From IMG/VR virus record IMGVR_UViG_3300047560_000921, positions 62,001-126,000 of that record: 64,000 nucleotides of DNA; one strand, 5' to 3'. Below, piece by piece: positions 1-64,000 of the stretch. Under the pieces are notes generated by a model. That model did not search any database, was not told where the DNA came from, and was given only the letters and a program-made list of their open reading frames with translations. Within the stretch, counting starts at the first letter, position 1. The number at the start of each line of letters is the position of its first letter. The translations under genes were made by a program, and so were the position numbers.

Positions 1-796
1 GTCCGCTGTCAATTAACAAGTCATCGCGGATAACTTGGTTTTTCTTTTCGATATTAAGAATACGTGTAAATGAGTTTGTAATCGCCGCAGTGTAGTAAGC
101 AAACGGGTTTTCTGATTTTGATTCGTCAAACTGTAAACCAATTTGACTTAACTGTAGTAATGCTTGACCGCGCATTTCTTCTACGTAAGTGTAACCGCGC
201 CAGTTGCTACGCATACTATAACGTTCGCAAAGTTTGATATACATTTGGGCTAAACCACGTGTAGTTTGTCCATGGTCAACACTAAATGATCCTGTAGCCA
301 AATCGCCCTTCCAGTGACTGCGGGCAACTTCTTCCCATGCACCGTTAATTTTAGCAAAGTGCTTGTATGGTGGGAAATTTACTTTGCTGTGATAGTCAGA
401 TGTAATCTTAGGCTTGTTTTTGCGCCCAGGCTCTTCGGGAATATGCCCAAACGTCATTAGTCTAATAACTAAGTCGTCGGCATTAATAGTTTCTGGATCT
501 ACTTTGTGCTGAATAGCTTTTGGCCTTTCGCCCTTGCTGTTGCGTACTTCTTCCCATTCTTTAAGAGCGGCTTCGTGTGCTTTTACGCTGAGTACACTGG
601 CTCTGTTAGCTTTTGCTTCAGCAATAACGCCGTTAGGGAATTTTTCAGTGGGAGTATCGTTAAAATCATTTAAATCACGTACAATAATGTCATATTGAAA
701 GTATTCTGGGGCTTTGAGCCAGGAGTAAGTCATCTTACTTTTGTGAATTTCTTTAAGCAATTCTTTGTTGCTTAGATATATTTTAGGTGCGGTCAT
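1..796 (-). CDS. T4 gp55-like late-transcription sigma factor (3' end runs off the window)
   Basis: Manual translation from ATG at 796: MTAPKIYLSNKELLKEI...LCERYSMRSNWRGYTYVEEMRGQALLQL...FDESKSENPFAYYTAAITNSFTRILNIEKKNQ, matching gp55 motifs (YxxN, NWxGYTY, NPFAYY). Not in the ORF track because it is truncated. Confidence 0.85.
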   Translation of the reverse strand, partial: MTAPKIYLSNKELLKEIHKSKMTYSWLKAPEYFQYDIIVRDLNDFNDTPTEKFPNGVIAEAKANRASVLSVKAHEAALKEWEEVRNSKGERPKAIQHKVDPETINADDLVIRLMTFGHIPEEPGRKNKPKITSDYHSKVNFPPYKHFAKINGAWEEVARSHWKGDLATGSFSVDHGQTTRGLAQMYIKLCERYSMRSNWRGYTYVEEMRGQALLQLSQIGLQFDESKSENPFAYYTAAITNSFTRILNIEKKNQVIRDDLLIDSG

Positions 797-801
797 AAGG
801 C

Positions 802-832
802 TATTGTAACAGTTATGCAGTACAAGAGTCAA
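802..832 (-). promoter_or_regulatory. sigma70-type promoter for the gp55-like gene; ATG 6 nt after the -10 (probably leaderless)
   Basis: Minus strand reads TTGACT-N18-TACAAT-AGCCTT-ATG. Confidence 0.55.
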
Positions 833-869
833 CTCTTGTCAACGTCAAAAACACCGTTTTTACTTGCCA

Positions 870-875
870 TAAATA
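870..875 (+). promoter_or_regulatory. Late promoter core (TAAATA) for the baseplate operon
   Basis: TAAATA followed by an AAGGA RBS and ATG 895; resembles the T4 late TATAAATA; recurs before other structural genes. Confidence 0.55.
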
Positions 876-894
876 TTAGATAAGGATCCGTAAT

Positions 895-1515
895 ATGAGA
901 TTTAGTCAAATTAGCAAAAACTTTGTAGTAGTATATCCAGGCCGTTTTCAGCCTTTCCACTTAGGGCACAGGGGTGTTTACGACCATTTAGTGCATCAGT
1001 TTGGTGCAAGTGCTGTGAGTATTGCTACCAGCGATAAAGTTGAATTGCCTAAAAGTCCGTTTAGTTTTGCGGAAAAGAAAGCATTAATGATGCTTACTGG
1101 TGTACCGGGCAATGCAATCGTACAGACTAAAAACCCATATCAAGCTCAAGAAATTACAGCACAGCACAATCCTGCAAAAGACGTTCTAGTATTTGCAGTG
1201 AGCCAAAAAGATATGGACGAAGATCCTAGGTTTAAGTTTGGCACTAAAAAGGACGGAAGTCCAAGCTATTTACAGCCTTTTAAGAAAGATTTCGATTTCG
1301 CAACGTTTGACAAGCATGGCTACGTTTATGTTGCGCCTACGGTACAATTTAAGATTCTGGGACAGGAAATTCAAAGCGCCAGTGAGATTAGACGCATGTT
1401 TGCAGAATCAGATACAGAAACAAAAATGAAGTTGTTTACTGAGTTGTTTGGGAAGTTTGACCAGCAGTTGTTTAATATGGTTGATGCTAAACTAGGAGCA
1501 ATCCAGCATGATTGA
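895..1515 (+). CDS. Cytidylyltransferase-like (HIGH-superfamily) nucleotidyltransferase
   Basis: PGRFQPFHLGH (HxGH) motif and C-terminal SASEIR motif. Confidence 0.8.
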   Translation: MRFSQISKNFVVVYPGRFQPFHLGHRGVYDHLVHQFGASAVSIATSDKVELPKSPFSFAEKKALMMLTGVPGNAIVQTKNPYQAQEITAQHNPAKDVLVFAVSQKDMDEDPRFKFGTKKDGSPSYLQPFKKDFDFATFDKHGYVYVAPTVQFKILGQEIQSASEIRRMFAESDTETKMKLFTELFGKFDQQLFNMVDAKLGAIQHD

Positions 1516-2116
1516 TTATACAAAAAGAGTAGCATTGGCCAGCAAGAAAGGTGTTGCTGATCCATTGTTTACTAGTCCTATGCTTGCACCGCTAAAGCAG
1601 TTTGGCGGCGTAATGTTTCCTTACATGCCCGACATTCAATACGATGTGCGAGCAGTATGGGACCCACAGCCGTTAACACATACAAACTACGCACCTAACA
1701 TTTATCAAAGAACAGAAAACCCAAAGATAAGTATTAACAATGCTAAGTTTACAGCCAGTACAAAAGAAGAAGCAGAGTACATGGTTGCAGTTATGCATTT
1801 CTTTAAAACTGTAACTAAGATGCACTTTGGTGTAAACGACAGTTTACGTGGCAGTCCTCCTCCTGTACTAGAGTTTAGTGCGTATGGTCCTGCTATATTC
1901 CAAAGCGTTCCGGTAGTAATCAGTTCTGTAAACTACAGATACCCTAGTGATGTAGACTACACTCCAGTAGATACCCCAATCGGGCAAGTGGTTGTTCCTG
2001 TAGTGCTAGAAATGACTATCGACTTAACAACACAATACAATACTAACCCTATTAAAAACCAGTTTAGTATTAAGGATTTTGCAGACGGCAAGTTAGCTAA
2101 GAAAGGATACATTTAA
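1508..2116 (+). CDS. Baseplate/tail-tube-initiator-like protein
   Basis: FPYMP...GSPPPVLEFSAYG...VPVVI pattern of tube-fold baseplate proteins; lies before gp53-like, hub and gp5 genes. Confidence 0.6.
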   Translation: MIDYTKRVALASKKGVADPLFTSPMLAPLKQFGGVMFPYMPDIQYDVRAVWDPQPLTHTNYAPNIYQRTENPKISINNAKFTASTKEEAEYMVAVMHFFKTVTKMHFGVNDSLRGSPPPVLEFSAYGPAIFQSVPVVISSVNYRYPSDVDYTPVDTPIGQVVVPVVLEMTIDLTTQYNTNPIKNQFSIKDFADGKLAKKGYI

Positions 2117-2412
2117 TGGCATCAACATACGCAACAAGTAGTCCATACGCAAATACTCGCGTTAACAGATTCTATTTGGACTTAGCCAAGTTACCTGCTA
2201 TCGCCCTAGACGGTACAGAAGTAGAAGTAACCATTGAACCAAAGTACAATCACAGGCCAGACTTATTGGCCTACGAAGCCTATGGGTCTAGTAAACTGTG
2301 GTGGATATTTAGAGCAGTGAACCCCGACGAACTAAGTGACCCAGTGTTTGATTTTAAAGCTGGCAAGAAGATTAAATTATTAAGTAAAGACAGAGCAAAG
2401 ACATACTTGTAA
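2116..2412 (+). CDS. Baseplate wedge protein, gp53-like (LysM-like)
   Basis: RPDLLAYEAYGSSKLWWIF..VN motif. Confidence 0.75.
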   Translation: MASTYATSSPYANTRVNRFYLDLAKLPAIALDGTEVEVTIEPKYNHRPDLLAYEAYGSSKLWWIFRAVNPDELSDPVFDFKAGKKIKLLSKDRAKTYL

Positions 2413-2413
2413 T

Positions 2414-4756
2414 ATGGCAGACAAAAAACCCCCAATGAGTTCGGCTGAAACAGCCGCCTATGATGAAGGCAGAGCTAATGCAGCCAATAATATCAACGCA
2501 CGAGTAGAGGCACTAAAGAAGTCCGAAACTATCAAGGATGTAAATCAAGCCGATAAAACAGTAACGCCTATCCAAGTTGATATTGCCAAAAGTGCAGAAG
2601 CTATGGGTAGCTTTAGACCTAACGTATTAAACGATTATCAAAACATTGCTTACTACCTACGCCTAACAATGATTCACCCACAGTTACTACAAGACTGGAA
2701 TCCAGCGCAGGGTGTTGTTATTGCAGAAACTGCAACAACCAGTGATATGGTTATTAGCGAAACTAACATTAAGACTGTTTGTAACTGGGATAGTAAAACT
2801 CAAAACGTAGTAGCAACAACTGGTGAAATGACTATTGTAGAACCACTAGGTGTTCGCTTCTTAGATAAACTAGTACGTACAGCTAACGCATTGCGTATTT
2901 CAAATCATACACAAGCCCAGTATTATCTAGAAATTACATTTAAAGGTACAGATCCTACTAGCGGCGAGGAAGTATTCATTCCTGGCTTGTATTACATTTG
3001 GCCTATTGTATTCCGTAAAGTAGACATGGACATTACTGAACGTGGCGGGCAGTATAAGATTCAATTTGTTCACTTGGAAGTAAGCGCACAAGAACTAGTT
3101 GTCGAAAACTTAAAAGATATTGTTAACGTGTCTAGTACTAGTGTAGGCGAATACTTTGAAGGATTGCAAACGGCGCTTAACAACAAAGAAAAGCAAAAGG
3201 TATACGTTAGTAAAATCATACCTAACGAGTACGAATTTATTGTAGATCCTGAAATTGCCAAATACAAGTTTGCTAACTTTAATCCAGGTAAAATTGCAAC
3301 AACAAAAAGCTCACAAACAAGCCCAGACGGCAAAGGCAAACAAGTATTCCGAGAAGGCTCTGGCATATTAGGTTTGATTAACGTTATCCTTGCTGGTACA
3401 GATGAAATGCAACAAATGCAACGTGTAGAACGTAAAGGTTCGGCTGGCAATGAAAAAGGTTTGCCTAGCAAAGTAACACCAGACGAAGCCGCAGACCCAT
3501 ATAAGTTCTTCCGTGTACAAACTTATACACAGGCAATTGAATTTGATAGTTACACAAAAGACTACGCAAAGAAAATTACTTACAAGATTATGCCATTCAT
3601 CACGCCACAGGTGGTAACACCGGCTGACCAAGATTCACAACAGGGCGGAGATGATGCAGTTAACAAAGAAACAGTTAAGAAGCGTTACGAAAAGTTAAAA
3701 GTTCTTAACATGTTAAACAAGCGTTACGATTATTTTTACACTGGCTTGAACACTGAAGTAAGAAATTTCAAAATTACTTTGAACAATGCGTTCTTCCAAC
3801 CAGTGCCAACTAACGGAACAGCATTTGCCGACACTAGCCAACACGGTCCTAAGATTAAAGGTAGTCCCGAAGGCGAACGTGCAGAAATTGATAAAGCACG
3901 TAAAGAGTGGAAAGATAACGCACAAAAGCTAAAAGACAATAGAGAAGGTAAAGGCTTTTATCTATTCAATAACAGGGAAAAAGAAGAAGCTCGCTTGATG
4001 CAAGAACAGGCAAATAATCCTGTAATGAAAGCTAAACAAGAAGCCGCAACTACATTGCTAGGCCCTATTAAAAGGTTTGGTCAAAATGCACCTAAAGCCG
4101 ATCCACACCAGTTGCGTATATCTGGGTTAACATATCAGGACAGCGACGGTGTTGTTGATGATAACAGTGTTAACGCAGGATGGTTATTGAACCGTTTCTT
4201 AGAAGACGATACTGACAAAGAAAGCACTGAAGGTGTGGAAAGTCCGTTTAGTAACAACCGCGGCAGCTTTGGCTATATCTTCAACCAGCTACGTGCCAGT
4301 GCAGACTTATGTGCTATCGACATTGAGATTGTTGGTGATCCATTTTGGTTCGGTACACCTAACAGTATTTTGTTAGAAAAGCTAGCAGGTAATGCAGATA
4401 TGAAAAACTCTGATATGACGCTAGCAGACTACAACAAAGGCGGAAACTATTTCTACTTAACTGTGCAAACTCCTAGTGACTATGATCCTGCCGATGGCTT
4501 GATGAAGTTCGACCAGAACCAAATGATTTCGGGATTGTATCTAGCAACTACAGTTGAACACACGTTTAAAGGACAATTTGTACAAAAGATTCACGGTGTT
4601 CGTGATGCTAACATTATTGCTAGTTACTTAGGTGTTAGTAAAGAAGCGGTTGAAAAACAACAAGCAGATGCAAAGAAAGCATCGGATGCTACTAAGAGTG
4701 CAGTACAACAACAAGCAGACACGGCAGGAGCCAAAGTACCATCAGCGAAGAAATAA
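2414..4756 (+). CDS. Baseplate hub protein (gp27-like)
   Basis: 780 aa between gp53-like and gp5-like genes; IEIVGDP and SGLY...VEHTF..GQF motifs of hub proteins. Confidence 0.6.
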   Translation: MADKKPPMSSAETAAYDEGRANAANNINARVEALKKSETIKDVNQADKTVTPIQVDIAKSAEAMGSFRPNVLNDYQNIAYYLRLTMIHPQLLQDWNPAQGVVIAETATTSDMVISETNIKTVCNWDSKTQNVVATTGEMTIVEPLGVRFLDKLVRTANALRISNHTQAQYYLEITFKGTDPTSGEEVFIPGLYYIWPIVFRKVDMDITERGGQYKIQFVHLEVSAQELVVENLKDIVNVSSTSVGEYFEGLQTALNNKEKQKVYVSKIIPNEYEFIVDPEIAKYKFANFNPGKIATTKSSQTSPDGKGKQVFREGSGILGLINVILAGTDEMQQMQRVERKGSAGNEKGLPSKVTPDEAADPYKFFRVQTYTQAIEFDSYTKDYAKKITYKIMPFITPQVVTPADQDSQQGGDDAVNKETVKKRYEKLKVLNMLNKRYDYFYTGLNTEVRNFKITLNNAFFQPVPTNGTAFADTSQHGPKIKGSPEGERAEIDKARKEWKDNAQKLKDNREGKGFYLFNNREKEEARLMQEQANNPVMKAKQEAATTLLGPIKRFGQNAPKADPHQLRISGLTYQDSDGVVDDNSVNAGWLLNRFLEDDTDKESTEGVESPFSNNRGSFGYIFNQLRASADLCAIDIEIVGDPFWFGTPNSILLEKLAGNADMKNSDMTLADYNKGGNYFYLTVQTPSDYDPADGLMKFDQNQMISGLYLATTVEHTFKGQFVQKIHGVRDANIIASYLGVSKEAVEKQQADAKKASDATKSAVQQQADTAGAKVPSAKK

Positions 4757-4759
4757 CAA

Positions 4760-6721
4760 ATGGCAATTAGTAACGCGGCCAGTAAAGTAAGGCCACAATC
4801 AAGAGACGATACCGCTAGTAGAATTAATATGCCCATGGGCATATACATAGCCATTGTTAAAGACAATGCTGACGATAAAGGCATGGGTAGACTGCGTGTT
4901 TGGATTCCTGAGTTCAAAAGCGACCCTGCTGACAGTTCGGCATGGACTACAGTAAGTTATGCTAGCCCGTTTGCAGGCGCCAGCGATCCACATGCAACAG
5001 GTTCTAATCCAAAGAGCAGTACAGAAACTCAACGTGCATATGGTATGTGGTTTGTACCGCCTGATGTAAACAACGAAGTTCTAGTATGTTTCCCTAACGG
5101 AGACATTACTAAAGGTGTTTGGTTTGCGTGTTTGTACCAAGAAGCTAATACGTTTACAGTGCCTGGTATACCATTTGGTAAGACTTACGGTGACACTACT
5201 AACGCAGAAACTTATCCTAGTGCAGAAAAGAATAAACGTGACTTAGACAACGATGCTAGCTTACGTCCACGCCATCCTACGCTAGCCGATGCATTAGATG
5301 ACCAAGGTTTAACCACAGACTTCTTGCGTGGTAACAGTACCAGCGGCGCCCAACGTGATGATATTAGTAAAGTATACGGCATTTTAACTCCGGGCCAACA
5401 TCAGTTTGTCATGGACGACGATAGCAAAAATGCTTACATTAGATTACGTACACAAAACGGCGCACAGATTTTTATCAATGATACCTTTGGTATGATTTAC
5501 TTGATCAACCGTGACGGCACAGCGTGGTTCGAGTTAAGTGCAGATGGACACATTGATGCATACGCAGAAGGCGGTATTAACATGCATACCTTAGGCGACA
5601 TTAACTTCCGTGCTGGCAAAGATATTAACTTAGAAGCCGCAGGTAAAATTCAAATGAACAGCGGCTCAGACTTAAAAGTTAGTGTCTCTGGTAATGGTAA
5701 CTTAATTGTAGGCGGCGATTTGCGTATAGGTGCAATGGGCGCAACACACTTAGGCGCCGGTGGCAACCTAGTATTAGGCGGCGCACAGTTGCACTTAAAC
5801 GGCCCAGCACCAGAAAGTCCAGAAGGCCCAGATGAAAACGGCCTGGCAGTTAACACTGGTATTCGTAGCAGTATTGCAAGCCGTGTTCCAGAACATGAAC
5901 CATGGCGCGGCCACGTTAACTTACCTAACCCAGGTTTAACTAGTAAGACTCGTAGCGAACAACAAACTGCCGCCGATGGCGGCCCTGGATTACCTGCAGA
6001 TCCAAACGCTAGCTCTACCCCATTGGACACAACAGGCATTGAACCTAATGCCAACGTAGATACAAAAAATGCAGTGGACGTGGCAGGATTACATTTAAGC
6101 AAGCCTGGAGCAGACTTCATCTTGGGCATGGAACGTTTCAGGCCAGTTGAGTACTGGGACTTTAGAGCGCACAGTATTGGATTCGGACACTTACAAGACG
6201 GAAAGAAATACGACAAGCCTAGTGACTTCGACAATGGTATGACTTACGATGCCGCTTATAATAAGTTCCTGGTTGATGTGCAACAATTTGAAAATTCTAT
6301 CAAGTCAGCTTTCAAAGGATGTAAGATGACCCAGAACCATTTTGATGCATTAGTAAGTTGTGCATATAATATGGGCGCCGGTGGCATGGGCAAGCTAAGT
6401 TACCAAAGTAAGAACATCAAAGACTGGGGTCGAGAAGGTAACTGGGATAACGTTGCTAACTGTATTAGTAGTTGTCCGCACGAAAATGCACGCCGCTTGA
6501 AAGAAGCCCAAGTCATGAAGTCAGGTAACTACCCACAAGGCTTGACGCGAGTACAGTTGGAAAAAGAAGGCTATAAAGTAGCTAAAGGGCAAATAGAAAA
6601 CAGTAAGGCGCAGATTAAAGGCCCTGAACTTGGCCCTGGACGATACAAGCCTATATTTGGTACACCAACAGAAGTACAGAAGCGCCAGTGGGCGGGCGTT
6701 AAAGGCAATGCAGTAACATGA
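4760..6721 (+). CDS. gp5-like baseplate spike with C-terminal GH24 lysozyme
   Basis: N-terminal OB fold (D.KGMGRLRVWIP, GMWFVPPD..NEVLVCF), beta-helix repeats, then E-x8-D..SIGFGH and TQNHFDALVS.AYN.G lysozyme motifs. Confidence 0.85.
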   Translation: MAISNAASKVRPQSRDDTASRINMPMGIYIAIVKDNADDKGMGRLRVWIPEFKSDPADSSAWTTVSYASPFAGASDPHATGSNPKSSTETQRAYGMWFVPPDVNNEVLVCFPNGDITKGVWFACLYQEANTFTVPGIPFGKTYGDTTNAETYPSAEKNKRDLDNDASLRPRHPTLADALDDQGLTTDFLRGNSTSGAQRDDISKVYGILTPGQHQFVMDDDSKNAYIRLRTQNGAQIFINDTFGMIYLINRDGTAWFELSADGHIDAYAEGGINMHTLGDINFRAGKDINLEAAGKIQMNSGSDLKVSVSGNGNLIVGGDLRIGAMGATHLGAGGNLVLGGAQLHLNGPAPESPEGPDENGLAVNTGIRSSIASRVPEHEPWRGHVNLPNPGLTSKTRSEQQTAADGGPGLPADPNASSTPLDTTGIEPNANVDTKNAVDVAGLHLSKPGADFILGMERFRPVEYWDFRAHSIGFGHLQDGKKYDKPSDFDNGMTYDAAYNKFLVDVQQFENSIKSAFKGCKMTQNHFDALVSCAYNMGAGGMGKLSYQSKNIKDWGREGNWDNVANCISSCPHENARRLKEAQVMKSGNYPQGLTRVQLEKEGYKVAKGQIENSKAQIKGPELGPGRYKPIFGTPTEVQKRQWAGVKGNAVT

Positions 6722-7191
6722 TTTACGAACTCAAAGGAATCAGCTTTCCTAATAGATGGAAAGAAGATAATTTAAAGTGGATCAACTGGGACAGGATACA
6801 TATTGCCCAACACAAGAAGTCAGTAACGCCTATCGGCGAGCATAAACAGGAATTTCTACAATGTATTCCTGCTAGTGTAAAAAGCATTGCCATAGAACCA
6901 AGCTATAGTATGTATGGTCCCACACTTCGTGAACACTACGGAAAAAGCATTTGGTTTACTTGCATGATTATGCACTTGCATACAGCAGGCGAGCAATACT
7001 ACTGCACCCAAAACAATGAGCGAGTATTACTTGAACAAGGCAAAGTGTATTTTGTAGATATACAAACTGACCCAATGCTTTGGGATGTGAAAAATACTGG
7101 CATGGTGTATGCCAGTATTAAATTTAAAATACCTACAAGTGAAGTGTTGGAAATACTAAAAGCAGATCCAACAATAGAAGTTATTTCTTAA
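6718..7191 (+). CDS. Hypothetical protein, possibly a degenerate AspH/cupin fold
   Basis: LEQGKVYFVD segment resembles IEQGRVYYVN of the AspH-like protein at 10631; metal ligands not evident. Confidence 0.35.
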   Translation: MIYELKGISFPNRWKEDNLKWINWDRIHIAQHKKSVTPIGEHKQEFLQCIPASVKSIAIEPSYSMYGPTLREHYGKSIWFTCMIMHLHTAGEQYYCTQNNERVLLEQGKVYFVDIQTDPMLWDVKNTGMVYASIKFKIPTSEVLEILKADPTIEVIS

Positions 7192-7420
7192 GATTTTCCA
7201 TGACCATATCTTTTGCTTTGTCTTCGATAGCAGTATCTTCGGCAATAAGCATTTGAGTGGTCATTAGTTTGACAAATTCTTTTACTTCGTGTTCGCCATT
7301 CTCGGTCCACTTACTGTACTCGTGCTGTCGTCCGATATCGCTTTTACGAAAGTATTTGTGGTTGTTGGCTAACTCTTTTAAGCCTCCATATAGCATTGCT
7401 TTTACTGTGTCTGGTGTCAT
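7181..7420 (-). CDS. Hypothetical protein (MTPDTVKAML...)
   Basis: ATG at 7420 with an AAGG RBS just after the ligase stop; the longer track ORF overlaps the ligase. Confidence 0.65.
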   Translation of the reverse strand: MTPDTVKAMLYGGLKELANNHKYFRKSDIGRQHEYSKWTENGEHEVKEFVKLMTTQMLIAEDTAIEDKAKDMVMENLKK

Positions 7421-7430
7421 AATTACCTTA

Positions 7431-8744
7431 TTAGATTTTCTCGCCAGCCTTGAAGCCTCGGAAACGTAAGAACCGTGGAAACCTGAGCGAATAAGAACCA
7501 TCCTGATTCTGTGTGACTGCGTCTGCGCGAACTTCGACAACTTGTCCCAGTAAGCGATTTTTATCAGCCCAATAGTCATCGCGGTTAGCGTCAGTAAAGC
7601 CACTGCCGACATTGACGGTGATAAATTTTCCGTCATCATCACCTTCGCAAATAATTGCACCAAGTCGTCCTTCATTGCGTCCCGTTCCTTCTTCAACCCC
7701 GATTACAGTCAAGCTAACTTCAATAAACGGCTTGAGCTTGAGCCAAGCTACACTGCGTTTACATTCGTATCCAGCCATTGGATCTTTAAGCATGATACCT
7801 TCGTATCCGCCGGCAATGGCTTGTGCATTAATTTCTTTATATCGCTTTTGCCCTTCGGGCTTGTCCAAGTCAACAAGCTCGTGTCCCACAACCTGCACGT
7901 TGGGCAATTCTGCTTGATACTTGTTAATCCATTCTGCTAGATTTTGACTACGGATAAGTTGATAGGTATCGTACTTGCCGCTTTCAAAGTTAGACAACGG
8001 CATCATGTCAAACAGATTAAGGACTGCGTCATTGCTTTGCACATCGCTTTTACGATGCACTTGTTTCATCAAATCTTGGAAGCTAGAGCTCATAATCTCG
8101 CCGTCAAAGACATAGGGCTCCGACAAGTTATGAGCTACCTTGGCAAACTGTTCTGTAACGTGCGGGAAGTTTACCAGCTCTTTACCATTACGACTAAACT
8201 GATCAACGCGACCATCAGGGTAAGCGATAGTAATGACCCGGACACCATCCAGTTTGACTTCGATGAGTTTCTGTCCAACCACTTTGGACTCATGATTAGT
8301 GCTATCGTGAGCAAGCTGACAACTAAAGACAGGAACTGCGTAAGATCCATATTTTTTCCCTACTACGTTATTAATTGTTTTTTCGCTAACGCCGCAACGC
8401 AGGTCCTTAATAAGGATTCGGCGATACCAAAAATTCCATTCGTCTTGCTTTGCGGCACTTAGGCAAAGCTCAATGGCGCTACGTGCATCGTTACCAGTAA
8501 GGGCACGAGTGCGAAGATTTTCTGCAAGCTCGACAAACGCATCCCATGGCAGGCCTTGCCCGTCTGGCCCACCGTGTGTGGGAACTTGCTTGACACCAAA
8601 GGTAACCATGGCGTCTAGCGCCATCCGGCAACCATCAAAGAATACAGTGTTGCCTTCTTTTGCAGTTGCTTCAATGACACCTTCTTTGAACAGTCGGCTA
8701 TTGTCAGATTCTAGTTGTTGGATAATTTCAAAAGGTTGACGCAT
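7431..8744 (-). CDS. lig: ATP-dependent DNA ligase
   Basis: EVKLDGVR (motif I), FDGE, EGIMLK, WLKLK, VGSGF, SLRFPRF. Confidence 0.95.
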   Translation of the reverse strand: MRQPFEIIQQLESDNSRLFKEGVIEATAKEGNTVFFDGCRMALDAMVTFGVKQVPTHGGPDGQGLPWDAFVELAENLRTRALTGNDARSAIELCLSAAKQDEWNFWYRRILIKDLRCGVSEKTINNVVGKKYGSYAVPVFSCQLAHDSTNHESKVVGQKLIEVKLDGVRVITIAYPDGRVDQFSRNGKELVNFPHVTEQFAKVAHNLSEPYVFDGEIMSSSFQDLMKQVHRKSDVQSNDAVLNLFDMMPLSNFESGKYDTYQLIRSQNLAEWINKYQAELPNVQVVGHELVDLDKPEGQKRYKEINAQAIAGGYEGIMLKDPMAGYECKRSVAWLKLKPFIEVSLTVIGVEEGTGRNEGRLGAIICEGDDDGKFITVNVGSGFTDANRDDYWADKNRLLGQVVEVRADAVTQNQDGSYSLRFPRFLRFRGFKAGEKI

Positions 8745-8756
8745 TTATTTTTCCTA

Positions 8757-9179
8757 TTAGGCGACTTGATAAGGCTTGTTCCAAGAACCAATGTTAACAT
8801 CAACGTACCAACCCACATCAAAGTAATCAGTTTGAATGTCCGAGTTGTCGTGATTACCCTTGTTCATAGCGGTCAACACTTCAGTAAGGAATTGTTTTGC
8901 ATCGCCGGAGAAGTGGTCCTGATACCAGTAAGGGTTAACGTCGAGGGTTTTGTTTTTACGGATGTATGCAACTTGGTCGTCTGACATGTACTTAGCATAA
9001 GGCTTTTCCTTGTCAGTTGCAATGAAGTTTTCAATGAAGTCGATGGAACCTGACTTAATGTTCAAAACAAAAGTGCTGTGGTTACGCACAGCCAGCGAAC
9101 CTTTGATGCCGTACTTTTTAAGGATGGCTTTGATAACTGGGGTACGTTCCGCCTTGCGCTCTTGATTGAAATAAGCCAT
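8757..9179 (-). CDS. Conserved phage early hypothetical protein
   Basis: AGGAG RBS and an upstream consensus promoter; DNSDIQTDYFDVGWY motif. Confidence 0.75.
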   Translation of the reverse strand: MAYFNQERKAERTPVIKAILKKYGIKGSLAVRNHSTFVLNIKSGSIDFIENFIATDKEKPYAKYMSDDQVAYIRKNKTLDVNPYWYQDHFSGDAKQFLTEVLTAMNKGNHDNSDIQTDYFDVGWYVDVNIGSWNKPYQVA

Positions 9180-9210
9180 TTAAAACTCCTGTTTTGTTAA
9201 CGTATGCATG

Positions 9211-9240
9211 TATTATACAATTAATTGGATTTATTGTCAA
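9211..9240 (-). promoter_or_regulatory. Early promoter repeat, copy 1
   Basis: TTGACA-ATAAATCCAATTAATTG-TATAAT: perfect -35/17 bp/-10. Confidence 0.9.
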
Positions 9241-9461
9241 CTAATTACTTGCACTTTAAAAGCAGAAATAGAGCCGTTGTCGCCTGGAATGTTAACAGTA
9301 GTAGAAAACTTAACACCTTTTTGTACAGGAATTCGCAGGGTGAGCCAAGTGTTAAGGAAGCCAGGCTTGGCAGTGGGGCCAACTTTAATGTTTTCAATGA
9401 TAGCAGAACGAGTGCCAGCGGCGCTGGTGTAACGAATTTCAGTACCAATTGCGAGTTCCAT
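9237..9461 (-). CDS. Small early hypothetical protein
   Basis: AAGGAG RBS; lies between two promoter repeats. Confidence 0.7.
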   Translation of the reverse strand: MELAIGTEIRYTSAAGTRSAIIENIKVGPTAKPGFLNTWLTLRIPVQKGVKFSTTVNIPGDNGSISAFKVQVIS

Positions 9462-9493
9462 TTAGTGCTCCTTGTTTTGTTGCGCTATGATGT

Positions 9494-9523
9494 TATTATA
9501 CAATTAATTGGATTTATTGTCAA
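9494..9523 (-). promoter_or_regulatory. Early promoter repeat, copy 2
   Basis: Identical 30-mer to 9211-9240. Confidence 0.9.
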
Positions 9524-9803
9524 TTGGAAACTTAACCCTGCCCAAACAGGCCATCATTAGCTGTCCATCAAAATCAGCAGGTAGTACTTCAGTACTACAT
9601 TTTCTGTAGCCCGAACGTTCCTTTTTATCTGCTATCCGCCCAGCGTCCCATGCATTTTCGTGTTGTTTAAATGCAACACTTTTGCCACGTTTGCCCCAGA
9701 AGCTAAAAAGCCCTTGACTAGTTTTTACTAGTCCCCAAATCTTGTCGTGTCCTTCTGTGTTGTTCCACCCTAAGAACAGGAAGTCATCTACAGCAAATTC
9801 CAT
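9504..9803 (-). CDS. WGR-domain-like small protein
   Basis: HDKIW...FWGKRG...K..K.RSGY pattern; GAGG RBS. Confidence 0.6.
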   Translation of the reverse strand: MEFAVDDFLFLGWNNTEGHDKIWGLVKTSQGLFSFWGKRGKSVAFKQHENAWDAGRIADKKERSGYRKCSTEVLPADFDGQLMMACLGRVKFPIDNKSN

Positions 9804-9831
9804 AGCACCTCAAATTTGTTAACTATTTCGC

Positions 9832-9861
9832 TATTATACAATTAATTGGATTTATTGTCAA
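9832..9861 (-). promoter_or_regulatory. Early promoter repeat, copy 3
   Basis: Identical 30-mer to 9211-9240. Confidence 0.9.
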
Positions 9862-10024
9862 TAGCCCATTTCCCTTCAGGGCATCGGGTCTTTTTGAAGC
9901 TGGCTTTAGCAGGCAAGTAGCACCAGCACTTTTTACAAGTCCATGCAGCCTGCACAAAGAACGGACATGCAGTACACACATCCAAACGTCTTTGTTTTTC
10001 GGTAGCAGGGACTCTTTCAAGCAT
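9842..10024 (-). CDS. Small Cys-rich (probably Zn-binding) protein
   Basis: RLDVCTACP...CKKCWC...CPEGKW pattern; preceded by TAAATA. Confidence 0.65.
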   Translation of the reverse strand: MLERVPATEKQRRLDVCTACPFFVQAAWTCKKCWCYLPAKASFKKTRCPEGKWAIDNKSN

Positions 10025-10094
10025 ACACTATTTAATTGCTCGAAATTCATTTCGGTGTTATACTAGCGTTTTGACCACCCGCTTAAATATTACT

Positions 10095-10634
10095 ATGAGC
10101 AACGACACACTTGTATTGAACGCAGACTATCAACCTCTGTGCTTGGTTCCACTGAGCACTGTTGATTGGCAAACTGCTATTAAGGCCGTCTTCTCAGAGA
10201 AGGCTATTGTAATTAAAAACTATGACGACTGGGAAGTGCATAGTCAGCATCTGACGATTCCTGTCCCCAGCATCATTGTGGCTACAAAGTATGTCAACCC
10301 TAGCTTTGGCGTAGCGTTCAACCGTAAAATGGTTTACATGCGTGACGGCTACCGTTGCCAGTACTGCGGCGATGAGTTCCATGCCGACGACCTGACTTTT
10401 GACCACGTGATTCCGCGTAGCCAAGGCGGCGAAACTAACTGGGACAACATTGTAACGGCTTGCCGTACATGTAACTTCGTTAAAGGTACTGACCCAATGG
10501 AACCTTTGGTTGCACCACGTGCGCCAACGTATTGGGAAATGGCTAAACTTGCTCGTAAACAAACAATTTACATCAGGGACGAAGCGTGGAAGGAATACAT
10601 CCACTGGCCTGATGAGCTAGTAAGGGCCGCATGA
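10095..10634 (+). CDS. HNH endonuclease
   Basis: RDGYRCQYC...TFDHVIPRSQGG...WDNIVTACRTCN.VK; LVLNADY N-terminus; probable start ATG 10095. Confidence 0.9.
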   Translation: MSNDTLVLNADYQPLCLVPLSTVDWQTAIKAVFSEKAIVIKNYDDWEVHSQHLTIPVPSIIVATKYVNPSFGVAFNRKMVYMRDGYRCQYCGDEFHADDLTFDHVIPRSQGGETNWDNIVTACRTCNFVKGTDPMEPLVAPRAPTYWEMAKLARKQTIYIRDEAWKEYIHWPDELVRAA

Positions 10635-11335
10635 CAGTAGACGGAAAAGGTATAAGCCATAGTAGGAGTGCAGTAGATCCGGCAATTAGCAATTACGACA
10701 AACTAGTTGCGGAAACTGCGCTTCTTGGTATAGGCGATTTCGAACCGTTAGACTTCTTAGTTAACACTGCCCAGCTTGAACAAGAGCTGGCAGTGTTTTC
10801 TACTGACTGGGTCGATTACTTGCCGCGCACTGATAGGCCAAACAATCGCAAAGGCCTTAGCTTAACTACATTGGACATCGAAGGATGGGATCATCGTAGC
10901 TTGCCCAGCTTGCCTGAAGCCGCACAGGCCTTGGGTCGACCTGTTGGAGACAGTGCATTTACTAAACCCACTGCTCTATATGATGCTTGTGCTAGCTTGC
11001 ACCCATTGTTTGAAGAGTTCGCTCCCATTGGGCGTAGCTTTTTTGTTAAGTGTGGTACTGGTGGCTACTTTGTTCCCCATAGGGATAGCCCGGGATTCCC
11101 ACGTAGAGAATTTAGATTAGTATGCTTTGTTAAGAATGTTGCACCGTTACAGTATGACTGGTTAATGGATGATAGAAAAATTAACATTGAACAAGGCCGT
11201 GTATACTATGTGAACACGAAAAAGACGCATAGAACGATTAGCTGGACAGATGATAGCATCCACTTAATCATGAACATACCATTTACAGTTGCCAACGTCA
11301 ATAAGGTTATTGCCCATTTGCAACACAGACATTAA
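10631..11335 (+). CDS. AspH-like (aspartyl/asparaginyl beta-hydroxylase family) 2OG-Fe(II) oxygenase
   Basis: GGYFVPHRD (HxD)...GRVYYVNTKKTH...IHLI. Confidence 0.7.
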   Translation: MTVDGKGISHSRSAVDPAISNYDKLVAETALLGIGDFEPLDFLVNTAQLEQELAVFSTDWVDYLPRTDRPNNRKGLSLTTLDIEGWDHRSLPSLPEAAQALGRPVGDSAFTKPTALYDACASLHPLFEEFAPIGRSFFVKCGTGGYFVPHRDSPGFPRREFRLVCFVKNVAPLQYDWLMDDRKINIEQGRVYYVNTKKTHRTISWTDDSIHLIMNIPFTVANVNKVIAHLQHRH

Positions 11336-11970
11336 TGCTTATTACATGCGGACCTGCCAACGACCGTAGGACGTTTAATATATACATTCCTGAGTGGCCA
11401 AAGAAGATTGGTGTAACAGTTAGTGGCGGCATGGACAGTGCAATACTGTTATACCTTGTAGCAAAACTAAACAAAGAGTCGGCACACCCTAAGGAATTAA
11501 TTCCTTTTACAGTACCTCGTACGGACGGTGCTTACCGTTACAGTCCTGATATTGTGCAATATGTTAATAGGGTGTTAGATTTAAACTTACCTGCACCTAT
11601 CGCCATCGGCGATCCAACAGTACATCACAGCAAGCAGGTGGAAACAGGTACAGTGGCCATGCTAGACAATGGCATTGTGGATTATATATTTTACGGTAGC
11701 CAACAAACTCCGCCAAAGACTTGGCCCATGCCCGGGCTATATCCAGAACGCCCTACACACAACAAGTATAAACGTGCCCAAGTGCCCTTTGTGGACTTAG
11801 ACAAGCGTCATACTACCGAGTTGTACTATCAGTTCGGGCAAGAAGATTTATTGGAACTTAGTCACAGTTGTACAGAGAAACAAGTGGGCAGATGCGGACA
11901 ATGCTTTCAATGTGCAGAACGTCATTGGGCTTTTACACAATTAACCAAACGAGATCCAGGTATACAGTAA
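11335..11970 (+). CDS. QueC-like PP-loop ATP pyrophosphatase with Zn-binding C-terminus
   Basis: SGGMDS PP-loop; SC-x7-CGQCFQC-AER; lacks the canonical YGQ motif of QueC. Confidence 0.7.
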   Translation: MLITCGPANDRRTFNIYIPEWPKKIGVTVSGGMDSAILLYLVAKLNKESAHPKELIPFTVPRTDGAYRYSPDIVQYVNRVLDLNLPAPIAIGDPTVHHSKQVETGTVAMLDNGIVDYIFYGSQQTPPKTWPMPGLYPERPTHNKYKRAQVPFVDLDKRHTTELYYQFGQEDLLELSHSCTEKQVGRCGQCFQCAERHWAFTQLTKRDPGIQ

Positions 11971-12653
11971 TGGCTTACTTTTTAGAAAATGCTGTAGATT
12001 TATATACTCGCACCCAGTTGCTAATGGAGCACAGGGCCGCAGGATATAAAGAAGAACTAAAAGACTACGACCCTAACAGCTATGCACAGTACAAGGGCAG
12101 GTACTTTAGTAACTTAACACCTAAGGTGCTGGAGATTATCACGCCTATTATTGATAAAGAGTTAGGCGAAGGCACTTGGAAGATAGACAGCGGCAACTTC
12201 TTCGACACTAAAGTGCCGTATAGAATACACACTGACACAGGATTGCCTGATGTAAGTCCATGGAAAACGTTTGTATTCCCACTTAAAGTATTTGCTGGCA
12301 CTGACTATGACCCAAGTAAAAATGCTTTGTACGTACTAAACCAACGTTGGTATGGACCTGCGGCATTCTTTGTTAAAGGTAGCACAGATGTTGAAGAAGA
12401 ATACAACAAAGTGGTAACTGATTACCGGGATGTTGCAGAACTATGTACGGGATTCGACGAAGACTTAGTTGCAGATTGCAGTCACTTGCCTCGTAGTAAC
12501 TTTGAAGGCCTTACAGTCAAACAACGTTTTGATTGGAAACCAGGAAATGTATTAGTGTTTGACCGCAGGCACTTGCATGTTGCTAGTAACTTTTTACGAG
12601 CTGGCGCTCATGGTAAGATTGGGCTCAGCGTGTTTACTAGTGCGATAGAATAA
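11970..12653 (+). CDS. Putative 2OG-Fe(II) oxygenase
   Basis: IHTD (HxD)...WKPGNVLVFDRRHLH...KIGL; start ATG overlaps the previous stop. Confidence 0.6.
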   Translation: MAYFLENAVDLYTRTQLLMEHRAAGYKEELKDYDPNSYAQYKGRYFSNLTPKVLEIITPIIDKELGEGTWKIDSGNFFDTKVPYRIHTDTGLPDVSPWKTFVFPLKVFAGTDYDPSKNALYVLNQRWYGPAAFFVKGSTDVEEEYNKVVTDYRDVAELCTGFDEDLVADCSHLPRSNFEGLTVKQRFDWKPGNVLVFDRRHLHVASNFLRAGAHGKIGLSVFTSAIE

Positions 12654-12655
12654 CA

Positions 12656-13306
12656 TTACTTTAACATTTTGTTAAGTTGCGGAGTGGCACCGACGAGTTC
12701 TTGACATACATTTAGATACGCTATTTCCTGTGGTTTGTGTGTAGTTGACGGCATGTCATATTCTTTGCCACATACCGTTACTTTAACTGTGGTAATTTCG
12801 CACGGCTTTGCCCAAAGGCTAACTTCGGCACCGCCTAATATTGCTTCTCTTAGAGAATCGCGGATAACAACGTCGGTGTCGTCGCGTTGTCCGTTTGGTC
12901 TTGCTTTTCTACCATGCGAAGATAATCGACCAAACCTAGACTCTGTGCCCGTGCCTGGCTGATCATTGAATGCCGTTTGTTTCCTACGAACTCCCAATGG
13001 CTTTTCCGTTTCGCCAATTTTAACAACAGCTCCGTTAACTACAATAAAATACACCCACGATGTATGAGAAGAAAACATTGAATTGAAGTTAATGTTAATA
13101 TATCTCCAAAAGTTTTTAGTTAGATCTTTAATTTTAACATTACAGATATGTTTGAACCCATCTGGAATAAAATAGTCTATGTGTACATTAAGTTTGTTAG
13201 GATTTAGGTATTTCCCGCAAATTGCAGAATCGAGTAATGTAGTAACCGAAGTCACCGCCTCGCTCGGTTCTTTTTCGATAATATCAAATAACCTATTGAA
13301 CGACAT
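12656..13306 (-). CDS. GIY-YIG-like nuclease
   Basis: WVYFI....VVKIGET, a later R and E, and C-terminal PQLN. Confidence 0.5.
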   Translation of the reverse strand: MSFNRLFDIIEKEPSEAVTSVTTLLDSAICGKYLNPNKLNVHIDYFIPDGFKHICNVKIKDLTKNFWRYININFNSMFSSHTSWVYFIVVNGAVVKIGETEKPLGVRRKQTAFNDQPGTGTESRFGRLSSHGRKARPNGQRDDTDVVIRDSLREAILGGAEVSLWAKPCEITTVKVTVCGKEYDMPSTTHKPQEIAYLNVCQELVGATPQLNKMLK

Positions 13307-13307
13307 A

Positions 13308-13709
13308 TTAACCTCTCCGCATACGGCTGATTTCTACAGCCTCTTCATCACTGAACACAGGAACTGCATTGCTCTTGTGCATGGTCGCGATACCTTTAAC
13401 TTTGGTACCGGTATAGACTTTTGGCGCGGCCATAGTAGCTACACCGTTGTCTTGCCCCAAACTTTTGATGTGTTGGGTAGTTTCTCGGCCTGGCGGCGGC
13501 TTGAGTGAATAAGTGCTAGTCAGAGGAGCCGCTTCCATTGCACGTTTGCGCCGTTTATCTTCTGCCGTAATGCCGTAAGACTTTTTAAGTTCGGTCCAGC
13601 TAGCATCAAGTGCTTCTGCTCTGCGCTTGGCTTCTGCGCTTGCAAACTTACGTTTACCTTTTTTCTTGCCAGTGGTACTGAGACTGGGGTGTGCAAGGTG
13701 CATGGTCAT
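13308..13709 (-). CDS. Conserved basic phage protein
   Basis: YTGTKVKGIATMHKSNAVPVF motif typical of T4-like phages; GGAG RBS. Confidence 0.75.
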   Translation of the reverse strand: MTMHLAHPSLSTTGKKKGKRKFASAEAKRRAEALDASWTELKKSYGITAEDKRRKRAMEAAPLTSTYSLKPPPGRETTQHIKSLGQDNGVATMAAPKVYTGTKVKGIATMHKSNAVPVFSDEEAVEISRMRRG

Positions 13710-13740
13710 AAAAATCTCCAGAAAATTGCCAAATAAATAC

Positions 13741-13770
13741 TATTTTACAATAAATCATTATTCATGTCAA
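13741..13770 (-). promoter_or_regulatory. sigma70-type early promoter variant
   Basis: TTGACA-N17-TAAAAT. Confidence 0.7.
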
Positions 13771-14006
13771 CCGATTTAAACAAAGGATATCAATGCGGAC
13801 CCAAGGACTGCGCCATTATTATTAAAGAAAATGGCCAGCTAGATTTTATCTACCCTAGCCTAACAAACAGCATTGAGTTGCCGAAAAATGTAGAGTTCTT
13901 CAAAGAGGTTATTAAGCTAATTAATACCCAAATGCTCAACGACGACAACATTTCGGATTTACTTGACAAGATTGAAGTACAACGAGCAAAGCCTACTTTG
14001 CATTAA
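13764..14006 (+). CDS. Hypothetical protein
   Basis: 80-aa ORF filling the gap; TAAATA upstream. Confidence 0.55.
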   Translation: MSTDLNKGYQCGPKDCAIIIKENGQLDFIYPSLTNSIELPKNVEFFKEVIKLINTQMLNDDNISDLLDKIEVQRAKPTLH

Positions 14007-14038
14007 GTATGTAGTTTATTTTACTGGTAAATATTAGT

Positions 14039-14404
14039 ATGGCAACATTAACATATAAAGGCTTTACAACACAAAATGACGCACTAAAAGCGTATGATGT
14101 TGACCTAGCCAAGCAGGACTTAATGAATCATTTCATGACTCGCAAAGGCGAGCGTGTTATGGCTCCTGAATTTGGTACGAACATTTGGGAACTGTTATTT
14201 GATCCGTTAACTCCAGAATTACAAAACTACATTAAACGTGAGTGCGAAATGATTGTTGCACAGGATATTAGATTTCAGTACATGGGTACAGAAGTAATTC
14301 AAATGCCCAGCGGTTTCACACTAGTAATAAGATTGATATATTTGCCAGATAACTTAGTAACAGATTTACAAGTAGAATTTGATGCTAATTCGGCAATACA
14401 ATAA
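14039..14404 (+). CDS. Baseplate wedge subunit gp25-like
   Basis: T.KGERVM.PEFGT.IW.LLFDP motif. Confidence 0.9.
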   Translation: MATLTYKGFTTQNDALKAYDVDLAKQDLMNHFMTRKGERVMAPEFGTNIWELLFDPLTPELQNYIKRECEMIVAQDIRFQYMGTEVIQMPSGFTLVIRLIYLPDNLVTDLQVEFDANSAIQ

Positions 14405-14413
14405 GGTTAAGCA

Positions 14414-17400
14414 ATGACTCAAACTATCAGACAAGAAAATTTATTTGCCGCAGAGAACTGGCAAAGTGTATATCAGAGTTTTAGAAACGCTGATTTCAAA
14501 GCCTACGATTTCGACACATTGCGTTCGGCAATGATTGATTATATTCGTACCAACTATCCAGAAGATTTCAACGACTGGATCCAGTCCAGCGAATTTGTTG
14601 CCCTTATTGACTTAGTTGCCTTCTTAGGACAAAACTTAGGTTTTCGTATTGACTTAAACAGTCGTGAAAACTTCATCGACACAGCAGAGCGTAAGGAAAA
14701 CGTATTACGTCTTGCTCGTTTCTTAAGCTACAACCCTAAGCGTAACATTGCCGCACAGGGTTTGATGAAAATTAAAGCCATTAAGACTACAGAAAACGTC
14801 TTGGATAACACAGGCAATAACTTAGCTAACAAAACAATTCAATGGGCAGGTGTAAACGACCCTGATAGCTTTGAAAAGTTTATTACTATTATGAATAGTG
14901 CGTTCAGCACTAACCATTTGTTTGGCAATCCCATTAAAGCAGGTACAGTCGGTGGCGTGACTAGCCACTTGTACAGTTTAAACAGTATTCCAGACCAGCA
15001 AGTTGCAATCAGCTACACTGCATCTGTTGCAGGTGTTAGCAGTAACTTTGAAATTTGTAACAGTGACTTTGCCGACTTGGGTTACTATGAAGAAGCAACA
15101 CCAGATCCAATGTCTGCGTTTAACTTGTTGTACCGCAATGACGGAACAGGTAATACTAGCGCCAACACTGGCTTCTTTGTTACATTCAAACAAGGCCAAT
15201 TAAACAAAAACGATTACCAACTTAACGATTACATTGAAAACCGTGTGTTAGACATTGACATTGAAAACATCAATGAGCAAGACGTTTACGTACAAACAAT
15301 TAACGAAGATGGTAGCGTTGTAACTAACTGGAAAAATGTGCCTAACCTAGTAGGCAACAACGTAATTTATAACAGTTACAGTCTTGGTGAGCGTAAGATT
15401 TGTAGCATTATTACTCGCGACAGTGATAAGATTAGTATTAAGTTTGGTGATGGCTACTTCAGTGATGTACCGCGTGGTATTATCCGTGTTTGGAGTCGTA
15501 CTAGCAATGGCTTAACATATACAATTCGTCCCGATGACATGAAAAACATCACTTGGGATATTGCATACTACGACAAAGTTGGTAAGAAGCAGTTCTTGAC
15601 ATTGATTGCTGACTTAGAATATAACGTAAACAATAGCACACCGTCCGAAAGCATTGACAGTGTTCGTGCTAACGCACCTAGTGCATACTACAGCCAGGAC
15701 CGCATGGTCACAGGCCAAGACTATAGCGTATATCCATTAACACAAAGCTCTAACATCTTAAAGATTAAAGCGGTTAATAGGATTCACAGCGGCTTTAGCA
15801 GATATACTAACGTAACTGATCCAACTGGAACTAACCAAAGTTTGGATATCTTCAGCGATGATGGTTATGTTTACAAAGACGAGTTCTATACAACCAATTA
15901 CTATACAGTTAGCAACAATTACTTTTTGCGTAACTTAATCACCGAACACATCTCTGGGGCATTTACACAACCTGAAGTTGTTAACATGTTCTACAGCATC
16001 TTCCCTGCAATCACATACAGTGAAATTACAGGAAGCCCTACTTCTGTGGCATGGAACCGTGCCACAATTAACAGCGGCACAAGTACTGGTTACTTTACGG
16101 GAATCCCACAAAGTGGCACAACTGCCGAAGTTATTAAAGTAGGATCGGCTACTACTGGTCTATTGCGTTTATTGCAACAAGGATCCTTGATAGAGTTTGA
16201 CAGTGCAGGCACAAAAACATGGGCCGCAATTACTAACGTATATGGCAATGGCCTGGGCGAACAGGATTTAAACGGCGTCGACACTGGCAAAAAGCTAGAC
16301 GGCTCAGGCACTGTAGCACTAAGCAAAAACATCAAGTCTGCTAGCACTATTTCTAGAATCATTCCTAGATTTAAGCAAGAGTTCAGTGCAACTGAGTACG
16401 GATTAATCTTCGACTTGCTAGTGGCCAAAAACACTTTTGGTATCCGTTACGATTACCTAACACAAACTTACAAAATTGTAAGCCAAAACAACTTAGGATC
16501 TAGTACATTTTACAGCACTGAGTTTGCCGGAGACACTAGTGAGCTAAACAAAGACAACAGCTGGCTGATTAAAGTAACTTACGAAAACGGACAGTATGTA
16601 GTAGTTAATAAAGCTATTCGTTACATTGTCGGTAGCGAAAACAAAGTACGTTTCTTCAATGAAAACTTTAAGAAGGCACTTAACAACGAAACAACTAAAG
16701 TAGAACGCGACAGTATCTACTTCTTGCAAACAAACACCAATGCTGAAGGCACAGGTATTCTAGGCAAGAAGGCAGAGTTCAAGAGCGACAAGTATTTCAT
16801 TGGCGCAGACAGTTATACAGACAACACCAAGTTGGTAGTAGCAGTGTCTGACGACAACAGTGACTTCTTACCCGACGATCCATATGTATTTGAACGCCTA
16901 GTAGGCTCTAACCAAATTAAAGTTGACTACACAACAGTTAACGGAATTACATTCCAACAAGCATATGGCGACGATTATGAAGACACTGCAACAACACAAT
17001 ATGTAACTGGACGTAAAGACTTGTACATGCAATGGCATCATGTTGCTGAAAGCAATCAGCGTATTGATCCAAGTACAATTAACATTATCGACTTGTTTGT
17101 ACTGACTAGCGACTACGATTTAACATATCGTCGTTGGTTAAAGAACGGCGGCAAAATACAGGACATGCCGCTTCCTCCAACACCGCAGGAATTGTATCAA
17201 AACTTTGCCGCGTTGGAAGAAGTTAAGACTAGTAGCGATACTATTGTATATCGTCCTGCCAAGTACAAGTTGCTATTTGGAAATCATGCAGACAAAGAAC
17301 TAGTTGGCAAATTTAAAGTTATTAAGATGCCAGGTACAGCAATGACAGACAACGAAATAAAGAGTAAAGTACTAACAGCCATTGATGAATTTTTCTCTAT

Positions 17401-17641
17401 TATCAACTGGACATTTGGTGAGACATTTTATTTCACTGAACTTGCGGCTTACATTCACACTAAGCTGGCAGGATCAATTAGCTCTGTGGTATTAGTACCA
17501 CAAGGCACAAGTACAACATTTGGCGACCTGTTCCAAGTTAGCAGTGGCGCAAATGAATTGTTCATAAGTAGTGCAACAGTAGATGACATTGATATTATCA
17601 CTCAACTAACTGATGTTAATTTAAAACAGATTAAGGGTTAA
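14414..17641 (+). CDS. Baseplate wedge subunit gp6-like
   Basis: YDFDTLR, ENFIDTA, IKFGDG, QDRMVTGQDY motifs. Confidence 0.85.
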   Translation: MTQTIRQENLFAAENWQSVYQSFRNADFKAYDFDTLRSAMIDYIRTNYPEDFNDWIQSSEFVALIDLVAFLGQNLGFRIDLNSRENFIDTAERKENVLRLARFLSYNPKRNIAAQGLMKIKAIKTTENVLDNTGNNLANKTIQWAGVNDPDSFEKFITIMNSAFSTNHLFGNPIKAGTVGGVTSHLYSLNSIPDQQVAISYTASVAGVSSNFEICNSDFADLGYYEEATPDPMSAFNLLYRNDGTGNTSANTGFFVTFKQGQLNKNDYQLNDYIENRVLDIDIENINEQDVYVQTINEDGSVVTNWKNVPNLVGNNVIYNSYSLGERKICSIITRDSDKISIKFGDGYFSDVPRGIIRVWSRTSNGLTYTIRPDDMKNITWDIAYYDKVGKKQFLTLIADLEYNVNNSTPSESIDSVRANAPSAYYSQDRMVTGQDYSVYPLTQSSNILKIKAVNRIHSGFSRYTNVTDPTGTNQSLDIFSDDGYVYKDEFYTTNYYTVSNNYFLRNLITEHISGAFTQPEVVNMFYSIFPAITYSEITGSPTSVAWNRATINSGTSTGYFTGIPQSGTTAEVIKVGSATTGLLRLLQQGSLIEFDSAGTKTWAAITNVYGNGLGEQDLNGVDTGKKLDGSGTVALSKNIKSASTISRIIPRFKQEFSATEYGLIFDLLVAKNTFGIRYDYLTQTYKIVSQNNLGSSTFYSTEFAGDTSELNKDNSWLIKVTYENGQYVVVNKAIRYIVGSENKVRFFNENFKKALNNETTKVERDSIYFLQTNTNAEGTGILGKKAEFKSDKYFIGADSYTDNTKLVVAVSDDNSDFLPDDPYVFERLVGSNQIKVDYTTVNGITFQQAYGDDYEDTATTQYVTGRKDLYMQWHHVAESNQRIDPSTINIIDLFVLTSDYDLTYRRWLKNGGKIQDMPLPPTPQELYQNFAALEEVKTSSDTIVYRPAKYKLLFGNHADKELVGKFKVIKMPGTAMTDNEIKSKVLTAIDEFFSIINWTFGETFYFTELAAYIHTKLAGSISSVVLVPQGTSTTFGDLFQVSSGANELFISSATVDDIDIITQLTDVNLKQIKG

Positions 17642-17642
17642 G

Positions 17643-20600
17643 ATGGCAGAAAAAAAGAATTTCTCCGCACAGCCAGTAGTAGCTAGCAAGAACACAGTAC
17701 CTGGGGAAGCATCAGGTAATGAAATATTACAAACAAGTAATTTCTTGCCCGGCTATTTCCGTACGGATACTAACGTAAAGTTTTTATCTACTACACTAGA
17801 CAAGCTAGTAAGCAAAGGCACGCCTGAAGATATTAACTTGTATGTAGGTAAGAAGAGTGGTACAGTATATCGTCCTACTAAAGACTTTTACTTAGAAGAA
17901 AACAGATCCATTAGAGCAGACTATCAGTTAGAGCCAGGTGTTGTGTTTAAAGACATTGACGGCACTATCACTAACGCACTGGCCTATGACGATTTTATGG
18001 ATCAGTTAAAACTTAACTGGTCGAAGACTAAACCCGACTACTTGGACAGCGAGTACTACATTTGGAATCCTCCAATTGATACTGACATGTTTACTAACTT
18101 TACTAGTTACTACTGGTTAAAGTTTGATCCATTACCTATTCAGTTAGAAGGCACAATTAACGTAACTACCGATATCATTGGCAAGTTGCAGTACACTACT
18201 CCTGTACAACCAAACGGAAAAACACTTACATTCCATAACGGCATGAAAGTGTACTTTATTAACAAGAACGCTATCACTAGTTTTAGTGGCCAAAACCCAG
18301 GTACGGGTTACACTAATGGCTACTATGCAGGTGTAACACTAGTTGGACAAACTGAAGATGTCACTGGCGCAGGTGTTAAGGTTAACTTAACAGTTGCAGG
18401 CGGAGCAGTAACCGAAGTTGAATTAGTAGAAGGTGGCCAAGGATATAAAGTTGGCGACATGCTACGTTGTGGCCCAAATATTATAGGTGCAGGAACTAAC
18501 TTCTCTGTAACAGTAACAGCAATTACAGCACCGACAGTGACTCCAAGTGAATATGTTAGCGATCCTGATCCGCTAGCTGATCCAACTTACTTTATTGTTA
18601 GTGGCGTTGGTGACAGCATCAAACTAGTACCTAGCGCACATTTAGATGCACGTACTCCTTATACCATGTTGGCTTATGTACCATGGGATGGAGTAAACTG
18701 GGATCGTAAAAAGTGGGACACTAGCGAGCCAGCACCGATTCAAAAAGAATATATTGTAATGGAACGCGGCGCCAAGGATCAAAACCCATGGAGCAGAACT
18801 AACAAGTGGTATCATGTAGATGCAGTTAAGGCAGTGTGTGAGTTCTTGGATGTTAACAGTGCTGACTACTTAAAGATTGACCAACGTGCTGCCCGCCCTA
18901 TTGTACAATTTAATTGCAACATTGAATTGTTTAACTACGGTAAGAACCCTATTACACCTGTTGACTTAGTTATTGATGGTATTGCACCTAGCACAATTAC
19001 TAGCGAAACCGCATACACTGTTGACGGTATAACTCTTAAGAATGATTACAGAGTGGTGTTTATCAACGGCAACAATACTTACAACAATAAGATTTTCCGT
19101 GTTACTGGTGTAGGTACTGGCATCAGCTTTATTGCAGAACCGGACAACATTCCTAGTGCAGACGACAAAGTATTTGTACTTCGTGGTAGCACATACATCT
19201 ATAGAGAAATGTGGTTTGACGGATTCAATTGGCTATTGGGACAAAACAAAACTAAGCGTGACCAATTCCCGCTATTCACATTGTATGACAAAAATGCTGT
19301 GGGCATTGGCAATACAGCAGAGTATCCAGATAGCGACTTTGCCGGAAATACATTGTTCCAGTATCAAATTGGTACAGTCTACGACAACGAGTTAGGCTTT
19401 AACATTGCCTACGAAAGCACAAACTTTGACATCATTGATAATGCTAGTCCGTTTGCAAAAACATTTACTAACATTGTATTTGACGTAACACAACACAACC
19501 CTATCTATTATAAAGATACATTGGGTTTACGTAGTCAAATTGCTGGCAACTACTACTACCAGTACTGGGATGAAAAATTAGGACGTTACAACCAAAGCAA
19601 TGGTTGGGTTAAGAACAGTGAGCCTCCAAAGACTTACCAACGTATCAGTAAAACAGTTAACAACAAGTTAACAGACAACGTTGTTACAATTCCATTAGAC
19701 AGCACACCTAGCTATAGCTTTATGTTAACACAAGAGTACGGCCAAGCTGTATTTTGGTGCCTAAGTAAAAATGGCGAATGGGAAAGATTCGACCCAGTTA
19801 CTAACACGCTAGTAGTGCCACACATGGACACAGCAACAGTGCTTAACATGTCGGGTCTACCGTTGACATTTGTCGACGACGATAACAATCCTGATTTAAC
19901 TATTGTAACTAACAACGGCGCATCGTCCGGGGTGATTGAAATTACTTGTTTAGATAAAGTCAACTTGCGTTACACATTTAACGGCCAAGTTGGACAAGTA
20001 ATTGTCACTGATACGTATAACGATCCTCGCAGTTTCCTTGTACGTATTAATGGTTACGACAAAACAGTTGGATTTACCTACGATGTAAACAACGGTGCAA
20101 TCGACGTTACGGTTGACAGCACAGTGTTAAAAACCGGCGACATCATCGAGATTTTATTTGAAAGCTCGTTAGAGTGGGGCACGTATGCAGTACACAATAC
20201 TATAGAAGCAAACGCAAACAACGAAACGTTTATGAGCGTGGGCTACAACCAAGTATTCAACCACTTCAAGAGCAAACTACTAAGCACATATGGCTTAGAA
20301 GGGGAAGGCTATGGTAAAAACAACTACTACAACATTCACAAAAATGCTGGCGCTGGTTGGGTAATCCAACAACAAGAAAACAGCTCATTGAAGTTGGCCG
20401 CACTATTGCGCTTGAATGAAACTAACCCTATCAACGTATTGCGTTTTGGTGCAGAACAGTCTAAGATTTTTAGACAAAAGTTCCTACAAAAGATTTCTGT
20501 ATTAGTAACAGAAGTGGACGTTGTTGAGTTAACTACAGCAGAGTTATTAGATAAAGCGTTGACAGATATCAACGTAGGTAAGAGTCACGACTTTACTCAT

Positions 20601-23600
20601 GCATACAGTGACATGTTGTACTATGGTCCAGTAAAGAGTTCAGTTAGCTATGTTATCAATGATTTGGCACCAGCCACTGTGACCTACGCATTACCAATCG
20701 CCGTTGACACTACAGATCCGTACCGTAATCATGTTTACGTTTACGTTGACAATGTAATTAAAACACAAGGTGTGGATTATATCTTAAATGCAACAACAGT
20801 AGAATTCACACAACTAACAGGCCCATGCACAATTAAGATTGTTGTATACGAAACAAAAGATAATTGCTTCGTACCAACATCATTGAGCAAGCTAGGTATG
20901 GCACCTGTATATTGCCCACAAGTTATCGTAGACAGTACTTACCCTACACCAACTAGCTTTATACAATGCCACGATGGTAGCATGATTGTAGCGTACAACG
21001 ATTACCGTGATGCAATCATTTACGAATTTGAAACAAGAATTTACAACAATATTTGCGACAAGTTTAAGGAAAAGCGTTTCCCATGGGCAAACGCTGAGCC
21101 AGGCGTGTTTAGAGCTACCCGTGTTACTAGAGAAGACAAAGCCAATTATCTAGGTGATTTGTTTAGACTATGGAAAACAACTAACGGTGTTAACGATTTA
21201 GATAACAGCCAGTTCTACCAACAACCTAATAAGTTTACATGGAACTACTCTACTGTTAGTAGCGGCCTGGGCGGCAGTTGGAGAAGCATTTATAAAGCGT
21301 TATACGACACTGACCGTCCGCATAGCCATCCATGGGAAATGGTGGGCTACAGTATTAAACCAACTTGGTGGGACACATACTACAGCTGGACCGATCCATA
21401 CAAGCGTCAGCCATTGATTGATGCATTACAAGCAGGTAATGTGGCTTGCCCACCTAGCATGGTAATCGACCATAAATTTGCTCGCCCTACAATGACTTTC
21501 CCTGTGGATTATGCAGGACAGTTGCAAGATCCAGTTACAGCGGGATTGTTGTCCGCACCTACACAAGAAAACGCACAGTTGAATTGGGTTGCAGGTGATA
21601 TTGGTAACCAAGAACTTGCATGGGTTCGCAGTGAAGAATATCCATGGGCAATGGCCCAATGGTACTATACTGTAGCACCTAACAAGTACATCGAAAAGTC
21701 ATGGCAACCAGAATATGCAGGTACTGACTTTTACAATACGCAATACTCTGTTAGCCAATTGCAAAATGCTAGACCAATGGTAGGCGACTACTTGTTCCAT
21801 AGAGAACTATTTGACGGCAACGTTACAGTTCGCTATGGTTTAGAAAACGTTATTGCCGAAAGTTTAATCAGCGATAGCAAAACATTGGCTGATTACTTCT
21901 ACGACCTGATTCGTTATGCAACAGTGCAGAACATCTTTAAGGTTGGCGGTTTTGCTGACAAGCGTAACTTAACGTTCCTTGCAGATAGCTTGAAGACACA
22001 AAGCGGTGGCAACTTCATCCCTGAAGAAAATTACAACTTAACCTTCTACAAAGGTACTCCATACAAAGAGTTCTTCTACAGTGGTGTTAAGGTAGTTTAC
22101 AACGGCACTGGATATGAAGTACAAGGTTATGACTTTGTAAATCCATACTTTACAGTATACAAGCCAAAGAACTCTAGCCGTGTAACAGAATTTACATACG
22201 GTAACATTACAGTTAAAGAAGCACTAGACTGGGAAACAACTGCTAGTACAGTTGACTACGGCACTACATTTAACAGCAGAGAAGGCGTTGTTAACTTCCT
22301 ATTAGGATTACAACGTTGGATCTTGGAACAAGGCGTTGTGTTCACCGATTATGACAGCAACATGAACAGCATTAAAGACTTCCGTCAAAGTGCTCAACAG
22401 TTCTTGTTCTGGAGCGAAACAAAGTGGACAGATGGATACTATATTGCCCTAAGCCCATGTGCCAACAAGTTAGTAATTCAAAACCCACAAGGTTTCGTAG
22501 AAGACTTTAATCAATTAAGCAGAGGCTTTGCTCCTCTAATTGATAAGGACAAAGTGCCATTGGATGTTAGCAACGTTCGTGTAACTCGTGCAGACGACGG
22601 CGTAACAACAGTTACAACAAAGAGCGACCAAACTGGTTTGTTTGGTGTTCGTATCCGTATTATCGACATTGAACATGCTGTAGTATTCGATAACATTACT
22701 GCGTTTAACGACATTGTATACGATCCTATCCTACGACTAAAACAGTACCGCTTGAAGTTTATCGGACAGCGTACTGCTGATTGGATGGGTCGTCCAAGTG
22801 CTCCTGGTTACTTGATTAACGGTAGCACAGTGATTGCTAACTACGATAGAACAATTAGCGATATGGAAACCAGATACTTCAACGTTGAAGGTAGTACATT
22901 GAACACACGTTTAGTTGAAACTGCACGTCACAACTTGGGTATCAACACTACGAGCTACTTAGATAACTTGTTACTGAACCCAAGCGTGGCGTTTGAATTC
23001 CAACGCGGCATGATTCGTCAGCAAGGTACTCCTGCGGTATACAACAAGCTATTGCGTAACACAAACGTTGAAGGCACAATTAGCACATTACAAGAACTTC
23101 AAGTAGATGAAGAATGGATGTTTAAGCTAGGTGAGTTTGGTGCAAACGAAACACAAACGTCGTGGGAATTGCAATTAAGACAACGTGAATTTAAAGACAA
23201 TAAACAGTTGTTTAGATTCCTACCTGACTATGACCCTAATACTGAACGTAGTAATGTTGACAGAAGCACTGATAGAGTTATTGATGTTATGTCGTCCGAC
23301 AATCGTTGGATTGATAGACCTGGTACAAGTAATTTAGAATTCCCTGTTCGTAAGAAAACAGAGATGACCGACGACCAAAACGAAATCGTATTTGATACAG
23401 ACTTGCCTAACGCTGGCTTTATTAACTTTGATGATGTAGACTTTGTAACCAGTGACGCTACTACTGTTGTAGATTTATACGACAGTATAGATGTTTCTAC
23501 TAAGCCTACTATTTGGTTAGGTAACTATAAAGAAGGTAACTGGAGTGTAATTGCACAACAGAATTCATACACTATTGTTGAAATCGTAAAAGCAGATGCT

Positions 23601-26600
23601 AGCCCAACCGGTGCAACAAACGTAGTGTTCGATACAGCTCATAGCTTTGTTGTTGGTGATGTGTTATACATTACTGGTAGCGACAGTAGTGCAATCATTG
23701 ATGGCATAGTAACAGTGGCTAAAGTAGTAGACACCTTAACCGTTCAAATTTCTACTATTATCACTGACGCAGGTACAACGGGTACTGCATACTTGTATGC
23801 TCCGGTGGTATTTGAAACTAAAGCAGAACTTGAAGCTACCCTAGACAATACTCGTTACAATTGGATTGACAACGAACTAGCCTATGTAAAAGAAGACGCA
23901 GGTTACACAGTATATCAGTGGCAAAGCGAATATCGTACTGGCGACGATATCACTATGATTCCTGTACTATATCAAGCGTTTGATCAGTACAGCAAAGAAA
24001 CTCCTTTAGTGGATACTTACAAGATTCACGAAGCTAACATATATGACCACAAGTTAGACAGAATTTTAGTTGACTTAGAACTGTTTGATCCATACAAGGG
24101 CGTTATCCCAAGCGTAGCAGATATTGAAATTGACCACAAAGGCAGTGTAGATCCTGCACAATACGAATTCAGTACTGATGACAATGTTACAGTTAACAGC
24201 GATAGTCCATGGGGCGAACGCCAAGTTGGTACAGTATGGTGGGATACCGGCAACGTCAAGTATGTTGAGTACGAACAAGGTACACTAGACTACAGAAGTA
24301 AAAATTGGGGCAAGTTGTTTACTGGAAGTACTATTGATATATACGAATGGATCGAAACCTCAGTTGATCCAGTGGCATACAATGATGCAGTAAGTAAAGG
24401 TACTCCGGTCGACGGACAAGTTCCTAGCGGAACAGCAAAAGTAACACCAACGGCAGATATTAGCAACACTAGCTATTCTACTAAAGTGTATACTACTGAA
24501 ACGGGTGCAGATGCAACCAAGTATTATTTCTGGGTGAAGAACAAAACTACATTGCCTGGCAATCGTAGAGAACGTCGTATACCTGTAGCTAGCTTGGCTA
24601 GCATAATTACTGACCCAACTAACAACGGTATCAGTTGGTTTGCTCCTATTAGCAAAGACTCGTTCATTGTTGCTAACGTATCACAGTTCTTAAACGACAC
24701 TACGACTAGTTTGCAAATCAAGTTCAAGTCAGATGAAACAAACGTACACAGCCAATGGATGATCCTGCGCGAAAACGATGGCACTGTTGGTATTCCTGAA
24801 TGGCTACACATCAGACTGCGTGACAGTTTAGTTGGTTACGACAGTACGACTTATGTGGCAGACTACACTACATACCAAGCTAATACAGCGTATGTGTTTG
24901 GTTCGATTGTTAAACAAAACAACAGCTTCTATAGAGCTTATAGAACATTCACAGACGATGATGTTACAAAAGCGTTTGGACAACAGCCGTTCTATAAGTT
25001 GTATGAGTACACATTGCTGGCTAACAATACAATTAGAATGCCATTGCCAAATGACGTACCTGATCCAAGATTGAATCAGTTTAATCGTTACGGTAACCGT
25101 ATTCGTCCTACACAACAAAGCTGGATTAGAAACCGTAGTGAAGCTCGCAGAAACTTTGTAGAAGTTGCTAACCAGTTGTTGGCAAAGATTGACCTAGTAA
25201 ACACAGTAGCTAATTGGGATGACCATTTGCATGATTTTACTAAAGGCGAGTACGACTATCAATTGACTAAGTTCTGGGATTACATTGATTATGTAGATCC
25301 TGCTTACGACGATACAATTCCATATAGCTATGAAGTTGAAACTGAACAACAAATTTATCAGTTAACTGCAACGCTAAACAATGGCGACTATGTTTTAGTT
25401 AAGAACGATGCCATTGGTAAGTTTGCAGTATATGAATATGTCGATGAGCAACAAGTTCTTCGTTACAGAAAGAACGGAACCATTGCTTTCAAAGAGATTT
25501 TATTCAATAGTCAAAAGCAACAAGATACATGGGATGCAGGTCCATGGGACTTTAAACAATGGGACCCAGAGCCAAGCCAAGAGTTTTATGAAATCTTAAC
25601 TGCATTGCGCGAAGATATCTTCATCAATCAGTATGCAACATACTATAACAAACTATTCTTTGCTATGGTACGTTATGTATACAGTGAACACAACCGTGTT
25701 GAATGGATTGCAAAGAGTACTTACTTACACGTTGATAACTTGGCGGTAAAAGGCTTGGAGCAAAAGCCATTCTACGAAAAAGATACAGTAGAACAGTTTG
25801 TTGACTATATTGACCAAACTAAGCCGTATCGTAGCAAGTTGCGCGAAGTACTAGATACACGTAACGTAGACGACAGCGGTGACGTAACTGCTGAAGATTA
25901 TGTATACCCGCACGTTACATTGAGATTTAACAGAACAGGACAAGGTCCAAGTTTAGTTAACACAATTAACGCTAACGTAGATGTTGAAGCGGGTATATTA
26001 ACTACCATGGACTTCAACACATACGAGCCAGGACAAAACCGTCGTCCATGGGACTTCCCAGGTGTTGGTTTAGATCCAACCCGCGAACAGTTAGAAGCAT
26101 TATTAGATGCAGTATACAATGGCGGTGATTTTGGTATTTTACCAGAACAGCTACAAATTGCCATCGACGGTGCACCATTCAATATCCAACGTTTGGAACA
26201 AAACCCAGACGAAGAATTGGCTATTTTACGTGCCGGCGACGCATTAGAAATTCTAGTAGAAACACGCTACTTAAAAGATACGCCTCCTGCCCCAGGAGAA
26301 AGCGAATACGAAACTTACAGTTTCCGTATGCTTAAAGCGTTAAATAATGAGTGGTCCTACAGTAGAATTGCTAACGATGCTAAGACAACATTAGTAACAG
26401 CAATAACTCCAGAAAGCGAGTACATTGAAGTTGCAGATGCTACCCGACTAAGCGGCGTTGATATTACGTTTAGACGCCCAGGTATTATATTCATTGGCGG
26501 CGAGCGTATTGAATACTATGAAGCTAACGGAAATGTGCTAGGTAAACTAGTACGTGGAACACTAGGTACAGGTGCTGCCAACCACAGCGCAGGTGCTATT

Positions 26601-26771
26601 GTAATGGATGCAGATCCATTACAAACAATTCCTGTAGAAAGAGAACGTACAGGGGCTATTATTTTCAACAAGCCTACTGTGATTTTCAACGAACTAGGAA
26701 AAACTATGAAAGAAAGCCGCACGTTGGCTACTATTTTCATCACTGAAAAACAGGGTGATTTAAATAGGTAA
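17643..26771 (+). CDS. Giant virion structural protein (baseplate wedge/gp7-like), 3042 aa
   Basis: Follows gp6; N-terminal FLPGYF.T..N.KFL; contains a GTGY beta repeat, a CBM-like YQANTAY..GSIV....FYRA segment and a C-terminal RGTLGT...H..G motif. Confidence 0.7.
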   Translation: MAEKKNFSAQPVVASKNTVPGEASGNEILQTSNFLPGYFRTDTNVKFLSTTLDKLVSKGTPEDINLYVGKKSGTVYRPTKDFYLEENRSIRADYQLEPGVVFKDIDGTITNALAYDDFMDQLKLNWSKTKPDYLDSEYYIWNPPIDTDMFTNFTSYYWLKFDPLPIQLEGTINVTTDIIGKLQYTTPVQPNGKTLTFHNGMKVYFINKNAITSFSGQNPGTGYTNGYYAGVTLVGQTEDVTGAGVKVNLTVAGGAVTEVELVEGGQGYKVGDMLRCGPNIIGAGTNFSVTVTAITAPTVTPSEYVSDPDPLADPTYFIVSGVGDSIKLVPSAHLDARTPYTMLAYVPWDGVNWDRKKWDTSEPAPIQKEYIVMERGAKDQNPWSRTNKWYHVDAVKAVCEFLDVNSADYLKIDQRAARPIVQFNCNIELFNYGKNPITPVDLVIDGIAPSTITSETAYTVDGITLKNDYRVVFINGNNTYNNKIFRVTGVGTGISFIAEPDNIPSADDKVFVLRGSTYIYREMWFDGFNWLLGQNKTKRDQFPLFTLYDKNAVGIGNTAEYPDSDFAGNTLFQYQIGTVYDNELGFNIAYESTNFDIIDNASPFAKTFTNIVFDVTQHNPIYYKDTLGLRSQIAGNYYYQYWDEKLGRYNQSNGWVKNSEPPKTYQRISKTVNNKLTDNVVTIPLDSTPSYSFMLTQEYGQAVFWCLSKNGEWERFDPVTNTLVVPHMDTATVLNMSGLPLTFVDDDNNPDLTIVTNNGASSGVIEITCLDKVNLRYTFNGQVGQVIVTDTYNDPRSFLVRINGYDKTVGFTYDVNNGAIDVTVDSTVLKTGDIIEILFESSLEWGTYAVHNTIEANANNETFMSVGYNQVFNHFKSKLLSTYGLEGEGYGKNNYYNIHKNAGAGWVIQQQENSSLKLAALLRLNETNPINVLRFGAEQSKIFRQKFLQKISVLVTEVDVVELTTAELLDKALTDINVGKSHDFTHAYSDMLYYGPVKSSVSYVINDLAPATVTYALPIAVDTTDPYRNHVYVYVDNVIKTQGVDYILNATTVEFTQLTGPCTIKIVVYETKDNCFVPTSLSKLGMAPVYCPQVIVDSTYPTPTSFIQCHDGSMIVAYNDYRDAIIYEFETRIYNNICDKFKEKRFPWANAEPGVFRATRVTREDKANYLGDLFRLWKTTNGVNDLDNSQFYQQPNKFTWNYSTVSSGLGGSWRSIYKALYDTDRPHSHPWEMVGYSIKPTWWDTYYSWTDPYKRQPLIDALQAGNVACPPSMVIDHKFARPTMTFPVDYAGQLQDPVTAGLLSAPTQENAQLNWVAGDIGNQELAWVRSEEYPWAMAQWYYTVAPNKYIEKSWQPEYAGTDFYNTQYSVSQLQNARPMVGDYLFHRELFDGNVTVRYGLENVIAESLISDSKTLADYFYDLIRYATVQNIFKVGGFADKRNLTFLADSLKTQSGGNFIPEENYNLTFYKGTPYKEFFYSGVKVVYNGTGYEVQGYDFVNPYFTVYKPKNSSRVTEFTYGNITVKEALDWETTASTVDYGTTFNSREGVVNFLLGLQRWILEQGVVFTDYDSNMNSIKDFRQSAQQFLFWSETKWTDGYYIALSPCANKLVIQNPQGFVEDFNQLSRGFAPLIDKDKVPLDVSNVRVTRADDGVTTVTTKSDQTGLFGVRIRIIDIEHAVVFDNITAFNDIVYDPILRLKQYRLKFIGQRTADWMGRPSAPGYLINGSTVIANYDRTISDMETRYFNVEGSTLNTRLVETARHNLGINTTSYLDNLLLNPSVAFEFQRGMIRQQGTPAVYNKLLRNTNVEGTISTLQELQVDEEWMFKLGEFGANETQTSWELQLRQREFKDNKQLFRFLPDYDPNTERSNVDRSTDRVIDVMSSDNRWIDRPGTSNLEFPVRKKTEMTDDQNEIVFDTDLPNAGFINFDDVDFVTSDATTVVDLYDSIDVSTKPTIWLGNYKEGNWSVIAQQNSYTIVEIVKADASPTGATNVVFDTAHSFVVGDVLYITGSDSSAIIDGIVTVAKVVDTLTVQISTIITDAGTTGTAYLYAPVVFETKAELEATLDNTRYNWIDNELAYVKEDAGYTVYQWQSEYRTGDDITMIPVLYQAFDQYSKETPLVDTYKIHEANIYDHKLDRILVDLELFDPYKGVIPSVADIEIDHKGSVDPAQYEFSTDDNVTVNSDSPWGERQVGTVWWDTGNVKYVEYEQGTLDYRSKNWGKLFTGSTIDIYEWIETSVDPVAYNDAVSKGTPVDGQVPSGTAKVTPTADISNTSYSTKVYTTETGADATKYYFWVKNKTTLPGNRRERRIPVASLASIITDPTNNGISWFAPISKDSFIVANVSQFLNDTTTSLQIKFKSDETNVHSQWMILRENDGTVGIPEWLHIRLRDSLVGYDSTTYVADYTTYQANTAYVFGSIVKQNNSFYRAYRTFTDDDVTKAFGQQPFYKLYEYTLLANNTIRMPLPNDVPDPRLNQFNRYGNRIRPTQQSWIRNRSEARRNFVEVANQLLAKIDLVNTVANWDDHLHDFTKGEYDYQLTKFWDYIDYVDPAYDDTIPYSYEVETEQQIYQLTATLNNGDYVLVKNDAIGKFAVYEYVDEQQVLRYRKNGTIAFKEILFNSQKQQDTWDAGPWDFKQWDPEPSQEFYEILTALREDIFINQYATYYNKLFFAMVRYVYSEHNRVEWIAKSTYLHVDNLAVKGLEQKPFYEKDTVEQFVDYIDQTKPYRSKLREVLDTRNVDDSGDVTAEDYVYPHVTLRFNRTGQGPSLVNTINANVDVEAGILTTMDFNTYEPGQNRRPWDFPGVGLDPTREQLEALLDAVYNGGDFGILPEQLQIAIDGAPFNIQRLEQNPDEELAILRAGDALEILVETRYLKDTPPAPGESEYETYSFRMLKALNNEWSYSRIANDAKTTLVTAITPESEYIEVADATRLSGVDITFRRPGIIFIGGERIEYYEANGNVLGKLVRGTLGTGAANHSAGAIVMDADPLQTIPVERERTGAIIFNKPTVIFNELGKTMKESRTLATIFITEKQGDLNR

Positions 26772-26795
26772 ATATGTAAAATAAAAGGCAAAACC

Positions 26796-27443
26796 ATGTT
26801 ACCAAATGAAAATGCAAATCTAAAAATAGAAGGACATTTGAAAGTATTTGACCCAGCAACGGGTCAAGTATTTGTGAATCAGCGCAATGCAATTAACCCA
26901 GAAAACCTGAGTATTGCACTGGCACAGAGCCTAGCTTATGCTCACACAAGTCCAACAACACGAATCGGTCCTATCTTTGAAATGCACTTCGGCAACGGCG
27001 GAACTGTTATTGACTCTATGGGCGTTATTACGTACAAGGGCTCTAATGTTAGCGGCCAAAACGAAGATTTATACAGTCCTACATTTTTTAAAGTAGTTGA
27101 CGGCAACGATACTGTTAATAACACAGATACTACTAGCAATTTTATTACGTTTGAGCACATTAATGGCTTAACTTACAGTGATATTGTTGTTAACTGTGTT
27201 ATTGACTATAACGAACCTGCTGTGGGAGACACTACTTTTAACTTGGCAGGACAGTCGCAAGATGCTTTAGATAATGCTAGTACATTTGATGGCTCATTTG
27301 TATTTGACGAGATTGGCTTAAAAAGCAAAGGAACAACACTGAACGGTGGCTTATTGTTAACTCACGTTACATTCCACCCAGTACAAAAGTCCGCAAATAG
27401 ACTCTTGCAAGTACGTTACACTATACGAATTAGAGTGGCCTAA
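26796..27443 (+). CDS. Virion structural protein (baseplate/fibre-attachment type)
   Basis: FGNGG, FDEIGL and HPVQKSANR motifs; position in the tail module. Confidence 0.6.
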   Translation: MLPNENANLKIEGHLKVFDPATGQVFVNQRNAINPENLSIALAQSLAYAHTSPTTRIGPIFEMHFGNGGTVIDSMGVITYKGSNVSGQNEDLYSPTFFKVVDGNDTVNNTDTTSNFITFEHINGLTYSDIVVNCVIDYNEPAVGDTTFNLAGQSQDALDNASTFDGSFVFDEIGLKSKGTTLNGGLLLTHVTFHPVQKSANRLLQVRYTIRIRVA

Positions 27444-27476
27444 GGTTGGTTAAATATAATATAACGAGGAATTAAG

Positions 27477-28529
27477 ATGGCATATGATGTCAATAAAACA
27501 GATGGTACGCTACTGACAAGTATTGCTGATGGCACCTTGGATGTTAGCACCAGCATTAGGCTAGTAGGTAAAAACTACGCAGGCTATGGCGAAGTAATGG
27601 CTGAAAACCTAGTAGCAATGCTAGAAAACTTTTCATACCCTACGGCTCCTGCTAATCCTGTTGTCGGACAACTTTGGTTCAACAAAGGCAACAAGGCATT
27701 AAGCGTATTTGATACTAGTGGTGCATGGAAAGAAATTGCCAACAGATATATCAGAGATTCTGAGCCAATCGTCGACGGTAACAGAACTGGTGACTTTTGG
27801 TTTAATCCTACTACAAAGACATTGTACGTTTGGGACGGATCTAAGTGGGTAATGTTAGGATTCCCTGACAGTAACACTATTGTATATTCTAGTATTCGTG
27901 ACGTTAACGGTTTATACCATGATGTTATTATTCACTATAATACTGAAAAAGTTCCAGCTGATCCGTTATACCCAACAGTAAACATTACAGCTACTAAGTT
28001 GATTATGGCAATTATGAGTGCAGACGAGTTTACTCCTGCTACTACAGAAACAGCCATTATCGGCGAGTTCCCAACGATCGGCAAAGGTATGAACTTACCA
28101 ATCCGCACAGGAGTTAAGTTCCGCGGTGTTGCTGTACAAGCAGAATTTGCTGACGTTGCAGAATATTATGAATCAGATGTTCCTTATAGTCCAGGAACAG
28201 TGGTTAAATTGGGCGGAGAAAAAGAAGTCACACAAACACAAAGCGAAGCAGACGACCAAGTGTTTGGTGTTGTTTCTACTGACCCAGCGTTTATACTTAA
28301 CGGTGCTGGCTTGCGTAAAGGTGCGGCACTTCCAGTAGCATTAACAGGTCGTGTACCAGTGCAAGTAATTGGCCCAGTATGGAAAGGCGCTAGATTAGTT
28401 TCTAGCCATATCCCAGGCGTTGCAAAAGCAGTTGAGCGACCAGACCCCTACACAGTAATTGGTCGATCACTTGCAAATTCAGATGATCAAGGAATACGAT
28501 CAATCGAGGCTGTTGTAGGAGTACGTTAA
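27477..28529 (+). CDS. Tail fibre-like protein with conserved C-terminal domain
   Basis: LVGKNYAGYGE..AEN...LENF, two GQLW/GDFW fibre repeats, ADVAEYY...GVVSTDP..VALTGRVPV C-terminus. Confidence 0.7.
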   Translation: MAYDVNKTDGTLLTSIADGTLDVSTSIRLVGKNYAGYGEVMAENLVAMLENFSYPTAPANPVVGQLWFNKGNKALSVFDTSGAWKEIANRYIRDSEPIVDGNRTGDFWFNPTTKTLYVWDGSKWVMLGFPDSNTIVYSSIRDVNGLYHDVIIHYNTEKVPADPLYPTVNITATKLIMAIMSADEFTPATTETAIIGEFPTIGKGMNLPIRTGVKFRGVAVQAEFADVAEYYESDVPYSPGTVVKLGGEKEVTQTQSEADDQVFGVVSTDPAFILNGAGLRKGAALPVALTGRVPVQVIGPVWKGARLVSSHIPGVAKAVERPDPYTVIGRSLANSDDQGIRSIEAVVGVR

Positions 28530-28530
28530 A

Positions 28531-29577
28531 GTGTCAGATTTTATCCAAGGTCAAATAATAACAGCGGCTCAGTGGAATGAGCTAGCTCAGGCCGTGAATA
28601 AAATCTGGGGTGACGATATGGCCGGCGGCGGCCCAACCGCTGATCCGGTACTTAAAGAAGCATTAAAGTATGGCTGGGGACAAAGTCCGTTGGCCCAACA
28701 AGCAGTAGCAGGTAATACTATTGATCATACATTATGGAATAGTACAATTGATATTGTTAACATTTCTGCACATAATACAGGCGCCCTGGCATTAGGAACG
28801 AACTTAGCTAGAACAGCAACAGGACAAAAGATTACAGCAGCACAAGCTCAAGTGCTTAACGTCCTTAACTCACTAGTCGATGCAAATCGCAATAATTTAG
28901 TAGCGGCAAGAAAACAATTTGCCACACTAGGAACTAACTCTAGAACTGCTCCATGGAAAAATAAAATTTCCGCTGAAGTACATTATCAATTTGGTAGCTT
29001 TGACAACGCACGTTATTTCTTTAATAGTGGCGGACAGTTACGACTACATATGACGGCTAGCGGCGGATCAACCCGCGGATACCAGTCATGGCAACAAGTA
29101 TACGGAAAGCTAGGTACATTTGTTTTAGATATCAACTCTTGCACTAACACCGGCACTTATGCTGTAAGTGAAAGCAAAGGCTTCTACGAATTGTCGGCCA
29201 CAGAAACATTACTAATGACAGCTACCAGTTCGGGTAGCGGCAGTGGGTATGGCGGCTACGGCGGCTACGGCGGCTATGGGGGATACGGCTGTTATGGCGG
29301 CTACGGTGGCTACGGCGGCTATGGCGGCTACGGCGGATACGGAAGCTACTGTACATTCAGATTGAAAGTATACGGAAGATTGGTTGACAACGGCACAGTT
29401 GCTATTAGATTTGAAATGGATAGTACTGCATTTAGGATCAATGTTGACGGCACACATGTATTAACCGCCAACGTATTATATGCGGCCCCAGATACATACG
29501 GTGATGCACAATTCAATATTCCAGCTCCAAATTATTATTTGGCAGATGGATTTGACACAGCCGGCTTAGACAACTAA
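28531..29577 (+). CDS. Virion/tail-associated protein with a Gly-Tyr-Gly tract
   Basis: G..ITAAQWN collar-like repeats and ARYFFNSGG motif; GYG tract near the C-terminus. Confidence 0.65.
   Translation: MSDFIQGQIITAAQWNELAQAVNKIWGDDMAGGGPTADPVLKEALKYGWGQSPLAQQAVAGNTIDHTLWNSTIDIVNISAHNTGALALGTNLARTATGQKITAAQAQVLNVLNSLVDANRNNLVAARKQFATLGTNSRTAPWKNKISAEVHYQFGSFDNARYFFNSGGQLRLHMTASGGSTRGYQSWQQVYGKLGTFVLDINSCTNTGTYAVSESKGFYELSATETLLMTATSSGSGSGYGGYGGYGGYGGYGCYGGYGGYGGYGGYGGYGSYCTFRLKVYGRLVDNGTVAIRFEMDSTAFRINVDGTHVLTANVLYAAPDTYGDAQFNIPAPNYYLADGFDTAGLDN
29245..29352 (+). repeat. 9-bp tandem coding repeat: (GYG)5-CYG-(GYG)5-SYC
   Basis: ggc-tay-ggn units with synonymous variation; 12 Tyr in 36 codons. 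Confidence 0.95.
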
Positions 29578-29625
29578 AATAATTGCGATAAATAACTGCG
29601 TACTTAATACACAGAGAGAATCGCA

Positions 29626-29979
29626 ATGGATAAACGTCTTCAGGAAGCGTTAGACTTTAGTAACTATAGACTAACGCTATCTAATCAAAAAAACAATCTT
29701 AAACAACGAGCAGAAGTTCAAAAGCTCGTAAACCACAATAATGGAATCTTCACAGCTCGTGTAGAACAAATGGGCTACATAAGCTATTTGATTTCCAGCG
29801 GCGCAGAGCAACAGGTGTTCATGGACAACAACGATATACCTGTGCTAGTTAAAGACTTGCCTGTATTTTTAGAAAAACTTAACAGTGCATACACTATGGC
29901 TATGAATGAGTTCTTTGTGGAAAACGAAAAGCTCAAGCGCCTGCGTAATGTAAAAAGTTTGGTTAACTTAAATGAGTAA
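29626..29979 (+). CDS. Hypothetical protein, possibly a tail-fibre chaperone-like helical protein
   Basis: First gene after TAAATA at 29589; coupled to the glycosyltransferase block. Confidence 0.5.
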   Translation: MDKRLQEALDFSNYRLTLSNQKNNLKQRAEVQKLVNHNNGIFTARVEQMGYISYLISSGAEQQVFMDNNDIPVLVKDLPVFLEKLNSAYTMAMNEFFVENEKLKRLRNVKSLVNLNE

Positions 29980-30856
29980 CGGTGTAGTTCTTTTTGCCTA
30001 CACTAACGATACTATCGATTACACTAAACTAGCTGTAATGACAGCGTTGTCTGTAAAGGCAAATTTAAAAAACAATAATGTAGCATTGCTAACAGATGTA
30101 AAAACACAGGATCATTTGTTGGCAACACATCCTGCTGATTTGATTAGATATTGCTTCGACAAAATTATAGTCGAAGATTTAACACACGATGAGAATACTC
30201 GTGTACACAACGACAGTCCGTGGCATTCTTTTAGAACACAGTTTAGCAACGGTAACAAACATAACGTTTACAATTTGAGTCCATGGGATAAGAGTTTACT
30301 AATAGACGTTGATTACATTGTAAACAGTAACGCACTAGACAGTCTGTTTGATTCTGATTATGAACTTGCACTGTTCAGAAATGCAAGAGGCTTACGATGG
30401 GAATTACCACACCACGAAGAACAACGTTTACATCCTGACGGAATCGACATGTGGTGGAGCACAGTTGTATATTGGCAACGTAGTGAACCTAGTACACAGT
30501 TCTTTAATATGTGGCACCATGTTAAAGAGAACTACGACTATTACAAGTTCCTTTATAAGTTCCCTGGTAAGATGTTTAGAACAGATTATGCGTCCAGCAT
30601 AGCCATACATTTGTTAAACGGACAGCGAGAAGGTAACTGGGTTAAAGAAATTCCGCCTGGCACCATGCGTTACATGGATCAAAAAGATGAAATGGTAAGC
30701 ATCAACGGCAAGAATGATTTTACTTTCCTCAGTAACTTCCATCATGAACCATGGCGAAATTTGCCAGTGAGGCTAGTCAATGAAGATATCCATATGATGA
30801 ACAAGCTGGCGTTACTAAGGCACTATGATAAGTTTGTAAAGGAATACTATGTCTAA
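29972..30856 (+). CDS. Glycosyltransferase-like (GT-A fold)
   Basis: GVVLFA..Y.KLA...ALS, SPWDKSLLIDVDY (DxD), C-terminal HMMNK. Confidence 0.65.
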   Translation: MSNGVVLFAYTNDTIDYTKLAVMTALSVKANLKNNNVALLTDVKTQDHLLATHPADLIRYCFDKIIVEDLTHDENTRVHNDSPWHSFRTQFSNGNKHNVYNLSPWDKSLLIDVDYIVNSNALDSLFDSDYELALFRNARGLRWELPHHEEQRLHPDGIDMWWSTVVYWQRSEPSTQFFNMWHHVKENYDYYKFLYKFPGKMFRTDYASSIAIHLLNGQREGNWVKEIPPGTMRYMDQKDEMVSINGKNDFTFLSNFHHEPWRNLPVRLVNEDIHMMNKLALLRHYDKFVKEYYV

Positions 30857-31664
30857 GGGAATTATAACTTATGCAAACAATGAGCAGTACATCAAGCAAG
30901 CGGTAATACTAGCAGTAACAGCACGTAAAAATAGTAACTTGCCGGTATCGCTAGTCGTTCCTGAATCCGTAGTAGTTGACGATTCATTTAGAAACTACTT
31001 TGATACAGTAATTTCGCTAGAGCTTAGTGTTGGGCCTGACAGGGGCTTATTAGATACTTTGACTAATAGTCCTTACGAAAATACACTGTTCTTGTATAGT
31101 GACTCTTTAGTATTGTCTGATATTAATGATATCTATGCACAGCTAGACTTTTATGACATTGTCATGAATGATCAGTTGCTCGACTTTAAAGGCAGCAACA
31201 TTACTAGACAGTTATATGAGCAACGTAAAATTATAGTCAAGAACAATTTAACTGATGTATGGAGCAATGCTATCTTGTATAAGAAAACGGATAACTTGTT
31301 GGAATGGACCAAGTTGGCACACCGCATTATTACATTTTGGCAATTTTTCAGGGATCAACACTTAACTGAGTACGGTATAGACGATAAGCTACGTTTAAAG
31401 TTTAACACTGCATTATGTCTAGCTATGAAATTAGCAGACACTACTGTGGCCCGAGGATTTCCGCTTACAACATTATCCATGCAAGAAGAAAACACTGCAA
31501 GTTTAGCATGGGCCAACTTGGACTGGTTTGTATTTTTAAATGCATGGATATTAGACAACGGGCAAGTTAAAGTTGAAAACTATGTTCAGTCAGGAATACT
31601 TCATTACGGCAAGAGTTGGATGAACGATGATATTTACAATAGACTACTAAAAGTATATGCATGA
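30849..31664 (+). CDS. Glycosyltransferase-like paralog with degenerate DxD
   Basis: KGIITYA..YIKQA..LA, SPYENTLFLYSDS, LHY.K; collinear with 29972..30856. Confidence 0.55.
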   Translation: MSKGIITYANNEQYIKQAVILAVTARKNSNLPVSLVVPESVVVDDSFRNYFDTVISLELSVGPDRGLLDTLTNSPYENTLFLYSDSLVLSDINDIYAQLDFYDIVMNDQLLDFKGSNITRQLYEQRKIIVKNNLTDVWSNAILYKKTDNLLEWTKLAHRIITFWQFFRDQHLTEYGIDDKLRLKFNTALCLAMKLADTTVARGFPLTTLSMQEENTASLAWANLDWFVFLNAWILDNGQVKVENYVQSGILHYGKSWMNDDIYNRLLKVYA

Positions 31665-32640
31665 TAGTTTAAAACAATTTGCAGAATTTTTTGAAGTAGT
31701 CAAACAGCCGCCGGTACAGTACTACGTTTACTACAATCCAGAAAACGGGTCGATAGATAAAATACAAACACATCAGCAAGCCACCGGTGAGTATATAGTG
31801 TTAGATGACGCAAACAGTTATATACAAAGTATCCTAACTGCGAAGTCTAGTGAAAACGATTACATTGTTGCATTTGACAAGGAACAAGATACAAAAGGTC
31901 TTTTTAAGAAAGACACTTTCCTTAGAAAGCTACATTCTAATAATGACAACCTGTATGGTATACCGTTCAAAGCTGAAGCAGACTTTAAAGATCAAATCAA
32001 TTTAAATTTTCATCTGAGTACACAACGACTGGAAATAGCAGTCAATAGGTCAGCGTTGGAAAACTTATTAAAGGCAGTACACACTGAAAAGATACATTTG
32101 CAGACTTCTGAAAAGATTGTGTTTTATATAACTGACAAATACGATCCAAACCTTATACACGATACGATTGTTTGCGACCCAGATGCATTATTAAATAGTA
32201 GACTAAATTTTAAGTTAGATTGGCTAACAGAAGAAAAGCTAAACAGAATAATAATTTGGACAAAGCGTTTCTTCCATTCGTATTCTTGGAGTTGGCAGGC
32301 AGTTCAATATGTTACCCCAGTGGCCAACGGCGACATATACAGCATCAATAATGGACATTGTTCCGCATCACCTGACTGCCACTTACGGTTGCAATTTACT
32401 AACAATGGTGTTATTATTACTAGTAACCTTAAAGATCCTGCCAACGTTAAATTTTATGATGAACTGGCATGCCATGTTATAAAAGGCAATGACCCTAGTC
32501 AGTACTATGGTACGTTTAGTATACCTCCTGATAAAGTTGCTAACGGCCAAACATACACAATCGATTATGTAAAGCCAATAGATGACTTAGGCATTATTTT
32601 TAATAACACGAATATACGATTACACTGGACAACAGAATGA
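31657..32640 (+). CDS. Hypothetical protein
   Basis: 327-aa ORF translationally coupled within the GT block; two IT/IK..DP repeats. Confidence 0.6.
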   Translation: MHDSLKQFAEFFEVVKQPPVQYYVYYNPENGSIDKIQTHQQATGEYIVLDDANSYIQSILTAKSSENDYIVAFDKEQDTKGLFKKDTFLRKLHSNNDNLYGIPFKAEADFKDQINLNFHLSTQRLEIAVNRSALENLLKAVHTEKIHLQTSEKIVFYITDKYDPNLIHDTIVCDPDALLNSRLNFKLDWLTEEKLNRIIIWTKRFFHSYSWSWQAVQYVTPVANGDIYSINNGHCSASPDCHLRLQFTNNGVIITSNLKDPANVKFYDELACHVIKGNDPSQYYGTFSIPPDKVANGQTYTIDYVKPIDDLGIIFNNTNIRLHWTTE

Positions 32641-33620
32641 TAGTACCTATTACAGAATTTGATGTAGTTTTTATGAGCTACGATGAACCCAATGCAGATG
32701 AAAACTATGCAGACTTGCTAACTAAAATTCCATGGGCACTACGAAGCCACGGTGTTAAAGGTAGCGATGCTTGCCATAAGGCCGCGGCCGCGCTATGCTC
32801 TACAGACAGATTCATTACTATTGACGCTGATAACATTGTTAGAGAAGATTTCATGAACATTCAGATTGACATTAACAAAATTGACCGCAGTGATGTTATT
32901 AGCTGGGCTGGTAAGAATGTAGTTAACGGTTTAGTCTACGGCAACGGTGGGATTAAGTGCTGGCCAAGACATGTGGTAGAGCAAATGAAAAGCCATGAAG
33001 CATCGGATACACCCGAAAGCCAAGTTGATTTTTGCTGGAACATTAATTACATTCAAATGAATAATGTGTATAGCGATGTGCTTAATAACGCAACTCCCTA
33101 TCAGGCATATCGTGCAGGATTCCGTGAAGGTGTAAAGCTAGGATTGGAGCGTGGCGTAACAGTTGATCCTAGAAAATTTAAACAAGCAGTTCACTATAAA
33201 AATTATCAACGTTTGCTAGTATGGGCTAGTGTTGGAGCAGATGTACCCAATGGCGAATGGGCAGTATATGGTACTCGTCTTGGATGTTACTTGACTAACA
33301 TGAAACGAGATGAGTTTGATTTTGTCAATGTCAGAGACTTTGAGTGGCATGACGAATTTTGGGCCAAAGAAGTTGCACCTAAATTCTCTGGCAATGGCAA
33401 AACTTGTCCTCGTAGCGGATACAGCTGGGACCCGCAAGCATTACAACAGGAAACATTAAGACTGGGTGTAATATTAAAACAAGAATTAGGACTAGAGTTA
33501 GCAGACTTAGACGCCGAAGCAAGCAAATTCTTTAAAGCAACCTATGTAAACCCTAATAGGCTCGGACCAATGATTCGAGAGGACTCAGTACTCAAGGGAG
33601 TGGGATCAGACAATGAGTGA
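32637..33620 (+). CDS. Glycosyltransferase-like (GT-A), family B copy 1
   Basis: FDVVFMSYDEPNA, HGVKG..HKAAA, IDAD, NGLVYGNGG.K, GFREGVKL. Confidence 0.7.
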   Translation: MIVPITEFDVVFMSYDEPNADENYADLLTKIPWALRSHGVKGSDACHKAAAALCSTDRFITIDADNIVREDFMNIQIDINKIDRSDVISWAGKNVVNGLVYGNGGIKCWPRHVVEQMKSHEASDTPESQVDFCWNINYIQMNNVYSDVLNNATPYQAYRAGFREGVKLGLERGVTVDPRKFKQAVHYKNYQRLLVWASVGADVPNGEWAVYGTRLGCYLTNMKRDEFDFVNVRDFEWHDEFWAKEVAPKFSGNGKTCPRSGYSWDPQALQQETLRLGVILKQELGLELADLDAEASKFFKATYVNPNRLGPMIREDSVLKGVGSDNE

Positions 33621-35025
33621 TTATAGTTACTTTAATCAAAGATTAGGACACATTAAACAGGTTATCGATAATGTAAGTCCTAGCTTCTGTGCGGCTAAAT
33701 GGACGCAAGTAACTATTCATTTACAAACAGGAATGACGCATAGTTGCCACCATCCTATGCAACATAAGATTCCGTTAGAAGAAATTAAATCTAATCCTAG
33801 CGCCCTGCACAATACTGCGTACAAAAAGAACCAACGTGCTCAAATGTTAAACGGCGAGCGGCCACGTGAGTGTGACTATTGCTGGAGAGTGGAAGATACA
33901 GAAGGTACTCACTTTAGCGACAGGATATTAAAGACTGCCGAAGAGTGGAGCTACCCATACATGCATAAGATTGTCAATGCACCGTGGGACGATAACACTA
34001 TACCAAGCTATGTTGAAGTTAGTTTTGGTAACGGTTGTAATTTTAAATGTGCATATTGCAGTCCTGATATTAGTAGCAAGTGGATGGAGGAGTCCACTAA
34101 GTATGGCCCGTACAATTTGGAACATACTGTATTCAATAACGTTGAGCGTCTTAAAGAGCTGGATAGAATGCCTATACCTGACAGAGAAGACAATCCTTAT
34201 GTAGATGCCTGGTGGGCTTGGTGGCCAGAGTTGTATCCTAACTTACACACATTCCGTATTACGGGCGGTGAGCCACTGATGAATAAAAATACATTTAGGA
34301 CATTGGATTACATAGAAGCTAATCCTAACCCTAATTTGAATTTTGCAATTAACACTAACTTGTGTTTGCCTGACAGCATCATCGATAAGACTATTGCTCA
34401 ATTGAATAGGATTACTTCTAATAAGGCTGTAAAGAAACTACACATCTATACTAGTGCTGACACTTATGGTCCACATGCAGAGTACATTCGCAATGGCATG
34501 GATTATAGACAGTGGTACAAGAACATGCAACGCATTATCAAAGAATGTCCGGATGTAAGCGTTACAATTATGGTTACGTTTAACGTAATGAGCTTGCCTA
34601 TGTTTAAGTATTTCTTAGAAGATGTGGCAGCAATTAAGAACGATACAACAATTTTACGCACAGAAGAACGTAAGCATCCGTTGTACGTAGACTTTCCATA
34701 TTTAAGACATCCTGAGTTTTTAAGTAGTTTGATTGCTAGTGATAGTATGAAGGCCAGCTTTAACGAATGTGTGGATTACATTAAAGAAAACTTAGGGCAC
34801 GGTCACAAGCACCCGGATCACTTTGGGTTCTATCAGCATGAGCTACATGCCGCAGAGCGTATACAGCATTTGTTAGCCAATCATAAACTAAGTGAAGAAC
34901 AATTAAAAAAGAATCGTAGAAGTTTTGCATTGTTTATTGAAGAGCATGACAAGCGCCGCGGCACAAACTTTAAGGTAACGTTCCCAGAGCTTATCCCATT
35001 CCTTAAGGAGTGTAGAAATGCTTGA
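33613..35025 (+). CDS. Radical SAM protein with N-terminal twitch/SPASM-like domain
   Basis: CNFKCAYC, TGGEP, N-terminal C..KW...SC...CDYCW. Confidence 0.9.
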   Translation: MSDYSYFNQRLGHIKQVIDNVSPSFCAAKWTQVTIHLQTGMTHSCHHPMQHKIPLEEIKSNPSALHNTAYKKNQRAQMLNGERPRECDYCWRVEDTEGTHFSDRILKTAEEWSYPYMHKIVNAPWDDNTIPSYVEVSFGNGCNFKCAYCSPDISSKWMEESTKYGPYNLEHTVFNNVERLKELDRMPIPDREDNPYVDAWWAWWPELYPNLHTFRITGGEPLMNKNTFRTLDYIEANPNPNLNFAINTNLCLPDSIIDKTIAQLNRITSNKAVKKLHIYTSADTYGPHAEYIRNGMDYRQWYKNMQRIIKECPDVSVTIMVTFNVMSLPMFKYFLEDVAAIKNDTTILRTEERKHPLYVDFPYLRHPEFLSSLIASDSMKASFNECVDYIKENLGHGHKHPDHFGFYQHELHAAERIQHLLANHKLSEEQLKKNRRSFALFIEEHDKRRGTNFKVTFPELIPFLKECRNA

Positions 35026-35725
35026 TGTTATCTTCTTAAGCTACAACGAACAATATGCAGACCGTAACTATGAACGTCTGCTAGAAATTGCTCCACATGC
35101 AAAGCGAGTACACGGTGTTAAGGGTATATTAAACGCACACCAAGCTGCCGCACGTAAGAGCATGACTAACAACTTTTACATCGTTGATGCAGATGCGTAT
35201 ATAGTTGACGAGTTTGATTTTAGTTACACACCTACACAAAAGGAATTGATATACGGAAGAATCCCGTCAACTGATTGTGTATTCTGCTGGGCAAGCAAAA
35301 ATCCAATCAATGGATTAGAATACGGCTACGGCGGCGTTAAGTTGTTCCGTAAAGATTTATTGTTAGCTGTCACTGACTGGAGAGTTGACTTAGCAACCAG
35401 CATGGGTGCAGAGTTTGTTAGCAAGCCCGAAGTAAGTAACATCACGGCATTTAACACAGACGCTTATAGTACTTGGCGTAGTGCGTTTAGAGAATGTACT
35501 AAACTGGCTAGCGGTATAATTAGTGATGATGCTGTTACTGCTAGTAGACTCGATACGTGGTGCTCAGTAGGAGCAGACGCTCAATGTGGATCGTATGCTA
35601 TTGCAGGTGCAATAGCAGGCAAAGACTACGGAACTTTGAATAAAGATAACGTAGAAGCACTTAAATTAATTAACGACTTTGATTGGTTATATGATAGATT
35701 TAAACAACATTACCCAAACGTCTAA
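35018..35725 (+). CDS. Glycosyltransferase-like (GT-A), family B copy 2
   Basis: DVIFLSYNE, HGVKGI..AH.AAA, VDAD, NGLEYGYGGVKLF, AFRECTKL, INDFDWL. Confidence 0.7.
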   Translation: MLDVIFLSYNEQYADRNYERLLEIAPHAKRVHGVKGILNAHQAAARKSMTNNFYIVDADAYIVDEFDFSYTPTQKELIYGRIPSTDCVFCWASKNPINGLEYGYGGVKLFRKDLLLAVTDWRVDLATSMGAEFVSKPEVSNITAFNTDAYSTWRSAFRECTKLASGIISDDAVTASRLDTWCSVGADAQCGSYAIAGAIAGKDYGTLNKDNVEALKLINDFDWLYDRFKQHYPNV

Positions 35726-37775
35726 GTTCAATGTAATATTTGTTAATCAGCCGTACACAGACATAGAGCTAGCCGAAATGTGTAATGGCAAAACAACATG
35801 GTTTGTTAACGGTGAAATACAAGACGCAGAAGTATTTGACGGATTTGACTGGGGGTTCACACCAGTGGGCTACGAGTCAAAAAACTTGCACATGTGGGTA
35901 TGGCCAGACAGGAGCTTTTGGTTAGCTAAATTGATTCCTGCCAGATGGGACCTAGGTTATGTGCAATATATTACCGAACCAAAACGTAGAGTTACAGTTA
36001 GTACATATTACAACGGTGATGCACAATCTATGCTAGAGTATTTGCCGCCTACATACGATTTGAAATACGAACATGTTTGGTTATTTGACGTTACAACAAC
36101 AGACGGCAATGACATAGAGGCAGTTAGAATATCTTATGTTTCCGAGCCACAAGGCTTAAAAATCGTAGATAAAACTACAAAAAATGTCTTTAATTTAGTT
36201 AAAAATCCTGCCCTGCCTGACAGGGCATACGTAGGCATAGACACCAGCAACAAATTCCACTATAGTCAAGGAAAGTATAGACATGTATGGAACTTGGGCG
36301 GAGATGTTACCCTGCCTAATTATGACGTATGGGCTTATAGTTTAGAACCTGCTACATTTGTGGGTACAGTAGTAGAAGGCAAATTGGAAGTAACTGATTT
36401 TTACAAAGATATGACATGGGAAGTCAATCCGTTATTTGAAAATATTAAGTTTGCCGATTTCAATTTTGACTACAAGCCCTTGGCAGACAAAATGAATCTA
36501 GTACATACGTGGTACCTAGACTCTAGCTACACACCTCCAGGCGAACGTATATGGGCAGTTAGATTAACTCCTACTAACAGTTGCATGGGAGAGCTGGACA
36601 TGGGCCAACTTAGTTTAAACTTAACACCTAAAGTCATAGTGAACCCAGACTTCCAGTTGTATGATTGGAACAACGTTGTTAGCAAGTTCACACCCAGCTA
36701 CGATAGTTTGCAGTTTTTACATGTATGGTATTGCGAAGGAACAGATAAGAAGTACGGCGTTAAGATATCCTTTACAGATACAACAACAGGATACAAAGAG
36801 CATGGCTATGCTCGCCCATTTATGACAGAATGGAGCATGGGCCCGGGCGACACCAAACTGTATTGGCATTTTGATAAAGACTGTTACCCTGTTCCGCAGT
36901 GGAACAGAAAGTTTATGCCAGCTAGAGGTAATGAGTCTAAGGTGCATGTGTTTACGATGACTAATCCCAAGACTGGCCGTGTAACAGATTGGACAGGATG
37001 TTACCTTGTACCTAACGGTGTAGTACTTACAGACAAACTACGTAAGTCAGCAGTTAAGTGCTTTGAGCATGGCTGCACCGAGCAAGAGTTTGATATTGTG
37101 TTTTTAAGCAATGGCGAACCATATGCAGACGCAAACTTTGCCAAGCTAGAAAAGTTAGTACATGATAAGTCTAAGCTACACAGGGTAGATAGAGTTAAAG
37201 GTATCCTGGAAGCACACAAGGCCGCCGCCGATATTGTTACTACGGAAATGTTTTACCTAGTAGATGCAGACTGCGTCATTGAGGGTAGCTTTGCATTTGA
37301 CTTATATCCTAAATCCCATGACCGGGACACTGTATATGTTTGGCATGTACGTAACCCTGTCAACGGTTTAACATATGGATATGGTGGCGTAAAATTATTC
37401 CCCACACAGTTATTAAGAGACACTAAAGAATGGAAAATAGACTTAGCTACAAGCATTGGGGCAAAGTTTAAAGTATTGCCTAGAACAATAGGCTCTACAG
37501 AGTTTAACTGCGATCCGGAAACAGCATGGCGTAGTGGATTTAGAGAAGCAGCTAAACTTGCCAGCAAGATTATTAAAAATCAAGTTGATGCAGAAACAGA
37601 TCGTCGACTTGAAACATGGTGTACAGTTGATTTAGGTGTACCCAACGGAGAACATGCTATGCAAGGAGCACAGTGTGGCCGCACATGGGCACAAAACCAT
37701 CCTAGTTTAATTGATAAAATTAACGACTTCGAATGGTTACACAAACAATGGTTAAATTATGTTACTACAGAGTAA
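35691..37775 (+). CDS. Repeat-containing protein with C-terminal family B glycosyltransferase domain (start uncertain)
   Basis: C-terminal FDIVFLS.GEP, VDAD, NGLTYGYGGVKLF, GFRE..KL, INDFEWL; N-terminal H[VMT]W repeats. Confidence 0.7.
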   Translation: MIDLNNITQTSKFNVIFVNQPYTDIELAEMCNGKTTWFVNGEIQDAEVFDGFDWGFTPVGYESKNLHMWVWPDRSFWLAKLIPARWDLGYVQYITEPKRRVTVSTYYNGDAQSMLEYLPPTYDLKYEHVWLFDVTTTDGNDIEAVRISYVSEPQGLKIVDKTTKNVFNLVKNPALPDRAYVGIDTSNKFHYSQGKYRHVWNLGGDVTLPNYDVWAYSLEPATFVGTVVEGKLEVTDFYKDMTWEVNPLFENIKFADFNFDYKPLADKMNLVHTWYLDSSYTPPGERIWAVRLTPTNSCMGELDMGQLSLNLTPKVIVNPDFQLYDWNNVVSKFTPSYDSLQFLHVWYCEGTDKKYGVKISFTDTTTGYKEHGYARPFMTEWSMGPGDTKLYWHFDKDCYPVPQWNRKFMPARGNESKVHVFTMTNPKTGRVTDWTGCYLVPNGVVLTDKLRKSAVKCFEHGCTEQEFDIVFLSNGEPYADANFAKLEKLVHDKSKLHRVDRVKGILEAHKAAADIVTTEMFYLVDADCVIEGSFAFDLYPKSHDRDTVYVWHVRNPVNGLTYGYGGVKLFPTQLLRDTKEWKIDLATSIGAKFKVLPRTIGSTEFNCDPETAWRSGFREAAKLASKIIKNQVDAETDRRLETWCTVDLGVPNGEHAMQGAQCGRTWAQNHPSLIDKINDFEWLHKQWLNYVTTE

Positions 37776-38583
37776 AGACTTATTATACGGACTAGACGAG
37801 TACATTACAGTACAAACAAATCCTAAGTTGTTCAGAGCAATCTACAACTACATACATCATAAAAGTACAGAAAACAGGAATGCTATAGCAGATGGCGTTC
37901 CGTACATGTTACGCACTAAAACTTTAGCGACCTTGGATAGACTTGATAACAATGATACAGACGTAGACGTACTAATTGATTTGTTTTTAACTTGTCATGC
38001 AGTTGATGCAAAGTTTATTAGTAACCTGCGTACAGCAGTAAAAGAATTTCCAGAAGTTAATTGGCGCGATGGCCTGAGCAGATTCCAAATGCAAAGTAAG
38101 GTATGGGCCGCAAACATCTTAAAGAGCTATGACTTGGGTAATGTATATTTGTGTGGCGGCTGGATAGGGACACTAGCCCGTGTAATATTTGATGTATCTA
38201 AGTCAACTGCTACTATTACTAGCTTTGACATAGACGATGTTGCCAATAAAGCTAGCATGATACTAAATCTAGAATTAGCTAGTTCGGGTAAGTATGCGGC
38301 AGTAAATCAAGACATATACACTTTAGATTACACAGTTCCTGACACAGTAGTAAACACTATCTGTGAACATGTACCAGACTTCCAGCGCTGGCTGGATATG
38401 ATTCCTAGCGGCAAGTTAGTGTTATTGCAAACAAACAATATGTTTGAAATGACAGACCATGTAAATTGTGTAGAAACTTTAGAAGAATTTAAAACGCAAT
38501 GCCAGGACGTTGACATTGCGTATTCGAATACAATCAGTTATGCTGGGTGGCACAGATTTATGATTGTTGGAGTTAAACGTTAA
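37759..38583 (+). CDS. Class I SAM-dependent methyltransferase-like
   Basis: LCGGWIG (motif I-like), SFDID, NTICEH, RFMIVG. Confidence 0.6.
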   Translation: MLLQSKDLLYGLDEYITVQTNPKLFRAIYNYIHHKSTENRNAIADGVPYMLRTKTLATLDRLDNNDTDVDVLIDLFLTCHAVDAKFISNLRTAVKEFPEVNWRDGLSRFQMQSKVWAANILKSYDLGNVYLCGGWIGTLARVIFDVSKSTATITSFDIDDVANKASMILNLELASSGKYAAVNQDIYTLDYTVPDTVVNTICEHVPDFQRWLDMIPSGKLVLLQTNNMFEMTDHVNCVETLEEFKTQCQDVDIAYSNTISYAGWHRFMIVGVKR

Positions 38584-38888
38584 CCAATGTAAACGTCAAA
38601 CTGGCAGTTGTTAGTAGTACACCACTCGTCCATTAACATACCGCGTTGAATCATCAAGTCTTCGTTAACGTTAACAAAGTCTCGCAGGTCGTTGTCATTT
38701 GTAAACTCTAAAGTAACTGTACTAGTTAACCTATCCTCGCTTACTTCAACTCGTGTACCTACGAACCCGTCGTGCTCCATGGCCCGATTACGCATCTGTT
38801 CCATAATGGGATGATCCCTGTATTCTGCGAAAAAGAACTCAACATCTGGACTAGGTCTTTTCATAATAGTAATGATTTTAATGCTCAT
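38580..38888 (-). CDS. Small hypothetical protein (possible ferredoxin-like/ABM-like fold)
   Basis: AGGAG RBS and its own TAAATA at 38907-38912. Confidence 0.65.
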   Translation of the reverse strand: MSIKIITIMKRPSPDVEFFFAEYRDHPIMEQMRNRAMEHDGFVGTRVEVSEDRLTSTVTLEFTNDNDLRDFVNVNEDLMIQRGMLMDEWCTTNNCQFDVYIG

Positions 38889-38909
38889 TGCTGTCTCCTA
38901 ATGTGTTAT

Positions 38910-39536
38910 TTAGTTTATCAAATGTTCGGCATCTTTTAAGACGGATACTTCGGGATCGTGTTCGGACTTTAGTGTGTAGCTTTTTATAATAACTGGGGTA
39001 GGATTTCTGCCCTCTAGAATCCCTAAAATATTACTGCCGAATTCATACTTTGCCCTGCTATACGGTGGTACGATTTCTACAATTTTTACATCGTATAAAT
39101 GATTTCTACTTTCGGGCCCAAGTCGATGTATACCTTTTACTGTACTTTTTGTGTGCTGGTAGTCTCTTGCCATGTAGCATACCTTCCGTCCAAAGTTATT
39201 TGCACTGTCCAGGAATACTGGAGTTAGAAACTCGTTAATTACATGCAAGTTTTCTTTTAGCATAGAAAACTTATGCCTGTCGGCAAACACATTGCCTATA
39301 GTAGCGTAAGGCATACTAGACCAATGAGACCTGGTAACAAACATAGACATTTCTTCCTGCTCATTAAACCAACCCCATGCGCTATGTCCCAGCTCATTAT
39401 TAGCACTGATGTTAAATGATTTTCTAAAGTATTGGTCAATAGCAGTAGTAATCTTAACTTTCATGTTAGACCCGTGCGCTTGATATATTTCAAGCATACG
39501 TGGCAAGTCGGCACTAGTGAGTTTGCGTACACTCAT
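38910..39536 (-). CDS. GNAT-like protein, paralog A
   Basis: VRKLTSADL..MLEI start; collinear with 43558..44175. Confidence 0.5.
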   Translation of the reverse strand: MSVRKLTSADLPRMLEIYQAHGSNMKVKITTAIDQYFRKSFNISANNELGHSAWGWFNEQEEMSMFVTRSHWSSMPYATIGNVFADRHKFSMLKENLHVINEFLTPVFLDSANNFGRKVCYMARDYQHTKSTVKGIHRLGPESRNHLYDVKIVEIVPPYSRAKYEFGSNILGILEGRNPTPVIIKSYTLKSEHDPEVSVLKDAEHLIN

Positions 39537-40603
39537 AGATAGTCGGTGATGTTAATATTGTCAACAAATTCAAACTTGTCAGTAATAAAGTTATGGACAC
39601 GGCGATATCTAAACACACCTGGCAAGCTAGGGAATTTAGTCTTACGTGCAAGATAGTCTTCGTCTTTAGACAATTTGTAAATTAGTTCTTTAGCAGGGAA
39701 TTTGTAACTAACCCATGTATCTTTGATTTTACTATTGGGATTGTTCAAACTCCATTGTTGCCATTCTTCGCCTGCCCAAAAGTGACATACATGCCTATCC
39801 ATCCATGCATCGTCAATATTCTGCGAATCGTTCTTGTGACTTAAAATACGGAACTCTACTGCCTGCCACTTCATTGCAAAGTTCTGATACCACAAGTAGT
39901 CACTCCATGTTTTAATTTCCCAGGGGCAGTTTTTAATGAGCAGTTCCATTTGATCCAAGAACCACTTAGTGCGCTCTTCGTTACCAATCCTGGCATTAAA
40001 GAAATCAAAGGCAAACACTTTATAGTTGCTGTTGATTACAGATTCTGTGCCAAAGAAGTCGATGCTAGACTTTAATGTTAAGCTACCAAATACGTTATCT
40101 GCAAACTCACCAGTGATAACATAGTTGAAGCTGTTGAAGTAATTCTCAAAGCTATTGGAACTTTCTGTCTTGTAGTTACGCTTAATAACAGTTTCGTACA
40201 AGGTAGGATTTTCCTGTATACTATTGCTGTTTAAGATAATTAGCAATCGTTCTTTGAATTCTTTACTAGCATAGGTATGCATTATGTTTACAATTAGCGT
40301 ACTATCGATGCCCCCGCTATACATAATAACAGGTCTTAGATGTGTAGTCCTAACGTGTTGTTCAATCTTTTGCCATGTTAAGTAACATAGTTCTTCGAAC
40401 GTGTGCGTAAACGTTCTTACTTGAGGCATGGGATGCCTGTTAACTAGGTTAACAGGAAACTTAATAGTATTAGTTCTATCTACTAAGCTGATGCCACTGT
40501 TAAATGCTTTACTGAATACACTGTACTTGTCTAAAGCAGGGTATTGTTTACACCATTCTGGCTTGTATAAATCTAACTGGTTGTAATAAAGTAGTGCGCT
40601 CAT
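39533..40603 (-). CDS. Asparagine-synthetase C-terminal-like adenylating enzyme (no glutaminase domain)
   Basis: MYSGGIDST PP-loop and ITGEFADNVFG (AsnB GEGADE.FG motif); K..AK..I motif. Confidence 0.75.
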   Translation of the reverse strand: MSALLYYNQLDLYKPEWCKQYPALDKYSVFSKAFNSGISLVDRTNTIKFPVNLVNRHPMPQVRTFTHTFEELCYLTWQKIEQHVRTTHLRPVIMYSGGIDSTLIVNIMHTYASKEFKERLLIILNSNSIQENPTLYETVIKRNYKTESSNSFENYFNSFNYVITGEFADNVFGSLTLKSSIDFFGTESVINSNYKVFAFDFFNARIGNEERTKWFLDQMELLIKNCPWEIKTWSDYLWYQNFAMKWQAVEFRILSHKNDSQNIDDAWMDRHVCHFWAGEEWQQWSLNNPNSKIKDTWVSYKFPAKELIYKLSKDEDYLARKTKFPSLPGVFRYRRVHNFITDKFEFVDNINITDYL

Positions 40604-41220
40604 AGTAAAATATTCAAAAATGTCTCTTTGTGTAAGTTATCCATAACTTGTTTAACTTCGTTGGCAGTAGTTGCAGCCTTTAACAGTCTTAGGTATTTGA
40701 TTCTAAACCATTCAGTCTTTGTCATCATTTCCAAGTGCATGGTATACTGTAAAATGATTTGGTCAGCCGCTTGCTCTGCGGTGCAGTTGTCTAGCTCTGC
40801 ATAGTCTAATACTAATTGTACATTACTCAAGCCGACTAAGTTTGCATCATAGCCGTGTGTCCTGAGTAGTACAGCCTGGTCGTATTTCATTTTGTATACT
40901 TCGTCTTGGCCGGCACATACTTCTATTTCCTTAACTCTAGCTAGATTAATCTTAGTAAGGATATCATAGTAGCTCCATTGCTTGTACTCGACGAACTTGC
41001 GATATTCGTCGATGTTTTCGCCCGGACTGTATACTATTTTAGATCCACGTAAAATAAAATCACTAGGGTTAGATTTAAATTGCTGTTCTAGTGACTTATC
41101 TAAGTCTCCTGTATATACGTGCGTATCAAAGAAACATTCGTTAACAAAATATAAATGTTTCTTCTCTGGTGTAGAAAGCAAAACCCGATTAAGGCTGTTA
41201 GTTAATATGTGTACCCACAT
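40600..41220 (-). CDS. Hypothetical helical protein, weakly like tail-fibre assembly proteins
   Basis: GQDEVY..KY.QA...YA......EQAADQI...R......AATT.NEV pattern. Confidence 0.45.
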   Translation of the reverse strand: MWVHILTNSLNRVLLSTPEKKHLYFVNECFFDTHVYTGDLDKSLEQQFKSNPSDFILRGSKIVYSPGENIDEYRKFVEYKQWSYYDILTKINLARVKEIEVCAGQDEVYKMKYDQAVLLRTHGYDANLVGLSNVQLVLDYAELDNCTAEQAADQIILQYTMHLEMMTKTEWFRIKYLRLLKAATTANEVKQVMDNLHKETFLNILL

Positions 41221-41231
41221 GTCTGTCTCTC

Positions 41232-42779
41232 TTATAAATTTAAAAGTCTGTTTTTATAAAGCTGGAACCATTCTGCTTTTTTGTCTTTAAGGAAGTCTGC
41301 ACTAACGTTTTTAACGCTCACGCCTGCTAAGTCGTCGGCAGTAAGTCCAGTACCGTTCATCCACATAAACTGGAAGAACCCTGCAGGCTTAATACGACCG
41401 CTACGATATCCGCGCATAATATATTCGTCTGCAATAGCCCATGCCTTAGGTAAAGTCATATGCGGATTGCTCCACATGCTCCATCTAAAGAAGCTGTTGT
41501 TAGCAACACCTTTGTTGACGATGTTATATCCGTAAGATTCGGGATCAGCTTCGAACTTGCTAGGCCAGATTTTCTTTTCGTTAATGTTGAAGCCCAAAGG
41601 TTCAACTGTATATCCGTCTAGTGGACAGTTTTCGTCTTCGACCCACTTCATCCATTCGCGGAATGTTTCTTCCGTTTCGTGCGGCAAGCCTACAATAAAC
41701 CCACTGCTCATTGTAATGTCTTTGCCCCATGCTTCGTCTCGCAACCAGTGTAATAGTTCTTTGCTTTTCTCTGGGTGCAGTCCTTTGCCAATGGCTAACG
41801 CACTCTTATGGTTTAAACTTTCTAATCCAAATACACAGGTTTTAAGTCCGCTTTCTTTTAGCAGGGGTGCCATGTCCCTATTAGCATGGATTAAATCATG
41901 TCTTAGGTATGCACTAAACTGTATCTTAAAAGGAAGTTGTGAAAAGACTTCGTTGTATAGCTTTTCTACTTTATAGATGCTGTCGTTGTATGTATCGTCT
42001 GCAAAGATATAGTTAGTAATGCCCCACTTTTCGTAGTTACGAATGAACTCTTCTTTTAACGGCGCACTATCCTTGATGTAGTCGAACTTGTCTTTGCCGT
42101 TCATAGGAAAACTACAAAAGTCGCATCTAAAGATACATCCACGACTAATTTCAATGGGCAACACTTCGTTTTCGTAGATTAAGTCATTGTCTTCCCATAG
42201 TACTTGACTGGTTTGAAAATTCCACTCAGGGTCTTTAATCCAATCGACTTCAACTTGATGCTCGTTGATAGGAACCATTTTAAGTACAGTTTCGTCGTAA
42301 GGCTTACCTGCCAAGAAGTTAGCGTACTCTACTGTAGTATGGTCAGCATAGCCATGAATGAAGCAGTCTACTAGTTTACTGTTCTTGTATTGGCTACGTT
42401 GCCCGCCTAGTACAATTTTTGTCTTGGGATTTACTTGTTTGATATGATTAATAAACGCATAACTGACTTCAGGCTTAAACGGAAAGTCTTCAGTATATCT
42501 TAATTCGCGCCTATAGTGGTTAGGCCTACTTTTATCGCTTAGTGCTTGGTCTCTGATAGCATACAAGGTGCTACTGAATCCAACGAATAATGTGTTAGGA
42601 CCTACAAACTTGTCTACAATTTGTTTAAGCTCGTCCAAGCTCCATTCGGTTAAGTAGTCGACAACTTGTACTGTATAACCGTTCTTTCTTAATTCCGTAG
42701 CAATGCGATAAGCACCTAGTAGGCGCTGAAAAACCGTAGTGCTAGTGAACTCCGTAAAAATTACAATGTCTGCTGTCAT
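41232..42779 (-). CDS. Cobalamin-binding-domain radical SAM enzyme
   Basis: LGAYRIAT.LR.NGY.VQVVD, VGFS, IVLGG (B12 domain); EISRGCIFRCDFC; FADDT; FGLES; FIVGLPHET. Confidence 0.9.
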   Translation of the reverse strand: MTADIVIFTEFTSTTVFQRLLGAYRIATELRKNGYTVQVVDYLTEWSLDELKQIVDKFVGPNTLFVGFSSTLYAIRDQALSDKSRPNHYRRELRYTEDFPFKPEVSYAFINHIKQVNPKTKIVLGGQRSQYKNSKLVDCFIHGYADHTTVEYANFLAGKPYDETVLKMVPINEHQVEVDWIKDPEWNFQTSQVLWEDNDLIYENEVLPIEISRGCIFRCDFCSFPMNGKDKFDYIKDSAPLKEEFIRNYEKWGITNYIFADDTYNDSIYKVEKLYNEVFSQLPFKIQFSAYLRHDLIHANRDMAPLLKESGLKTCVFGLESLNHKSALAIGKGLHPEKSKELLHWLRDEAWGKDITMSSGFIVGLPHETEETFREWMKWVEDENCPLDGYTVEPLGFNINEKKIWPSKFEADPESYGYNIVNKGVANNSFFRWSMWSNPHMTLPKAWAIADEYIMRGYRSGRIKPAGFFQFMWMNGTGLTADDLAGVSVKNVSADFLKDKKAEWFQLYKNRLLNL

Positions 42780-43546
42780 TAAAGTCTTTTAAGTATAGGT
42801 AAGAAAATCATACACGGATCTAGTTCCCACCATTTTTCACCGAAGTTATAGTTAGCAGGATGCTTGTGATGGTTATTGTGCCAACCTTGTCCCCAAGCAA
42901 AGTATCCTAATAGCGGCACGTTGCGGCTATTATCGTCGATTTCATGATTCCTATATCCAAAGCCTTTAAGGTGGCAGAATAAGTTGATGCAAGCCTCTTG
43001 GTGTATGCCAGTAATCATGGGCAACAAGATTAAGCCAACTGCAAGTTGCCAGTTGAGTAATGCTGTAGCAATGATGATACCCCATACTATCTTATAGTAG
43101 TTAGTATGTACCCATACTTGGAATTTGTCACGTAATAAGTCTACGGCATATTTCAAGTTAACATCGGTTGGTGCAATTTTCCAACTCCAGCTAAGGTAAG
43201 CATGGAACTTGCCATGAATAGGACTGTGTATGTCTCTTGGTTTGTCAGAATGACTATGATGATATCCTCTGTGTAAAGCTACCCAGAAAATAGGACTGCC
43301 TTGTCCAGCCATGCATCCAAGTATAGTAATAACTTTTCTTGTAAACGCACTCATCTCTGGAATACACTTGTGACTAAGCACACGGTGTAATCCAATGGCA
43401 CTACCTAAACCACTAATTAAAACCCAGCCAACGGGCCAAAACCATAGGTACGACAAATCGCCCCATAGTACTAGTGCTGTTGCACCTAGCAAGGCCGCTA
43501 AGTGTACAGGCCAAAATAATTTAATGCTGTGTCCGGTAGTTTTCAT
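42779..43546 (-). CDS. Membrane acyl (delta-9-type) desaturase
   Basis: Three His boxes HRVLSH, HRGYHH, WHNNHH; DIHSP; hydrophobic segments. Confidence 0.9.
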   Translation of the reverse strand: MKTTGHSIKLFWPVHLAALLGATALVLWGDLSYLWFWPVGWVLISGLGSAIGLHRVLSHKCIPEMSAFTRKVITILGCMAGQGSPIFWVALHRGYHHSHSDKPRDIHSPIHGKFHAYLSWSWKIAPTDVNLKYAVDLLRDKFQVWVHTNYYKIVWGIIIATALLNWQLAVGLILLPMITGIHQEACINLFCHLKGFGYRNHEIDDNSRNVPLLGYFAWGQGWHNNHHKHPANYNFGEKWWELDPCMIFLPILKRL

Positions 43547-43551
43547 ATGCG

Positions 43552-43557
43552 TATTTA
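43552..43557 (-). promoter_or_regulatory. Late promoter TAAATA 5 nt before the desaturase ATG
   Basis: TAAATA-CGCAT-ATG; same spacing as at 10084 and 14028. Confidence 0.55.
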
Positions 43558-44175
43558 TTATTCTATCTCTTTGCGAAACTCTGGCTTTAAGTACTGCATA
43601 GTAACAACTAAGTCAGTGGGCCATAGTGCGCTGTTCATTAACCACATCCATTGGTCCAGGAACGGCGGCCTTGTGTTAGCGGGAATTACATTCATTACTA
43701 CGCTATCATAACGTTCCTGGCGTTGCTTAACATACTTGGGCCAAATGCGTTTGTGTGCAAGGTAGTAACGCTTAGGGTATGCCATAATGTACTGAAAGCA
43801 ATCACGCTTTTCTGCAAAGTCAATGGCGTGTTGCATTACTTCTACGAGTCCATTACGGTTACCTAAACTGGGCACACGTTCTGTTCTGCGAGTAATAGCT
43901 TTTTGTATGTACCACATGTTAACGTCAGGATTGAAGTACTGGGTCATGGCCGCATACAATTTGTTATCGTTAGTTTCGTCTACATATCCCCACATCATGA
44001 ACTGGGGATTATCTTCGCCTAAATATAAATTGGCAAGATTATTGTGCTTGTTCATGGACATGTCTGCCCTATAATAAGGAACACTGCTTACGTCAACACC
44101 AGCAAAGGTATTGTAGTCTCGCTGTATCTCATCGATTTGGTCAAAGTAACTAAGGTCAAGTTTTACGATTTTCAT
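43558..44175 (-). CDS. GNAT-like protein, paralog B
   Basis: IVKLD...I.EI, WGY.DE, AI.FAE, YD..V..VIPANTRP...LKPE. Confidence 0.5.
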   Translation of the reverse strand: MKIVKLDLSYFDQIDEIQRDYNTFAGVDVSSVPYYRADMSMNKHNNLANLYLGEDNPQFMMWGYVDETNDNKLYAAMTQYFNPDVNMWYIQKAITRRTERVPSLGNRNGLVEVMQHAIDFAEKRDCFQYIMAYPKRYYLAHKRIWPKYVKQRQERYDSVVMNVIPANTRPPFLDQWMWLMNSALWPTDLVVTMQYLKPEFRKEIE

Positions 44176-45107
44176 TCTAGTGTCTTAATAAAGTCTGTGG
44201 CTAACATTTCAAACCTATGGTCGTTATAAGGTATGTACTGTAGCATTTCTTGCTGAGCCTGTACGTTTAACAACTTCAATGTTTCGTACCCATGATACTT
44301 CTTTCTAGGTTTCAAGAAGAAGTACTTATTATATATGGAATACTTGCTACTTGCAATACTTAATTTACCAACTAGTTTATCTGCTAGCAAATCTTGTACA
44401 ATCGAATCGTTAACATAGGCTTTCATAATCTCAGGGGTGTAACTAAAGAACTCACTGATAACAGGGCGTTGGTTGAGTACACTGTACTTTGGTACACTCA
44501 AGTCATTATTTTCCCTAACATAATAAACCCAATTGTATTCTTGCTTTGGTTCATCAGCTAGCCACGATTTCCAGTTGAATACTTTTTCAAAGAATACTTC
44601 GCCTGTGCCTAGTACGGGAATATCGTCTTGGATTTTGTCTAGTGCCCACAAACATTGTATTTGTGCAAGTTGAATACTTTGATACTTCATACCAATTGGT
44701 ATGTACTCTTTACTACGATAAAACTCAACAATGTCTATCTCTAGGATTTTGTATTCTACGTTGTAGTAGTTACAAAAGTCTATGGCATACTTAATGTCGT
44801 GGTCATTGTATCCGTCCTTGAACCGAATAATAGTGGCACGAACACGTCGCTTTAGTCCTGCCCAAATAAATGCTTGAAGTACAAGTTCGCTGTCAATGCC
44901 GCCACTGAAGAATACATTAAACTTTTGCCCAGGGTATTTGTCTGCAAGCATTTTGCATACGTTAAGGCTTTCTTGTTTAAAATCTCCAACGGGACGGCTT
45001 GGTTTGCCCCAATGCATTTTAAATGTGCTGTAAGGATTCTTACGTAATGCAAAAGGAACGTTGTCGTAAGTCCAATGGAAGTGGTTGTTTTCTGTGTACT
45101 GGATCAT
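44172..45107 (-). CDS. PP-loop (asparagine-synthetase-like) adenylating enzyme
   Basis: FFSGGIDSE, YA..FC, VLGTGE, R.KYHGYE. Confidence 0.7.
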   Translation of the reverse strand: MIQYTENNHFHWTYDNVPFALRKNPYSTFKMHWGKPSRPVGDFKQESLNVCKMLADKYPGQKFNVFFSGGIDSELVLQAFIWAGLKRRVRATIIRFKDGYNDHDIKYAIDFCNYYNVEYKILEIDIVEFYRSKEYIPIGMKYQSIQLAQIQCLWALDKIQDDIPVLGTGEVFFEKVFNWKSWLADEPKQEYNWVYYVRENNDLSVPKYSVLNQRPVISEFFSYTPEIMKAYVNDSIVQDLLADKLVGKLSIASSKYSIYNKYFFLKPRKKYHGYETLKLLNVQAQQEMLQYIPYNDHRFEMLATDFIKTLE

Positions 45108-45970
45108 TGTGTAAATGGAGGCATCTTATCAAATTCGTGGTCAATGCTGATACGTATAAAACTTCTACGCCCTTCACTGCCTTCTAAGATTTCCATATCT
45201 CCGCGTCTGTGTATTGTAGCCCAATTGTCAAATACTAGCACGTCATTGATTTCCCATTTGTGTTCTAGGAAGTCAGTTGCTTCGATTTGACTAGTGCTTA
45301 ACTCTCTCATGAATTCGTTTGAAAGGCGTAGTTCGCCTTCTTCTTTGTCTATGACTGTTCGTAAGATCCATGCGCCGTCATTGCCAAATGCATTATAACG
45401 TATAAACTCTTCGCCTGTCCATGGATGCTTGTCTAGTGCCGGATACCATTTTTGATTAGTAAAGTTTTTCTGCCAGCTATTGTACAAGAACTTTAAGTTG
45501 TCCAAGTTAATGTTATGCTTGTCCTTTTCAGTCCATTCTCGTCTAATGATACCTAAGTCTGCAACATCAGTGCTACCGCCAGTCATGTTAGTAGGTAAAT
45601 CCTTACAGTACAACAATCGGAATGGGAACGGCTCCAGGCCACGCTCATTGGCAATGTCACAGTGCCATGTAAGGCTCTTGTATAGTCTAGGATAGCTTTT
45701 ATCATCGTATTCTGTATATGCGACACCGTTGCTGGCAACCTTAAAATGTTCTTTAGTATGATTCTGATACATATCCGCAGTCCATGGGCGCCCGAACTTC
45801 TTACTAAATGCAGCCATTTCATCTGCACTTACATCTATGTTTTTAAACACTAAAGCCTTACGACGGTAAATTAATTCACGCAGTTCGATGTCGTCAAAAG
45901 CCATAATCTCGTCGAAGGTACCTTCTACAATGCTACCAACATCTTTTGTTATAGGAGTATGTTTAATCAT
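45104..45970 (-). CDS. TauD/TfdA-family dioxygenase
   Basis: LVFKN, WHCD, GGSTDVAD, HPWTG, HKWEINDVLVFDNWATIHRR; probable start ATG 45970. Confidence 0.85.
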   Translation of the reverse strand: MIKHTPITKDVGSIVEGTFDEIMAFDDIELRELIYRRKALVFKNIDVSADEMAAFSKKFGRPWTADMYQNHTKEHFKVASNGVAYTEYDDKSYPRLYKSLTWHCDIANERGLEPFPFRLLYCKDLPTNMTGGSTDVADLGIIRREWTEKDKHNINLDNLKFLYNSWQKNFTNQKWYPALDKHPWTGEEFIRYNAFGNDGAWILRTVIDKEEGELRLSNEFMRELSTSQIEATDFLEHKWEINDVLVFDNWATIHRRGDMEILEGSEGRRSFIRISIDHEFDKMPPFTQ

Positions 45971-45971
45971 A

Positions 45972-46565
45972 TTAGTAATCGTAAAATCTAGGGTTGTGGG
46001 CAACGTCGAAAATAATGTGCAGTCTATCCGTAGTGCCATTATTTCCACCCCAGTGTTTAGCTCTATTGTTAAAGCGCCACAGTTCGCCAGGTTTACATTT
46101 AATGCTTTCAGTTTCGGTTATGAACTCAACATCAGGATTAGTAGCCAGCACAATATGATACCTATTATGAATAGCAAAATACAGTCCGGGATCAACGTGC
46201 GGGTATATCTTACCGCCAGGCACTAGCTTTGAAACGTATGCTCTACCCAAATGGCCAGCTGGTATTAAAGTCATTGCATGTTCAATTAATTTTCTAACTT
46301 CGGGCAATTGCGTATAGTGTTCTGAGTCTACGATACTAATTGCATGTTGGTCTGCTAGGTCTTTTGCATCCCAGTGTTCCCCTTGATTCCTGCTTAAAAT
46401 TTCCGCAGGAGGATGAATACGCAAATGAATACTTTCGACTTCCTCTAACGCAGGGCTAATGGCTTTCACTTTGGTATGACTAGCAAACCAATCACTGTGT
46501 GCTAATACTTCTTCTAGCGCGGCTGTAACATCTATGTTAGATGCAATGTGGTCAAAATATATCAT
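45972..46565 (-). CDS. AspH-like hydroxylase
   Basis: LGRAYVSKLVPGGKIYPHVD...RYHIVL.TN...GELWRFNN...H...N....RLHIIFD. Confidence 0.85.
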   Translation of the reverse strand: MIYFDHIASNIDVTAALEEVLAHSDWFASHTKVKAISPALEEVESIHLRIHPPAEILSRNQGEHWDAKDLADQHAISIVDSEHYTQLPEVRKLIEHAMTLIPAGHLGRAYVSKLVPGGKIYPHVDPGLYFAIHNRYHIVLATNPDVEFITETESIKCKPGELWRFNNRAKHWGGNNGTTDRLHIIFDVAHNPRFYDY

Positions 46566-47116
46566 TTGTTGTAAGTAGAAAACACAAGATGCACTCTAGG
46601 TTTGAAACTGGCATTCAATGCAGTGTGCCAAACAGTGCTTACTAATGTATATAGTCTACCTTCCTCTTCCATTCTGTACAAGCCCTTCTCCGTGGCTATA
46701 AAATTATTAGGATTGGTGCTAATAGGGATATGATACCTAACTGCATCGCTGTCCTTGTGCCAACTATAACAAGTCTTTGGCCTTAATAACATAAGCCTAA
46801 TCCTACCAAGTGGCAACGGACTAACTTCTTGTACCTTGTTAATTACTTCTTCCCAATATCTTCCTTTTACATAAGAAGATATGTGAGTATAGTTTTCTTC
46901 TTGGTCTAGCTCTATGTTATTTTGTCTATCGTATAAGCTGCCAACACCGTCATACATTTGTTCTTTTATGGTATCAAATTTGCCGCTGTGACTTAAGGCA
47001 ATTTGATTAGCATCCTTGTGGAAAGGATATTGACGATACAGCACGTCTAGTTCTAGTTTTAACCGTATAGGGTCGAATTTAACGTCTAACTTTTGTACGT
47101 CTAGTGTATCGCTCAT
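46562..47116 (-). CDS. AspH-like hydroxylase
   Basis: GRIRLMLL.P..CYSWHKD...RYHIPI.TN...HTALN....RVHLV. Confidence 0.85.
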   Translation of the reverse strand: MSDTLDVQKLDVKFDPIRLKLELDVLYRQYPFHKDANQIALSHSGKFDTIKEQMYDGVGSLYDRQNNIELDQEENYTHISSYVKGRYWEEVINKVQEVSPLPLGRIRLMLLRPKTCYSWHKDSDAVRYHIPISTNPNNFIATEKGLYRMEEEGRLYTLVSTVWHTALNASFKPRVHLVFSTYNK

Positions 47117-47709
47117 ATAGTACTCGTATCGCCTTTGTATGTTACATTACTTATGTAACTCTTCTCATCGGCGATGTCCACCGCAAAAGCAATTACTTTA
47201 ACTAATTGACTTACAGACATAATACTGTTAGGCTGTCTAATTTGTGCGTAGGTATAAGTGCTAGTGTCTGTCAAGAAATCTGTTTTAACGTGTCCTGGCT
47301 TTACATTAATGATTTTACACTTGCAGCCAGCAGCCATATTCATTTGATAGCCTGCATCGTCTAATGCTTTCTTGTGTAGTCCGTAAGGGTATACTTTGCC
47401 CATGTGCATACATGCATCTCCTGCTAGACTACTGACATTGACAATCATGTAGTTGGGTTTCTTTTGATGAAAGCCGTACCAACGTTGTAGCAAGTCTACT
47501 TGTGCATACCTAAAGTACGCATTGTTGATAAACAAGTCGCAGTCCAGAGTTTCGTTTATAATACGCTCTTGGTCGTCACCCTTACTGATATCATAGCCAT
47601 TGGATCTACTGAACCCAATAACTTCAATACCTAGGCCTGTATAGTAGTCATATAGCGCCTTACCGATGCCTTTTGTGTGTCCCGTTATTGCTATCTTATT
47701 TGGAGTCAT
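47113..47709 (-). CDS. Short-chain dehydrogenase/reductase
   Basis: ITGHTKGIG, FINNA, NVSS, YGLHK (YxxxK), PG.VKT. Confidence 0.85.
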   Translation of the reverse strand: MTPNKIAITGHTKGIGKALYDYYTGLGIEVIGFSRSNGYDISKGDDQERIINETLDCDLFINNAYFRYAQVDLLQRWYGFHQKKPNYMIVNVSSLAGDACMHMGKVYPYGLHKKALDDAGYQMNMAAGCKCKIINVKPGHVKTDFLTDTSTYTYAQIRQPNSIMSVSQLVKVIAFAVDIADEKSYISNVTYKGDTSTI

Positions 47710-48313
47710 TGCATTGCTCGCATGTTATTTCTTTTAAGTATCCGATAAAGTCTAAATCGGAACCAGGTTTGAGTGGCATAGTTGCAACCCATTGGCAACA
47801 TTCTTGTGGCATATATCCGGGCGGCAATGGCCCGCATACACCTAACTTAGTGTCGTGCATTTTAAAGTTGTAGCCACCGTTGGCATTAACTAAGTCTATA
47901 AACTTACTGAAACTTCTTTGTTTGTCTTCCCTGCTAATGAACACGCAATCTAAATTTAAACTGCGGGCAACAGCTATTTGTCTAGGAATCAAATACGCAC
48001 TATTAACGTATCTGTCACTAGGTTCGAACTTCTGTAAATGTGTATGACGATACTTTGGTGGGATGTAAAATCTAGCACTAACTCTAGCTTTACCTGGACC
48101 CCATCTGTCCTGTTGAATTTGCATACCGCTAAAAGCTAAAACCTCACTACCGCGCAAGGCAACAGTGAGGCTGGCAAAGTCTTTAGGCTGGATTCCAACG
48201 TAATTGGCTTTTAGTTCATCATCTCCCAGTTGAATTTCTTCTACTACTTGATTGAACAATGCCAAATACGTTGTGTCTCTGCATAAGTCAGTTACAATTA
48301 CTTGTTCAGCCAT
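47696..48313 (-). CDS. GNAT-like acyltransferase
   Basis: LAFSG, ARVSARFYIPPKYR, Q..VAR.L..DCVFISRE. Confidence 0.55.
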   Translation of the reverse strand: MAEQVIVTDLCRDTTYLALFNQVVEEIQLGDDELKANYVGIQPKDFASLTVALRGSEVLAFSGMQIQQDRWGPGKARVSARFYIPPKYRHTHLQKFEPSDRYVNSAYLIPRQIAVARSLNLDCVFISREDKQRSFSKFIDLVNANGGYNFKMHDTKLGVCGPLPPGYMPQECCQWVATMPLKPGSDLDFIGYLKEITCEQCNDSK

Positions 48314-49185
48314 TTCTCAGTGAACTCTCGAATCTCTCGTTGACCCATACCGTACTGCTTGGCAATACCGTTAACATCACGGAAGTCTTCTAGTAGGTTC
48401 AGCCACTTTTCTTCGCTAAGTAGACGTTTAATCAAATCAACCTCCATGCGACTGCATGTTACACTGTGTTGTTCGTAATCTTCGAAGGCCTCGCACACTT
48501 GAGGGAATAGTGCCTTAACCAAGTTGTACATAGCATTGGCAAGTTCTCTAATCTCCCATTGGGCATGAGGATCAGCACGTAGGCGAACCATATGCAAGAA
48601 GTTCTTCATGTTAGCTTTCCAGTATAGCTCGGTATATCCGCCAACTGGTAATACCATACGACTAAGTTCACGGGCAACACCGTCACCGTCTTTACCTAGT
48701 AGGTATTCGTAGTCCTTGAAGCTATTGTTGTAAGCTCTCATGAACGCATGTTGATAGTCCTGACGTTGTGCTGTGTCCCACCCGTCGAACTCTTCGCGTC
48801 CTTGCTTGTTTAATGTGCTTTGTGGTGCAATTTGATTAAGTTCGGGAATGTAAAACTCATCGGTCATTACGCTGTAACGTGCGCTGTATTCGTTAATACT
48901 AGCAGTACGATGACGTACAAGTTGGCGCATAACAAAGATAGGTACCTTAATGTGGAATTTAACTTCGCACATTTCAAACGGTGTAGTGTGCTTGTGACGC
49001 ATCAAGTAACGAATCAAGTTTCTATCATCGCTTACTTGCTTAGTGCCTTCGCCGTAACTTACTCGTGCGGCTTGTACTACTGCCGCATCGTTGCCCATAT
49101 GGTCAACAAGTCCTACAAAGCCATGGTCCAATAAAGGAACATACGTTTTGTCATTTTCAAAATCAATATCACTTCTTAGTGTCAT
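48298..49185 (-). CDS. thyX: Flavin-dependent thymidylate synthase ThyX
   Basis: AARVSY, H.TPFE, RHRTASINEYSARY signature, HAQWEIR; probable start ATG 49185. Confidence 0.95.
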   Translation of the reverse strand: MTLRSDIDFENDKTYVPLLDHGFVGLVDHMGNDAAVVQAARVSYGEGTKQVSDDRNLIRYLMRHKHTTPFEMCEVKFHIKVPIFVMRQLVRHRTASINEYSARYSVMTDEFYIPELNQIAPQSTLNKQGREEFDGWDTAQRQDYQHAFMRAYNNSFKDYEYLLGKDGDGVARELSRMVLPVGGYTELYWKANMKNFLHMVRLRADPHAQWEIRELANAMYNLVKALFPQVCEAFEDYEQHSVTCSRMEVDLIKRLLSEEKWLNLLEDFRDVNGIAKQYGMGQREIREFTEKWLNK

Positions 49186-49495
49186 CTGTGTCTCCGCCGC
49201 CTTCAAAATGTTTTGCTAGCAATGTGCTAACATACTTTTTCATGTGTTTCTTAATCCTAGTCAAGTCCATGGTAATCTCTACGTCGGTAACCATGTCCTT
49301 GGTCTCGATAAGACCTTCTTCTTGTAGTTTGTCTGGTAAGCTGTCTAGCTTTGCTATTTCTTTTCCAGTGAACCTAATAGTTTGTCCAGTAACTAAGTGA
49401 ACTAGCACTTCTTCGATGTACTCGGCAGGTACATGATTCATAACAACATCATCTAGGATGTCGTCAAAGCCACGATCTTTTCTTCTAATAGCCAT
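49169..49495 (-). CDS. Hypothetical protein
   Basis: 108-aa ORF packed within the operon. Confidence 0.65.
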   Translation of the reverse strand: MAIRRKDRGFDDILDDVVMNHVPAEYIEEVLVHLVTGQTIRFTGKEIAKLDSLPDKLQEEGLIETKDMVTDVEITMDLTRIKKHMKKYVSTLLAKHFEGGGDTDDTKK

Positions 49496-49496
49496 G

Positions 49497-49763
49497 TTAT
49501 TCTTTTATGTGACCTTTTCGAACTAGGTTCTCTTCATACTCTAGTGCCGCTACAATTACTGCCGCCGCTTTTACTAAACTACTGTGAAAATCTTGTCTTG
49601 TAGGTTTAATACCTTTGCGAGTACAGTCTTGTGTTAAGTAATGACTGGCTATTGTCAACCAGTCATTAACCCCATTAACAAGATCATATTCGCTACCTGG
49701 CAAATCTATTTGCCGTTGTCGCTCTATTTTAACTTCTTCTAAAATTTTGTCAAGCAACGACAT
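49497..49763 (-). CDS. MazG-like small helical protein
   Basis: ERQRQ...DW...LVKAAAVIVAALE pattern. Confidence 0.45.
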   Translation of the reverse strand: MSLLDKILEEVKIERQRQIDLPGSEYDLVNGVNDWLTIASHYLTQDCTRKGIKPTRQDFHSSLVKAAAVIVAALEYEENLVRKGHIKE

Positions 49764-50277
49764 TAGATTTTTTAGATGCTTTTTTAGCTTTAGGTGGATC
49801 TAACTCATCCGCCTGTTTGCGTAACTCGCTGGCTTGTTGGTCAAACATATCTGCTTGCCGGCGCAAGTCAGATGCTAGCTTGCCATTATCAAGAACGCCT
49901 TCTGAAGTTACAGGCTCGTCTCCGTTCATTGCGGAAATTTGATTGTTAAGGTCTAACAAACTAATTTCAATGTCTGGGCGTGGTCGCATAACAACTGCAT
50001 CAGTTTTAACTTTCATCATCCAACCTTTTTGGTGCATGGTTGTTAGCATGTTAGTGCCATCGCTAAAGAACTGACGGTTAGCATATTCATAAAAATCCAA
50101 TGCTTCCTGGGCTGTAATAGTTTCAACTGCATCCATTAAGTCGTCGTGGTACTTGTCAGGTAATGCGTCTGTGTCAACGACCAAACAGTTAGTTGGTTCG
50201 TTTGGGATTTGTCTAAAAACAACAAGTGCGCGATGTCCTGTTGCTTTTAATACTCCCACGTGTCTGAGAAATTTCAT
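49750..50277 (-). CDS. Conserved phage hypothetical protein
   Basis: GGAG RBS; KFLRHVG...VVFR..P....CLVV. Confidence 0.7.
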   Translation of the reverse strand: MKFLRHVGVLKATGHRALVVFRQIPNEPTNCLVVDTDALPDKYHDDLMDAVETITAQEALDFYEYANRQFFSDGTNMLTTMHQKGWMMKVKTDAVVMRPRPDIEISLLDLNNQISAMNGDEPVTSEGVLDNGKLASDLRRQADMFDQQASELRKQADELDPPKAKKASKKSNVVA

Positions 50278-50289
50278 AGTGGTCTCCGT

Positions 50290-50526
50290 TTATTGCACTT
50301 TGGCATCTGCTGGGACTTCGCCTTGCGATGCTTCTGCTTGTCCAGCGGCCTCTGCTTCAGCGGCCTTTTGTGCTTCTTGTTGTTTAGCTACTTCGCCCAA
50401 GAAAGCGTTAATCTTTTCAAAGCACTCGCCAACGGCTTTTGCTTCTGCGGCACGGAAAGCGCCACGTTGTACAGCCAAATCAATGATTTGAGCCGCTACT
50501 TGAATGTCGGAAATTTGAAGTTCCAT
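50290..50526 (-). CDS. Small conserved hypothetical protein
   Basis: IIDLAVQRGAFRAAE...VG; AAGGAG RBS. Confidence 0.7.
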   Translation of the reverse strand: MELQISDIQVAAQIIDLAVQRGAFRAAEAKAVGECFEKINAFLGEVAKQQEAQKAAEAEAAGQAEASQGEVPADAKVQ

Positions 50527-50539
50527 TTGTTTCTCCTTG

Positions 50540-50800
50540 TTAGTGTGTCTTGCTATTAAAGCTAGCTATAATATTTAGCTCTGATGGAGGCTGTGTCGAT
50601 TGTTCTAACAATTCGCTCCATGCGCTAAGTTGCAGTAAGAAGCTGTCTTCAGCTTCCTGTAGTTCAATTACTGCTTTTCCGTTCAACACAAAAACGGAAA
50701 AAGGCCCTGTGGCATTCAGGGCCAGATAGTCTTTAGCGATCCAGACTATATTGCTGAGATGGTTCTCATCGTGAGCACTTATCGTAAAGCGCCAGCTCAT
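50540..50800 (-). CDS. Hypothetical protein
   Basis: Start overlaps the stop of the vWA gene. Confidence 0.55.
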   Translation of the reverse strand: MSWRFTISAHDENHLSNIVWIAKDYLALNATGPFSVFVLNGKAVIELQEAEDSFLLQLSAWSELLEQSTQPPSELNIIASFNSKTH

Positions 50801-52044
50801 TAACCATGTTCATACTGTACCGTTACTCCGAACGGCGCAGTGATGTCTCTGCCAGAATTGATAACCCAAAGGGTATCACAGAAGTCCTTGTCGCCCCATT
50901 CACCGTAGGGATAACCGTCAGTGAACACGACAAGTTGTTTGGGTTCCATGTCTTCTTGTTTCATGTATTCCCAATTGACCATAAAGTCAGTACCACCACC
51001 GCCACCTGGTTGGTATGTACGGATATCGTCACCTTGGTCAGAACTAAAGTTAGCGTCTGCGTGGATAGCAGTGTCGAAACACCACACTCGAATATTCCAA
51101 GCATCGTAATTGTCCATAATGCCCTTAACTTCGCTAAGGAATTCACGAACCATTGCTTCGCTAATAGAACCCGAAGTGTCAATTGCAACGTGTACGTTAA
51201 CTTCTTCACCAGGCAACATGCCGGGCAGTACTGCACCAGTATGCCATGCCTTACGGCTAGGACGAGTAAACGAATAGTCGTTACGGATCATACTTTCCAG
51301 TTGGATACGCAACAGGTCTTTCCAGTTCAACTTAGGTGCAGTAAGTTCTTGGATCATACGTGCAACAGCGGCCGGAACTTTACCAGCACCTGCGGCTTGT
51401 GCCGCTTGCAAAACAGCGTTTTTAATTTCGTCTTGCAAAGCCTTGCGTTCTTCTTCAGACATTTTGCCGCCGCCTGGGACAAGAACTTCAACACCTTGAC
51501 CTTCGCCATCGCCGTCACTATCACCGGAACCAGTCAAGTCCATGTGAACGTCCAAAGGCATTTTAATAGTAACAGCATCTTCCATGAGCTGGTCATAGAC
51601 TTGCTCGGTAGTCATGTCTGCAAACTTACGGTCCAACAGGATGTCAACTTTCTTAATGACATCGCCGATGCGGTCACGTTCCAGTAACAGGTTAATAACG
51701 TAGTCACCTGCCATGTTCCACACTTGAGGATTTCTGTCACCGCGGCGCAACATGTGTTCAAAGACGCAGTGCATAACTTCGTGGCCGATAAGGAACATTA
51801 GTTCGCCATCAGACAGTGCATGAACAAAGTCTCGGTTAATAAACAAGTTGCGACCATCTACAGCCGCAGTGGGCAGTCGGTCAGTGGCATCGATAATCTT
51901 CAGACGAGTTGCAAGGTTGCCGAAGAAAGGATGTTGGAGCAAGAGTTTGACACGTGCCTTGGTAACACGGTCCTTAATTTTTTCCCAAGGAAGATTGCAC
52001 TTAGGAAAAGTTTGCGATGTTTTGTGCTCTGATTGTGTAGCCAT
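50800..52044 (-). CDS. Metallopeptidase-like (HExxH) plus vWA domain protein (DUF2201 type)
   Basis: HEVMH; DTSGS MIDAS; GGGGTDF; FTDG. Confidence 0.85.
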   Translation of the reverse strand: MATQSEHKTSQTFPKCNLPWEKIKDRVTKARVKLLLQHPFFGNLATRLKIIDATDRLPTAAVDGRNLFINRDFVHALSDGELMFLIGHEVMHCVFEHMLRRGDRNPQVWNMAGDYVINLLLERDRIGDVIKKVDILLDRKFADMTTEQVYDQLMEDAVTIKMPLDVHMDLTGSGDSDGDGEGQGVEVLVPGGGKMSEEERKALQDEIKNAVLQAAQAAGAGKVPAAVARMIQELTAPKLNWKDLLRIQLESMIRNDYSFTRPSRKAWHTGAVLPGMLPGEEVNVHVAIDTSGSISEAMVREFLSEVKGIMDNYDAWNIRVWCFDTAIHADANFSSDQGDDIRTYQPGGGGGTDFMVNWEYMKQEDMEPKQLVVFTDGYPYGEWGDKDFCDTLWVINSGRDITAPFGVTVQYEHG

Positions 52045-52072
52045 TGTATAGTGCTCCTAACTATTTAATATG

Positions 52073-52102
52073 TATTATACACTAATTCTGAATTAATGTC
52101 AA
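52073..52102 (-). promoter_or_regulatory. sigma70-type early promoter
   Basis: TTGACA-N17-TATAAT. Confidence 0.85.
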
Positions 52103-52107
52103 TATCG

Positions 52108-52139
52108 AAAAAAAGGACGGGCACCGAAGTGCCACGTCC
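52108..52139 (-). terminator. Intrinsic terminator with cUUCGg tetraloop
   Basis: GGACG(T)GGCAC-TTCG-GTGCCCGTCC-TTTTTTT just after the MoxR stop. Confidence 0.85.
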
Positions 52140-52150
52140 AGGAGCAACCA

Positions 52151-53230
52151 TTAGTTACCGATATCGATAACAAGGTGTGCATACTTCTTGAAGAACTCTG
52201 GGAAGTTCTTCAGCTTCTTGTGCTCGAAAGGCAGTGCATGTGTCTTCAGAGCAGTATGAGCACCCATAATAACCATTTCAGGTTCGAAGTTATCCATCAT
52301 GTATTGGATAAAGTTTTCGCACATTGGATGCCAGTTAGTCAGGTCACCTGCCTTCTTAGCATTTTGGTATGCGTCGACCAGTTCGTAGCACAAGCTGGCA
52401 GTCAGCGAGTACATTGCGGACACTTCTTTGACCTTCAAGTCCTTGACCTTACCTGCAAGAATGTCAGTAGGGTTAGGCAGTTTGCTGGCAATCTTACGAT
52501 GTGCCATAAACTTAATTGCAAGGCCTTCACCAACGCAACCTGCAACGATGTCAGTTTGCGTAGATTCGCTCAGTGAGCTATCCAGCAAGTCGCTAACAAA
52601 CGCCCAAGAACGAGGAGTTGCAAAACTACGGTCATGCTGTGCAGGATCGAAGTTGTACAGGTCGCCTTTAGCAAAGCTCAGGTAACCAACCACGTCGGAG
52701 TCGATGCGGTTTGCAAGTGCCCACTTTTGCCAATCTTCAAAGTCCACACGGAGTTCCAAGTGAACAAAACGGTTAGCCAGTGGGCTAGGCATACGATAAG
52801 TAACACCCTTGTCAGACATGCGGTTACCTGCGGCAACGATGCCAACACCCTTAGGCAAGTTGTAAGTACCAACCTTCTTGTTCAGCACAAGTTGATAAGC
52901 GGCGGCTTGAACAGCAGGCGCGGCGCTAACAAGTTCGTCCAAGAACAGAATGTTGTCTGCATCTTCGTTAACAGGCAGTTCAGCAGGCGGAGCCCACTTC
53001 ATAGTGTTTTCGGTGGAGTTGTAGTAAGGGATACCTTTAATGTCAGTAGGTTCCCACAGGTTAAGACGAACGTCAGTAACAGGACGGTTGTCTTCAGTTG
53101 CAAGTTCCGCAATCAGGTCGGACTTACCGATACCGGGCGGACCCCAAACCATAACGGGGCGACCCTTCTGAAGGGCTTTGCGAATGATAACTTTAGCTTC
53201 GCTAATCTTAACTGTGCGGGACTCTGCCAT
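52151..53230 (-). CDS. MoxR-like AAA+ ATPase
   Basis: GPPGIGKS Walker A, LFLDE Walker B, AAGNR, LANRF; adjacent to the vWA gene. Confidence 0.9.
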   Translation of the reverse strand: MAESRTVKISEAKVIIRKALQKGRPVMVWGPPGIGKSDLIAELATEDNRPVTDVRLNLWEPTDIKGIPYYNSTENTMKWAPPAELPVNEDADNILFLDELVSAAPAVQAAAYQLVLNKKVGTYNLPKGVGIVAAGNRMSDKGVTYRMPSPLANRFVHLELRVDFEDWQKWALANRIDSDVVGYLSFAKGDLYNFDPAQHDRSFATPRSWAFVSDLLDSSLSESTQTDIVAGCVGEGLAIKFMAHRKIASKLPNPTDILAGKVKDLKVKEVSAMYSLTASLCYELVDAYQNAKKAGDLTNWHPMCENFIQYMMDNFEPEMVIMGAHTALKTHALPFEHKKLKNFPEFFKKYAHLVIDIGN

Positions 53231-53276
53231 TTGTTGCTCCTAAAAATTGCAGTTGAAAAGTGTTTGTTGAAGTGTT

Positions 53277-53306
53277 TATTATACAATAAATTGTATTTTC
53301 TGTCAA
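53277..53306 (-). promoter_or_regulatory. sigma70-type early promoter
   Basis: TTGACA-N17-TATAAT. Confidence 0.85.
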
Positions 53307-53330
53307 TTCATTTTTTGCGTAAACTGACAG

Positions 53331-53358
53331 AAAATACAAGGGCATTGCGCCCTTGTAT
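53331..53358 (-). terminator. Intrinsic terminator
   Basis: ATACAAGGGC-GCAAT-GCCCTTGTAT-TTT immediately after the stop at 53360. Confidence 0.7.
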
Positions 53359-53359
53359 G

Positions 53360-53593
53360 TTAGGCGCTAGCCGCGTCTTTTTCTGCCTCGGTTGCATTAG
53401 GCATGACCTTGTCGAGGTGGCCCTCGGCGCGGATTTCTGCTTTGGTCATTGCACGGGGCAACTCAACAAAGTTAACATCCGTATGGCCGTTCTTCATAAG
53501 AACTTTGATGCGAGTTGCATCATTAGTAAAGCGAGCCTTTACCTTGCCTTTAAGAGTTGAAACACCAACGTAAGTAAAAGTTTTATCAGACAT
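53360..53593 (-). CDS. Small conserved phage protein
   Basis: AGGAG RBS; GVS...G.VK.RF.ND..R.K.L.K.GH.D. Confidence 0.75.
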   Translation of the reverse strand: MSDKTFTYVGVSTLKGKVKARFTNDATRIKVLMKNGHTDVNFVELPRAMTKAEIRAEGHLDKVMPNATEAEKDAASA

Positions 53594-53725
53594 ACATGAC
53601 TCCTGTCATTAGTTTAAAAAATGTAGCACTGCGCTACAGCCATTATGTTACTACGAATTCGAATTCTTGTCAATATGTTTTGGAAGAATTGAATTTGCGA
53701 TAACATAAATTCCCTACTAAGCCAT

Positions 53726-53755
53726 TATTATACAATAAATGGATTTAATTGTCAA
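53726..53755 (-). promoter_or_regulatory. Early promoter repeat variant
   Basis: TTGACA-ATTAAATCCATTTATTG-TATAAT. Confidence 0.85.
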
Positions 53756-53858
53756 CCAAAAAACAAGCCCTACGACAGCCCATTCTACAAGAGTAAAATT
53801 AGTACTAATGTACGCATTGTACACTGTACGCAGGAGCTTGTTTTTATACCACATGATG

Positions 53859-53888
53859 TATTATACAATAAATTGGATTTATTGTCAA
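53859..53888 (-). promoter_or_regulatory. Early promoter repeat
   Basis: TTGACA-ATAAATCCAATTTATTG-TATAAT; one mismatch to the copies at 9.2-9.9 kb. Confidence 0.9.
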
Positions 53889-54161
53889 TCAGATGGCCAT
53901 TTGGACCATCATTGCGTCTTCGGCGTAGCACCCAATCCAGTAAGGTCTAGACATACCACTTGGCGCATGTCCGAACTTAGTAGTCCACCGACCTTGCTGA
54001 CGACTGGTACACCAATTGTCTCTACTGTACTGAGATCCAATTACACGTTCGAACGCACGACTTACGTCTTGTGCTTCCTTACCGTAACTGTTAAACCGAA
54101 ACGCATGTGAGTATCCTTGATGATATAGGCTATGTGTCTTGTTCAGCTTCACTAGCCTCAT
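53889..54161 (-). CDS. Hypothetical protein
   Basis: MRLVKLNKT...; stop abuts the next -35 box. Confidence 0.55.
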   Translation of the reverse strand: MRLVKLNKTHSLYHQGYSHAFRFNSYGKEAQDVSRAFERVIGSQYSRDNWCTSRQQGRWTTKFGHAPSGMSRPYWIGCYAEDAMMVQMAI

Positions 54162-54618
54162 TGAACTTTTTTGCACCTAAATAATCCTTGTTCTTCATAG
54201 TTTTAATTCTATGGCATCTGCAACACCTAGTAACAATATTACCTTTTGTGTCACTGCCGCCATCGCTTTTTAAATGTTGATGGTCGCCTTCAAGTGTGGC
54301 TCGCATACATGCAAGTTTATGAAACGGGTCTTCAATGTCATCAAATGCAGAATCTGTCCTAGGATCATATCCGCAGTCGTTGCAAACCCAATCACGATAA
54401 AATGTATGCGGACGATCCGCCTTACCCATGCCACCATATTCCGTAAGCATCAATTGATGTTCGCGGCAGTAACTATCACTACCTGGTCCTTCAAAATCAG
54501 TTAACGCAAGGTCGCAATCTTCTAATCGACACACGGGAACATACCGCACTTGACTCTTCAGAAGGCTAAAACTCTTACGCTTGTCCTTTATGGGATCACG
54601 CAGTTTAGACATTACCAC
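54130..54618 (-). CDS. Zn-binding HNH-like nuclease
   Basis: CNDCG...GDHQH...GG.D...NIVTRCCRCHRIKT. Confidence 0.65.
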   Translation of the reverse strand: MVMSKLRDPIKDKRKSFSLLKSQVRYVPVCRLEDCDLALTDFEGPGSDSYCREHQLMLTEYGGMGKADRPHTFYRDWVCNDCGYDPRTDSAFDDIEDPFHKLACMRATLEGDHQHLKSDGGSDTKGNIVTRCCRCHRIKTMKNKDYLGAKKFNEASEAEQDT

Positions 54619-55766
54619 AGTTCCTTCTTAGAAGGAACAAACTCGCCATCGCTATCTACAGCAGGCACTTTGAGTTTGGTGCTTTTACGCAGTTGCGCTA
54701 GCAGAAACGGACCACCGCACTTCCACTCCTTATTAAAGCCTTTAACTTTAATTTCGCCTTCGTCGTCTCGTTCGGCGTCAGGATTGTTAGCATTAGCCGC
54801 GCGGTACCACGCACTATAGACCATCTTACACTTACTCCAAAACGGCCCGCTTGGGCTAAAGTCTGCATCAAAATAGTCCAACGTAAACTGTGCAAATACC
54901 TTAAGGTATTCTGAATCTACTTCAATACCTGCTTTGTAGCAAGCATCGAAAAACTCAAACAATTGGCGTGCTTCCTTGCCTGCTACTGGACGTTGTTGAT
55001 TAATCAATACCCAATATTCGGCAAACATCCTTGTGACTTCGGGATCTTTGATATTCGTTTCGCTCTTACTCATGATAGTATCAGCCAGCAAAGTAAACGC
55101 ACCTACTTCATTTTCGTCTCCGAACTTTTCGTGTGTAACAAAAATACCTGCGGACTCGAGATAACTTTGCTTGAGTTCTGTAGAAATCCAAAGCGGATCA
55201 TCTGCACCATCGACTCGTACGCCCGACACCATTTGACGCCACAAGTCAATAAAGTCCAATGGCTCTTTAGCGTCGCCGTTGAGCAAAATAAAGTTACGAC
55301 GAATTTCTGCTTTTTGCTTGACGTTGTACACTACAACCGGCACCATCAATTCGGCAATGCGTTCTCCAAATGCCTTAGTTGCAAGTGCATAGAGCACAAT
55401 CGCAGTATGTTGTCCGTCCCATGCAATGTAATAGCCAGGCTTCTCGGGGTCTTTGTAGACCTGAATAGCCATAACCATCGTTTCCTTAAAGTAAGAAATA
55501 ATATTAAGGATATGATTCAAGTTGACTTGTCGTTGCATAGTGGTGTCAATAAGGATCTTGTCCATTGGCACTTGAATGGCTTGACAAAGTTGCATATCCG
55601 CAAACTTCTTCCATTCTTTATGTCGACGCTTAAATTCTTCAATCATTCGATCCAGCAAAGGTTCGAAAGAGTCGCCGAGGCTTTCTACAAGGCGTTCCCG
55701 CAAAGAAACAAAATGACTTTCTTTTTGATTATAAAAATTGTTTACCTTTGTTGCGTAAGCACTCAT
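54612..55766 (-). CDS. ParB/Srx-like (DGQH) domain protein
   Basis: IDTTMQR...AWDGQHT...VPV....E...F..LN. Confidence 0.6.
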   Translation of the reverse strand: MSAYATKVNNFYNQKESHFVSLRERLVESLGDSFEPLLDRMIEEFKRRHKEWKKFADMQLCQAIQVPMDKILIDTTMQRQVNLNHILNIISYFKETMVMAIQVYKDPEKPGYYIAWDGQHTAIVLYALATKAFGERIAELMVPVVVYNVKQKAEIRRNFILLNGDAKEPLDFIDLWRQMVSGVRVDGADDPLWISTELKQSYLESAGIFVTHEKFGDENEVGAFTLLADTIMSKSETNIKDPEVTRMFAEYWVLINQQRPVAGKEARQLFEFFDACYKAGIEVDSEYLKVFAQFTLDYFDADFSPSGPFWSKCKMVYSAWYRAANANNPDAERDDEGEIKVKGFNKEWKCGGPFLLAQLRKSTKLKVPAVDSDGEFVPSKKELW

Positions 55767-55951
55767 ACGACTTCCTTTTCATTTTCCAAAATAATGTTAC
55801 TAATTGTATTCAGCACAACCATCATGCCAGTGTATGCATGGGGGTTGCCCATCATAAGTTCCATGGCATAATTGTATGCTTCGTTGAGGTCAGTGCCACG
55901 GTCAGCAAACATGCCATTTCGAATACCCTTAGCCAGTTCAATGTTAGTCAT
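55763..55951 (-). CDS. Small hypothetical protein
   Basis: Coupled on both sides; AAGGAG RBS. Confidence 0.6.
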   Translation of the reverse strand: MTNIELAKGIRNGMFADRGTDLNEAYNYAMELMMGNPHAYTGMMVVLNTISNIILENEKEVV

Positions 55952-56400
55952 TATACAGTCTCCTTAACAGCTTCTAATGCTTCGGACAATACAACCAGTT
56001 TCTTGTAAAACTTAGTATCACGTTGATATACGTTGCCCACATACCACACACCATCCTTCATGATGTAGTACCATTCGCCACAGCAGTCTTCAACACGCTC
56101 AACGAACGCTTCGAAGGTACCGTCAGTTTTGAACTCGCCGTCACTCTCGCCACGATCCCGTCCGTAAAACACAGTGATGCCTTCGGCGGGCTTTTCAAAC
56201 GAGTGTTCAACACCGTCGGGGATTTCAATTTTGGTTCCCAGGCTAGACATGTCGCCTAGTGCTACAAGATGATTGGCTTTGGCGCTGTCGTAATTCTCTT
56301 GCAGAATACGACCATTGTGCTCCAGATAGCCATCCCAATGGCAATAAACAGATTTACAGTTGTCACCGTGCATGACAGCAATGCGTGAACGAGTACCCAT
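55951..56400 (-). CDS. Conserved phage early protein
   Basis: MGTRS.I...YCHWDGY motif; AGGAG RBS. Confidence 0.75.
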   Translation of the reverse strand: MGTRSRIAVMHGDNCKSVYCHWDGYLEHNGRILQENYDSAKANHLVALGDMSSLGTKIEIPDGVEHSFEKPAEGITVFYGRDRGESDGEFKTDGTFEAFVERVEDCCGEWYYIMKDGVWYVGNVYQRDTKFYKKLVVLSEALEAVKETV

Positions 56401-56422
56401 GTTAACTCCTAGTTGAATTCGT

Positions 56423-56452
56423 TATTATACAATAAAATGATTTTTGGATCAA
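56423..56452 (-). promoter_or_regulatory. Early promoter variant
   Basis: TTGATC-N17-TATAAT. Confidence 0.7.
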
Positions 56453-56622
56453 CCCTCGACGTCGAACTGGTCAGCATCCATAACTTTTGCAAGACGCTGT
56501 GCCAGTAGCATAGCATGAGAATAGTCGTCGGACTCGATTTCGTAGGTCATCTTTGCTTGGAAGTCAGTGTACAAACTGTTATCCAAGTTTGTAAACAGAA
56601 GTGTTACTTGATATTTGTGCAT
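56449..56622 (-). CDS. 57-aa hypothetical protein (not in ORF track)
   Basis: MHKYQVTLLF...DQFDVEG*; fills the gap exactly; stop overlaps the -35 box. Confidence 0.6.
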   Translation of the reverse strand: MHKYQVTLLFTNLDNSLYTDFQAKMTYEIESDDYSHAMLLAQRLAKVMDADQFDVEG

Positions 56623-56624
56623 AA

Positions 56625-56852
56625 TTAAGCAGCCTGCTTGGCTTCCATCATTTCGGACAGGATGAACTTAGCGATGTTGATTTGTTTACGAGCGGCTTCG
56701 GTGCGACCCATAGCCATCAGTTCTTGTGCATCGGACAGTACACCCATTGCAACCATTTCCAGGCCTGTGAACTTAGCTGTAATGCTTTCCATGTACTGTT
56801 CGCGGATATCCGATGCAGACATACCGTAGCAGTTAGTTTCGAATTCAGTCAT
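56625..56852 (-). CDS. Small early hypothetical protein
   Basis: AGGAG RBS after the promoter at 56883. Confidence 0.7.
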   Translation of the reverse strand: MTEFETNCYGMSASDIREQYMESITAKFTGLEMVAMGVLSDAQELMAMGRTEAARKQINIAKFILSEMMEAKQAA

Positions 56853-56882
56853 TTAATTCTCCTGTTTGCGTTACAATACAAG

Positions 56883-56912
56883 TATTATACAATAAATTGG
56901 ATTTATTGTCAA
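56883..56912 (-). promoter_or_regulatory. Early promoter repeat
   Basis: Identical to 53859-53888. Confidence 0.9.
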
Positions 56913-56917
56913 TCCAA

Positions 56918-57106
56918 TTAACGGGTTGCAAGCCTTGTCAGTACAGCCATCATTTCTGGAGTTTCCAGACGTTCTTTAAGACTTTCCAGGGCCAAACTCT
57001 GTTGTGTAAAAACAACACCGCCGTATGCTTGCTGATACGTGTCTGCGAGCGCTTTGATGTAGAATGTGTAAACTTTGCCTTTTTTGGTAATCAGTGTGTA
57101 CTGCAT
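56918..57106 (-). CDS. Small early hypothetical protein
   Basis: MQYTLITKKG...; AGGA RBS. Confidence 0.65.
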   Translation of the reverse strand: MQYTLITKKGKVYTFYIKALADTYQQAYGGVVFTQQSLALESLKERLETPEMMAVLTRLATR

Positions 57107-57136
57107 TCTATGTCCTGTTTTGCTTGCTATGAAATA

Positions 57137-57165
57137 ATTATACAATAAATTGGATTTCTAGTCAA
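57137..57165 (-). promoter_or_regulatory. Early promoter repeat variant
   Basis: TTGACT-AGAAATCCAATTTATTG-TATAAT. Confidence 0.8.
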
Positions 57166-57180
57166 CCAAAATTTGTAGTA

Positions 57181-57798
57181 CTATTGTTTAAGTCTTGCGT
57201 TCTTAAAACCTTGCATGGTAAATGCAAGCCGTTCTAATTGAATTACATGCTTGGGACAAATAAATCGATATATTACATATAAACTGGCAAACTCTTTAGT
57301 AATAATATCAACAGGATATACAGACGGAACTAGATACGGTTGGTTAATATCCAAAGATAAAATAGTATCGCCGATTAATTCCTTTTTAAATGAATATGTT
57401 TTATCGTTGATAATGTTATCGGGATATTGCTTAAAATTAATAGTAACTTGACCGCTGATAGGAACAATAATAGAATATGGTGCTACTATTTTGTTTCCTG
57501 CTTCGGTGGTTTTAAGGAACTCATTAAAGTCATCCCAATTAGTTTGTTGTTCTGTACCTATTAACAATTCTGTGCCCCACGTAGTATGTCTTTGTTGGCC
57601 TACTAAATCAACGACATTGGGCGCAATATTATTTTCTAAACAGAATATTGTTGAATAATAATTTTCATTAGGAGGTAATCCTAATACATTAACTGACTTG
57701 TTGGATTTAATTGTTTTGTCCAACCATGCAGAAGTACAATACTGTTTAAAGTCAGAATAGTTATTATCAAAACTTAATTCAAAAACAGGTACATGCAT
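57181..57798 (-). CDS. Hypothetical protein (AT-rich)
   Basis: 205-aa ORF coupled to the upstream gene. Confidence 0.6.
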   Translation of the reverse strand: MHVPVFELSFDNNYSDFKQYCTSAWLDKTIKSNKSVNVLGLPPNENYYSTIFCLENNIAPNVVDLVGQQRHTTWGTELLIGTEQQTNWDDFNEFLKTTEAGNKIVAPYSIIVPISGQVTINFKQYPDNIINDKTYSFKKELIGDTILSLDINQPYLVPSVYPVDIITKEFASLYVIYRFICPKHVIQLERLAFTMQGFKNARLKQ

Positions 57799-58202
57799 TA
57801 TACTATGTATACTTGCTCTAGGAATACCTTAAGTAAATCAGCAGGCATGTTGTTTTCATTTTTCCATGCCAGTCTGTTTTTCATTGCCGTAAACCAGAAC
57901 ATACTATTATTAGATTCACCGTCTAGTTTTCTATTATAAAAGTAATCGTCGGTCCATTTGTCGCTAGGACGCATCACCTCAGGTAAATGTTCTCGTATTC
58001 TTTGATACTCGTTATATAGAATATCTGTGCTATTAGTGCCAACACTTGCCCCCGAGAACTTGCCAACTAATGCCAATGCAGTAGTATAAGTCATGGCAAT
58101 ATCATGCCATACTACCCACTTGTCATTTACTTGTACAGGCCGTTTAGATAATGTGCTTATCAGTTTAGCCTGATTAAAATCGTCAATATGTAGCACTTTC
58201 AT
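57798..58202 (-). CDS. Hypothetical protein
   Basis: 134-aa coupled ORF. Confidence 0.6.
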   Translation of the reverse strand: MKVLHIDDFNQAKLISTLSKRPVQVNDKWVVWHDIAMTYTTALALVGKFSGASVGTNSTDILYNEYQRIREHLPEVMRPSDKWTDDYFYNRKLDGESNNSMFWFTAMKNRLAWKNENNMPADLLKVFLEQVYIV

Positions 58203-58839
58203 CTTTAACAGTCCAGTCGAGGTCGGGTTGATTTAGGAAAGAATGAAGTTCTTCCGCAGGCATTTTATATCCGTAGATATTATACTTGATAAAGCGAGTG
58301 ATAAATCCCTCTGCTAGGTATTTTGTACAGCGCAAACGTCCGTGAGCTAAATCTTCTAGGGCTTGGTCGCCGAAAATAAATGTACCTTGTCCGTCAGTGG
58401 CAATTTTGCAAACACTAAAATCAAAGTCATTAAAAATTTCTGTTAATGAAGAATAAAACTTCTTGCGGATTAACTGTACTTTGTATTCAGAGCTTTGTTT
58501 ACTACTCTTACTGAACATTGATAGTTCGAGTTTATCAATTAAACCGGGCTCTTTATACACACCTGTAGTTGTTTCTGGTTCCCAGTCTACATTAATATTA
58601 ACTGTAACAGCATTATCAGTTGTATACGGGCTAGATATTCTGTGTTGGTTAACTCTGTTGGATGCTTCGGACCATTTACCAACATTACTGTACCACACAT
58701 CGACGTCATTGAGTGGACTGCCTAGGAATAAACACCTTGCGGCACCACCGGCAATCCATGCACCGTCACCAATGCCACAGGCTGATAATAGTTTTGGCGG
58801 CAAATGTTTTGATTTATCGGAAATAAAGATAGTTTGCAT
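58183..58839 (-). CDS. Nucleotidyltransferase (CCA-adding/poly(A) polymerase head-like)
   Basis: WIAGGAAR...NDVDVW (GG..R, DxD) and FDFSVCK. Confidence 0.7.
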   Translation of the reverse strand: MQTIFISDKSKHLPPKLLSACGIGDGAWIAGGAARCLFLGSPLNDVDVWYSNVGKWSEASNRVNQHRISSPYTTDNAVTVNINVDWEPETTTGVYKEPGLIDKLELSMFSKSSKQSSEYKVQLIRKKFYSSLTEIFNDFDFSVCKIATDGQGTFIFGDQALEDLAHGRLRCTKYLAEGFITRFIKYNIYGYKMPAEELHSFLNQPDLDWTVKDESATY

Positions 58840-58854
58840 AATGCAAGTATAGCA

Positions 58855-59214
58855 TTATTGTTCATTATCGTCAAGGTTGACTCCAACCGTTTGTCCTAAA
58901 TGCTCAATGTCGCCACCATTTAACTTGAGCATAAAGGCATCCTGTTCACTGAATAGCCAAATAGCACTGCCAGTTATGTAATATGGAAAGGTCATTGCTC
59001 TTTCCAATATAATTAAGTGCTTGTTTCGTATTCTATGTTCTTTGTCTAATTGGATTTTGTAACTAGTGAATATAGGTTGGAGTAACATAAACCCTTGTTT
59101 GGTTAGTCTAGTACCACTACCTTTATTGTAGTTGTAAAAGACATGCCATGGATTTACTTTATCTAGTTTGTGGAACTTTTTAATCTCTTCGGTGATGACT
59201 TCACTTAGATTCAT
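58855..59214 (-). CDS. Conserved hypothetical protein
   Basis: RLTKQG...PYY motif; in operon. Confidence 0.65.
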   Translation of the reverse strand: MNLSEVITEEIKKFHKLDKVNPWHVFYNYNKGSGTRLTKQGFMLLQPIFTSYKIQLDKEHRIRNKHLIILERAMTFPYYITGSAIWLFSEQDAFMLKLNGGDIEHLGQTVGVNLDDNEQ

Positions 59215-59497
59215 CTGATAGAGGCTTACCTTGTGTTAACTCAAACACTTGGAATTTATCAGTTTTAAAAAGTTTATTAAGTCTTTCAGCTAGGTTAAAT
59301 GCGTGTCCGCTATTGCTGAATGAAACTTTCTTGTACTTAGGGCCAGGATAGTTAACTAGACTGTTTAGTGTGCGAAGATTAATCGGATTACCGTCGTAGA
59401 ATACTGCAAAGATGGCATCTGCTTCTAGGATTTGTTCGCTTTTGTATGTTTTAGGGTTAGTGTAATCTAACAGTATCTGTGGTTTAGGTCTCGCCAT
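59201..59497 (-). CDS. Conserved hypothetical protein
   Basis: MARPKP...PGPKYKKVSFSN.GHA.NLA; TAAATA at 59518-59523 and an AAGGA RBS. Confidence 0.7.
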   Translation of the reverse strand: MARPKPQILLDYTNPKTYKSEQILEADAIFAVFYDGNPINLRTLNSLVNYPGPKYKKVSFSNSGHAFNLAERLNKLFKTDKFQVFELTQGKPLSDESK

Positions 59498-59554
59498 CGT
59501 AACTTCCTTTGTATGGATATTTATCCATTAAAGTAAGTTTTTATTGGCTTTAGA

Positions 59555-59758
59555 TTACTTAAAAGAGCCGCCGTCTGTAACTTGTGGCTTGTGTATTACC
59601 TGTGGTTTTTCTATAGCTTTTACGCTTAGATTAGTAATAACTGCAAGTAAAGATACAGCATCGGCGGTAGAAAGGCGTACTTCTTTGCTATGTGTGCGTG
59701 TAGCAGTCTCAACAATGTCGCTGAGCTTTTTTACTACTGCAAAGTTAATTTCTTTCAT
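59555..59758 (-). CDS. Small hypothetical protein
   Basis: MKEINF...DGGSFK. Confidence 0.55.
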   Translation of the reverse strand: MKEINFAVVKKLSDIVETATRTHSKEVRLSTADAVSLLAVITNLSVKAIEKPQVIHKPQVTDGGSFK

Positions 59759-60212
59759 TTTTCTTTCTTTGAATGGCCAGCAACATGTCTTCTTGTGTTT
59801 TAAACGGACCAATATATGTGTAGCCTTTGAGCGTTGTTAGCCTTGGGCAAAAGCTAGTAGTCCAGCCATTGGGGAATTGAATTCCATAATAGCCTGCGGC
59901 ATGAAAGCTCTTGGACTTTTCTGTCTTAGTAAAGATAGGCAATCCGTCTTCTTCTTGCTTGTTAAAGATTTGTGGCCATGCGGTAGGATAATCTAGGACA
60001 AAGTCGTTGCTATTTTTGATACTAACTTCTTGGGCACTGGCACCTAGGCTAATTTCCAATTCGTCTTCTAATACTTTAACATCAGTGTAACGTCTCATTC
60101 CGCCTTTAAAGCTCAAAGTAAAGACGTTATCACCGTTATGTATAGTACCAATCTTCTGCCCGCTTTCTTCTAGGATCCAAAACTTACCGGGCATAATAGT
60201 TTTGGCTAACAT
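59745..60212 (-). CDS. Conserved hypothetical protein
   Basis: FTKTEKSKS..AAGYY....FCP.......GPFKT. Confidence 0.7.
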   Translation of the reverse strand: MLAKTIMPGKFWILEESGQKIGTIHNGDNVFTLSFKGGMRRYTDVKVLEDELEISLGASAQEVSIKNSNDFVLDYPTAWPQIFNKQEEDGLPIFTKTEKSKSFHAAGYYGIQFPNGWTTSFCPRLTTLKGYTYIGPFKTQEDMLLAIQRKKNERN

Positions 60213-60213
60213 T

Positions 60214-61194
60214 TTAGTACTTTGCATTCAAATAACTCACATGGTCGTCGGGTCGCTTGGCAATTTCTTGCAAGTCCCACTTACCACAAAATCGCAAGAA
60301 TTCCACACCTACTTGCTTCTTGGGTTCCTTTTGCAGATTATCTGCAATGGTTGTGTCTAGCGCAAGTTTAATATCATCAGGCTGTTGTGTCAAGTCAATG
60401 ATATGTTTATTTTCTTCGTACCTGTCACGTACTCTGTGTTCAACTCCATCGTGGTCAGTCCAACGTTGAAGCATGAGATTGTTCCAAGAATATCCTTTGT
60501 CATTTCTATCAGCAAAGGCTTCTTGCAAACCTACTTTATTCTTAGTGCCTTTGGTACGAACACCCGGATAAGCACTGAAGACGTTATCGCTAGTATCGCC
60601 ACGCATACATTTCTCAAACAGTAGCCATTGTGGATCAGGGACAACCTTAGGCAGTTTAGTTTTCTTATCAATAACTGGCTTGCCCTTGTCGTCAAAGATA
60701 CCTGTAGTGGTAATTGTTTCTTTAGTAATACCGTTGTACTGTTTCACATTAGCGCCGAGCAATTGGTAAAAGTCGCTGTCGCTTGAAACAATTACATGCT
60801 CCGACTCTGGATGTGTTTGAATCCAACGTGCAATGAAGTCATCTGCTTCGCAACGTTCATGTCGCAGTGTAGTACAGTTAGTCTTGTTAGTAAGGAATTC
60901 TTTGAAATAATCAAATGCCTCCCAAAACATCTTGTCTTCTTCTGCTTCTTTCTCAGTAAGTGCGGCACGTGCCGCGGCACGATTAGCTTTATACGGAGGG
61001 TAAACATCTTTGCGCCAGCTACGACCTTCGAAACAGAAGATTACGTGCTTGCCCTGAAAGTCACGCCACACCTTGTTGATACTGTTAAACATAATGTGGT
61101 AAGCCATACCCACTTTAGTTTCCGCATCGTCGCCACGAACAACGTGACGAGCACGGAAAAACATATTACTTGCATCAACTAGAATATAACTCAT
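60214..61194 (-). CDS. rnh: T4-type RNase H / 5'-3' exonuclease
   Basis: ILVD..N, SWRK..YP.YK.NR, EADD, SSDSDF.QL, GD.SDN. Confidence 0.9.
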   Translation of the reverse strand: MSYILVDASNMFFRARHVVRGDDAETKVGMAYHIMFNSINKVWRDFQGKHVIFCFEGRSWRKDVYPPYKANRAAARAALTEKEAEEDKMFWEAFDYFKEFLTNKTNCTTLRHERCEADDFIARWIQTHPESEHVIVSSDSDFYQLLGANVKQYNGITKETITTTGIFDDKGKPVIDKKTKLPKVVPDPQWLLFEKCMRGDTSDNVFSAYPGVRTKGTKNKVGLQEAFADRNDKGYSWNNLMLQRWTDHDGVEHRVRDRYEENKHIIDLTQQPDDIKLALDTTIADNLQKEPKKQVGVEFLRFCGKWDLQEIAKRPDDHVSYLNAKY

Positions 61195-61196
61195 TA

Positions 61197-61523
61197 TTAA
61201 CCTTTGCGTTTTTGCAGAACATCTGCGTCAGCGATAAATTTCTCTTCTTCAATTTGACTACGAGCAATGCTATTGCACAAGTCATTGAACCATTGGTCTA
61301 CGATTGCATCTGGTGTGCCACCTTGATAACCTGCACGACTTAGCATAGTTACAAAGTGGTCATTCCAGTCTAGCTCAAAGTAACCTTGATTAGGACTTTC
61401 TGGATCTACATCTACTTTAACTACTTTGACCCATGGCTCACCGTTTAGTGTAGCTTGGTCCTTTTCGCTTTTTGTTTCTTCTTTCTTTTTAAAGAAACGT
61501 TTAATTTTATCAATGAATGCCAT
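61197..61523 (-). CDS. Conserved hypothetical protein
   Basis: EPWV...G.FELDWN..F...L...GY; GAAGGA RBS. Confidence 0.7.
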   Translation of the reverse strand: MAFIDKIKRFFKKKEETKSEKDQATLNGEPWVKVVKVDVDPESPNQGYFELDWNDHFVTMLSRAGYQGGTPDAIVDQWFNDLCNSIARSQIEEEKFIADADVLQKRKG

Positions 61524-61564
61524 TTTTAATCCTTCCGTAATTGTAACATAAAGAACATATTGTG

Positions 61565-61747
61565 TCAAACATGTTCTTTACCCCATTCGATTTTAAGCCA
61601 AACTCTTTCCATAACATAATGGATAAGGGTAAGAATGATATGGATAACAATAGCAGTGCCCAAACCTGTAATAAGGGCAGTGATCAGTGTTGCAACAATC
61701 CTATAGGAAATTGCCCTAGCTAATGTTCTGCTATGTGTTTCTGTCAT
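61565..61747 (-). CDS. DUF2061-like small membrane protein
   Basis: ETH.RTLA.AISYR...Y..ERVW..I.WG. Confidence 0.7.
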   Translation of the reverse strand: MTETHSRTLARAISYRIVATLITALITGLGTAIVIHIILTLIHYVMERVWLKIEWGKEHV

Positions 61748-62616
61748 TTGCCCCATCCATTGCCCCACAAGTCTACGTGTAGACGCGGGCTATAGTTCCA
61801 ACCTTGCTCTGCACAGATGTTTGCAATTCGAACCTTATTAGCATCGTAAGGAGCAACAACGCCGCCCTGTGGCATCAAGTATACAGAGCCCTTAAAGCCA
61901 CCGGCTCTAAACTCTGCAACTGCACGTCGAGCCTCTTCAATGTGTTCATCTGTTTCTACAACAAACTTCAAGTAGGTATGTCCAACTTCTTGATAGCTAG
62001 CAACAATGTCTGGACAAATAGCTTCTTCCCATTTCTCGCCACTAGCACTTAGTTTAGCACTAACACTGAATGTCACAAAGCGACTTTGCTTTTCGCCTAG
62101 TGCAGGTTGTTGCCAAGCATTTAAGAAGTCGCGGAATCCTGGCTGTAGCTTTTGAGTGCCGTTAGTTTCAAAAGTAATGTTTCTAAGATTGTGCATCTTA
62201 GGATTGCTAATTAGTTCTTCGTACGCACGTTGCCAACCTAGTAACGGTTCGCCACCTGTAATAACTAGATGCACATCATTGCCGTTGTCCTGTAGCCAAT
62301 CGCCACTAGGGCAAATTGCTCGCATAGAATCAACTAGCTCTTCTGTAGTGTATGTTGGACTTAGTTCTTTAAATGCAGGATGCCAACTTGCATAACTGTC
62401 ACAACCAGTATTAACTAGTGGTAGCTCTTCAAATGTGTTGTACATGTGTACGACTTGTGCTACATCGTCTGCTTCGGTACTCTTCTCGCCTGGCTTGCAT
62501 CCAAACCCTGCACAAGTAAAGTTACAACCAAATGTACGCAAGAACACACTAGGTACACCAACAAAGCGACCCTCGCCTTGCAAACTATAAAATTTCTCAG
62601 ATACCTTGATCTTCAT
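61744..62616 (-). CDS. queE: QueE-like 7-carboxy-7-deazaguanine synthase (radical SAM)
   Basis: E.FYSLQGEG..G.PSVFLR..GCNFTC...CDS (long insert before the third Cys), ITGGEP, ETNGT, PRLHV.LWG. Confidence 0.85.
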   Translation of the reverse strand: MKIKVSEKFYSLQGEGRFVGVPSVFLRTFGCNFTCAGFGCKPGEKSTEADDVAQVVHMYNTFEELPLVNTGCDSYASWHPAFKELSPTYTTEELVDSMRAICPSGDWLQDNGNDVHLVITGGEPLLGWQRAYEELISNPKMHNLRNITFETNGTQKLQPGFRDFLNAWQQPALGEKQSRFVTFSVSAKLSASGEKWEEAICPDIVASYQEVGHTYLKFVVETDEHIEEARRAVAEFRAGGFKGSVYLMPQGGVVAPYDANKVRIANICAEQGWNYSPRLHVDLWGNGWGK

Positions 62617-62998
62617 AATACTTCCATTTCCATCCTAATCGTTTCAAATCGTTTTCGATTTCTTCTTTAACTTGACCTTCGTTGGCAAACGTTCTGCCTT
62701 CGTCGCCCATTTCGTCGCCGTCATGATCCGCATCACGAATGCCACTACAGTAATAGTCTAAGTAGTCTTCGTCGCGCTTGCCCAGACCCGCAACAAAGCC
62801 ACCTGCCCAACGCCAACTGCAACTCCATTCGTTGTTACCAGTTAATACAGGCAGGAATTCTGTTTCTTTGTACCAAATAATGTTGCACAATGCCGCATAT
62901 AAGTTTTGTGCATATATCCTGTCGTGAATTATTTTACCAACAACAACGGGGTCGTTGGTAATGTCGTCGCTTAAACTAACGTGTTCTTCAAGGTCCAT
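62597..62998 (-). CDS. Conserved phage hypothetical protein
   Basis: YAQNLYAALCN...WSCSWR.AGG..A....DYLDYYCSG. Confidence 0.75.
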   Translation of the reverse strand: MDLEEHVSLSDDITNDPVVVGKIIHDRIYAQNLYAALCNIIWYKETEFLPVLTGNNEWSCSWRWAGGFVAGLGKRDEDYLDYYCSGIRDADHDGDEMGDEGRTFANEGQVKEEIENDLKRLGWKWKYYEDQGI

Positions 62999-63002
62999 GT
63001 CG

Positions 63003-63032
63003 TATTATAACTTATAATGTCTTTTGCGTCAA
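63003..63032 (-). promoter_or_regulatory. sigma70-type promoter; ATG 5 nt after the -10
   Basis: TTGACG-N17-TATAAT-ACGAC-ATG. Confidence 0.75.
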
Positions 63033-63604
63033 GTCCACATTTTCTTACAAGCATCGATGATTTGTTGGTTCCGGATAAAAGCCCTATCCACTAATCCAAT
63101 TTGTTTATCAAACCATTCTGCGCCAACACTAGCACTAGTAGGCGTAGGAATACTGATTTTGGCAGTACTGTCGGGACCTTCTCTTACGATACCAATGTTA
63201 TGCTTGTGCAATAGCCTGACCATTTTGTCGTTGTAGCTCAAGCAATGCATATAGACCCAATTGTAATTTCTATTCTGGCACCAGCGTAAAGCAAACAGTA
63301 ACAAGTCACTGCCAGCGCCGTGTCGCTGATACTTCTTATCGATGCTTAGGCCAATCTCGGCTTCTTCGTCGTTGTTAATTGCAATGTGACAAATACCAGC
63401 AATGTTGCCTTCAATGTCTTTAACTGCAATAATTGTGTCAACGTCTTTGGCCGCCCACTCATCAATCATTTTGTCAATCATGTATTCGGTAGCATGGTAA
63501 CTAAAGCGACATGTTAGACTATCTGGATCTAAGCTCTTTAAATGCTTGCGATAAATTTCCCACTTGTCTGTTGTTAAGACAAATGGGTGTGTTAAGTTAG
63601 GCAT
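63029..63604 (-). CDS. GNAT acetyltransferase
   Basis: AEIGLSI...YQRHGAGSDLL (acetyl-CoA motif A), N..M..L. Confidence 0.85.
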   Translation of the reverse strand: MPNLTHPFVLTTDKWEIYRKHLKSLDPDSLTCRFSYHATEYMIDKMIDEWAAKDVDTIIAVKDIEGNIAGICHIAINNDEEAEIGLSIDKKYQRHGAGSDLLLFALRWCQNRNYNWVYMHCLSYNDKMVRLLHKHNIGIVREGPDSTAKISIPTPTSASVGAEWFDKQIGLVDRAFIRNQQIIDACKKMWT

Positions 63605-63824
63605 TGGCTAGTACCGAGGCAACTGACTTCATTTCTTCTGGGTTTAGAAAAAACTCGTAAGTGCTTTCGTTGATTTGTTCGCCTTTGTCGTTAAACTCTT
63701 CGCGAACAAAGTAAACAGCTTTAAGGTTAGATGGACGTAGTACGTCATTGACCTTAACAGTCATTTTGAAACTAGGTGTGTCAGTAATAACTGCTTGTCT
63801 TGTGTTTAGGTTAAAAGTTGTCAT
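63597..63824 (-). CDS. Small hypothetical protein
   Basis: Coupled on both sides. Confidence 0.6.
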   Translation of the reverse strand: MTTFNLNTRQAVITDTPSFKMTVKVNDVLRPSNLKAVYFVREEFNDKGEQINESTYEFFLNPEEMKSVASVLANA

Positions 63825-64000
63825 TTCTCTGCCTTCTTGTAATTTCCTTTTGACGGGATTACATGTCTAACGCCGCCAGTAGGATCCTCCATATCACCGT
63901 GATATCTAGGAATAAGGTGTACGTGAGGCCAATCAACAGTTTGGCCCGCCGCCTTACCGTAGTTAAGTCCAATGTTAAAGCCGTCCCATTCGCCGTTCTT
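63821..64000 (-). CDS. HIT-family hydrolase (5' end outside the window)
   Basis: Manual translation: GFNIGLNYGKAAGQTVDWPHVHLIPRY.GD..DPTGGVR. Confidence 0.85.
   Translation of the reverse strand, partial: KNGEWDGFNIGLNYGKAAGQTVDWPHVHLIPRYHGDMEDPTGGVRHVIPSKGNYKKAEK

What the first reader, a model, noticed from the sequence alone, without database searches (positions are those of the whole stretch)
35691..37100. Glycosyltransferase with about six N-terminal repeats apparently derived from a piece of its own catalytic domain
Seen: units spaced about 60-85 aa apart: FTPVGYESKNLHMW, YLPPTYDLKYEHVW, FHYSQGKYRHVW, YKPLADKMNLVHTW, FTPSYDSLQFLHVW, FMPARGNESKVHVF. They echo the post-DxD segment LYPKSHDRDTVYVW of the C-terminal GT domain. 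Inference: amplified acceptor-binding subdomains that could act as a ruler or processivity device on a repetitive substrate such as the GYG tract or a growing glycan.
Basis: partly seen in the sequence, partly recalled or inferred. Interest (0 to 1): 0.6.

Follow-up and report, generated by a model that had tools for sequence, protein, structure and literature searches.

The report
Phage glycosyltransferase with self-derived repeats
A jumbo-phage sugar-transferring enzyme carries six dead, shortened copies of part of its own catalytic domain in front of the working copy, and relatives in other uncultured phages carry from none to ten such copies.

Summary
Window 35691-37775 (+) encodes a 694-aa protein.

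Profile methods detect the repeat. An HMM built only from two distant homologues hits P0001 four times, at 11-35 bits. The best score among 500 shuffles was 7.4.

The six units are of two kinds:
- **A-type (aa ~12-90 and ~385-446):** these match the catalytic domain's own profile. Across the family, A-type units against the catalytic segment give hhalign E = 1e-25.
- **B-type (four units, aa 98-380):** these are four-stranded beta modules, modelled at pLDDT 89. Their link to the catalytic domain is weaker (P about 1e-4 to 1e-5, 21-24 columns). It is backed by weak structural matches, almost all to the half of GT-A or nucleotidyltransferase folds that follows the DxD motif.

The C-terminal 229 aa is a GT-A fold domain with an invariant DxD (Z 10-12). 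It belongs to a very large phage family that has no Pfam model.

Unit number in homologues runs from 0 to 10. The repeats are as conserved as the catalytic domain.

The function is inferred, not shown. I favour non-catalytic modules that bind or position the acceptor, as in B3GLCT. The proposed link to the GYG tract is not supported, because that tract is unique to this phage.

The parts
35691..37775 (+). Whole gene, P0001, 694 aa. The ATG at 35691 overlaps the end of the upstream paralogue by 35 nt.
35724..35960 (+). Unit A1 (aa ~12-90). A degenerate mini copy of the catalytic N-half: beta1 (FNVIFV), a helix, the TTWFV strand in place of the DxD strand, F.P...HMW, then FWLAKLIP. It has no DxD.
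   Evidence: Pulled in by an iterated HMM that started from the catalytic segment: 15.5 bits at first inclusion, with 0 decoys. The catalytic N-half HMM alone gives 4.1 bits. Secondary structure comes, where pLDDT is only 50-70.
35982..36203 (+). Unit B1 (aa 98-171), a four-stranded beta module carrying the YDLKYEHVW motif.
   Evidence: 33 bits to the P0009/P0010 repeat HMM; AF2 pLDDT about 90.
36204..36425 (+). Unit B2 (aa 172-245), the most divergent B unit (motif KYRHVW).
   Evidence: 10.9 bits against a shuffle maximum of 7.4; 33 bits on the second iteration.
36426..36641 (+). Unit B3 (aa 246-317), motif NLVHTWYLD ... IWAVRLTP.
   Evidence: 34.6 bits; B3-B4 hhalign P = 1e-5.
36642..36830 (+). 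Unit B4 (aa 318-380), motif FLHVW.
   Evidence: 16.3 bits.
36843..37028 (+). Unit A2 (aa ~385-446), a copy of the DxD strand through to the GGVKLFP strand. It keeps a vestigial D-K-D, but the second Asp is not conserved in close homologues.
   Evidence: 13.1 bits to catalytic HMM positions 50-107; 26.5 bits at first inclusion in the iterated search; alignment. AF2 pLDDT is below 50 here.
37086..37772 (+). Catalytic GT-A fold domain (aa 466-694): an N-terminal Rossmann-like half followed by a family-specific helical C-terminal part.
   Evidence: Every Foldseek PDB hit is a GT-A enzyme. VIA-align gives Z 10-12 over aa 460-606. Paralogues P0002 and P0003 are 45% and 36% identical.
37263..37271 (+). 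DxD motif (D525-A-D527), invariant across the family.
35018..35725 (+). P0002, a stand-alone paralogue of the catalytic domain (235 aa, no repeats).
33613..35025 (+). Twitch-domain radical SAM protein, a conserved neighbour.
   Evidence: NF033640, 320 bits; present in 56 of 83 related loci.
32637..33620 (+). P0003, a third paralogue of the catalytic domain (327 aa).
29972..31664 (+). Two glycogenin-like (GT8-like) genes of the same cassette (29972-30856 and 30849-31664).
   Evidence: Profiles against PDB glycogenin: E = 8.5e-8 for the second gene and only 0.054 for the first.

Best explanation
**Shown.** P0001 is a multi-module phage enzyme. Its C-terminal 229 aa is a GT-A fold, DxD-bearing domain that looks like a glycosyltransferase. 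This domain belongs to a very large phage family with no annotation. The N-terminal 465 aa consists of six tandem modules. Two (A-type) are recognisable shortened copies of the catalytic domain's N-half, running from the DxD strand to the GGVKLFP strand. Four (B-type) are roughly 70-aa four-stranded beta modules. The B-type units share the F.Y.P..D..YEHVW motif and the fold of the same post-DxD segment. No module has the conserved DxD together with the C-terminal half of the fold, so all should be catalytically dead. In the family, unit number ranges from 0 to 10 and changes by whole blocks. In P0001's own clade the array is fixed and as conserved as the catalytic domain.

**Inferred.** The dead modules work as non-catalytic accessory domains. 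They would hold or position the acceptor, or a partner carrying it, relative to the single active site. The inactive N-terminal GT-A copy of human B3GLCT works this way. The enzyme would act within a conserved cassette of five transferase-like genes, a twitch radical SAM enzyme and a Rossmann-like protein, which lies next to tail-fibre-like genes. The most likely job of that cassette is to build a glycan on a virion protein.
For: **Repeat reality.**

**Origin from the catalytic domain.**
- A catalytic-only HMM hits the N-terminal extensions of P0011 and P0012 at 123-136 bits and P0001 at 21 bits. The shuffle maximum was 9.1.
- Most N-terminal extensions outside P0001's own subfamily match catalytic HMM positions 1-130 or 41-90.
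- A-type units against the catalytic segment give hhalign E = 1.2e-25 over 60 columns.
- B-type against A-type gives P = 2.5e-5, and B-type against catalytic gives P = 1.2e-4, both in the same register.
- The B-type HMM hits an A-type unit of P0012 at 17 bits, with 0 of 285 decoys.

**Structure.**
- The repeat array models at pLDDT 88.7 and pTM 0.69, with four strands per unit.
- Of the 24 PDB chains that match single units at Z 2-3, at least 19 are GT-A or NDP-sugar transferase folds by my own reading of the entry titles, aligned over their second half.
- The catalytic domain gives Z 10-12 to GT-A enzymes.
- The DxD is invariant.

**Selection.** Among six close homologues, identity is 69-78% in the repeat regions and 76% in the catalytic domain, with no change in copy number.

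**Copy-number range.** Unit count is 0-10 and tracks extension length at r = 0.95. L008 and L011 are 87% identical but differ by one clean 598-aa block.

**Cassette.**. The same gene order is found next to the tail genes of Ralstonia phage RsoM2USA.

**Precedent.** B3GLCT has an inactive, self-derived GT-A domain that is essential for acceptor binding (PMC13597200).
Against: - No binding or activity data exist for any member of this family.
- The link between B-type units and the catalytic domain rests on 21-24 aligned columns and on structural matches with Z of only 2-3. An iterated HMM search started from the catalytic segment never recruited the B units.
- Foldseek found no PDB match for the array. 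The best E-value was 0.35, to other chains of tandem domains (MCE-domain and cadherin arrays).
- Pfam GT2 scores below its threshold, 13.9 against 23.3 bits. IspD- and MobA-type nucleotidyltransferases score as high structurally as true glycosyltransferases.
- AF2 confidence is low for A1 (50-70) and A2 (below 50).
- The target molecule is unknown. Adjacency to fibre genes is the only pointer to a virion protein.
Confidence: 0.55

Rival explanations
1. The modules are a rigid spacer or scaffold with no ligand binding. They would set the distance between an anchoring point (the N-terminal unit, a partner enzyme or the virion) and the active site, or mediate oligomerisation of the multi-enzyme cassette.
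For: The four-unit array models as one defined elongated body (pTM 0.69). Its only Foldseek neighbours are other arrays of tandem domains, namely MCE-domain and cadherin chains. Unit number varies in whole units across the family, as expected for a length-setting element.
Against: A simple spacer would not need the motif positions conserved at the 69-78% identity seen here. The known precedent for a self-derived dead GT-A domain is acceptor binding. The two readings are not exclusive.
Confidence: 0.25
2. Only the two A-type units derive from the catalytic domain. The four B-type units would then be an unrelated beta-repeat family that merely shares a short aromatic motif (Y.HVW).
For: The iterated HMM from the catalytic segment never recruits B units. 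The B-to-catalytic alignment covers only 21 of 66 columns, at hhalign probability 55%. Structural Z scores are 2-3.
Against: Three independent comparisons (B-catalytic, B-A and the HMM cross-hit on P0012) give the same register. The cross-hit on P0012 unit 1 spans B positions 8-61, well beyond the motif. At least 19 of the 24 best structural matches of single B units belong to one fold class and align over the same half of it. B units sit in exactly the place that A units occupy in sister clades.
Confidence: 0.2
3. One reading: the array is a ruler or processivity clamp matched to the (GYG)n tract of the neighbouring protein at 28531-29577.
For: The tract lies in the same cassette, 6 kb upstream. 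It sits at a site where every homologue keeps one Tyr. Two glycogenin-like (tyrosine-glucosylating family) genes lie between the two.
Against: The tract is present only in this phage. Twenty homologues from 16 loci have none. Their linked transferases still carry extensions ranging from about 0 to 441 aa, with no visible relation to the number or length of that protein.
Confidence: 0.05
4. The enzyme does not act on a virion protein. Its target would be DNA bases or a host envelope polysaccharide or lipid, and the repeats would bind that polymer.
For: Phage glycosyltransferases are best known for modifying DNA and host O-antigen (background summarised in PMC12619734). The opposite strand carries many small-molecule and lipid-type enzymes: a desaturase, TauD, a hydroxylase and a B12-binding radical SAM protein.
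Against: No thymidylate-synthase-like hydroxymethylase or TET/JBP gene was found in the 231 kb held. That record is only about 65% complete, so this is weak evidence. The cassette is syntenic with tail-fibre-like genes in many loci, and with the tail module in RsoM2USA.
Confidence: 0.15

Closest known systems
Human B3GLCT (GT31), a two-domain GT-A enzyme (PMC13597200)
   Same: An extra N-terminal domain that evolved from the enzyme's own catalytic domain. It has lost the DxD and the catalytic base and is truncated at its C-terminus. It serves acceptor recognition.
   Different: B3GLCT has one nearly complete GT-A copy (178 Calpha atoms superpose). P0001 has six much shorter pieces of 60-90 aa, of two kinds, arranged in tandem, and relatives have 0-10. 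No sequence relationship to GT31 was found here.
Polypeptide GalNAc-transferases (GT27) with a C-terminal ricin-type lectin domain
   Same: A GT-A catalytic domain (structural hits) joined to a non-catalytic, internally repeated module that steers the enzyme along repetitive acceptors.
   Different: The lectin domain is an unrelated beta-trefoil, not a derivative of the catalytic domain. No lectin or CBM family was detected in P0001.
Lysyl hydroxylase LH3 (PLOD3), which pairs a GT-A domain with an accessory GT-like domain
   Same: The LH3 GT domain matches the catalytic domain at Z about 10. From my own knowledge, LH3 also carries a second, non-catalytic GT-A-like 'accessory' domain.
   Different: LH3 has a single full-size accessory domain in a multi-enzyme animal protein, with no tandem amplification.
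Mycobacteriophage Che8 virion glycosylation transferases; PBCV-1 A64R capsid glycosyltransferase
   Same: Virus-encoded GT-A enzymes that decorate virion proteins. Che8 Q855A2 (E = 3e-4) and A64R 2p6w (E = 1e-3) are structural hits.
   Different: Both are single-domain enzymes of annotated families with no self-derived repeats. Virion glycosylation is only inferred for the present cassette.
Ralstonia phage RsoM2USA ORF347-350 (all annotated as hypothetical)
   Same: The only isolate among 50,697 phage records with this family. It has the same order: transferase, twitch radical SAM, transferase, transferase. Identity is about 40%.
   Different: Its last transferase is a plain 228-aa protein with no N-terminal array.

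Membership tests
GT-A fold (GT2-like) glycosyltransferase | Rossmann-like GT-A fold | tested here: met
   All Foldseek PDB hits with E <= 1e-3 are GT-A enzymes. VIA-align gives Z 10-12, rmsd about 3 A, over about 140 residues of aa 460-606. Nucleotidyltransferases of the same superfold score similarly.
GT-A fold (GT2-like) glycosyltransferase | DxD metal and nucleotide-sugar motif at the end of the fourth strand | tested here: met
   D525 and D527 are invariant in 8- and 12-sequence alignments.
GT-A fold (GT2-like) glycosyltransferase | Score above the Pfam PF00535 gathering threshold | tested here: not met
   13.9 bits against a cut-off of 23.3, E = 0.054. There is no NCBIfam or PHROG match. 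I therefore file it by fold only, not as a GT2 member.
GT-A fold (GT2-like) glycosyltransferase | Catalytic base after the acceptor loop | tested here: inconclusive
   D584 and the F-R-E triad (aa 617-619) are invariant, but no alignment to a characterised base was made.
GT-A fold (GT2-like) glycosyltransferase | Transfer of a sugar from an NDP-sugar | not testable with these tools
   Needs an enzyme assay.
   with shuffle controls and decoys.
Self-derived inactive GT-A accessory domain (B3GLCT type) | Extra domain homologous to the protein's own catalytic domain | tested here: met
   A-type units: (E = 1.2e-25 at family level). B-type units: moderate support only.
Self-derived inactive GT-A accessory domain (B3GLCT type) | Extra domain is a near-complete GT-A fold | tested here: not met
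   Units cover catalytic HMM positions 1-130 at most, usually 41-90. B units are four-stranded modules of about 70 aa.
Self-derived inactive GT-A accessory domain (B3GLCT type) | Loss of catalytic motifs in the extra domain | tested here: met
   A1 and B1-B4 have no DxD. A2 has D-K-D in P0001, but the second Asp is N or F in close homologues. All units lack the C-terminal half that carries D584 and F-R-E.
Self-derived inactive GT-A accessory domain (B3GLCT type) | Extra domain required for acceptor binding | not testable with these tools
   Needs binding and truncation experiments.
Lectin- or CBM-assisted glycosyltransferase (ppGalNAc-T type) | Recognisable lectin or CBM family in the non-catalytic part | tested here: not met
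   No Pfam family on aa 1-460. No PDB fold match for the array.

The most novel reading that the evidence does not exclude
Serial partial self-duplication of a catalytic domain has produced a new autonomous beta-module family. In these phages the number of modules (0-10) would act as a tunable ruler. It would set where along a fibre, or how far along a growing glycan, the single active site works. Copy-number change would then be a rapid way to re-pattern virion glycosylation.
Probability: 0.12. Interest if true: 0.75.

Novelty: new variant of a known kind. Interest (0 to 1): 0.55.

Why it matters
Three points make this worth following up.

- **Domain evolution.** It would be a clear natural case of a new, independently folding small domain arising from a fragment of an enzyme's own catalytic fold and then being amplified in tandem. 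The only close precedent found here, B3GLCT, has one full-size dead copy.
- **A large unannotated family.** At least 4,376 sequence clusters carry no Pfam model or name, and there are at least 584 loci in IMG/VR. The family can now be read as GT-A fold transferases sitting in a conserved cassette beside fibre genes. That gives a testable entry point to virion glycosylation in uncultured jumbo phages.
- **A natural experiment.** The wide variation in unit number between close relatives offers a ready-made series for asking what non-catalytic modules do for a glycosyltransferase.

Tried and rejected
- **Family scans.** Pfam, PHROGs and NCBIfam scans of P0001, P0002 and P0003 gave nothing above threshold. 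A catalytic-domain profile against PDB sequences gave only a chance hit.
- **Fold search for the array.** Foldseek PDB found no match, best E = 0.35. The ESM Atlas search by shape returned only viral hypothetical proteins plus one nucleotidyltransferase cluster.
- **Iterated HMM from the catalytic segment.** It recruits 185 A-type units with no decoys but never the B units. The B link therefore rests on hhalign, one cross-hit and structure.
- **GYG-tract hypothesis.** Rejected on comparative grounds.
- **DNA-level repeats.** None found, only short motif-coding matches.
- **DNA-modification reading.** No ThyA-like or TET/JBP gene in the 231-kb record. The record is incomplete, and the TET control did not ring in any control genome.
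- **The 274-aa downstream protein.** A profile against PDB gave no hit. Calling it a methyltransferase rests only on a Rossmann-type glycine motif seen by eye.
- **Literature.** Searches found no description of this family or of arrays of truncated transferase copies.
- **Not run.** I skipped the all-against-all representative search. It is costly, carries no annotation, and relatives were already plentiful. I also skipped complex prediction, because I do not claim a specific binding pair.
Full report
**Setting.** The window is bases 62001-126000 of a 231-kb IMG/VR viral contig, estimated about 65% complete, so it is a jumbo phage. The finding lies in one ORF, 35691-37775 on the + strand, giving P0001 of 694 aa. 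The ORF overlaps the end of the upstream gene by 35 nt and sits in a long run of genes on the same strand.

The spacings are 61 to 75 aa. Pairwise alignment of the units is only modestly above shuffles, with z up to 6.8, so I used profiles.
- The word search returned four close homologues (66-88% identity, same length). It also returned distant ones of 669 to 1203 aa whose N-terminal repeats are obvious by eye.
- An HMM built only from the eleven repeats of P0009 and P0010 hits P0001 at aa 116-162, 172-221, 246-311 and 318-378, scoring 33, 10.9, 34.6 and 16.3 bits. The best of 500 shuffles of P0001 scored 7.4.
- With only the six close homologues as profiles, unit-against-unit hhalign gives P = 1e-5 to 3e-4 for four of the six pairs of middle units (B2-B4 gave P = 0.05). 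It gives 0.007 for the last unit against the catalytic N-half.
- There is no repeat at DNA level, so the duplications are old.

**Two kinds of unit.** An HMM built only from catalytic domains scores the N-terminal 465 aa of P0001 at 21 bits, against a shuffle maximum of 9.1.
- Its best hit is aa 388-445, aligned to catalytic positions 50-107. A weaker hit covers aa 28-70.
- An iterated search started from the catalytic segment, with 285 shuffled decoys in the database, recruits these same two regions on the second round, at 15.5 and 26.5 bits. It recruits no decoy in eight rounds and never recruits the four middle units.
- I call the two catalytic-like units A1 (aa ~12-90) and A2 (aa ~385-446), and the four middle units B1 to B4 (aa 98-380).
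- In the AF2 model, A1 has the order strand, helix, strand, then two strands. That corresponds to a cut-down N-half of the catalytic domain, though confidence there is low.

**Family-wide picture.** A scan of IMG/VR with the catalytic-domain alignment found at least 584 relatives, and 80 loci were fetched.
- The ORFs that carry the catalytic domain have N-terminal extensions of 0 to 1300 aa.
- Outside P0001's own subfamily, most extensions match the catalytic HMM, at positions 1-130 or 41-90, from one to six times.
- By eye, the units are about 100 aa long. Each has a beta1-like start, a short helix, the strand that normally ends in DxD (here without it), the F.F.Y...HVF motif and a DGI.L.PK strand.
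- After iteration, unit count runs 1, 2, 3, 4, 5, 6, 9, 10 and tracks extension length at r = 0.95.
- A-type units, taken only from proteins that have no B units, align to the catalytic segment with hhalign probability 99.7% and E = 1.2e-25 over 60 columns.

**Are the B units also derived from the catalytic domain?** The evidence is moderate but consistent.
- hhalign of the B profile against the catalytic profile gives P = 9e-4 to 1.2e-4. Against the A profile it gives P = 2.5e-5.
- The B HMM, before any iteration, hits the first A unit of P0012 at 17 bits over B positions 8-61, with no decoy hit.
- Folded alone, the four-unit array gives a confident model (pLDDT 88.7, pTM 0.69) with four strands per unit.
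- Foldseek finds nothing for the array in the PDB.
- An exhaustive VIA-align search returns 24 chains at Z 2-3 that match single units. By my reading of the entry titles, at least 19 are GT-A glycosyltransferases or NDP-sugar nucleotidyltransferases. They include CesA, EXTL2, GtrB, WrtF, mannosylglycerate synthase, STIV A197, IspD and CobY. They are aligned over the second half of their fold.
- Each Z score is individually insignificant. The enrichment for one fold class is the informative part.
- I put the probability that the B units descend from the catalytic segment at about 0.75 to 0.8.

**The catalytic domain.**
- Aa 466-694 has paralogues in two neighbouring genes, P0002 (45% identity) and P0003 (36%).
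- Pfam gives only a sub-threshold GT2 hit.
- All Foldseek PDB hits for the full model are GT-A enzymes. VIA-align gives Z 10-12 over aa 460-606 to B4GALNT1, Mimivirus R699, STIV A197, the LH3 GT domain and POMGnT1, and also to IspD and MobA.
- The beta1 motif (D-I-V-F-L-S-x-x-E) and the D-A-D motif are invariant. These favour a glycosyltransferase over a nucleotidyltransferase.
- The family is very large and unnamed. At least 4,376 clusters in the length range searched have no Pfam domain and no name other than 'hypothetical'. Only one isolate among 50,697 phage records carries it, Ralstonia phage RsoM2USA.

**Constraint and dynamics.**
- Among the six close homologues, mean identity is 69% (A1), 73% (B array), 78% (A2 and linker) and 76% (catalytic domain). 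There are no unit gains or losses. The array is therefore maintained by selection.
- Elsewhere copy number moves in blocks. L008 (1529 aa, 10 units) and L011 (932 aa, 6 units) are 87% identical over their shared length and differ by one clean 598-aa block. That block is itself two roughly 299-aa super-units that are 52% identical to each other.

**Context.**
- The gene closes a conserved cassette. In order it contains:
  - a fibre-like protein with a near-threshold Peptidase_G2 / intramolecular-chaperone domain, 24.6 bits against a cut-off of 25 (27477-28529);
  - a 348-aa protein (28531-29577);
  - a 117-aa protein;
  - two glycogenin-like genes (profile against PDB glycogenin E = 8.5e-8 and 0.054);
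  - a 327-aa protein;
  - P0003;
  - a twitch radical SAM protein (NF033640, 320 bits);
  - P0002;
  - P0001;
  - a 274-aa Rossmann-like protein.
- Parts of this order recur in most of the 83 loci. They also recur in RsoM2USA ORF347-356, which lie next to a proteomically confirmed virion protein (ORF356) and the tail sheath (ORF359).
- No hydroxymethylase or TET-like gene was found in the contig.
- On this basis I favour glycosylation of a virion protein as the cassette's job. This is inference from gene neighbourhood only.

**The GYG tract.**
- The 348-aa protein carries a 41-residue S/G lead-in plus (GYG)n tract at aa 234-274.
- In an alignment with 20 homologues from 16 loci, the tract is an insertion at a loop where all the others have a single conserved Tyr.
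- Those loci have linked transferases with extensions of anywhere from about 0 to 441 aa, with no visible relation to this protein.
- The repeat array therefore did not evolve to match the tract.
- The tract, next to glycogenin-like genes, is interesting in its own right and is listed under things noticed in passing.

**Mechanism.**
- *Shown:* there is one intact active domain plus six degenerate modules derived from it. They have no conserved catalytic motifs, are conserved in sequence, and vary in number across the family.
- *Inferred:* the modules are non-catalytic accessory domains that bind or position the acceptor or a partner.
- The closest precedent is human B3GLCT. [quoted passage not shown]
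- A pure spacer or scaffold role is the main rival and is not exclusive.

**Verdict.** The functional inference remains open, and its GYG-specific form is disfavoured. The architecture is a new variant of a known principle: a glycosyltransferase with a dead, self-derived accessory domain. Here it is taken much further, to tandem arrays of truncated copies, in a large phage family that has never been described.

Noticed in passing
window 29230-29352 (within the ORF 28531-29577, +): A 41-residue S/G lead-in plus (GYG)n tract with about 11 aromatic or Cys positions. It is inserted exactly where 20 homologues from other phages have one conserved Tyr. Two glycogenin-like (GT8-like) genes lie immediately downstream. 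Tyrosine O-glycosylation of this loop is a testable idea.
   Followed up: partly
window 27477-38583 (+); loci L005-L083; L084 (RsoM2USA ORF347-356): A conserved cassette recurs in dozens of uncultured phage contigs and in one isolate. Its order is: fibre-like protein, 348-aa protein, 117-aa protein, two GT8-like genes, two or three GT-A paralogues, twitch radical SAM protein(s), and a 274-aa Rossmann-like protein. Everything in it is annotated as hypothetical.
   Followed up: partly
window 38580-49206 (-): On the opposite strand is a run of modification-type enzymes: two PP-loop ATPase-like proteins, a B12-binding radical SAM protein, a fatty-acid-desaturase-like protein, a TauD-family dioxygenase and an Asp/Arg beta-hydroxylase-like protein. 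Close relatives (L004, L040) share the first few of them.
   Followed up: no
window 17643-26771 (+): A single 3042-aa ORF lies just upstream of the cassette. It has no Pfam family above threshold and is presumably a giant virion or fibre protein.
   Followed up: no
L008:2461-7047 vs L011:4252-7047: Two transferases are 87% identical over their shared length but differ by one clean in-frame 598-aa block (10 units against 6). The block consists of two roughly 299-aa super-units that are 52% identical to each other.
   Followed up: partly
loci L021, L027, L043, L047, L055 and others: Several loci give three or four separate matches to the twitch radical SAM protein beside the transferases. These are either multiple paralogues or split genes; I did not resolve which.
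   Followed up: no
window 35668-35689 and 37718-37739: A 22-nt direct repeat (91% identical) encodes the shared C-terminal I-N-D-F-(D/E)-W-L motif of P0002 and P0001. It is the only notable DNA-level similarity between the paralogues.
   Followed up: no
P0002 family: The stand-alone catalytic-domain family has at least 4,376 clusters at 90% identity with E <= 1e-5. None has a Pfam domain or an informative name, so this is a large gap in current family libraries.
   Followed up: partly

Follow-up and report, generated by a model that had tools for sequence, protein, structure and literature searches.

A jumbo-phage tailoring-enzyme cluster with a conserved PP-loop, GNAT-fold and desaturase core: a candidate pathway to a fatty-acyl amide or lipid

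Do thirteen adjacent phage genes form one pathway, and on what substrate would such a pathway act? The question is raised by positions 38580-48313 of a 64,000-nt stretch (the window) of a 231-kb jumbo myophage. A sequence-only reading had described there thirteen tightly packed minus-strand genes as a functionally linked tailoring cluster, and had preferred a ribosomally made peptide or protein as its substrate. The ORF check found all thirteen genes in the order described; they are listed here from first to last, together with two promoter-like motifs.

47696..48313, minus strand: first gene, 205 aa, Cys-rich C-terminus, without family match
47113..47709, minus strand: short classical SDR oxidoreductase, 198 aa (adh_short, 28.3 bits)
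46562..47116, minus strand: AspH-family Fe(II)/2-oxoglutarate hydroxylase b, 184 aa (Asp_Arg_Hydrox E 8e-7; HxD motif HKD)
45972..46565, minus strand: AspH-family hydroxylase a, 197 aa (Asp_Arg_Hydrox E 4e-16; HxD motif HVD)
45104..46048, minus strand: TauD/TfdA-family Fe(II)/2-oxoglutarate dioxygenase (TauD E 7e-24)
44172..45107, minus strand: PP-loop enzyme A (PPA), 311 aa, core anchor (SGGIDS motif; NadE profile match E 1e-6)
43558..44175, minus strand: GNAT-fold protein 1 (GNL), 205 aa, core (AF2 pLDDT 83.6; Foldseek GNAT fold)
43552..43557, minus strand: late-promoter-like TAAATA, 5 nt before the ATG of the desaturase
42779..43546, minus strand: delta-9 (SCD1/DesC-type) integral-membrane desaturase, 255 aa, core (FA_desaturase E 1e-12)
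41232..42779, minus strand: radical SAM enzyme, 515 aa (Radical_SAM E 6e-16; CxxxCxxC motif CIFRCDFC)
40600..41220, minus strand: HEL, 206 aa, the 'helical protein', partner of PP-loop B
39533..40603, minus strand: PP-loop enzyme B (PPB), AsnB-like, 356 aa (SGGIDS and TGEFADNVFGS motifs)
38910..39536, minus strand: GNAT-fold protein 2, 208 aa, paralogue of GNL (GNL-family match)
38907..38912, minus strand: second TAAATA copy, preceding the 102-aa ORF by 19 nt
38580..38888, minus strand: 102-aa ORF, accessory, with its own late-type motif

Gene layout and family assignments

Seven gene junctions in the cluster are overlaps of 1-14 nt, mostly ATGA, and three are gaps of 11, 11 and 21 nt; such packing by itself is ordinary in phages. 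The first gene is overlapped by a ThyX gene (48298-49206, 200 bits), whose place beside the cluster is taken in relatives by DHFR and ThyA. Convergent with the cluster is a block of five glycosyltransferase-like (GT-like) genes next to tail-fibre-like genes. The catalytic motifs of the cluster enzymes are all intact, and eleven of the thirteen family labels given by the sequence-only reading hold; the 'GNAT' at 47696-48313 and the 'helical protein' match no family. We found no ACP, NRPS or PKS gene within the cluster and no ACP-like ORF of at least 40 aa in the whole window. The claim that scaffold and ACP are lacking is thus correct for the window but not for the family, as some relatives carry an ACP-like gene. 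The cluster fits no characterised pathway, and as a whole it is absent from all deposited phages; among the proteins searched (the set without AspH, SDR and GNAT-like proteins), only the desaturase has homologues there.

The core enzymes and the HEL-PPB pair

The AF2 model of PPA (pLDDT 91.4) has NadE, beta-lactam synthetase, AsnS and LarE as its best Foldseek matches, all of which adenylate small-molecule carboxylates. On its sequence and model, PPA is a putative carboxylate-adenylating ATP pyrophosphatase. Its family comprises 610 clusters at E <= 1e-30; the jackhmmer family counts may take in some distant superfamily members. The GNL model matches RimI, AAC(6') and SpeG (Foldseek, E 3e-7), and alignment of the GNAT-like proteins revealed no recognisable CoA-binding Q/RxxGxG/A motif. 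The desaturase matches the structure of the stearoyl-CoA desaturase SCD1 (PDB 4zyo) over its full length (E 3e-14), with three His boxes intact. It alone among the cluster proteins has strong hydrophobic (TM-like) segments, the SDR showing one borderline stretch. Phages otherwise seldom carry this desaturase family (matched in 3 of 50,697 records); the delta-9 desaturases of cyanophages act on C16 acyl chains (PMC5776448).

PPB resembles the C-terminal synthetase domain of AsnB and lacks a glutaminase domain; distant homologues carry the Pfam name Asn_synthase or the JGI name AsnB, and PPB aligns with PPA across the PP-loop (hhalign, E 2e-6). HEL gave no match in family searches. It lies immediately upstream of PPB in all six viral groups that carry it, and also in CPR bacteria at loci L039 and L040 (E 2e-26 and 5e-22), so that by gene neighbourhood HEL appears as an obligate partner of PPB. 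GNAT-fold protein 2 matches the GNL family of L012/L014 (5e-6) and is alignable with that family (A1). Its identity between relatives is 47-55%, while neighbouring genes there reach 75-97%; we regard it as a fast-evolving GNL paralogue.

Distribution across viral and bacterial loci

We compared 35 non-redundant viral groups (<70% PPA identity) and bacterial MAG contigs. PPA, GNL and desaturase occur together in 24 of the 35 groups. The desaturase is the most conserved partner (28/35, or 80%, in up to four copies), followed by GNL (26/35); PPA adjoins GNL in 19 groups and GNL adjoins the desaturase in 18. Fusion proteins join PPA to GNL (P0262, P0337), AspH to PPA (P0382) and PPA to a paralogue, PPA' (P0253, P0254). 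The first two kinds of natural fusion argue that the enzymes belong to one pathway, and together with the co-occurrence of the core they bear out the functional link proposed earlier. An ACP-like gene overlaps the start of PPA in L015, L055, L056, L065 and L093, and in L078 the ACP-like part is a C-terminal domain. It aligns with E. coli AcpP (hhalign, 92.7% probability, E 4e-7), including the DSL serine, and is the sole recurrent small ORF beside the core in relatives. This carrier points to acyl chemistry. The comparison shows a conserved unit made up, by predicted function, of an ACP-like carrier (in some lineages), PPA, a GNAT-fold protein and a membrane desaturase of delta-9 type. The core trio is conserved and uncharacterised; it recurs in some 35 further phage lineages as well as in bacteria.

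A 257-kb Alphaproteobacteria contig carries PPA, PPA', a GNAT, a desaturase and PPB. A Bdellovibrio contig carries a B12 radical SAM enzyme (B12-rSAM), TauD, two desaturases, PPA and GNL, with genes for a PLP decarboxylase, a spermine-synthase-like protein, an aminotransferase, a carbamoyltransferase with SxtJ, and an S8 peptidase. In CPR bacteria PPA, HEL and PPB are present and the desaturase is absent from those loci; YcaO with a nitroreductase, and also MbnB/TglH, lie nearby. No phage virion genes were found near the module in the bacterial loci, so a virion protein is not its general substrate.

Accessory genes and promoter-like motifs

The protein at 47696-48313 has no match in Pfam, NCBIfam, PHROG or PDB, and profile comparison with the GNAT-like family showed no similarity; its earlier label could not be confirmed. 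It has a weak relative in L010; in L012/L014 its slot is taken by an unrelated true Acetyltransf_1 GNAT. The SDR, slightly above the adh_short cut-off of 26.6 bits, has TGHTKGIG (TGxxxGxG) and YGLHK (YxxxK) motifs and many NCBIfam SDR matches, and occurs in only two viral groups. AspH proteins, whose canonical substrates are proteins, occur in 19 groups; hydroxylase a has a weak match to LpxO (1.3e-4). TauD, present in six groups, probably starts at the ATG at 45970, giving 288 aa, because its relatives are 289-290 aa long; its N-terminal part resembles ScoE (4e-11). The radical SAM enzyme is probably cobalamin-dependent (class B), with a B12-binding domain at 20.8 bits, under the cut-off of 32.1. 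In NCBIfam it scores best against PhpK, the ladderane-lipid rSAM and HpnJ, and B12 radical SAM enzymes occur in 11 groups. The closest curated relatives of the accessory enzymes (LpxO, ScoE, ladderane-lipid rSAM, HpnJ and 3-oxoacyl reductases) act on lipid or fatty-acid-derived substrates. Judged by gene content, the SDR, TauD, AspH and B12 radical SAM genes are lineage-specific additions. The locus comparison thus resolves into a mosaic of core trio, HEL-PPB pair and variable accessories: the core co-occurs across phages, but the thirteen genes are not one fixed unit.

The 102-aa ORF has no significant family match and is not ACP-like. It occurs in only two viral groups, which makes it an unlikely substrate. 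The window holds 22 copies of TAAATA where 75 +/- 8 are expected, a 3.4-fold depletion, and about 12 of the 22 sit 5-40 nt upstream of an ATG. The copy at 43552 is kept in L002-L004 and L017, and that at 38907, which is followed by a GGAG ribosome-binding site, in L002-L004, L011 and L017; at the conserved site L003 reads TATAAATA. Depletion, position and conservation bear out the late-type motif noted earlier at 43552, whereas the role in morphogenesis that had been attached to it is unsupported.

Discussion

Overall, we tentatively suggest, at rather less than an even chance, that the cluster may be a single pathway for making or remodelling a small molecule of fatty-acyl amide type, or a membrane lipid, with the acyl part borne on a carrier protein or CoA; a fatty-acyl amide is most likely when set against a ribosomal peptide or DNA modification. 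PPA and PPB would adenylate carboxyl groups that then become amides, or thioesters or lactams. The GNAT-fold proteins would acylate an amine, with acyl-carrier protein or acyl-CoA as the donor, and the membrane di-iron desaturase would put a double bond or oxygen into the acyl chain. In this phage lineage the two AspH enzymes, TauD, the B12-type radical SAM enzyme and the SDR could add hydroxyl, methyl and redox decorations. Since the window holds no carrier gene, host ACP or acyl-CoA would serve. The product would arise at the membrane and, given the late-promoter-like motifs on the second half of the cluster and on the 102-aa gene, probably late in infection. The phage might gain by remodelling the envelope, by excluding other phages or through a diffusible compound.

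Several observations weigh against a fatty-acyl substrate. The GNAT fold matches are generic protein or aminoglycoside acetyltransferases, not users of acyl-ACP; the GNAT-like proteins show no recognisable CoA-binding motif, and the window has no carrier gene. The canonical protein substrates of AspH, the CPR loci with PPA, HEL and PPB but no desaturase, and the three of thirteen proteins without family match (47696-48313, HEL and the 102-aa ORF) point the same way, as does the abutting glycosyltransferase block, with which a glycoconjugate substrate also fits. We know of no PP-loop enzyme in lipid assembly.

Post-translational modification of a ribosomal product (a RiPP, a virion protein or the 102-aa ORF), the substrate preferred earlier, now appears improbable. 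AspH enzymes classically act on proteins, AsnB-like enzymes cyclise lasso peptides, RimI and Nat enzymes are among the best GNAT fold matches, the B12-rSAM weakly matches a RiPP C-methyltransferase family (7e-8), YcaO and MbnB/TglH lie near the CPR loci, and the 102-aa ORF is preceded by a late-type motif of its own and by a strong ribosome-binding site. However, that ORF is confined to two groups, no conserved precursor-like small ORF was found (the recurrent one is ACP-like), cluster gaps of at most 21 nt leave no space for a hidden precursor gene, and neither leader peptidase nor exporter was found; moreover, the commonest partner is a membrane acyl desaturase, and bacteria hold the module without nearby phage structural genes. 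From the substrates proposed earlier, a host lipid fits best; ribosomal peptide, 102-aa ORF and virion protein are not supported. The position beside thymidylate synthase could suggest DNA or nucleotide hypermodification, with DHFR and ThyA at the same position in relatives, PP-loop enzymes such as QueC acting in 7-deazaguanine DNA modification, and QueC-like genes with a PRTase in L010. Yet ThyX is an ordinary Thy1 protein present in only 3/35 groups, searches of the thirteen genes detected no family of DNA-acting transferases, glycosylases, kinases or hydroxymethylases, an integral-membrane desaturase and ACP are unsuited to DNA chemistry, and bacterial copies stand in unrelated contexts, leaving this reading highly implausible. 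It is also very unlikely that unrelated auxiliary genes have merely gathered in a hypervariable region, for example a desaturase that alone tunes membrane fluidity as cyanophage vFADs do. The region is mosaic, accessory genes vary by lineage, one gene is diverging far faster than those beside it, and active stand-alone desaturases are known from phages (PMC5776448); for the core, however, the order and adjacency of PPA, GNL and desaturase in 24/35 divergent groups and in bacteria, together with the PPA+GNL and AspH+PPA fusions, already largely refute it.

The cluster might instead tailor a glycoconjugate of the envelope (LPS, lipid A or capsule), acting jointly with the adjacent block of glycosyltransferase, radical SAM and methyltransferase genes to alter the host surface or decorate virions; PP-loop enzymes would amidate carboxylates of uronic or ulosonic acids, as AsnB-like WbpS-type enzymes do in making uronamides, and GNATs would N-acylate amino sugars. 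Besides the convergent five-gene GT-like block by the tail-fibre-like genes, GT, N_Twi rSAM and methyltransferase genes accompany PPA in 7/35 groups, in L057, L070 and L088 PPA comes after a GT block with both on one strand, a PAP2 phosphatase adjoins PPA in L033, and L010 has UDP-glucose dehydrogenase, two QueC-like PP-loop genes, a carbamoyltransferase and GT1. The tail-fibre 'host recognition cluster' of Pelagibacter phage Mosig includes the desaturase, TauD and two AspH genes (PMC7029224). We nevertheless consider this reading rather unlikely: Ralstonia phage RsoM2USA has the GT block without the cluster, L042, L043 and the bacterial loci have the cluster without GTs, the window's cluster lacks a sugar-nucleotide enzyme (dehydratase, aminotransferase or nucleotidyltransferase), and sugar chemistry alone leaves ACP and an SCD-type desaturase unexplained. 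Unlikely as well, if less so, is a water-soluble amino-acid-derived antimetabolite or lactam-type compound made by tabtoxin/clavam/carbapenem-like logic from an AsnB-like amide or lactam synthetase, a 2-oxoglutarate oxygenase, GNAT, B12 radical SAM and SDR. The PPA fold is nearest beta-lactam synthetase, AsnS and NadE, and the Bdellovibrio locus resembles a biosynthetic gene cluster. The desaturase would act indirectly, as in the phaseolotoxin cluster, which has two fatty-acid desaturase genes of unexplained role (PMC3927611). Against this, the desaturase is the most conserved partner (80% of groups), the ACP-like carrier indicates acyl chemistry, the phage cluster has no recognised crotonase, CEAS, ATP-grasp ligase, exporter or self-resistance gene, and a gain for a lytic phage late in infection is not evident.

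Known systems supply parallels to the last of these readings and to the fatty-acyl one. The tabtoxin cluster combines the beta-lactam-synthetase-like TblS, the clavaminate-synthase-like TblC and a GNAT domain, and thienamycin biosynthesis uses the enzyme set ThnM, ThnK/L/P, ThnF and ThnG/Q; both speak for an antimetabolite. For the fatty-acyl amide or lipid that we favour, the GNAT-fold enzymes LuxI, FeeM and HlyC use acyl-ACP, and OxyD, a homologue of AsnB, converts a malonyl starter unit to its amide.

Organization and genomic setting of the cluster

The window is phage DNA. It was drawn from a 231-kb IMG/VR contig and encodes a baseplate wedge protein (~41% identical to its counterparts in the jumbo phages Atu_ph07, PA5oct and SCTP-2), a hub with lysozyme, a 3042-aa virion protein, DNA ligase and ThyX. 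No tRNA genes were found in the window, and sigma-70 promoter-like and terminator-like sites occur there at chance frequency. ORF calling recovered thirteen minus-strand genes at 38580-48313, in the order given by an earlier sequence-only reading. Their junctions include seven overlaps (1-14 nt) and three gaps (11, 11 and 21 nt), and their GC content (0.39-0.41) lies inside the range of the window.

Genes of the cluster (window coordinates, strand, assignment)
38580-38888, minus, 102-aa ORF
38910-39536, minus, second GNAT-like protein
39533-40603, minus, AsnB-like PP-loop enzyme B (PPB)
40600-41220, minus, putative helical protein (HEL)
41232-42779, minus, radical SAM enzyme
42779-43546, minus, desaturase
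43558-44175, minus, GNAT-fold protein (GNL)
44172-45107, minus, PP-loop enzyme A (PPA)
45104-46048, minus, TauD-like oxygenase
45972-46565, minus, AspH-like oxygenase
46562-47116, minus, AspH-like oxygenase
47113-47709, minus, SDR
47696-48313, minus, first gene of the cluster

The ninth ORF, TauD, probably starts at ATG 45970 and not at GTG 46048, because its relatives' products are 289-290 aa long. An AAA (MoxR-like) ATPase gene adjoins a DUF2201 metallopeptidase/VWA-like gene nearby (50800-53230, minus strand), and this pair is kept in place in the distant related loci L012, L014 and L016.

TAAATA is present in the window in 22 copies versus 75 ± 8 expected (3.4-fold depletion; example positions 870, 14028, 26761, 27451, 29589, 38907, 43552, 52062 and 59518), and approximately 12 of these sit 5-40 nt upstream of ATG starts. 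The copies ahead of the desaturase and ahead of the 102-aa ORF are retained in relatives though their flanks diverge (one relative: TATAAATA). The pattern supports a T4-like late promoter core that would be avoided elsewhere in the window; the sequence-only reading had called the copy at 43552 a late-type motif. The role of that particular copy for the desaturase is less certain, because only 5 nt separate it from the ATG and the stop codon upstream overlaps with it.

Desaturase and accessory enzymes

Curated profiles bear out the desaturase, TauD, AspH, SDR and radical SAM labels, with scores above cut-off for Radical_SAM (59.4 bits), FA_desaturase (48.7 versus a Pfam cut-off of 29.7), TauD (85.7), Asp_Arg_Hydrox (59.7 and 29.5) and adh_short (28). 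All catalytic motifs to be expected were found intact (CxxxCxxC; three His boxes; HxD; TGxxxGxG plus YxxxK; two copies of SGGxDS). In PHROGs, matches were obtained only for the desaturase and one AspH, with two marginal ones for PPA (E > 0.001), all to families of unknown function.

The desaturase carries the His boxes HRVLSH, HRGYHH and HNNHH and two strongly hydrophobic segments, the only such segments among the 13 proteins barring one borderline stretch in the SDR. Its residues 8-250 align over the whole length with the structure of human stearoyl-CoA desaturase (4zyo, E 3e-14). Judged by His boxes, transmembrane segments and full-length homology, it is predicted to be a delta-9 acyl-CoA/acyl-lipid desaturase of the SCD1/DesC type. 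The radical SAM enzyme, a candidate for the cobalamin-dependent class B, has a CIFRCDFC motif; its B12-binding domain scores 20.8 bits, below the cut-off of 32.1, and its best NCBIfam matches are all B12-dependent families (PhpK, ladderane-lipid rSAM, HpnJ, BchE), each far below the family cut-off. TauD and the two AspH proteins classify as Fe(II)/2-oxoglutarate oxygenases, with HxD present and the distal His of the triad read by eye. The closest curated relatives of the accessory enzymes are LpxO, ScoE, ladderane and hopanoid rSAMs and 3-oxoacyl reductases, which act on lipids or fatty-acid derivatives.

PP-loop enzymes

SGGxDS is the pyrophosphate-binding loop that ends the first strand of a Rossmann-like domain. 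An SGGIDS loop is found at residue 68 of PPA and residue 96 of PPB, is invariant across both families and places the two enzymes in the NadE/AsnB/LarE branch of the PP-loop ATP pyrophosphatase superfamily. The predicted model of PPA (311 aa, pLDDT 91.4) best matches NAD synthetase (NadE), beta-lactam synthetase, asparagine synthetase and LarE in the PDB (E ~1e-6), at TM-scores of just 0.3-0.4; the part in common is therefore the PP-loop core. PPB (356 aa) has the PP-loop in common with PPA by profile alignment, and a few of its distant homologues bear the Pfam name Asn_synthase or the JGI name AsnB. No class II glutaminase (GATase) domain was matched in either protein with Pfam or NCBIfam (311 and 356 aa versus ~550 aa for AsnB). 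We thus rejected asparagine synthetase B proper, since the N-terminal glutaminase domain is absent; PPA and PPB are AsnB-like synthetase domains only.

Each constitutes its own family, with 610 clusters for PPA (E <= 1e-30, among 1.84 billion representative proteins) and 181 matches for PPB. In some family members PPA is naturally fused to GNL (P0262 and P0337), to AspH (P0382) or to its own paralogue PPA' (P0253 and P0254). The gene that comes after PPA in bacteria is a paralogue, fused or adjacent to an Acetyltransf_1 GNAT.

GNAT-fold and unmatched proteins

The AlphaFold model of GNL (205 aa; pLDDT 83.6, from a 14-sequence alignment) matched GNAT structures, including RimI, AAC(6') and SpeG, at E 3e-7 and TM 0.5-0.6. 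There are 245 PDB structure matches at E <= 1e-3, of which the ones listed are GNAT-family acyltransferases. The 208-aa product of 38910-39536 is a paralogue of GNL. The GNAT-like label thus holds for both at the level of the alpha/beta fold, from the model for GNL and by paralogy for the second. Neither has a Pfam (including Acetyltransf) or NCBIfam match, and the position of the acyl-CoA pyrophosphate-binding Q/RxxGxG/A is not conserved in an alignment of the GNAT-like proteins (A1). The fold is that of GNATs, but the two proteins cannot be classed with the canonical CoA-dependent acetyltransferases. Among close relatives the 38910-39536 product is 47-55% identical, versus 75-97% for the neighboring genes, so that this slot is a fast-evolving one and possibly determines specificity. 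In L012-L014 a PP-loop paralogue occupies it.

The first gene, 47696-48313, had also been called a GNAT. This label could not be confirmed: its product has no sequence or profile similarity to GNATs and no match in the databases searched, and kinship with the two GNAT-like proteins was dropped at an hhalign probability of 0.2%. HEL likewise has no family match, which leaves the name 'helical protein' without family support. Sequence and profile searches of the PDB returned nothing for GNL, the 47696 protein or the GT-A domain of the neighboring block, and for PPB only the PP-loop.

A conserved core with variable accessory genes

The whole cluster had no megablast match among 50,697 phage records, and tblastn with the radical SAM, PPA, PPB and TauD proteins found no homologue in deposited phages. 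There is therefore no annotated neighborhood from published phages. The desaturase matches only three deposited phage records, two of which are bacterial-looking MD-2021a contigs; 'Acinetobacter phage MD-2021a' (L019, CAKLQH020000002.1) was set aside as context, as trpB, trpC, btuB, baeSR and aidB surround its desaturase in the manner of a bacterial chromosome.

Close relatives, at 67-97% protein identity, have all 13 genes in the same order. More distant ones (L016-L018, 53-59% identity) have no SDR and carry DHFR and ThyA in place of ThyX. The window's ThyX (48298-49206, minus strand) is swapped for DHFR and ThyA at the same position in L016 (3317-4665) and L018 (512-1872), a non-orthologous replacement of thymidylate synthesis beside the cluster. 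At ~38% identity (L012-L014) only ThyX, a true GNAT, PPA, GNL, the desaturase, HEL, PPB and a PPA paralogue are present, without AspH, TauD, radical SAM or SDR. One further locus (L042) combines PPA, GNL, desaturase, HEL and PPB with a Rieske oxygenase, and another (L043) has the PPA-GNL-desaturase core and three extra desaturases. L008 and L009, which have the radical SAM enzyme alone in common with the cluster, were dropped as carriers of the pathway.

A profile scan of IMG/VR gave 51 loci, which fall into 35 groups at <70% PPA identity; families were counted in them by jackhmmer.

Occurrence of cluster families among the 35 groups
Desaturase, 28/35
GNL, 26/35
PPA, GNL and desaturase together, 24/35
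AspH, 19/35
B12-rSAM, 11/35
PPB, 10/35
HEL, 6/35
TauD, 6/35
ThyX, 3/35
SDR, 2/35
102-aa ORF, 2/35

In 19 groups PPA adjoins GNL, in 18 GNL adjoins the desaturase, and HEL is next to PPB in 6/6. On co-occurrence in related phages, by which the sequence-only reading was to stand or fall, the outcome is split: the core genes travel together (24/35 groups) and the accessory genes do not (for example SDR, 2/35).

The module is also found in bacteria. Amid ordinary bacterial genes, one 257-kb alphaproteobacterial contig carries PPA with PPA', a GNAT and a desaturase domain, as well as a 221-aa gene and a PPB homologue. On a Bdellovibrio contig, B12-rSAM, TauD, two desaturases, PPA and GNL have as neighbors a PLP decarboxylase, a spermine-synthase-like gene, an aminotransferase and a carbamoyltransferase with SxtJ. 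HEL and PPB also occur in two CPR bacteria, one of which has PPA too, beside rpsJ and tuf, near YcaO with nitroreductase or MbnB/TglH genes. A fused phosphoribosyltransferase/beta-propeller protein recurs beside PPA or HEL-PPB in CPR and other bacteria (L039 5579-9122, L040 1617-11098, L030 5246-7009, L035 4891-6525). Overall, the ACP/PPA/GNL/desaturase unit, whose carrier protein (ACP) is described below, and the HEL-PPB pair are conserved and common to phages and bacteria; the accessories for oxidation and methylation differ between lineages.

A predicted carrier protein in related loci

Acyl carrier proteins are helical bundles of ~75-80 aa with a DSL phosphopantetheine-attachment serine. 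When the related loci were searched for a small conserved ORF as a candidate precursor peptide, what emerged was a family of 72-82 aa in which LDSLDI(V/I)ELQ is invariant. In five viral loci its gene overlaps the start of PPA; in a sixth it is present as a C-terminal domain. Its profile aligns with E. coli AcpP at 92.7% probability (hhalign, E 4e-7, 43% identity), with the DSL serine motifs superposed. From its size and DSL serine motif, this ORF upstream of PPA is predicted to be an acyl carrier protein; the gene order in the carrier-bearing loci is ACP, PPA, GNL, desaturase. The window has no ACP-like ORF, so that the earlier statement that no ACP is visible is correct for the window but does not extend to the relatives, where six viral loci have such a gene at PPA. 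No conserved precursor-peptide gene was found: gaps in the cluster are <=21 nt, and the sole recurrent small ORF in the related loci is the ACP-like one. The 102-aa ORF is not ACP-like, occurs in 2/35 groups and was dropped as a carrier or precursor.

The adjacent glycosylation-type block

A second set of genes lies next to the cluster.

Neighboring block (window coordinates, strand, assignment)
29972-38583, plus, glycosylation-type block directly after tail-fibre-like genes

It encodes two GT8-like proteins, three paralogous GT-A domains, an N_Twi radical SAM protein (320 bits) and a class-I methyltransferase-like protein (GT8 and methyltransferase labels by eye). The GT-A domains have DAD and YGxGGxK motifs, and one ends a 698-aa protein; their family is very abundant in metagenomes, and a few of its members carry Pfam Glycos_transf_2. 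These plus-strand genes look like a glycosylation module. The slot at 33613-35025 (plus strand) between two GT-A genes varies, with N_Twi radical SAM here, Methyltransf_24 in L012 and L014 and nothing in L004. A protein of the tail-fibre region (28531-29577, plus strand) has a long run of GYG repeats. In a distant phage (L010, 7533-19624), homologues of the B12 and N_Twi radical SAM enzymes occur with UDP-glucose dehydrogenase, a PRTase, two QueC-like PP-loop proteins, a carbamoyltransferase and a GT1.

Ralstonia phage RsoM2USA has a syntenic block, all of whose genes are annotated hypothetical, and lacks the minus-strand cluster. The two modules are therefore separable, and a single unit of both was dropped.

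Possible product and alternatives

The enzymes suggest a chain of steps. The PP-loop enzymes would adenylate carboxylates to give amides, thioesters or lactams; the GNAT-fold proteins would acylate an amine, with a carrier protein or CoA as the acyl donor; the SCD-type desaturase may act on the acyl chain at the membrane; and AspH, TauD, the radical SAM enzyme and the SDR could then decorate the product. We tentatively favor a fatty-acyl amide metabolite or lipid, a reading that we rate a little short of probable, because lipids or fatty-acid derivatives are the substrates of the accessory enzymes' closest curated relatives.

The main competitor is a soluble amino-acid-derived antimetabolite made by tabtoxin- or carbapenem-like logic, and the phaseolotoxin cluster also holds unexplained desaturase genes (PMC3927611). 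Tailoring of a glycoconjugate together with the adjacent glycosyltransferase block is a further rival; block and cluster recur jointly in 7/35 groups and, as RsoM2USA demonstrates, also occur separately. The sequence-only reading had placed a ribosomal peptide or virion protein among its possible substrates. Against RiPP or protein modification stands the lack of a conserved precursor gene beside the modifying enzymes. Since the module is found in cellular genomes, among ordinary bacterial genes, a virion protein cannot be its general substrate. DNA hypermodification is opposed, within the window, by the gene content: ThyX is a thymidylate synthase of the ordinary kind, and searches of Pfam, NCBIfam and PHROGs matched none of the 13 cluster proteins to a DNA- or nucleotide-acting family such as base hydroxymethylases, DNA kinases, transferases, DpdA/TGT or DNA glycosyltransferases. 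The genes might also be unrelated auxiliary ones, a reading that the adjacencies and fusions within the core speak against.

Returning to the fatty-acyl amide, a broader proposal is possible, if rather unlikely: ACP, PPA, GNAT-fold protein and desaturase, together with HEL and PPB, may form an unrecognised assembly system independent of NRPS and PKS. PP-loop, not ANL, enzymes would activate carboxylates on or for the carrier and GNAT-fold enzymes would form the amides, and the products would be oxidised N-acyl amide lipids or lactam-like metabolites of a new class. Such a system would be deployed late by jumbo and T4-like phages of freshwater bacteria and shared with Alphaproteobacteria, Bdellovibrionota and CPR bacteria. 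Each enzyme's superfamily is already known, as are phage tailoring-enzyme islands near tail-fibre genes. What is new is the conserved ACP/PP-loop/GNAT-fold/desaturase unit, of which we found no description in the literature, its fusions and its spread over phages and bacteria; there is a real chance that the chemistry is new as well. The close viral structure matches all bear the label 'uncharacterized'.

As a rule, a phage auxiliary gene encodes one enzyme that strengthens a pathway of the host. The pathway described here is a multi-enzyme one carried by at least 35 divergent phage lineages, and no organism has a characterised member of its conserved core. Identification of the product would give function to several hundred protein clusters (610 for PPA alone), could expose a new route, free of NRPS and ANL enzymes, to lipids or metabolites with amide links, and would show whether late synthesis serves phages by remodelling the envelope, by excluding rival phages or through a molecule that is released. 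The core/accessory split, the fusions and the ACP of some relatives bring the question within direct reach of a test with three or four genes in a laboratory strain.

Comparison with known systems

Beta-lactam synthetase, CarA/ThnM, OxyD and the lasso cyclases are AsnB-like synthetases of natural-product pathways. TblS is an AsnB-like amide/lactam synthetase of such a pathway (PMC3927611). Common to these systems and the cluster are a carboxylate-adenylating PP-loop domain and, alongside it, 2-oxoglutarate oxygenases, GNATs, SDRs and radical SAM enzymes that are B12-dependent, in the cluster putatively so. However, PPA resembles the synthetases at TM 0.3-0.4 only, lacks the N-terminal domain and has no crotonase, CEAS, ATP-grasp or precursor-peptide partner.

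In aminolipid and lipid A tailoring, OlsB is a GNAT-like N-acyltransferase, and OlsC and LpxO are AspH-family acyl 2-hydroxylases. The logic is the same, in that an amide-linked lipid is the target of a carrier-dependent GNAT-fold N-acyltransferase together with AspH-family hydroxylases and membrane di-iron oxidases, but the AspH proteins here are soluble and the PP-loop enzymes have no counterpart there. None of the OlsB, OlsA and LpxO families reaches its cut-off in the cluster (LpxO, E 1.3e-4). An ornithine-lipid or aminolipid pathway was accordingly rejected, as OlsB-type and OlsA-type acyltransferases were not matched; the likeness is one of logic only.

The hypervariable 'host recognition cluster' of pelagimyophages and cyanomyophages has been proposed to alter LPS or the O-chain (PMC7029224). 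It is likewise a variable island by tail-fibre genes, with glycosyltransferases, radical SAM cassettes, AspH, TauD, desaturase, acetyltransferase and carbamoyltransferase. Pelagibacter phage Mosig (MT647606) has homologues for four families of the window's cluster, and its host recognition cluster holds the desaturase, TauD and two AspH homologues, but PPA, PPB, GNL and HEL are missing from this phage; moreover, the window's phage is a Rak2/Atu_ph07-like jumbo phage and not a T4-like one.

Cyanophage delta-9 lipid desaturases (vFAD) have been shown to desaturate C16 acyl chains and are described as stand-alone auxiliary genes (PMC5776448). The desaturase studied here is also a phage-borne membrane enzyme of the DesC/SCD type with three His boxes. 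In contrast to vFAD, it is part of a conserved PP-loop/GNAT-fold/desaturase unit that includes a carrier protein in some lineages and is also bacterial.

What the first reader, a model, noticed from the sequence alone, without database searches (positions are those of the whole stretch)
38910..45107. Duplicated two-gene module: PP-loop adenylating enzyme followed by a paralogous GNAT-like protein
Seen: 44172..45107 (SGGIDS) is followed by 43558..44175, and 39533..40603 (SGGIDS, GEFADNVFG) is followed by 38910..39536. The two downstream proteins (205 and 208 aa) align end to end: KIVKLD..I.EI / SVRKLT..MLEI; MWGYVDE / AWGWFNE; RYDSVVMNVIPANTR / LYDVKIVEIVPPYSR; LVVTMQYLKPE / VIIKSYTLKSE. Both pairs overlap by 4 nt (ATGA). 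Known: glutaminase-less AsnB homologues (lasso cyclases, beta-lactam synthetases) adenylate a carboxylate and form an amide with a substrate amine. Inference: this is a recurring ligase plus transferase/adaptor unit that I cannot assign to a described system.
Basis: partly seen in the sequence, partly recalled or inferred. Interest (0 to 1): 0.82.

Follow-up and report, generated by a model that had tools for sequence, protein, structure and literature searches.

The report
Paired PP-loop ligases in phage island
A freshwater jumbo phage carries two distantly related ATP-using "PP-loop" ligases, each with its own small partner protein, as part of an unannotated operon shared by hundreds of uncultured phage contigs, and its product is still unknown.

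Summary
All four ORFs exist, both ligases carry SGGIDS, and both gene junctions overlap as ATGA. The two downstream proteins are homologous (hhalign 95.8%, E 7.8e-9, 188 columns) and both model as GNAT folds.

The interpretation needs correcting. This is not a recently duplicated two-gene unit. The ligases (PP-A, PP-B) are deep paralogues in an unannotated PP-loop clade. Partner B branches outside all PP-A-linked partners.

Only PP-A followed by a GNAT-like partner is widely conserved (48 of 73 testable viral loci). PP-B followed by a GNAT-like gene occurs only in this phage's close relatives. PP-B's near-universal partner is the upstream 206-aa gene (40600-41220), in 76 of 78 loci and also with an ATGA overlap.

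The recurring core operon is PP-A, GNAT-like, Δ9-desaturase-like, 206-aa family, PP-B. Cupin, TauD, methyltransferase-like and radical-SAM genes often accompany it, and it lies next to tail-fibre genes.

The PP-B family has 1340 clusters at 50% identity. None of the four proteins has a match in 50,697 sequenced phage records or a significant Pfam, PHROG or NCBIfam hit.

My best reading is a pair of adenylating amidoligases whose partners present the second substrate, within a tailoring pathway for an envelope or virion-surface molecule. The substrate is unknown.

The parts
44172..45107 (-). PP-A: stand-alone PP-loop ATP-pyrophosphatase-type ligase, 311 aa, SGGIDS at residues 68-73
   Evidence: ORF. 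A 20-sequence family profile matches NH3-dependent NAD synthetase 3fiu at E 1.4e-7 over 108 residues. At least 198 confirmed stretches in viral contigs. 108 unannotated clusters.
43558..44175 (-). Partner A: GNAT-fold protein, 205 aa, joined to PP-A by an ATGA overlap
   Evidence: ATGA overlap. AF2 model pLDDT 75.5, pTM 0.73. Foldseek finds 163 GNAT hits at E <= 1e-3. Homologues lie directly downstream of PP-A in 48 of 73 loci.
42779..43546 (-). Membrane di-iron desaturase-like protein, 255 aa, with three His boxes (HRVLSH, HRGYHH, HNNHH)
   Evidence: Pfam FA_desaturase E 1.1e-12. Present in 62 of 79 PP-A-anchored loci. Lies between the GNAT-like gene and the 206-aa-family gene in the core operon. 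Homologue in the Pelagibacter phage Mosig island.
41232..42779 (-). B12-binding radical SAM enzyme, 515 aa, inserted into the core operon in this lineage
   Evidence: Pfam Radical_SAM E 6e-16 plus a weak B12-binding hit. NCBIfam matches to PhpK and other B12-rSAM families. Beyond the close relatives it is found in only 1 of the 80 PP-B-anchored loci.
40600..41220 (-). 206-aa family: conserved upstream partner of PP-B, very divergent, no invariant residue, C-terminal half apparently helical; probable adaptor or specificity subunit
   Evidence: ATGA overlap with PP-B. 76 of 78 upstream ORFs of PP-B relatives join this family. 36-sequence alignment has no invariant column. No PDB or Pfam match.
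39533..40603 (-). PP-B: stand-alone PP-loop ligase, 356 aa, SGGIDS at 96-101 and GEFADNVFG at 165-173
   Evidence: Exhaustive HMMER search finds 1340 representatives at E <= 1e-3 and 921 at <= 1e-10. At least 492 confirmed stretches in viral contigs. PDB matches cover only the 30-residue PP-loop. ESM Atlas score 0.99 to unnamed viral clusters whose models resemble Asn_synthase-related proteins at TM 0.59.
38910..39536 (-). Partner B: GNAT-fold protein, 208 aa, deep paralogue of partner A, lacking the glycine-rich loop before helix a3; lineage-specific addition after PP-B
   Evidence: ATGA overlap. AF2 model pLDDT 63, pTM 0.65. Foldseek finds 183 GNAT hits at E <= 1e-3. hhalign against the partner-A family gives E 7.8e-9. 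Separate clade. Partner B profile hits in 7 of 80 PP-B loci.
38580..38888 (-). 102-aa protein that ends the minus-strand operon
   Evidence: ORF. Conserved in close relatives. Weak homologues follow PP-B relatives in L027 and L028 (E 5e-5). A terminator-like hairpin lies at 38521-38494 (such sites are no more frequent than chance overall).
45104..47709 (-). Tailoring oxidoreductases upstream of PP-A: TauD-family dioxygenase, two Asp/Arg-hydroxylase-type cupins and a short SDR-like protein
   Evidence: Pfam TauD E 6.6e-24, Asp_Arg_Hydrox E 4e-16 and 7.9e-7, adh_short E 1.5e-6. The 184-aa cupin co-occurs in 51 of 79 PP-A-anchored loci.
47696..49206 (-). 205-aa protein of unknown function and ThyX, at the head of the gene string
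   Evidence: Pfam Thy1 E 4.6e-59. ThyX lies next to the core operon in 18 to 30 loci. Its membership of the pathway is not shown.
37759..38583 (+). 274-aa protein, possibly a class I methyltransferase, on the convergent strand; a frequent companion of the core operon
   Evidence: Co-occurs in 49 of 79 PP-A-anchored loci. The only library hit is a weak NCBIfam match to trans-aconitate methyltransferase (E 0.009).

Best explanation
The region is the centre of a conserved but unannotated phage operon. Its core order is PP-A, GNAT-like partner, desaturase-like membrane protein, 206-aa adaptor, PP-B. In this lineage a B12-radical-SAM gene is inserted and a second GNAT-like gene (partner B) is appended.

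PP-A and PP-B are distant paralogues in a new clade of stand-alone PP-loop ATP-pyrophosphatases that lack a glutaminase domain.

Inferred mechanism. Each ligase uses ATP to adenylate a carboxylate or carbonyl oxygen of its substrate. An amine then displaces AMP to give an amide or amidine. The translationally coupled small partner takes the place that a glutaminase domain has in AsnB, NadE or GuaA and supplies or positions the second substrate. For PP-A that partner is a GNAT-fold protein whose family does not conserve the acyl-CoA loop. For PP-B it is a fast-evolving 206-aa protein with no invariant residue.

The product is then tailored by the membrane di-iron desaturase-like enzyme, cupin and TauD oxygenases, a possible methyltransferase and radical SAM enzymes. 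The operon embeds a membrane enzyme and lies in the hypervariable island beside tail-fibre genes. For those reasons the most likely target is a cell-envelope or virion-surface molecule, either lipid or glycan.

Shown: gene families, folds, homologies and conserved gene order. Inferred: the chemistry, the role of the partners and the target.
For: PP-loop identity: SGGIDS in both proteins, the PP-A profile against NadE at E 1.4e-7, and PP-A against PP-B families at 95-96% probability.

GNAT fold and partner homology.

The acyl-CoA loop is not conserved across the partner family, while R143, R155-Y156, R169 and K197 are.

Conserved adjacency: the 206-aa family precedes PP-B in 76 of 78 loci. A GNAT-like gene follows PP-A in 48 of 73 loci. 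All three junctions in the window have ATGA overlaps.

The core operon is seen in many divergent contigs. The desaturase-like gene is present in 62 of 79 loci, the cupin in 51 and the methyltransferase-like gene in 49.

Setting: the island begins directly after the baseplate wedge, the 3042-aa giant protein and a tail-fibre-like protein. A similar enzyme island abuts the tail fibres of Pelagibacter phage Mosig. Pelagimyophage 'host recognition clusters' are described in PMC7029224. In a Xanthomonas prophage the 206-aa-family gene and PP-B follow the tail fibre. In a Bdellovibrionales MAG they sit beside a carbamoyltransferase, a GDSL hydrolase and a cupin.
Against: No substrate, product or activity is known for any member.

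PP-loop enzymes normally perform both half-reactions in one active site, so a partner is not chemically required.

No sugar-nucleotide or acyl-carrier genes were detected in the window's island.

Conserved gene order among related phages may partly reflect shared descent rather than joint function. ThyX adjacency and the PP-loop precedents that act on nucleobases point towards nucleic-acid chemistry instead.
Confidence: 0.45

Rival explanations
1. One reading: a recently duplicated two-protein unit, ligase plus GNAT-like transferase or adaptor, in which the ligase adenylates a carboxylate and the GNAT-fold partner carries out or guides amide formation, operating twice in one pathway.
For: Both pairs are translationally coupled. 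The partners are homologous and so are the ligases. PP-A followed by a GNAT-like gene is widely conserved. The partner family lacks a conserved acyl-CoA loop, which would fit a non-CoA acyl donor such as an acyl-adenylate.
Against: Partner B is not nested among the PP-A-linked partners. PP-B followed by a GNAT-like gene is confined to one lineage and is interrupted in L007. PP-B's near-universal partner is the unrelated 206-aa family. The ligases align confidently over only 48-71 columns.
Confidence: 0.15
2. Nucleic-acid hypermodification: the ligases adenylate a nucleobase carbonyl or carboxyl group in DNA, nucleotides or tRNA, as TilS, QueC, ThiI and GuaA do, and the GNAT-fold partners add an acyl or aminoacyl group as Mom does, to protect phage DNA from restriction.
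For: ThyX lies next to the core operon in 18-30 loci. PP-A's best solved relatives act on nucleotides (NadE, ThiI, GMP synthase). The GNAT-like family conserves several basic residues. Phage Mu Mom is a GNAT-fold enzyme that uses Gly-tRNA to modify DNA (PMC13219725). 2OG oxygenases are common in DNA hypermodification.
Against: An integral-membrane desaturase-like enzyme lies inside the operon in most loci, which is hard to fit to DNA chemistry. None of the four proteins has a match in 50,697 phage records, which include the known hypermodifying phages. The phage also has a separate QueC-like gene elsewhere. The island sits among tail-fibre genes, not replication genes.
Confidence: 0.15
3. Peptide or protein modification: a RiPP-like pathway or tail-fibre maturation system in which AsnB-like ligases form isopeptide or macrolactam bonds or amidate carboxylates, the 206-aa protein recognises or presents the substrate, and the B12-rSAM, Asp/Asn-hydroxylase-type cupins and TauD tailor side chains.
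For: The enzyme set (AsnB-like ligase, GNAT, B12-rSAM, Asp/Asn-hydroxylase type, TauD) resembles RiPP tailoring sets. The 206-aa family has no invariant residue, as expected of a binding rather than catalytic protein. The island lies by tail fibres, and in the Xanthomonas prophage the pair directly follows the tail fibre, where an assembly factor is usually found.
Against: No precursor peptide gene was identified. There is no protease with a conserved catalytic triad. Pfam Asn_synthase is not reached. The ligases lack the N-terminal domain that I recall lasso cyclases and beta-lactam synthetase retaining. The desaturase-like membrane protein is unexplained.
Confidence: 0.15
4. No joint pathway: the genes are independent auxiliary or 'stuffer' genes that have accumulated in a hypervariable island, and their adjacency reflects shared descent of related phages.
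For: Such islands are known to be mosaics (PMC7029224 and PMC3037559). Accessory content varies between loci. Promoter-like and terminator-like sites are no more frequent than chance, so transcription units are undefined.
Against: Stop-start overlaps join the pairs. The same five-gene order persists at 25-35% protein identity and across rearranged flanks. The 206-aa-family gene with PP-B also occurs in bacterial and prophage contexts without the rest of the phage backbone.
Confidence: 0.1

Closest known systems
NH3-dependent NAD+ synthetase (NadE) and other single-domain PP-loop ATP-pyrophosphatases (ThiI, QueC, LarE, TilS N-domain)
   Same: SGGxDS PP-loop. The N-terminal nucleotide-binding domain of PP-A aligns with NadE over 108 residues (E 1.4e-7). 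These are stand-alone enzymes without a glutaminase domain. The expected chemistry is adenylation followed by nucleophilic displacement.
   Different: The C-terminal 150-250 residues match nothing solved. No curated family cut-off is reached. Each ligase has a dedicated, translationally coupled partner protein.
Asparagine synthetase B family ligases with an inactive or no glutaminase function (beta-lactam synthetase, carbapenam synthetase, lasso-peptide cyclases)
   Same: PP-loop plus a later G-E-x-x-D-x-x-F-G motif in PP-B, which I recall as resembling the AsnB synthetase-domain motif (from memory, a lead only). ESM Atlas neighbours of PP-B have models resembling Asn_synthase-related proteins at TM 0.59.
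   Different: Pfam Asn_synthase is touched by only 3 of 50 family members at about E 1e-3, below the cut-off. Only 60-95 residues precede the PP-loop, so there is no N-terminal Ntn-type domain. No precursor peptide or protease partner was found.
PP-loop 'N-acetyl sugar amidotransferases' (PseA, WbpG, LfnA type) together with GNAT N-acetyltransferases (PseH type) in nonulosonic-acid and O-antigen pathways (from my own knowledge)
   Same: A PP-loop amidoligase and a GNAT enzyme co-occur in a surface-glycan tailoring cluster. The setting near host-recognition genes is similar, and a related Bdellovibrionales locus has a carbamoyltransferase and a GDSL enzyme.
   Different: NCBIfam gave no hit to that family. 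No sugar-nucleotide enzymes were found in the window's island. The GNAT-like partners do not conserve the acyl-CoA loop.
Phage Mu Mom, a GNAT-fold enzyme that uses Gly-tRNA rather than acyl-CoA (PMC13219725)
   Same: A phage-encoded, highly divergent GNAT fold with a non-canonical donor. It shows that a phage GNAT-like protein need not be an acetyl-CoA-dependent acetyltransferase.
   Different: No sequence similarity was tested or seen. Mom acts alone, whereas here the GNAT-like protein is coupled to a PP-loop ligase.
Host recognition cluster / hypervariable island of pelagimyophages and cyanomyophages (PMC7029224, PMC3037559), for example the Pelagibacter phage Mosig island
   Same: An enzyme-rich island beside tail-fibre genes. 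Mosig has Asp/Arg-hydroxylase, FA-desaturase, TauD, methylase, N-acetyltransferase and radical SAM genes next to its tail fibres.
   Different: tblastn of the four proteins against 50,697 phage records, which include Mosig, gave no match, so Mosig carries no detectable PP-A, PP-B, partner A or partner B homologue. The 206-aa family was not searched there. The window's phage has a PA5oct/Atu_ph07-like backbone, not a T4-like one.

Membership tests
PP-loop ATP pyrophosphatase superfamily | SGGxDS/T pyrophosphate-binding loop after the first beta strand | tested here: met
   SGGIDS in both proteins. S, G, G, D and S are invariant or nearly so across 50 PP-B-family and 20 PP-A-family sequences.
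PP-loop ATP pyrophosphatase superfamily | Nucleotide-binding alpha/beta domain alignable with solved members beyond the loop | tested here: inconclusive
   Met for PP-A: 108 residues aligned to NadE 3fiu at E 1.4e-7. For PP-B only about 30 residues align, to LarE, TilS and AsnB at E 0.007-0.09. The PP-A/PP-B profile link (96%) carries PP-B in indirectly.
PP-loop ATP pyrophosphatase superfamily | ATP to AMP plus PPi turnover via an adenylated substrate | not testable with these tools
   Needs an enzyme assay.
Asparagine synthetase B family (Pfam PF00733; includes beta-lactam synthetase and lasso cyclases) | Significant match to the Asn_synthase domain model | tested here: not met
   Neither PP-A nor PP-B hits it at E <= 0.01. 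Three of 50 PP-B-family members hit it, best E 0.0011, below the curated cut-off. NCBIfam asn_synth_AEB gives E 0.024 over 40 residues.
Asparagine synthetase B family | N-terminal Ntn-type (glutaminase or vestigial) domain preceding the synthetase domain | tested here: not met
   The PP-loop starts at residue 68 in PP-A and 96 in PP-B, in proteins of 311 and 356 aa. No such domain was detected.
Asparagine synthetase B family | Overall fold of the synthetase domain | tested here: inconclusive
   Only indirect evidence: the model of an ESM Atlas neighbour cluster (score 0.99) resembles Asn_synthase-related proteins at TM 0.58-0.59. PP-A and PP-B themselves were not modelled.
GNAT superfamily | GNAT fold (b1-a1-a2-b2-b3-b4-a3-b5-a4-b6-b7) | tested here: met
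   AF2 models of both partners show this order of elements. Foldseek returns 163 and 183 PDB hits at E <= 1e-3, and the 50 best listed for each are all GNATs. The partner B model is of modest confidence (pLDDT 63).
GNAT superfamily | Match to a curated GNAT sequence model (Pfam Acetyltransf_*) | tested here: not met
   No hit for partner A or B or for five divergent family members. Only the C-terminal half of the 389-391-aa double-GNAT relatives touches Acetyltransf_1/7/10, weakly.
GNAT superfamily | Acyl-CoA pyrophosphate-binding loop (Q/R-x-x-G-x-G/A) between b4 and a3 | tested here: not met
   Partner A's close relatives have an invariant S-x-G-N-x-N-G just before a3. No such position is conserved across the 41-sequence family. 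Partner B has no glycine there.
Lasso-peptide type system (precursor, B protease/RRE, C cyclase) | Partner protease with a conserved Cys-His-Asp triad, and a precursor peptide gene | tested here: not met
   The 206-aa family has no invariant or nearly invariant residue in 36 sequences. The partner B family has no invariant Cys. No precursor was identified.
PseA/WbpG/LfnA-type N-acetyl sugar amidotransferase pathway | Match to the curated amidotransferase model, and sugar-nucleotide genes in the cluster | tested here: not met
   The NCBIfam scan at E <= 0.1 lists only LarE, AsnB, NadE and TilS. No nucleotidyltransferase, dehydratase or aminotransferase was found in the island.
Tail-fibre-proximal hypervariable island ('host recognition cluster') | Enzyme-rich variable block embedded among baseplate and tail-fibre genes | tested here: met
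   Baseplate wedge at 14414-17641, giant ORF at 17643-26771, tail-fibre-like protein at 27477-28529, and then the island from 29972. Content varies among relatives. The comparison is to PMC7029224.

The most novel reading that the evidence does not exclude
Uncultured freshwater phages, together with some CPR-labelled, Bacteroidota and proteobacterial genomes, share a previously undescribed two-ligase pathway. In it, PP-loop enzymes have replaced the usual glutaminase domain with dedicated partner subunits: a CoA-independent GNAT-fold protein for one ligase and a fast-evolving adaptor for the other. The pathway would build a new amide-linked surface lipid or glycan, or a nucleic-acid modification, that affects host recognition or superinfection.
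Probability: 0.3. Interest if true: 0.8.

Novelty: new variant of a known kind. Interest (0 to 1): 0.6.

Why it matters
The two ligase families and their partners are abundant. The PP-B family has 1340 clusters at 50% identity and hundreds of viral contigs. Yet they have no significant hit in Pfam, PHROGs or NCBIfam, no solved relative beyond the PP-loop or N-terminal ATP-binding domain, and no match in any of 50,697 sequenced phage records.

They form a stable operon beside tail-fibre genes, in the kind of island long suspected to affect host recognition but never explained biochemically. Defining the product would assign function to a large block of viral dark matter. It could also reveal a new way for PP-loop enzymes to receive their second substrate.

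Tried and rejected
- Direct BLASTP and the first small-family hhalign of the partners were not significant. They were superseded by larger families.
- tblastn of all four proteins against 50,697 phage records gave no match. megablast of the region gave none either.
- PHROGs, Pfam and NCBIfam gave nothing significant for the four proteins or the 206-aa protein.
- PDB profile searches reached only the PP-loop for PP-B and found nothing for the 206-aa family.
- I tested whether the other ~205-aa proteins in the operon (40600-41220, 47696-48313) or L007's inserted 251-aa ORF are further GNAT-like paralogues. They are not.
- I tested whether ORFs downstream of other PP-B relatives are cryptic GNAT-like partners. 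They are not.
- I tested whether the ~204-220-aa family upstream of PP-A in other phages is related to the 206-aa family or the partners. It is not, and it is absent from the window.
- NCBI cluster look-ups gave no names.
- The 'Acinetobacter phage MD-2021a' desaturase hit was discarded because the region looks bacterial.
- The promoter and terminator scan was uninformative, with counts at chance level.
- Read laying was not used. Synteny in independent contigs from other samples already supports the assembly.

Full report
**1. Observation**

They are PP-A at 44172-45107 (311 aa), partner A at 43558-44175 (205 aa), PP-B at 39533-40603 (356 aa) and partner B at 38910-39536 (208 aa). SGGIDS occurs in both larger proteins, and GEFADNVFG occurs in PP-B.

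Both junctions read ATGA, so the stop of the ligase overlaps the start of the partner.

**2. What the window is**

The window is part of a 231-kb viral contig. It carries a gp5-like baseplate hub-lysozyme, a DNA ligase, a 5'-3' exonuclease and ThyX. The baseplate hub is about 42% identical to those of the PA5oct and Atu_ph07 jumbo myoviruses. Near-identical sequence is found only in freshwater metagenomes, from several studies.

**3. The minus-strand gene string (38580-49206)**

In order of transcription, the genes are:

- ThyX
- a 205-aa protein of unknown function
- a short SDR-like protein
- two Asp/Arg-hydroxylase-type cupins
- a TauD-family dioxygenase
- PP-A
- partner A
- a fatty-acid-desaturase-like membrane protein
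- a B12-binding radical SAM enzyme
- the 206-aa protein
- PP-B
- partner B
- a 102-aa protein

A convergent plus-strand string at 29972-38583 holds a twitch-domain radical SAM enzyme and otherwise unannotatable proteins. The whole island begins directly after the baseplate wedge (14414-17641), a 3042-aa giant ORF and a tail-fibre-like protein.

**4. Are the two small proteins homologous GNAT-like proteins? Yes**

- Pairwise BLASTP (E 0.077) and a first profile comparison (E 0.063) were not significant, although the alignment was collinear.
- With 9 and 13 family members, hhalign gave E 0.0018 over 184 columns. The 20 control comparisons among cluster families gave at most 37 aligned columns.
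- I then enlarged the partner A family to 28 sequences taken from genes downstream of PP-A relatives, excluding every partner B relative. hhalign against the partner B family gave 95.8% probability, E 7.8e-9 and 188 end-to-end columns. The HMM built from that partner-B-free set also hit partner B relatives, at E 6e-6 after one round of enlargement.
- AlphaFold models of both proteins show the canonical GNAT order of elements. Partner A has pLDDT 75.5 and pTM 0.73; partner B has pLDDT 63 and pTM 0.65.
- Foldseek against the PDB returns only GNATs among the 50 best hits listed for each model.
- No Pfam GNAT model is reached.
- The acyl-CoA-binding loop is not conserved across the family. The conserved positions are a W-G pair and several basic or aromatic residues in the C-terminal half: R143, R155-Y156, R169 and K197.

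**5. Are the two ligases related?**

They are related, but distantly. Pairwise, only the SGGIDS motif aligns.

The PP-A family against a 130-sequence PP-B-family profile gives 94.8-96% probability over 48-71 columns, reaching upstream of the PP-loop. A permissive alignment pairs C-terminal motifs, W-S-[SY]-K...I-Y and K-x-[KH]-G, over 276 columns. That extension is suggestive rather than statistically secure.

A PP-A family profile matches NH3-dependent NAD synthetase at E 1.4e-7 over 108 residues. PP-B matches solved structures only at the 30-residue loop.

Pfam Asn_synthase is touched by 3 of 50 PP-B relatives, at about E 1e-3. The ESM Atlas places PP-B at 0.99 with unnamed viral clusters whose models resemble Asn_synthase-related proteins at TM 0.59. 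The AsnB label is therefore only a lead.

**6. Is the pairing conserved elsewhere?**

An exhaustive HMMER search with the PP-B profile found 1340 representatives at 50% identity (921 at E <= 1e-10), mostly full-length at about 360 aa. At least 492 stretches in IMG/VR encode relatives.

Results from 80 viral loci anchored on PP-B:

| Feature | Result |
|---|---|
| PP-B-family genes examined | 88 |
| Upstream same-strand ORFs of 150-300 aa that join the 206-aa family | 76 of 78 |
| Loci with a partner B profile hit | 7 of 80 (5 single-domain partner B proteins, all in close relatives; 2 double-GNAT proteins, L051 and L067) |
| Single-domain partner B directly after PP-B | 4 of the 5 (displaced by an inserted gene in L033) |
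| Other downstream ORFs related to the GNAT-like family | none |

In L007, the most divergent relative that keeps both genes, a 251-aa gene separates PP-B from partner B.

Results from 79 viral loci anchored independently on PP-A:

| Feature | Result |
|---|---|
| GNAT-like partner directly downstream | 48 of 73 testable loci |
| GNAT-like partner directly upstream, as a 391-aa double-GNAT | 2 loci |
| Desaturase-like gene in the locus | 62 of 79 |
| 184-aa cupin in the locus | 51 of 79 |
| 274-aa methyltransferase-like gene in the locus | 49 of 79 |
| PP-B-family gene within 5 kb | 38 of 79 |

Gene maps show one recurring core order: PP-A, GNAT-like, desaturase-like, 206-aa family, PP-B. In some contigs the same genes are split into two convergent strings. 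The window's lineage adds the B12-rSAM gene and partner B.

A maximum-likelihood tree puts the partner B family on a long branch outside all PP-A-linked partners, with 100/100 support. Partner B is therefore not a recent copy of the neighbouring partner A.

**7. Other contexts**

- The same 231-kb phage has a second copy of the 206-aa-family gene followed by a PP-B-family gene, about 65 kb away (L078).
- Some contigs carry two such modules in tandem.
- Cellular genomes also encode the module. These include many MAGs labelled as Patescibacteria (CPR), Bdellovibrionales MAGs, and isolates such as Aquimarina, Tenacibaculum, Bernardetia, Neolewinella and Xanthomonas.
- In Xanthomonas sp. GPE 39 the pair follows baseplate J and a tail-fibre gene in a Mu/P2-like prophage.
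- In a Bdellovibrionales MAG it sits with a PP-A-like gene, a carbamoyltransferase, a GDSL hydrolase and a cupin.
- The 206-aa family has no invariant residue in 36 sequences. It has no PDB or Pfam match.
- Pelagibacter phage Mosig has a similar enzyme island beside its tail fibres, with hydroxylase, desaturase, TauD, methylase, N-acetyltransferase and radical SAM genes. It has no detectable PP-A, PP-B or GNAT-like partner homologues.
- Such islands are described as 'host recognition clusters' whose enzymes have no established role (PMC7029224; PMC3037559).

**8. Interpretation**

What is shown:

- Two deep paralogues of a new stand-alone PP-loop clade.
- Each has a translationally coupled small partner. 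PP-A has a GNAT-fold protein. PP-B has a fast-evolving protein with no conserved residues, and in this lineage also a second GNAT-fold paralogue.
- They lie in a stable operon with a membrane di-iron enzyme and oxygenases, inside a tail-fibre-proximal island.

What is inferred, from established PP-loop chemistry (AsnB, NadE, GuaA, TilS, QueC):

- Each ligase adenylates a carboxyl or carbonyl group and an amine displaces AMP.
- The partners stand in for the missing glutaminase domain by supplying or presenting the second substrate.
- The target is a lipid or glycan of the envelope or virion surface.

I hold this at about 0.45.

**9. Limits**

No multimer prediction was possible. No profile-profile search against Pfam or PDB profile libraries was available. 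No isolate carries the system, so there is no experimental handle yet.

**10. Verdict**

The conserved units are PP-A with its GNAT-like partner and the 206-aa family with PP-B, inside a five-gene core. It is not a duplicated ligase-GNAT module. I rate it a new variant of known enzyme kinds: abundant, unannotated and of unknown product.

Noticed in passing
window 11335-11970 (+): A third PP-loop protein, 211 aa and QueC-like (Pfam QueC E 1.3e-8). It hints at a 7-deazaguanine pathway in this phage. The flanking ORFs 10631-11335 and 11868-12653 have no PDB sequence match.
   Followed up: partly
window 14414-29577 (+): Baseplate wedge (phrog_10646, 1090 bits), then a 3042-aa giant ORF (17643-26771) and a tail-fibre-like protein with a Peptidase_G2/IMC domain (27477-28529), lying directly before the enzyme island.
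   Followed up: partly
L078 (same 231-kb contig, about 65 kb from the cluster); also L064, L069, L117: A second module of the 206-aa-family gene followed by a PP-B-family gene in the same phage, preceded by genes of about 490 and 306 aa. In L117 the 490-aa gene is a double methyltransferase.
   Followed up: partly
L039, L049, L065, L100: Two modules of the 206-aa-family gene followed by a PP-B-family gene, in tandem.
   Followed up: no
L051:1429-2598, L067:1341-2516, L068: Double-GNAT proteins of 389-391 aa directly upstream of PP-A. The N-terminal half is partner-like and hits both the partner A and partner B profiles in L067. The C-terminal half weakly matches canonical GNAT models.
   Followed up: partly
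L171 (Xanthomonas sp. GPE 39): The 206-aa-family gene and a PP-B-like gene lie directly after baseplate J and a tail-fibre gene in a Mu/P2-like prophage, in the position where a tail-fibre assembly factor usually sits.
   Followed up: partly
window 45104-46048 (-): The listed TauD ORF (GTG start, 314 aa) overlaps the upstream cupin gene by 77 nt. Related contigs call it as 288 aa, so the true start is probably near 45970.
   Followed up: no
L198:4340-4999 and 35 other loci: A distinct family of about 204-220 aa lies directly upstream of PP-A in most other phages. It is absent from the window, where TauD occupies that place.
   Followed up: partly
window 33613-35025 (+): Strong NCBIfam match to the twitch-domain radical SAM family NF033640 (320 bits), within a convergent operon (29972-38583) of proteins with no library hits.
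   Followed up: no
L190 (GenBank CAKLQH020000002.1, 'Acinetobacter phage MD-2021a'): The region holding the desaturase hit carries trpB, trpC, btuB and baeSR and looks like bacterial chromosome rather than phage.
   Followed up: no
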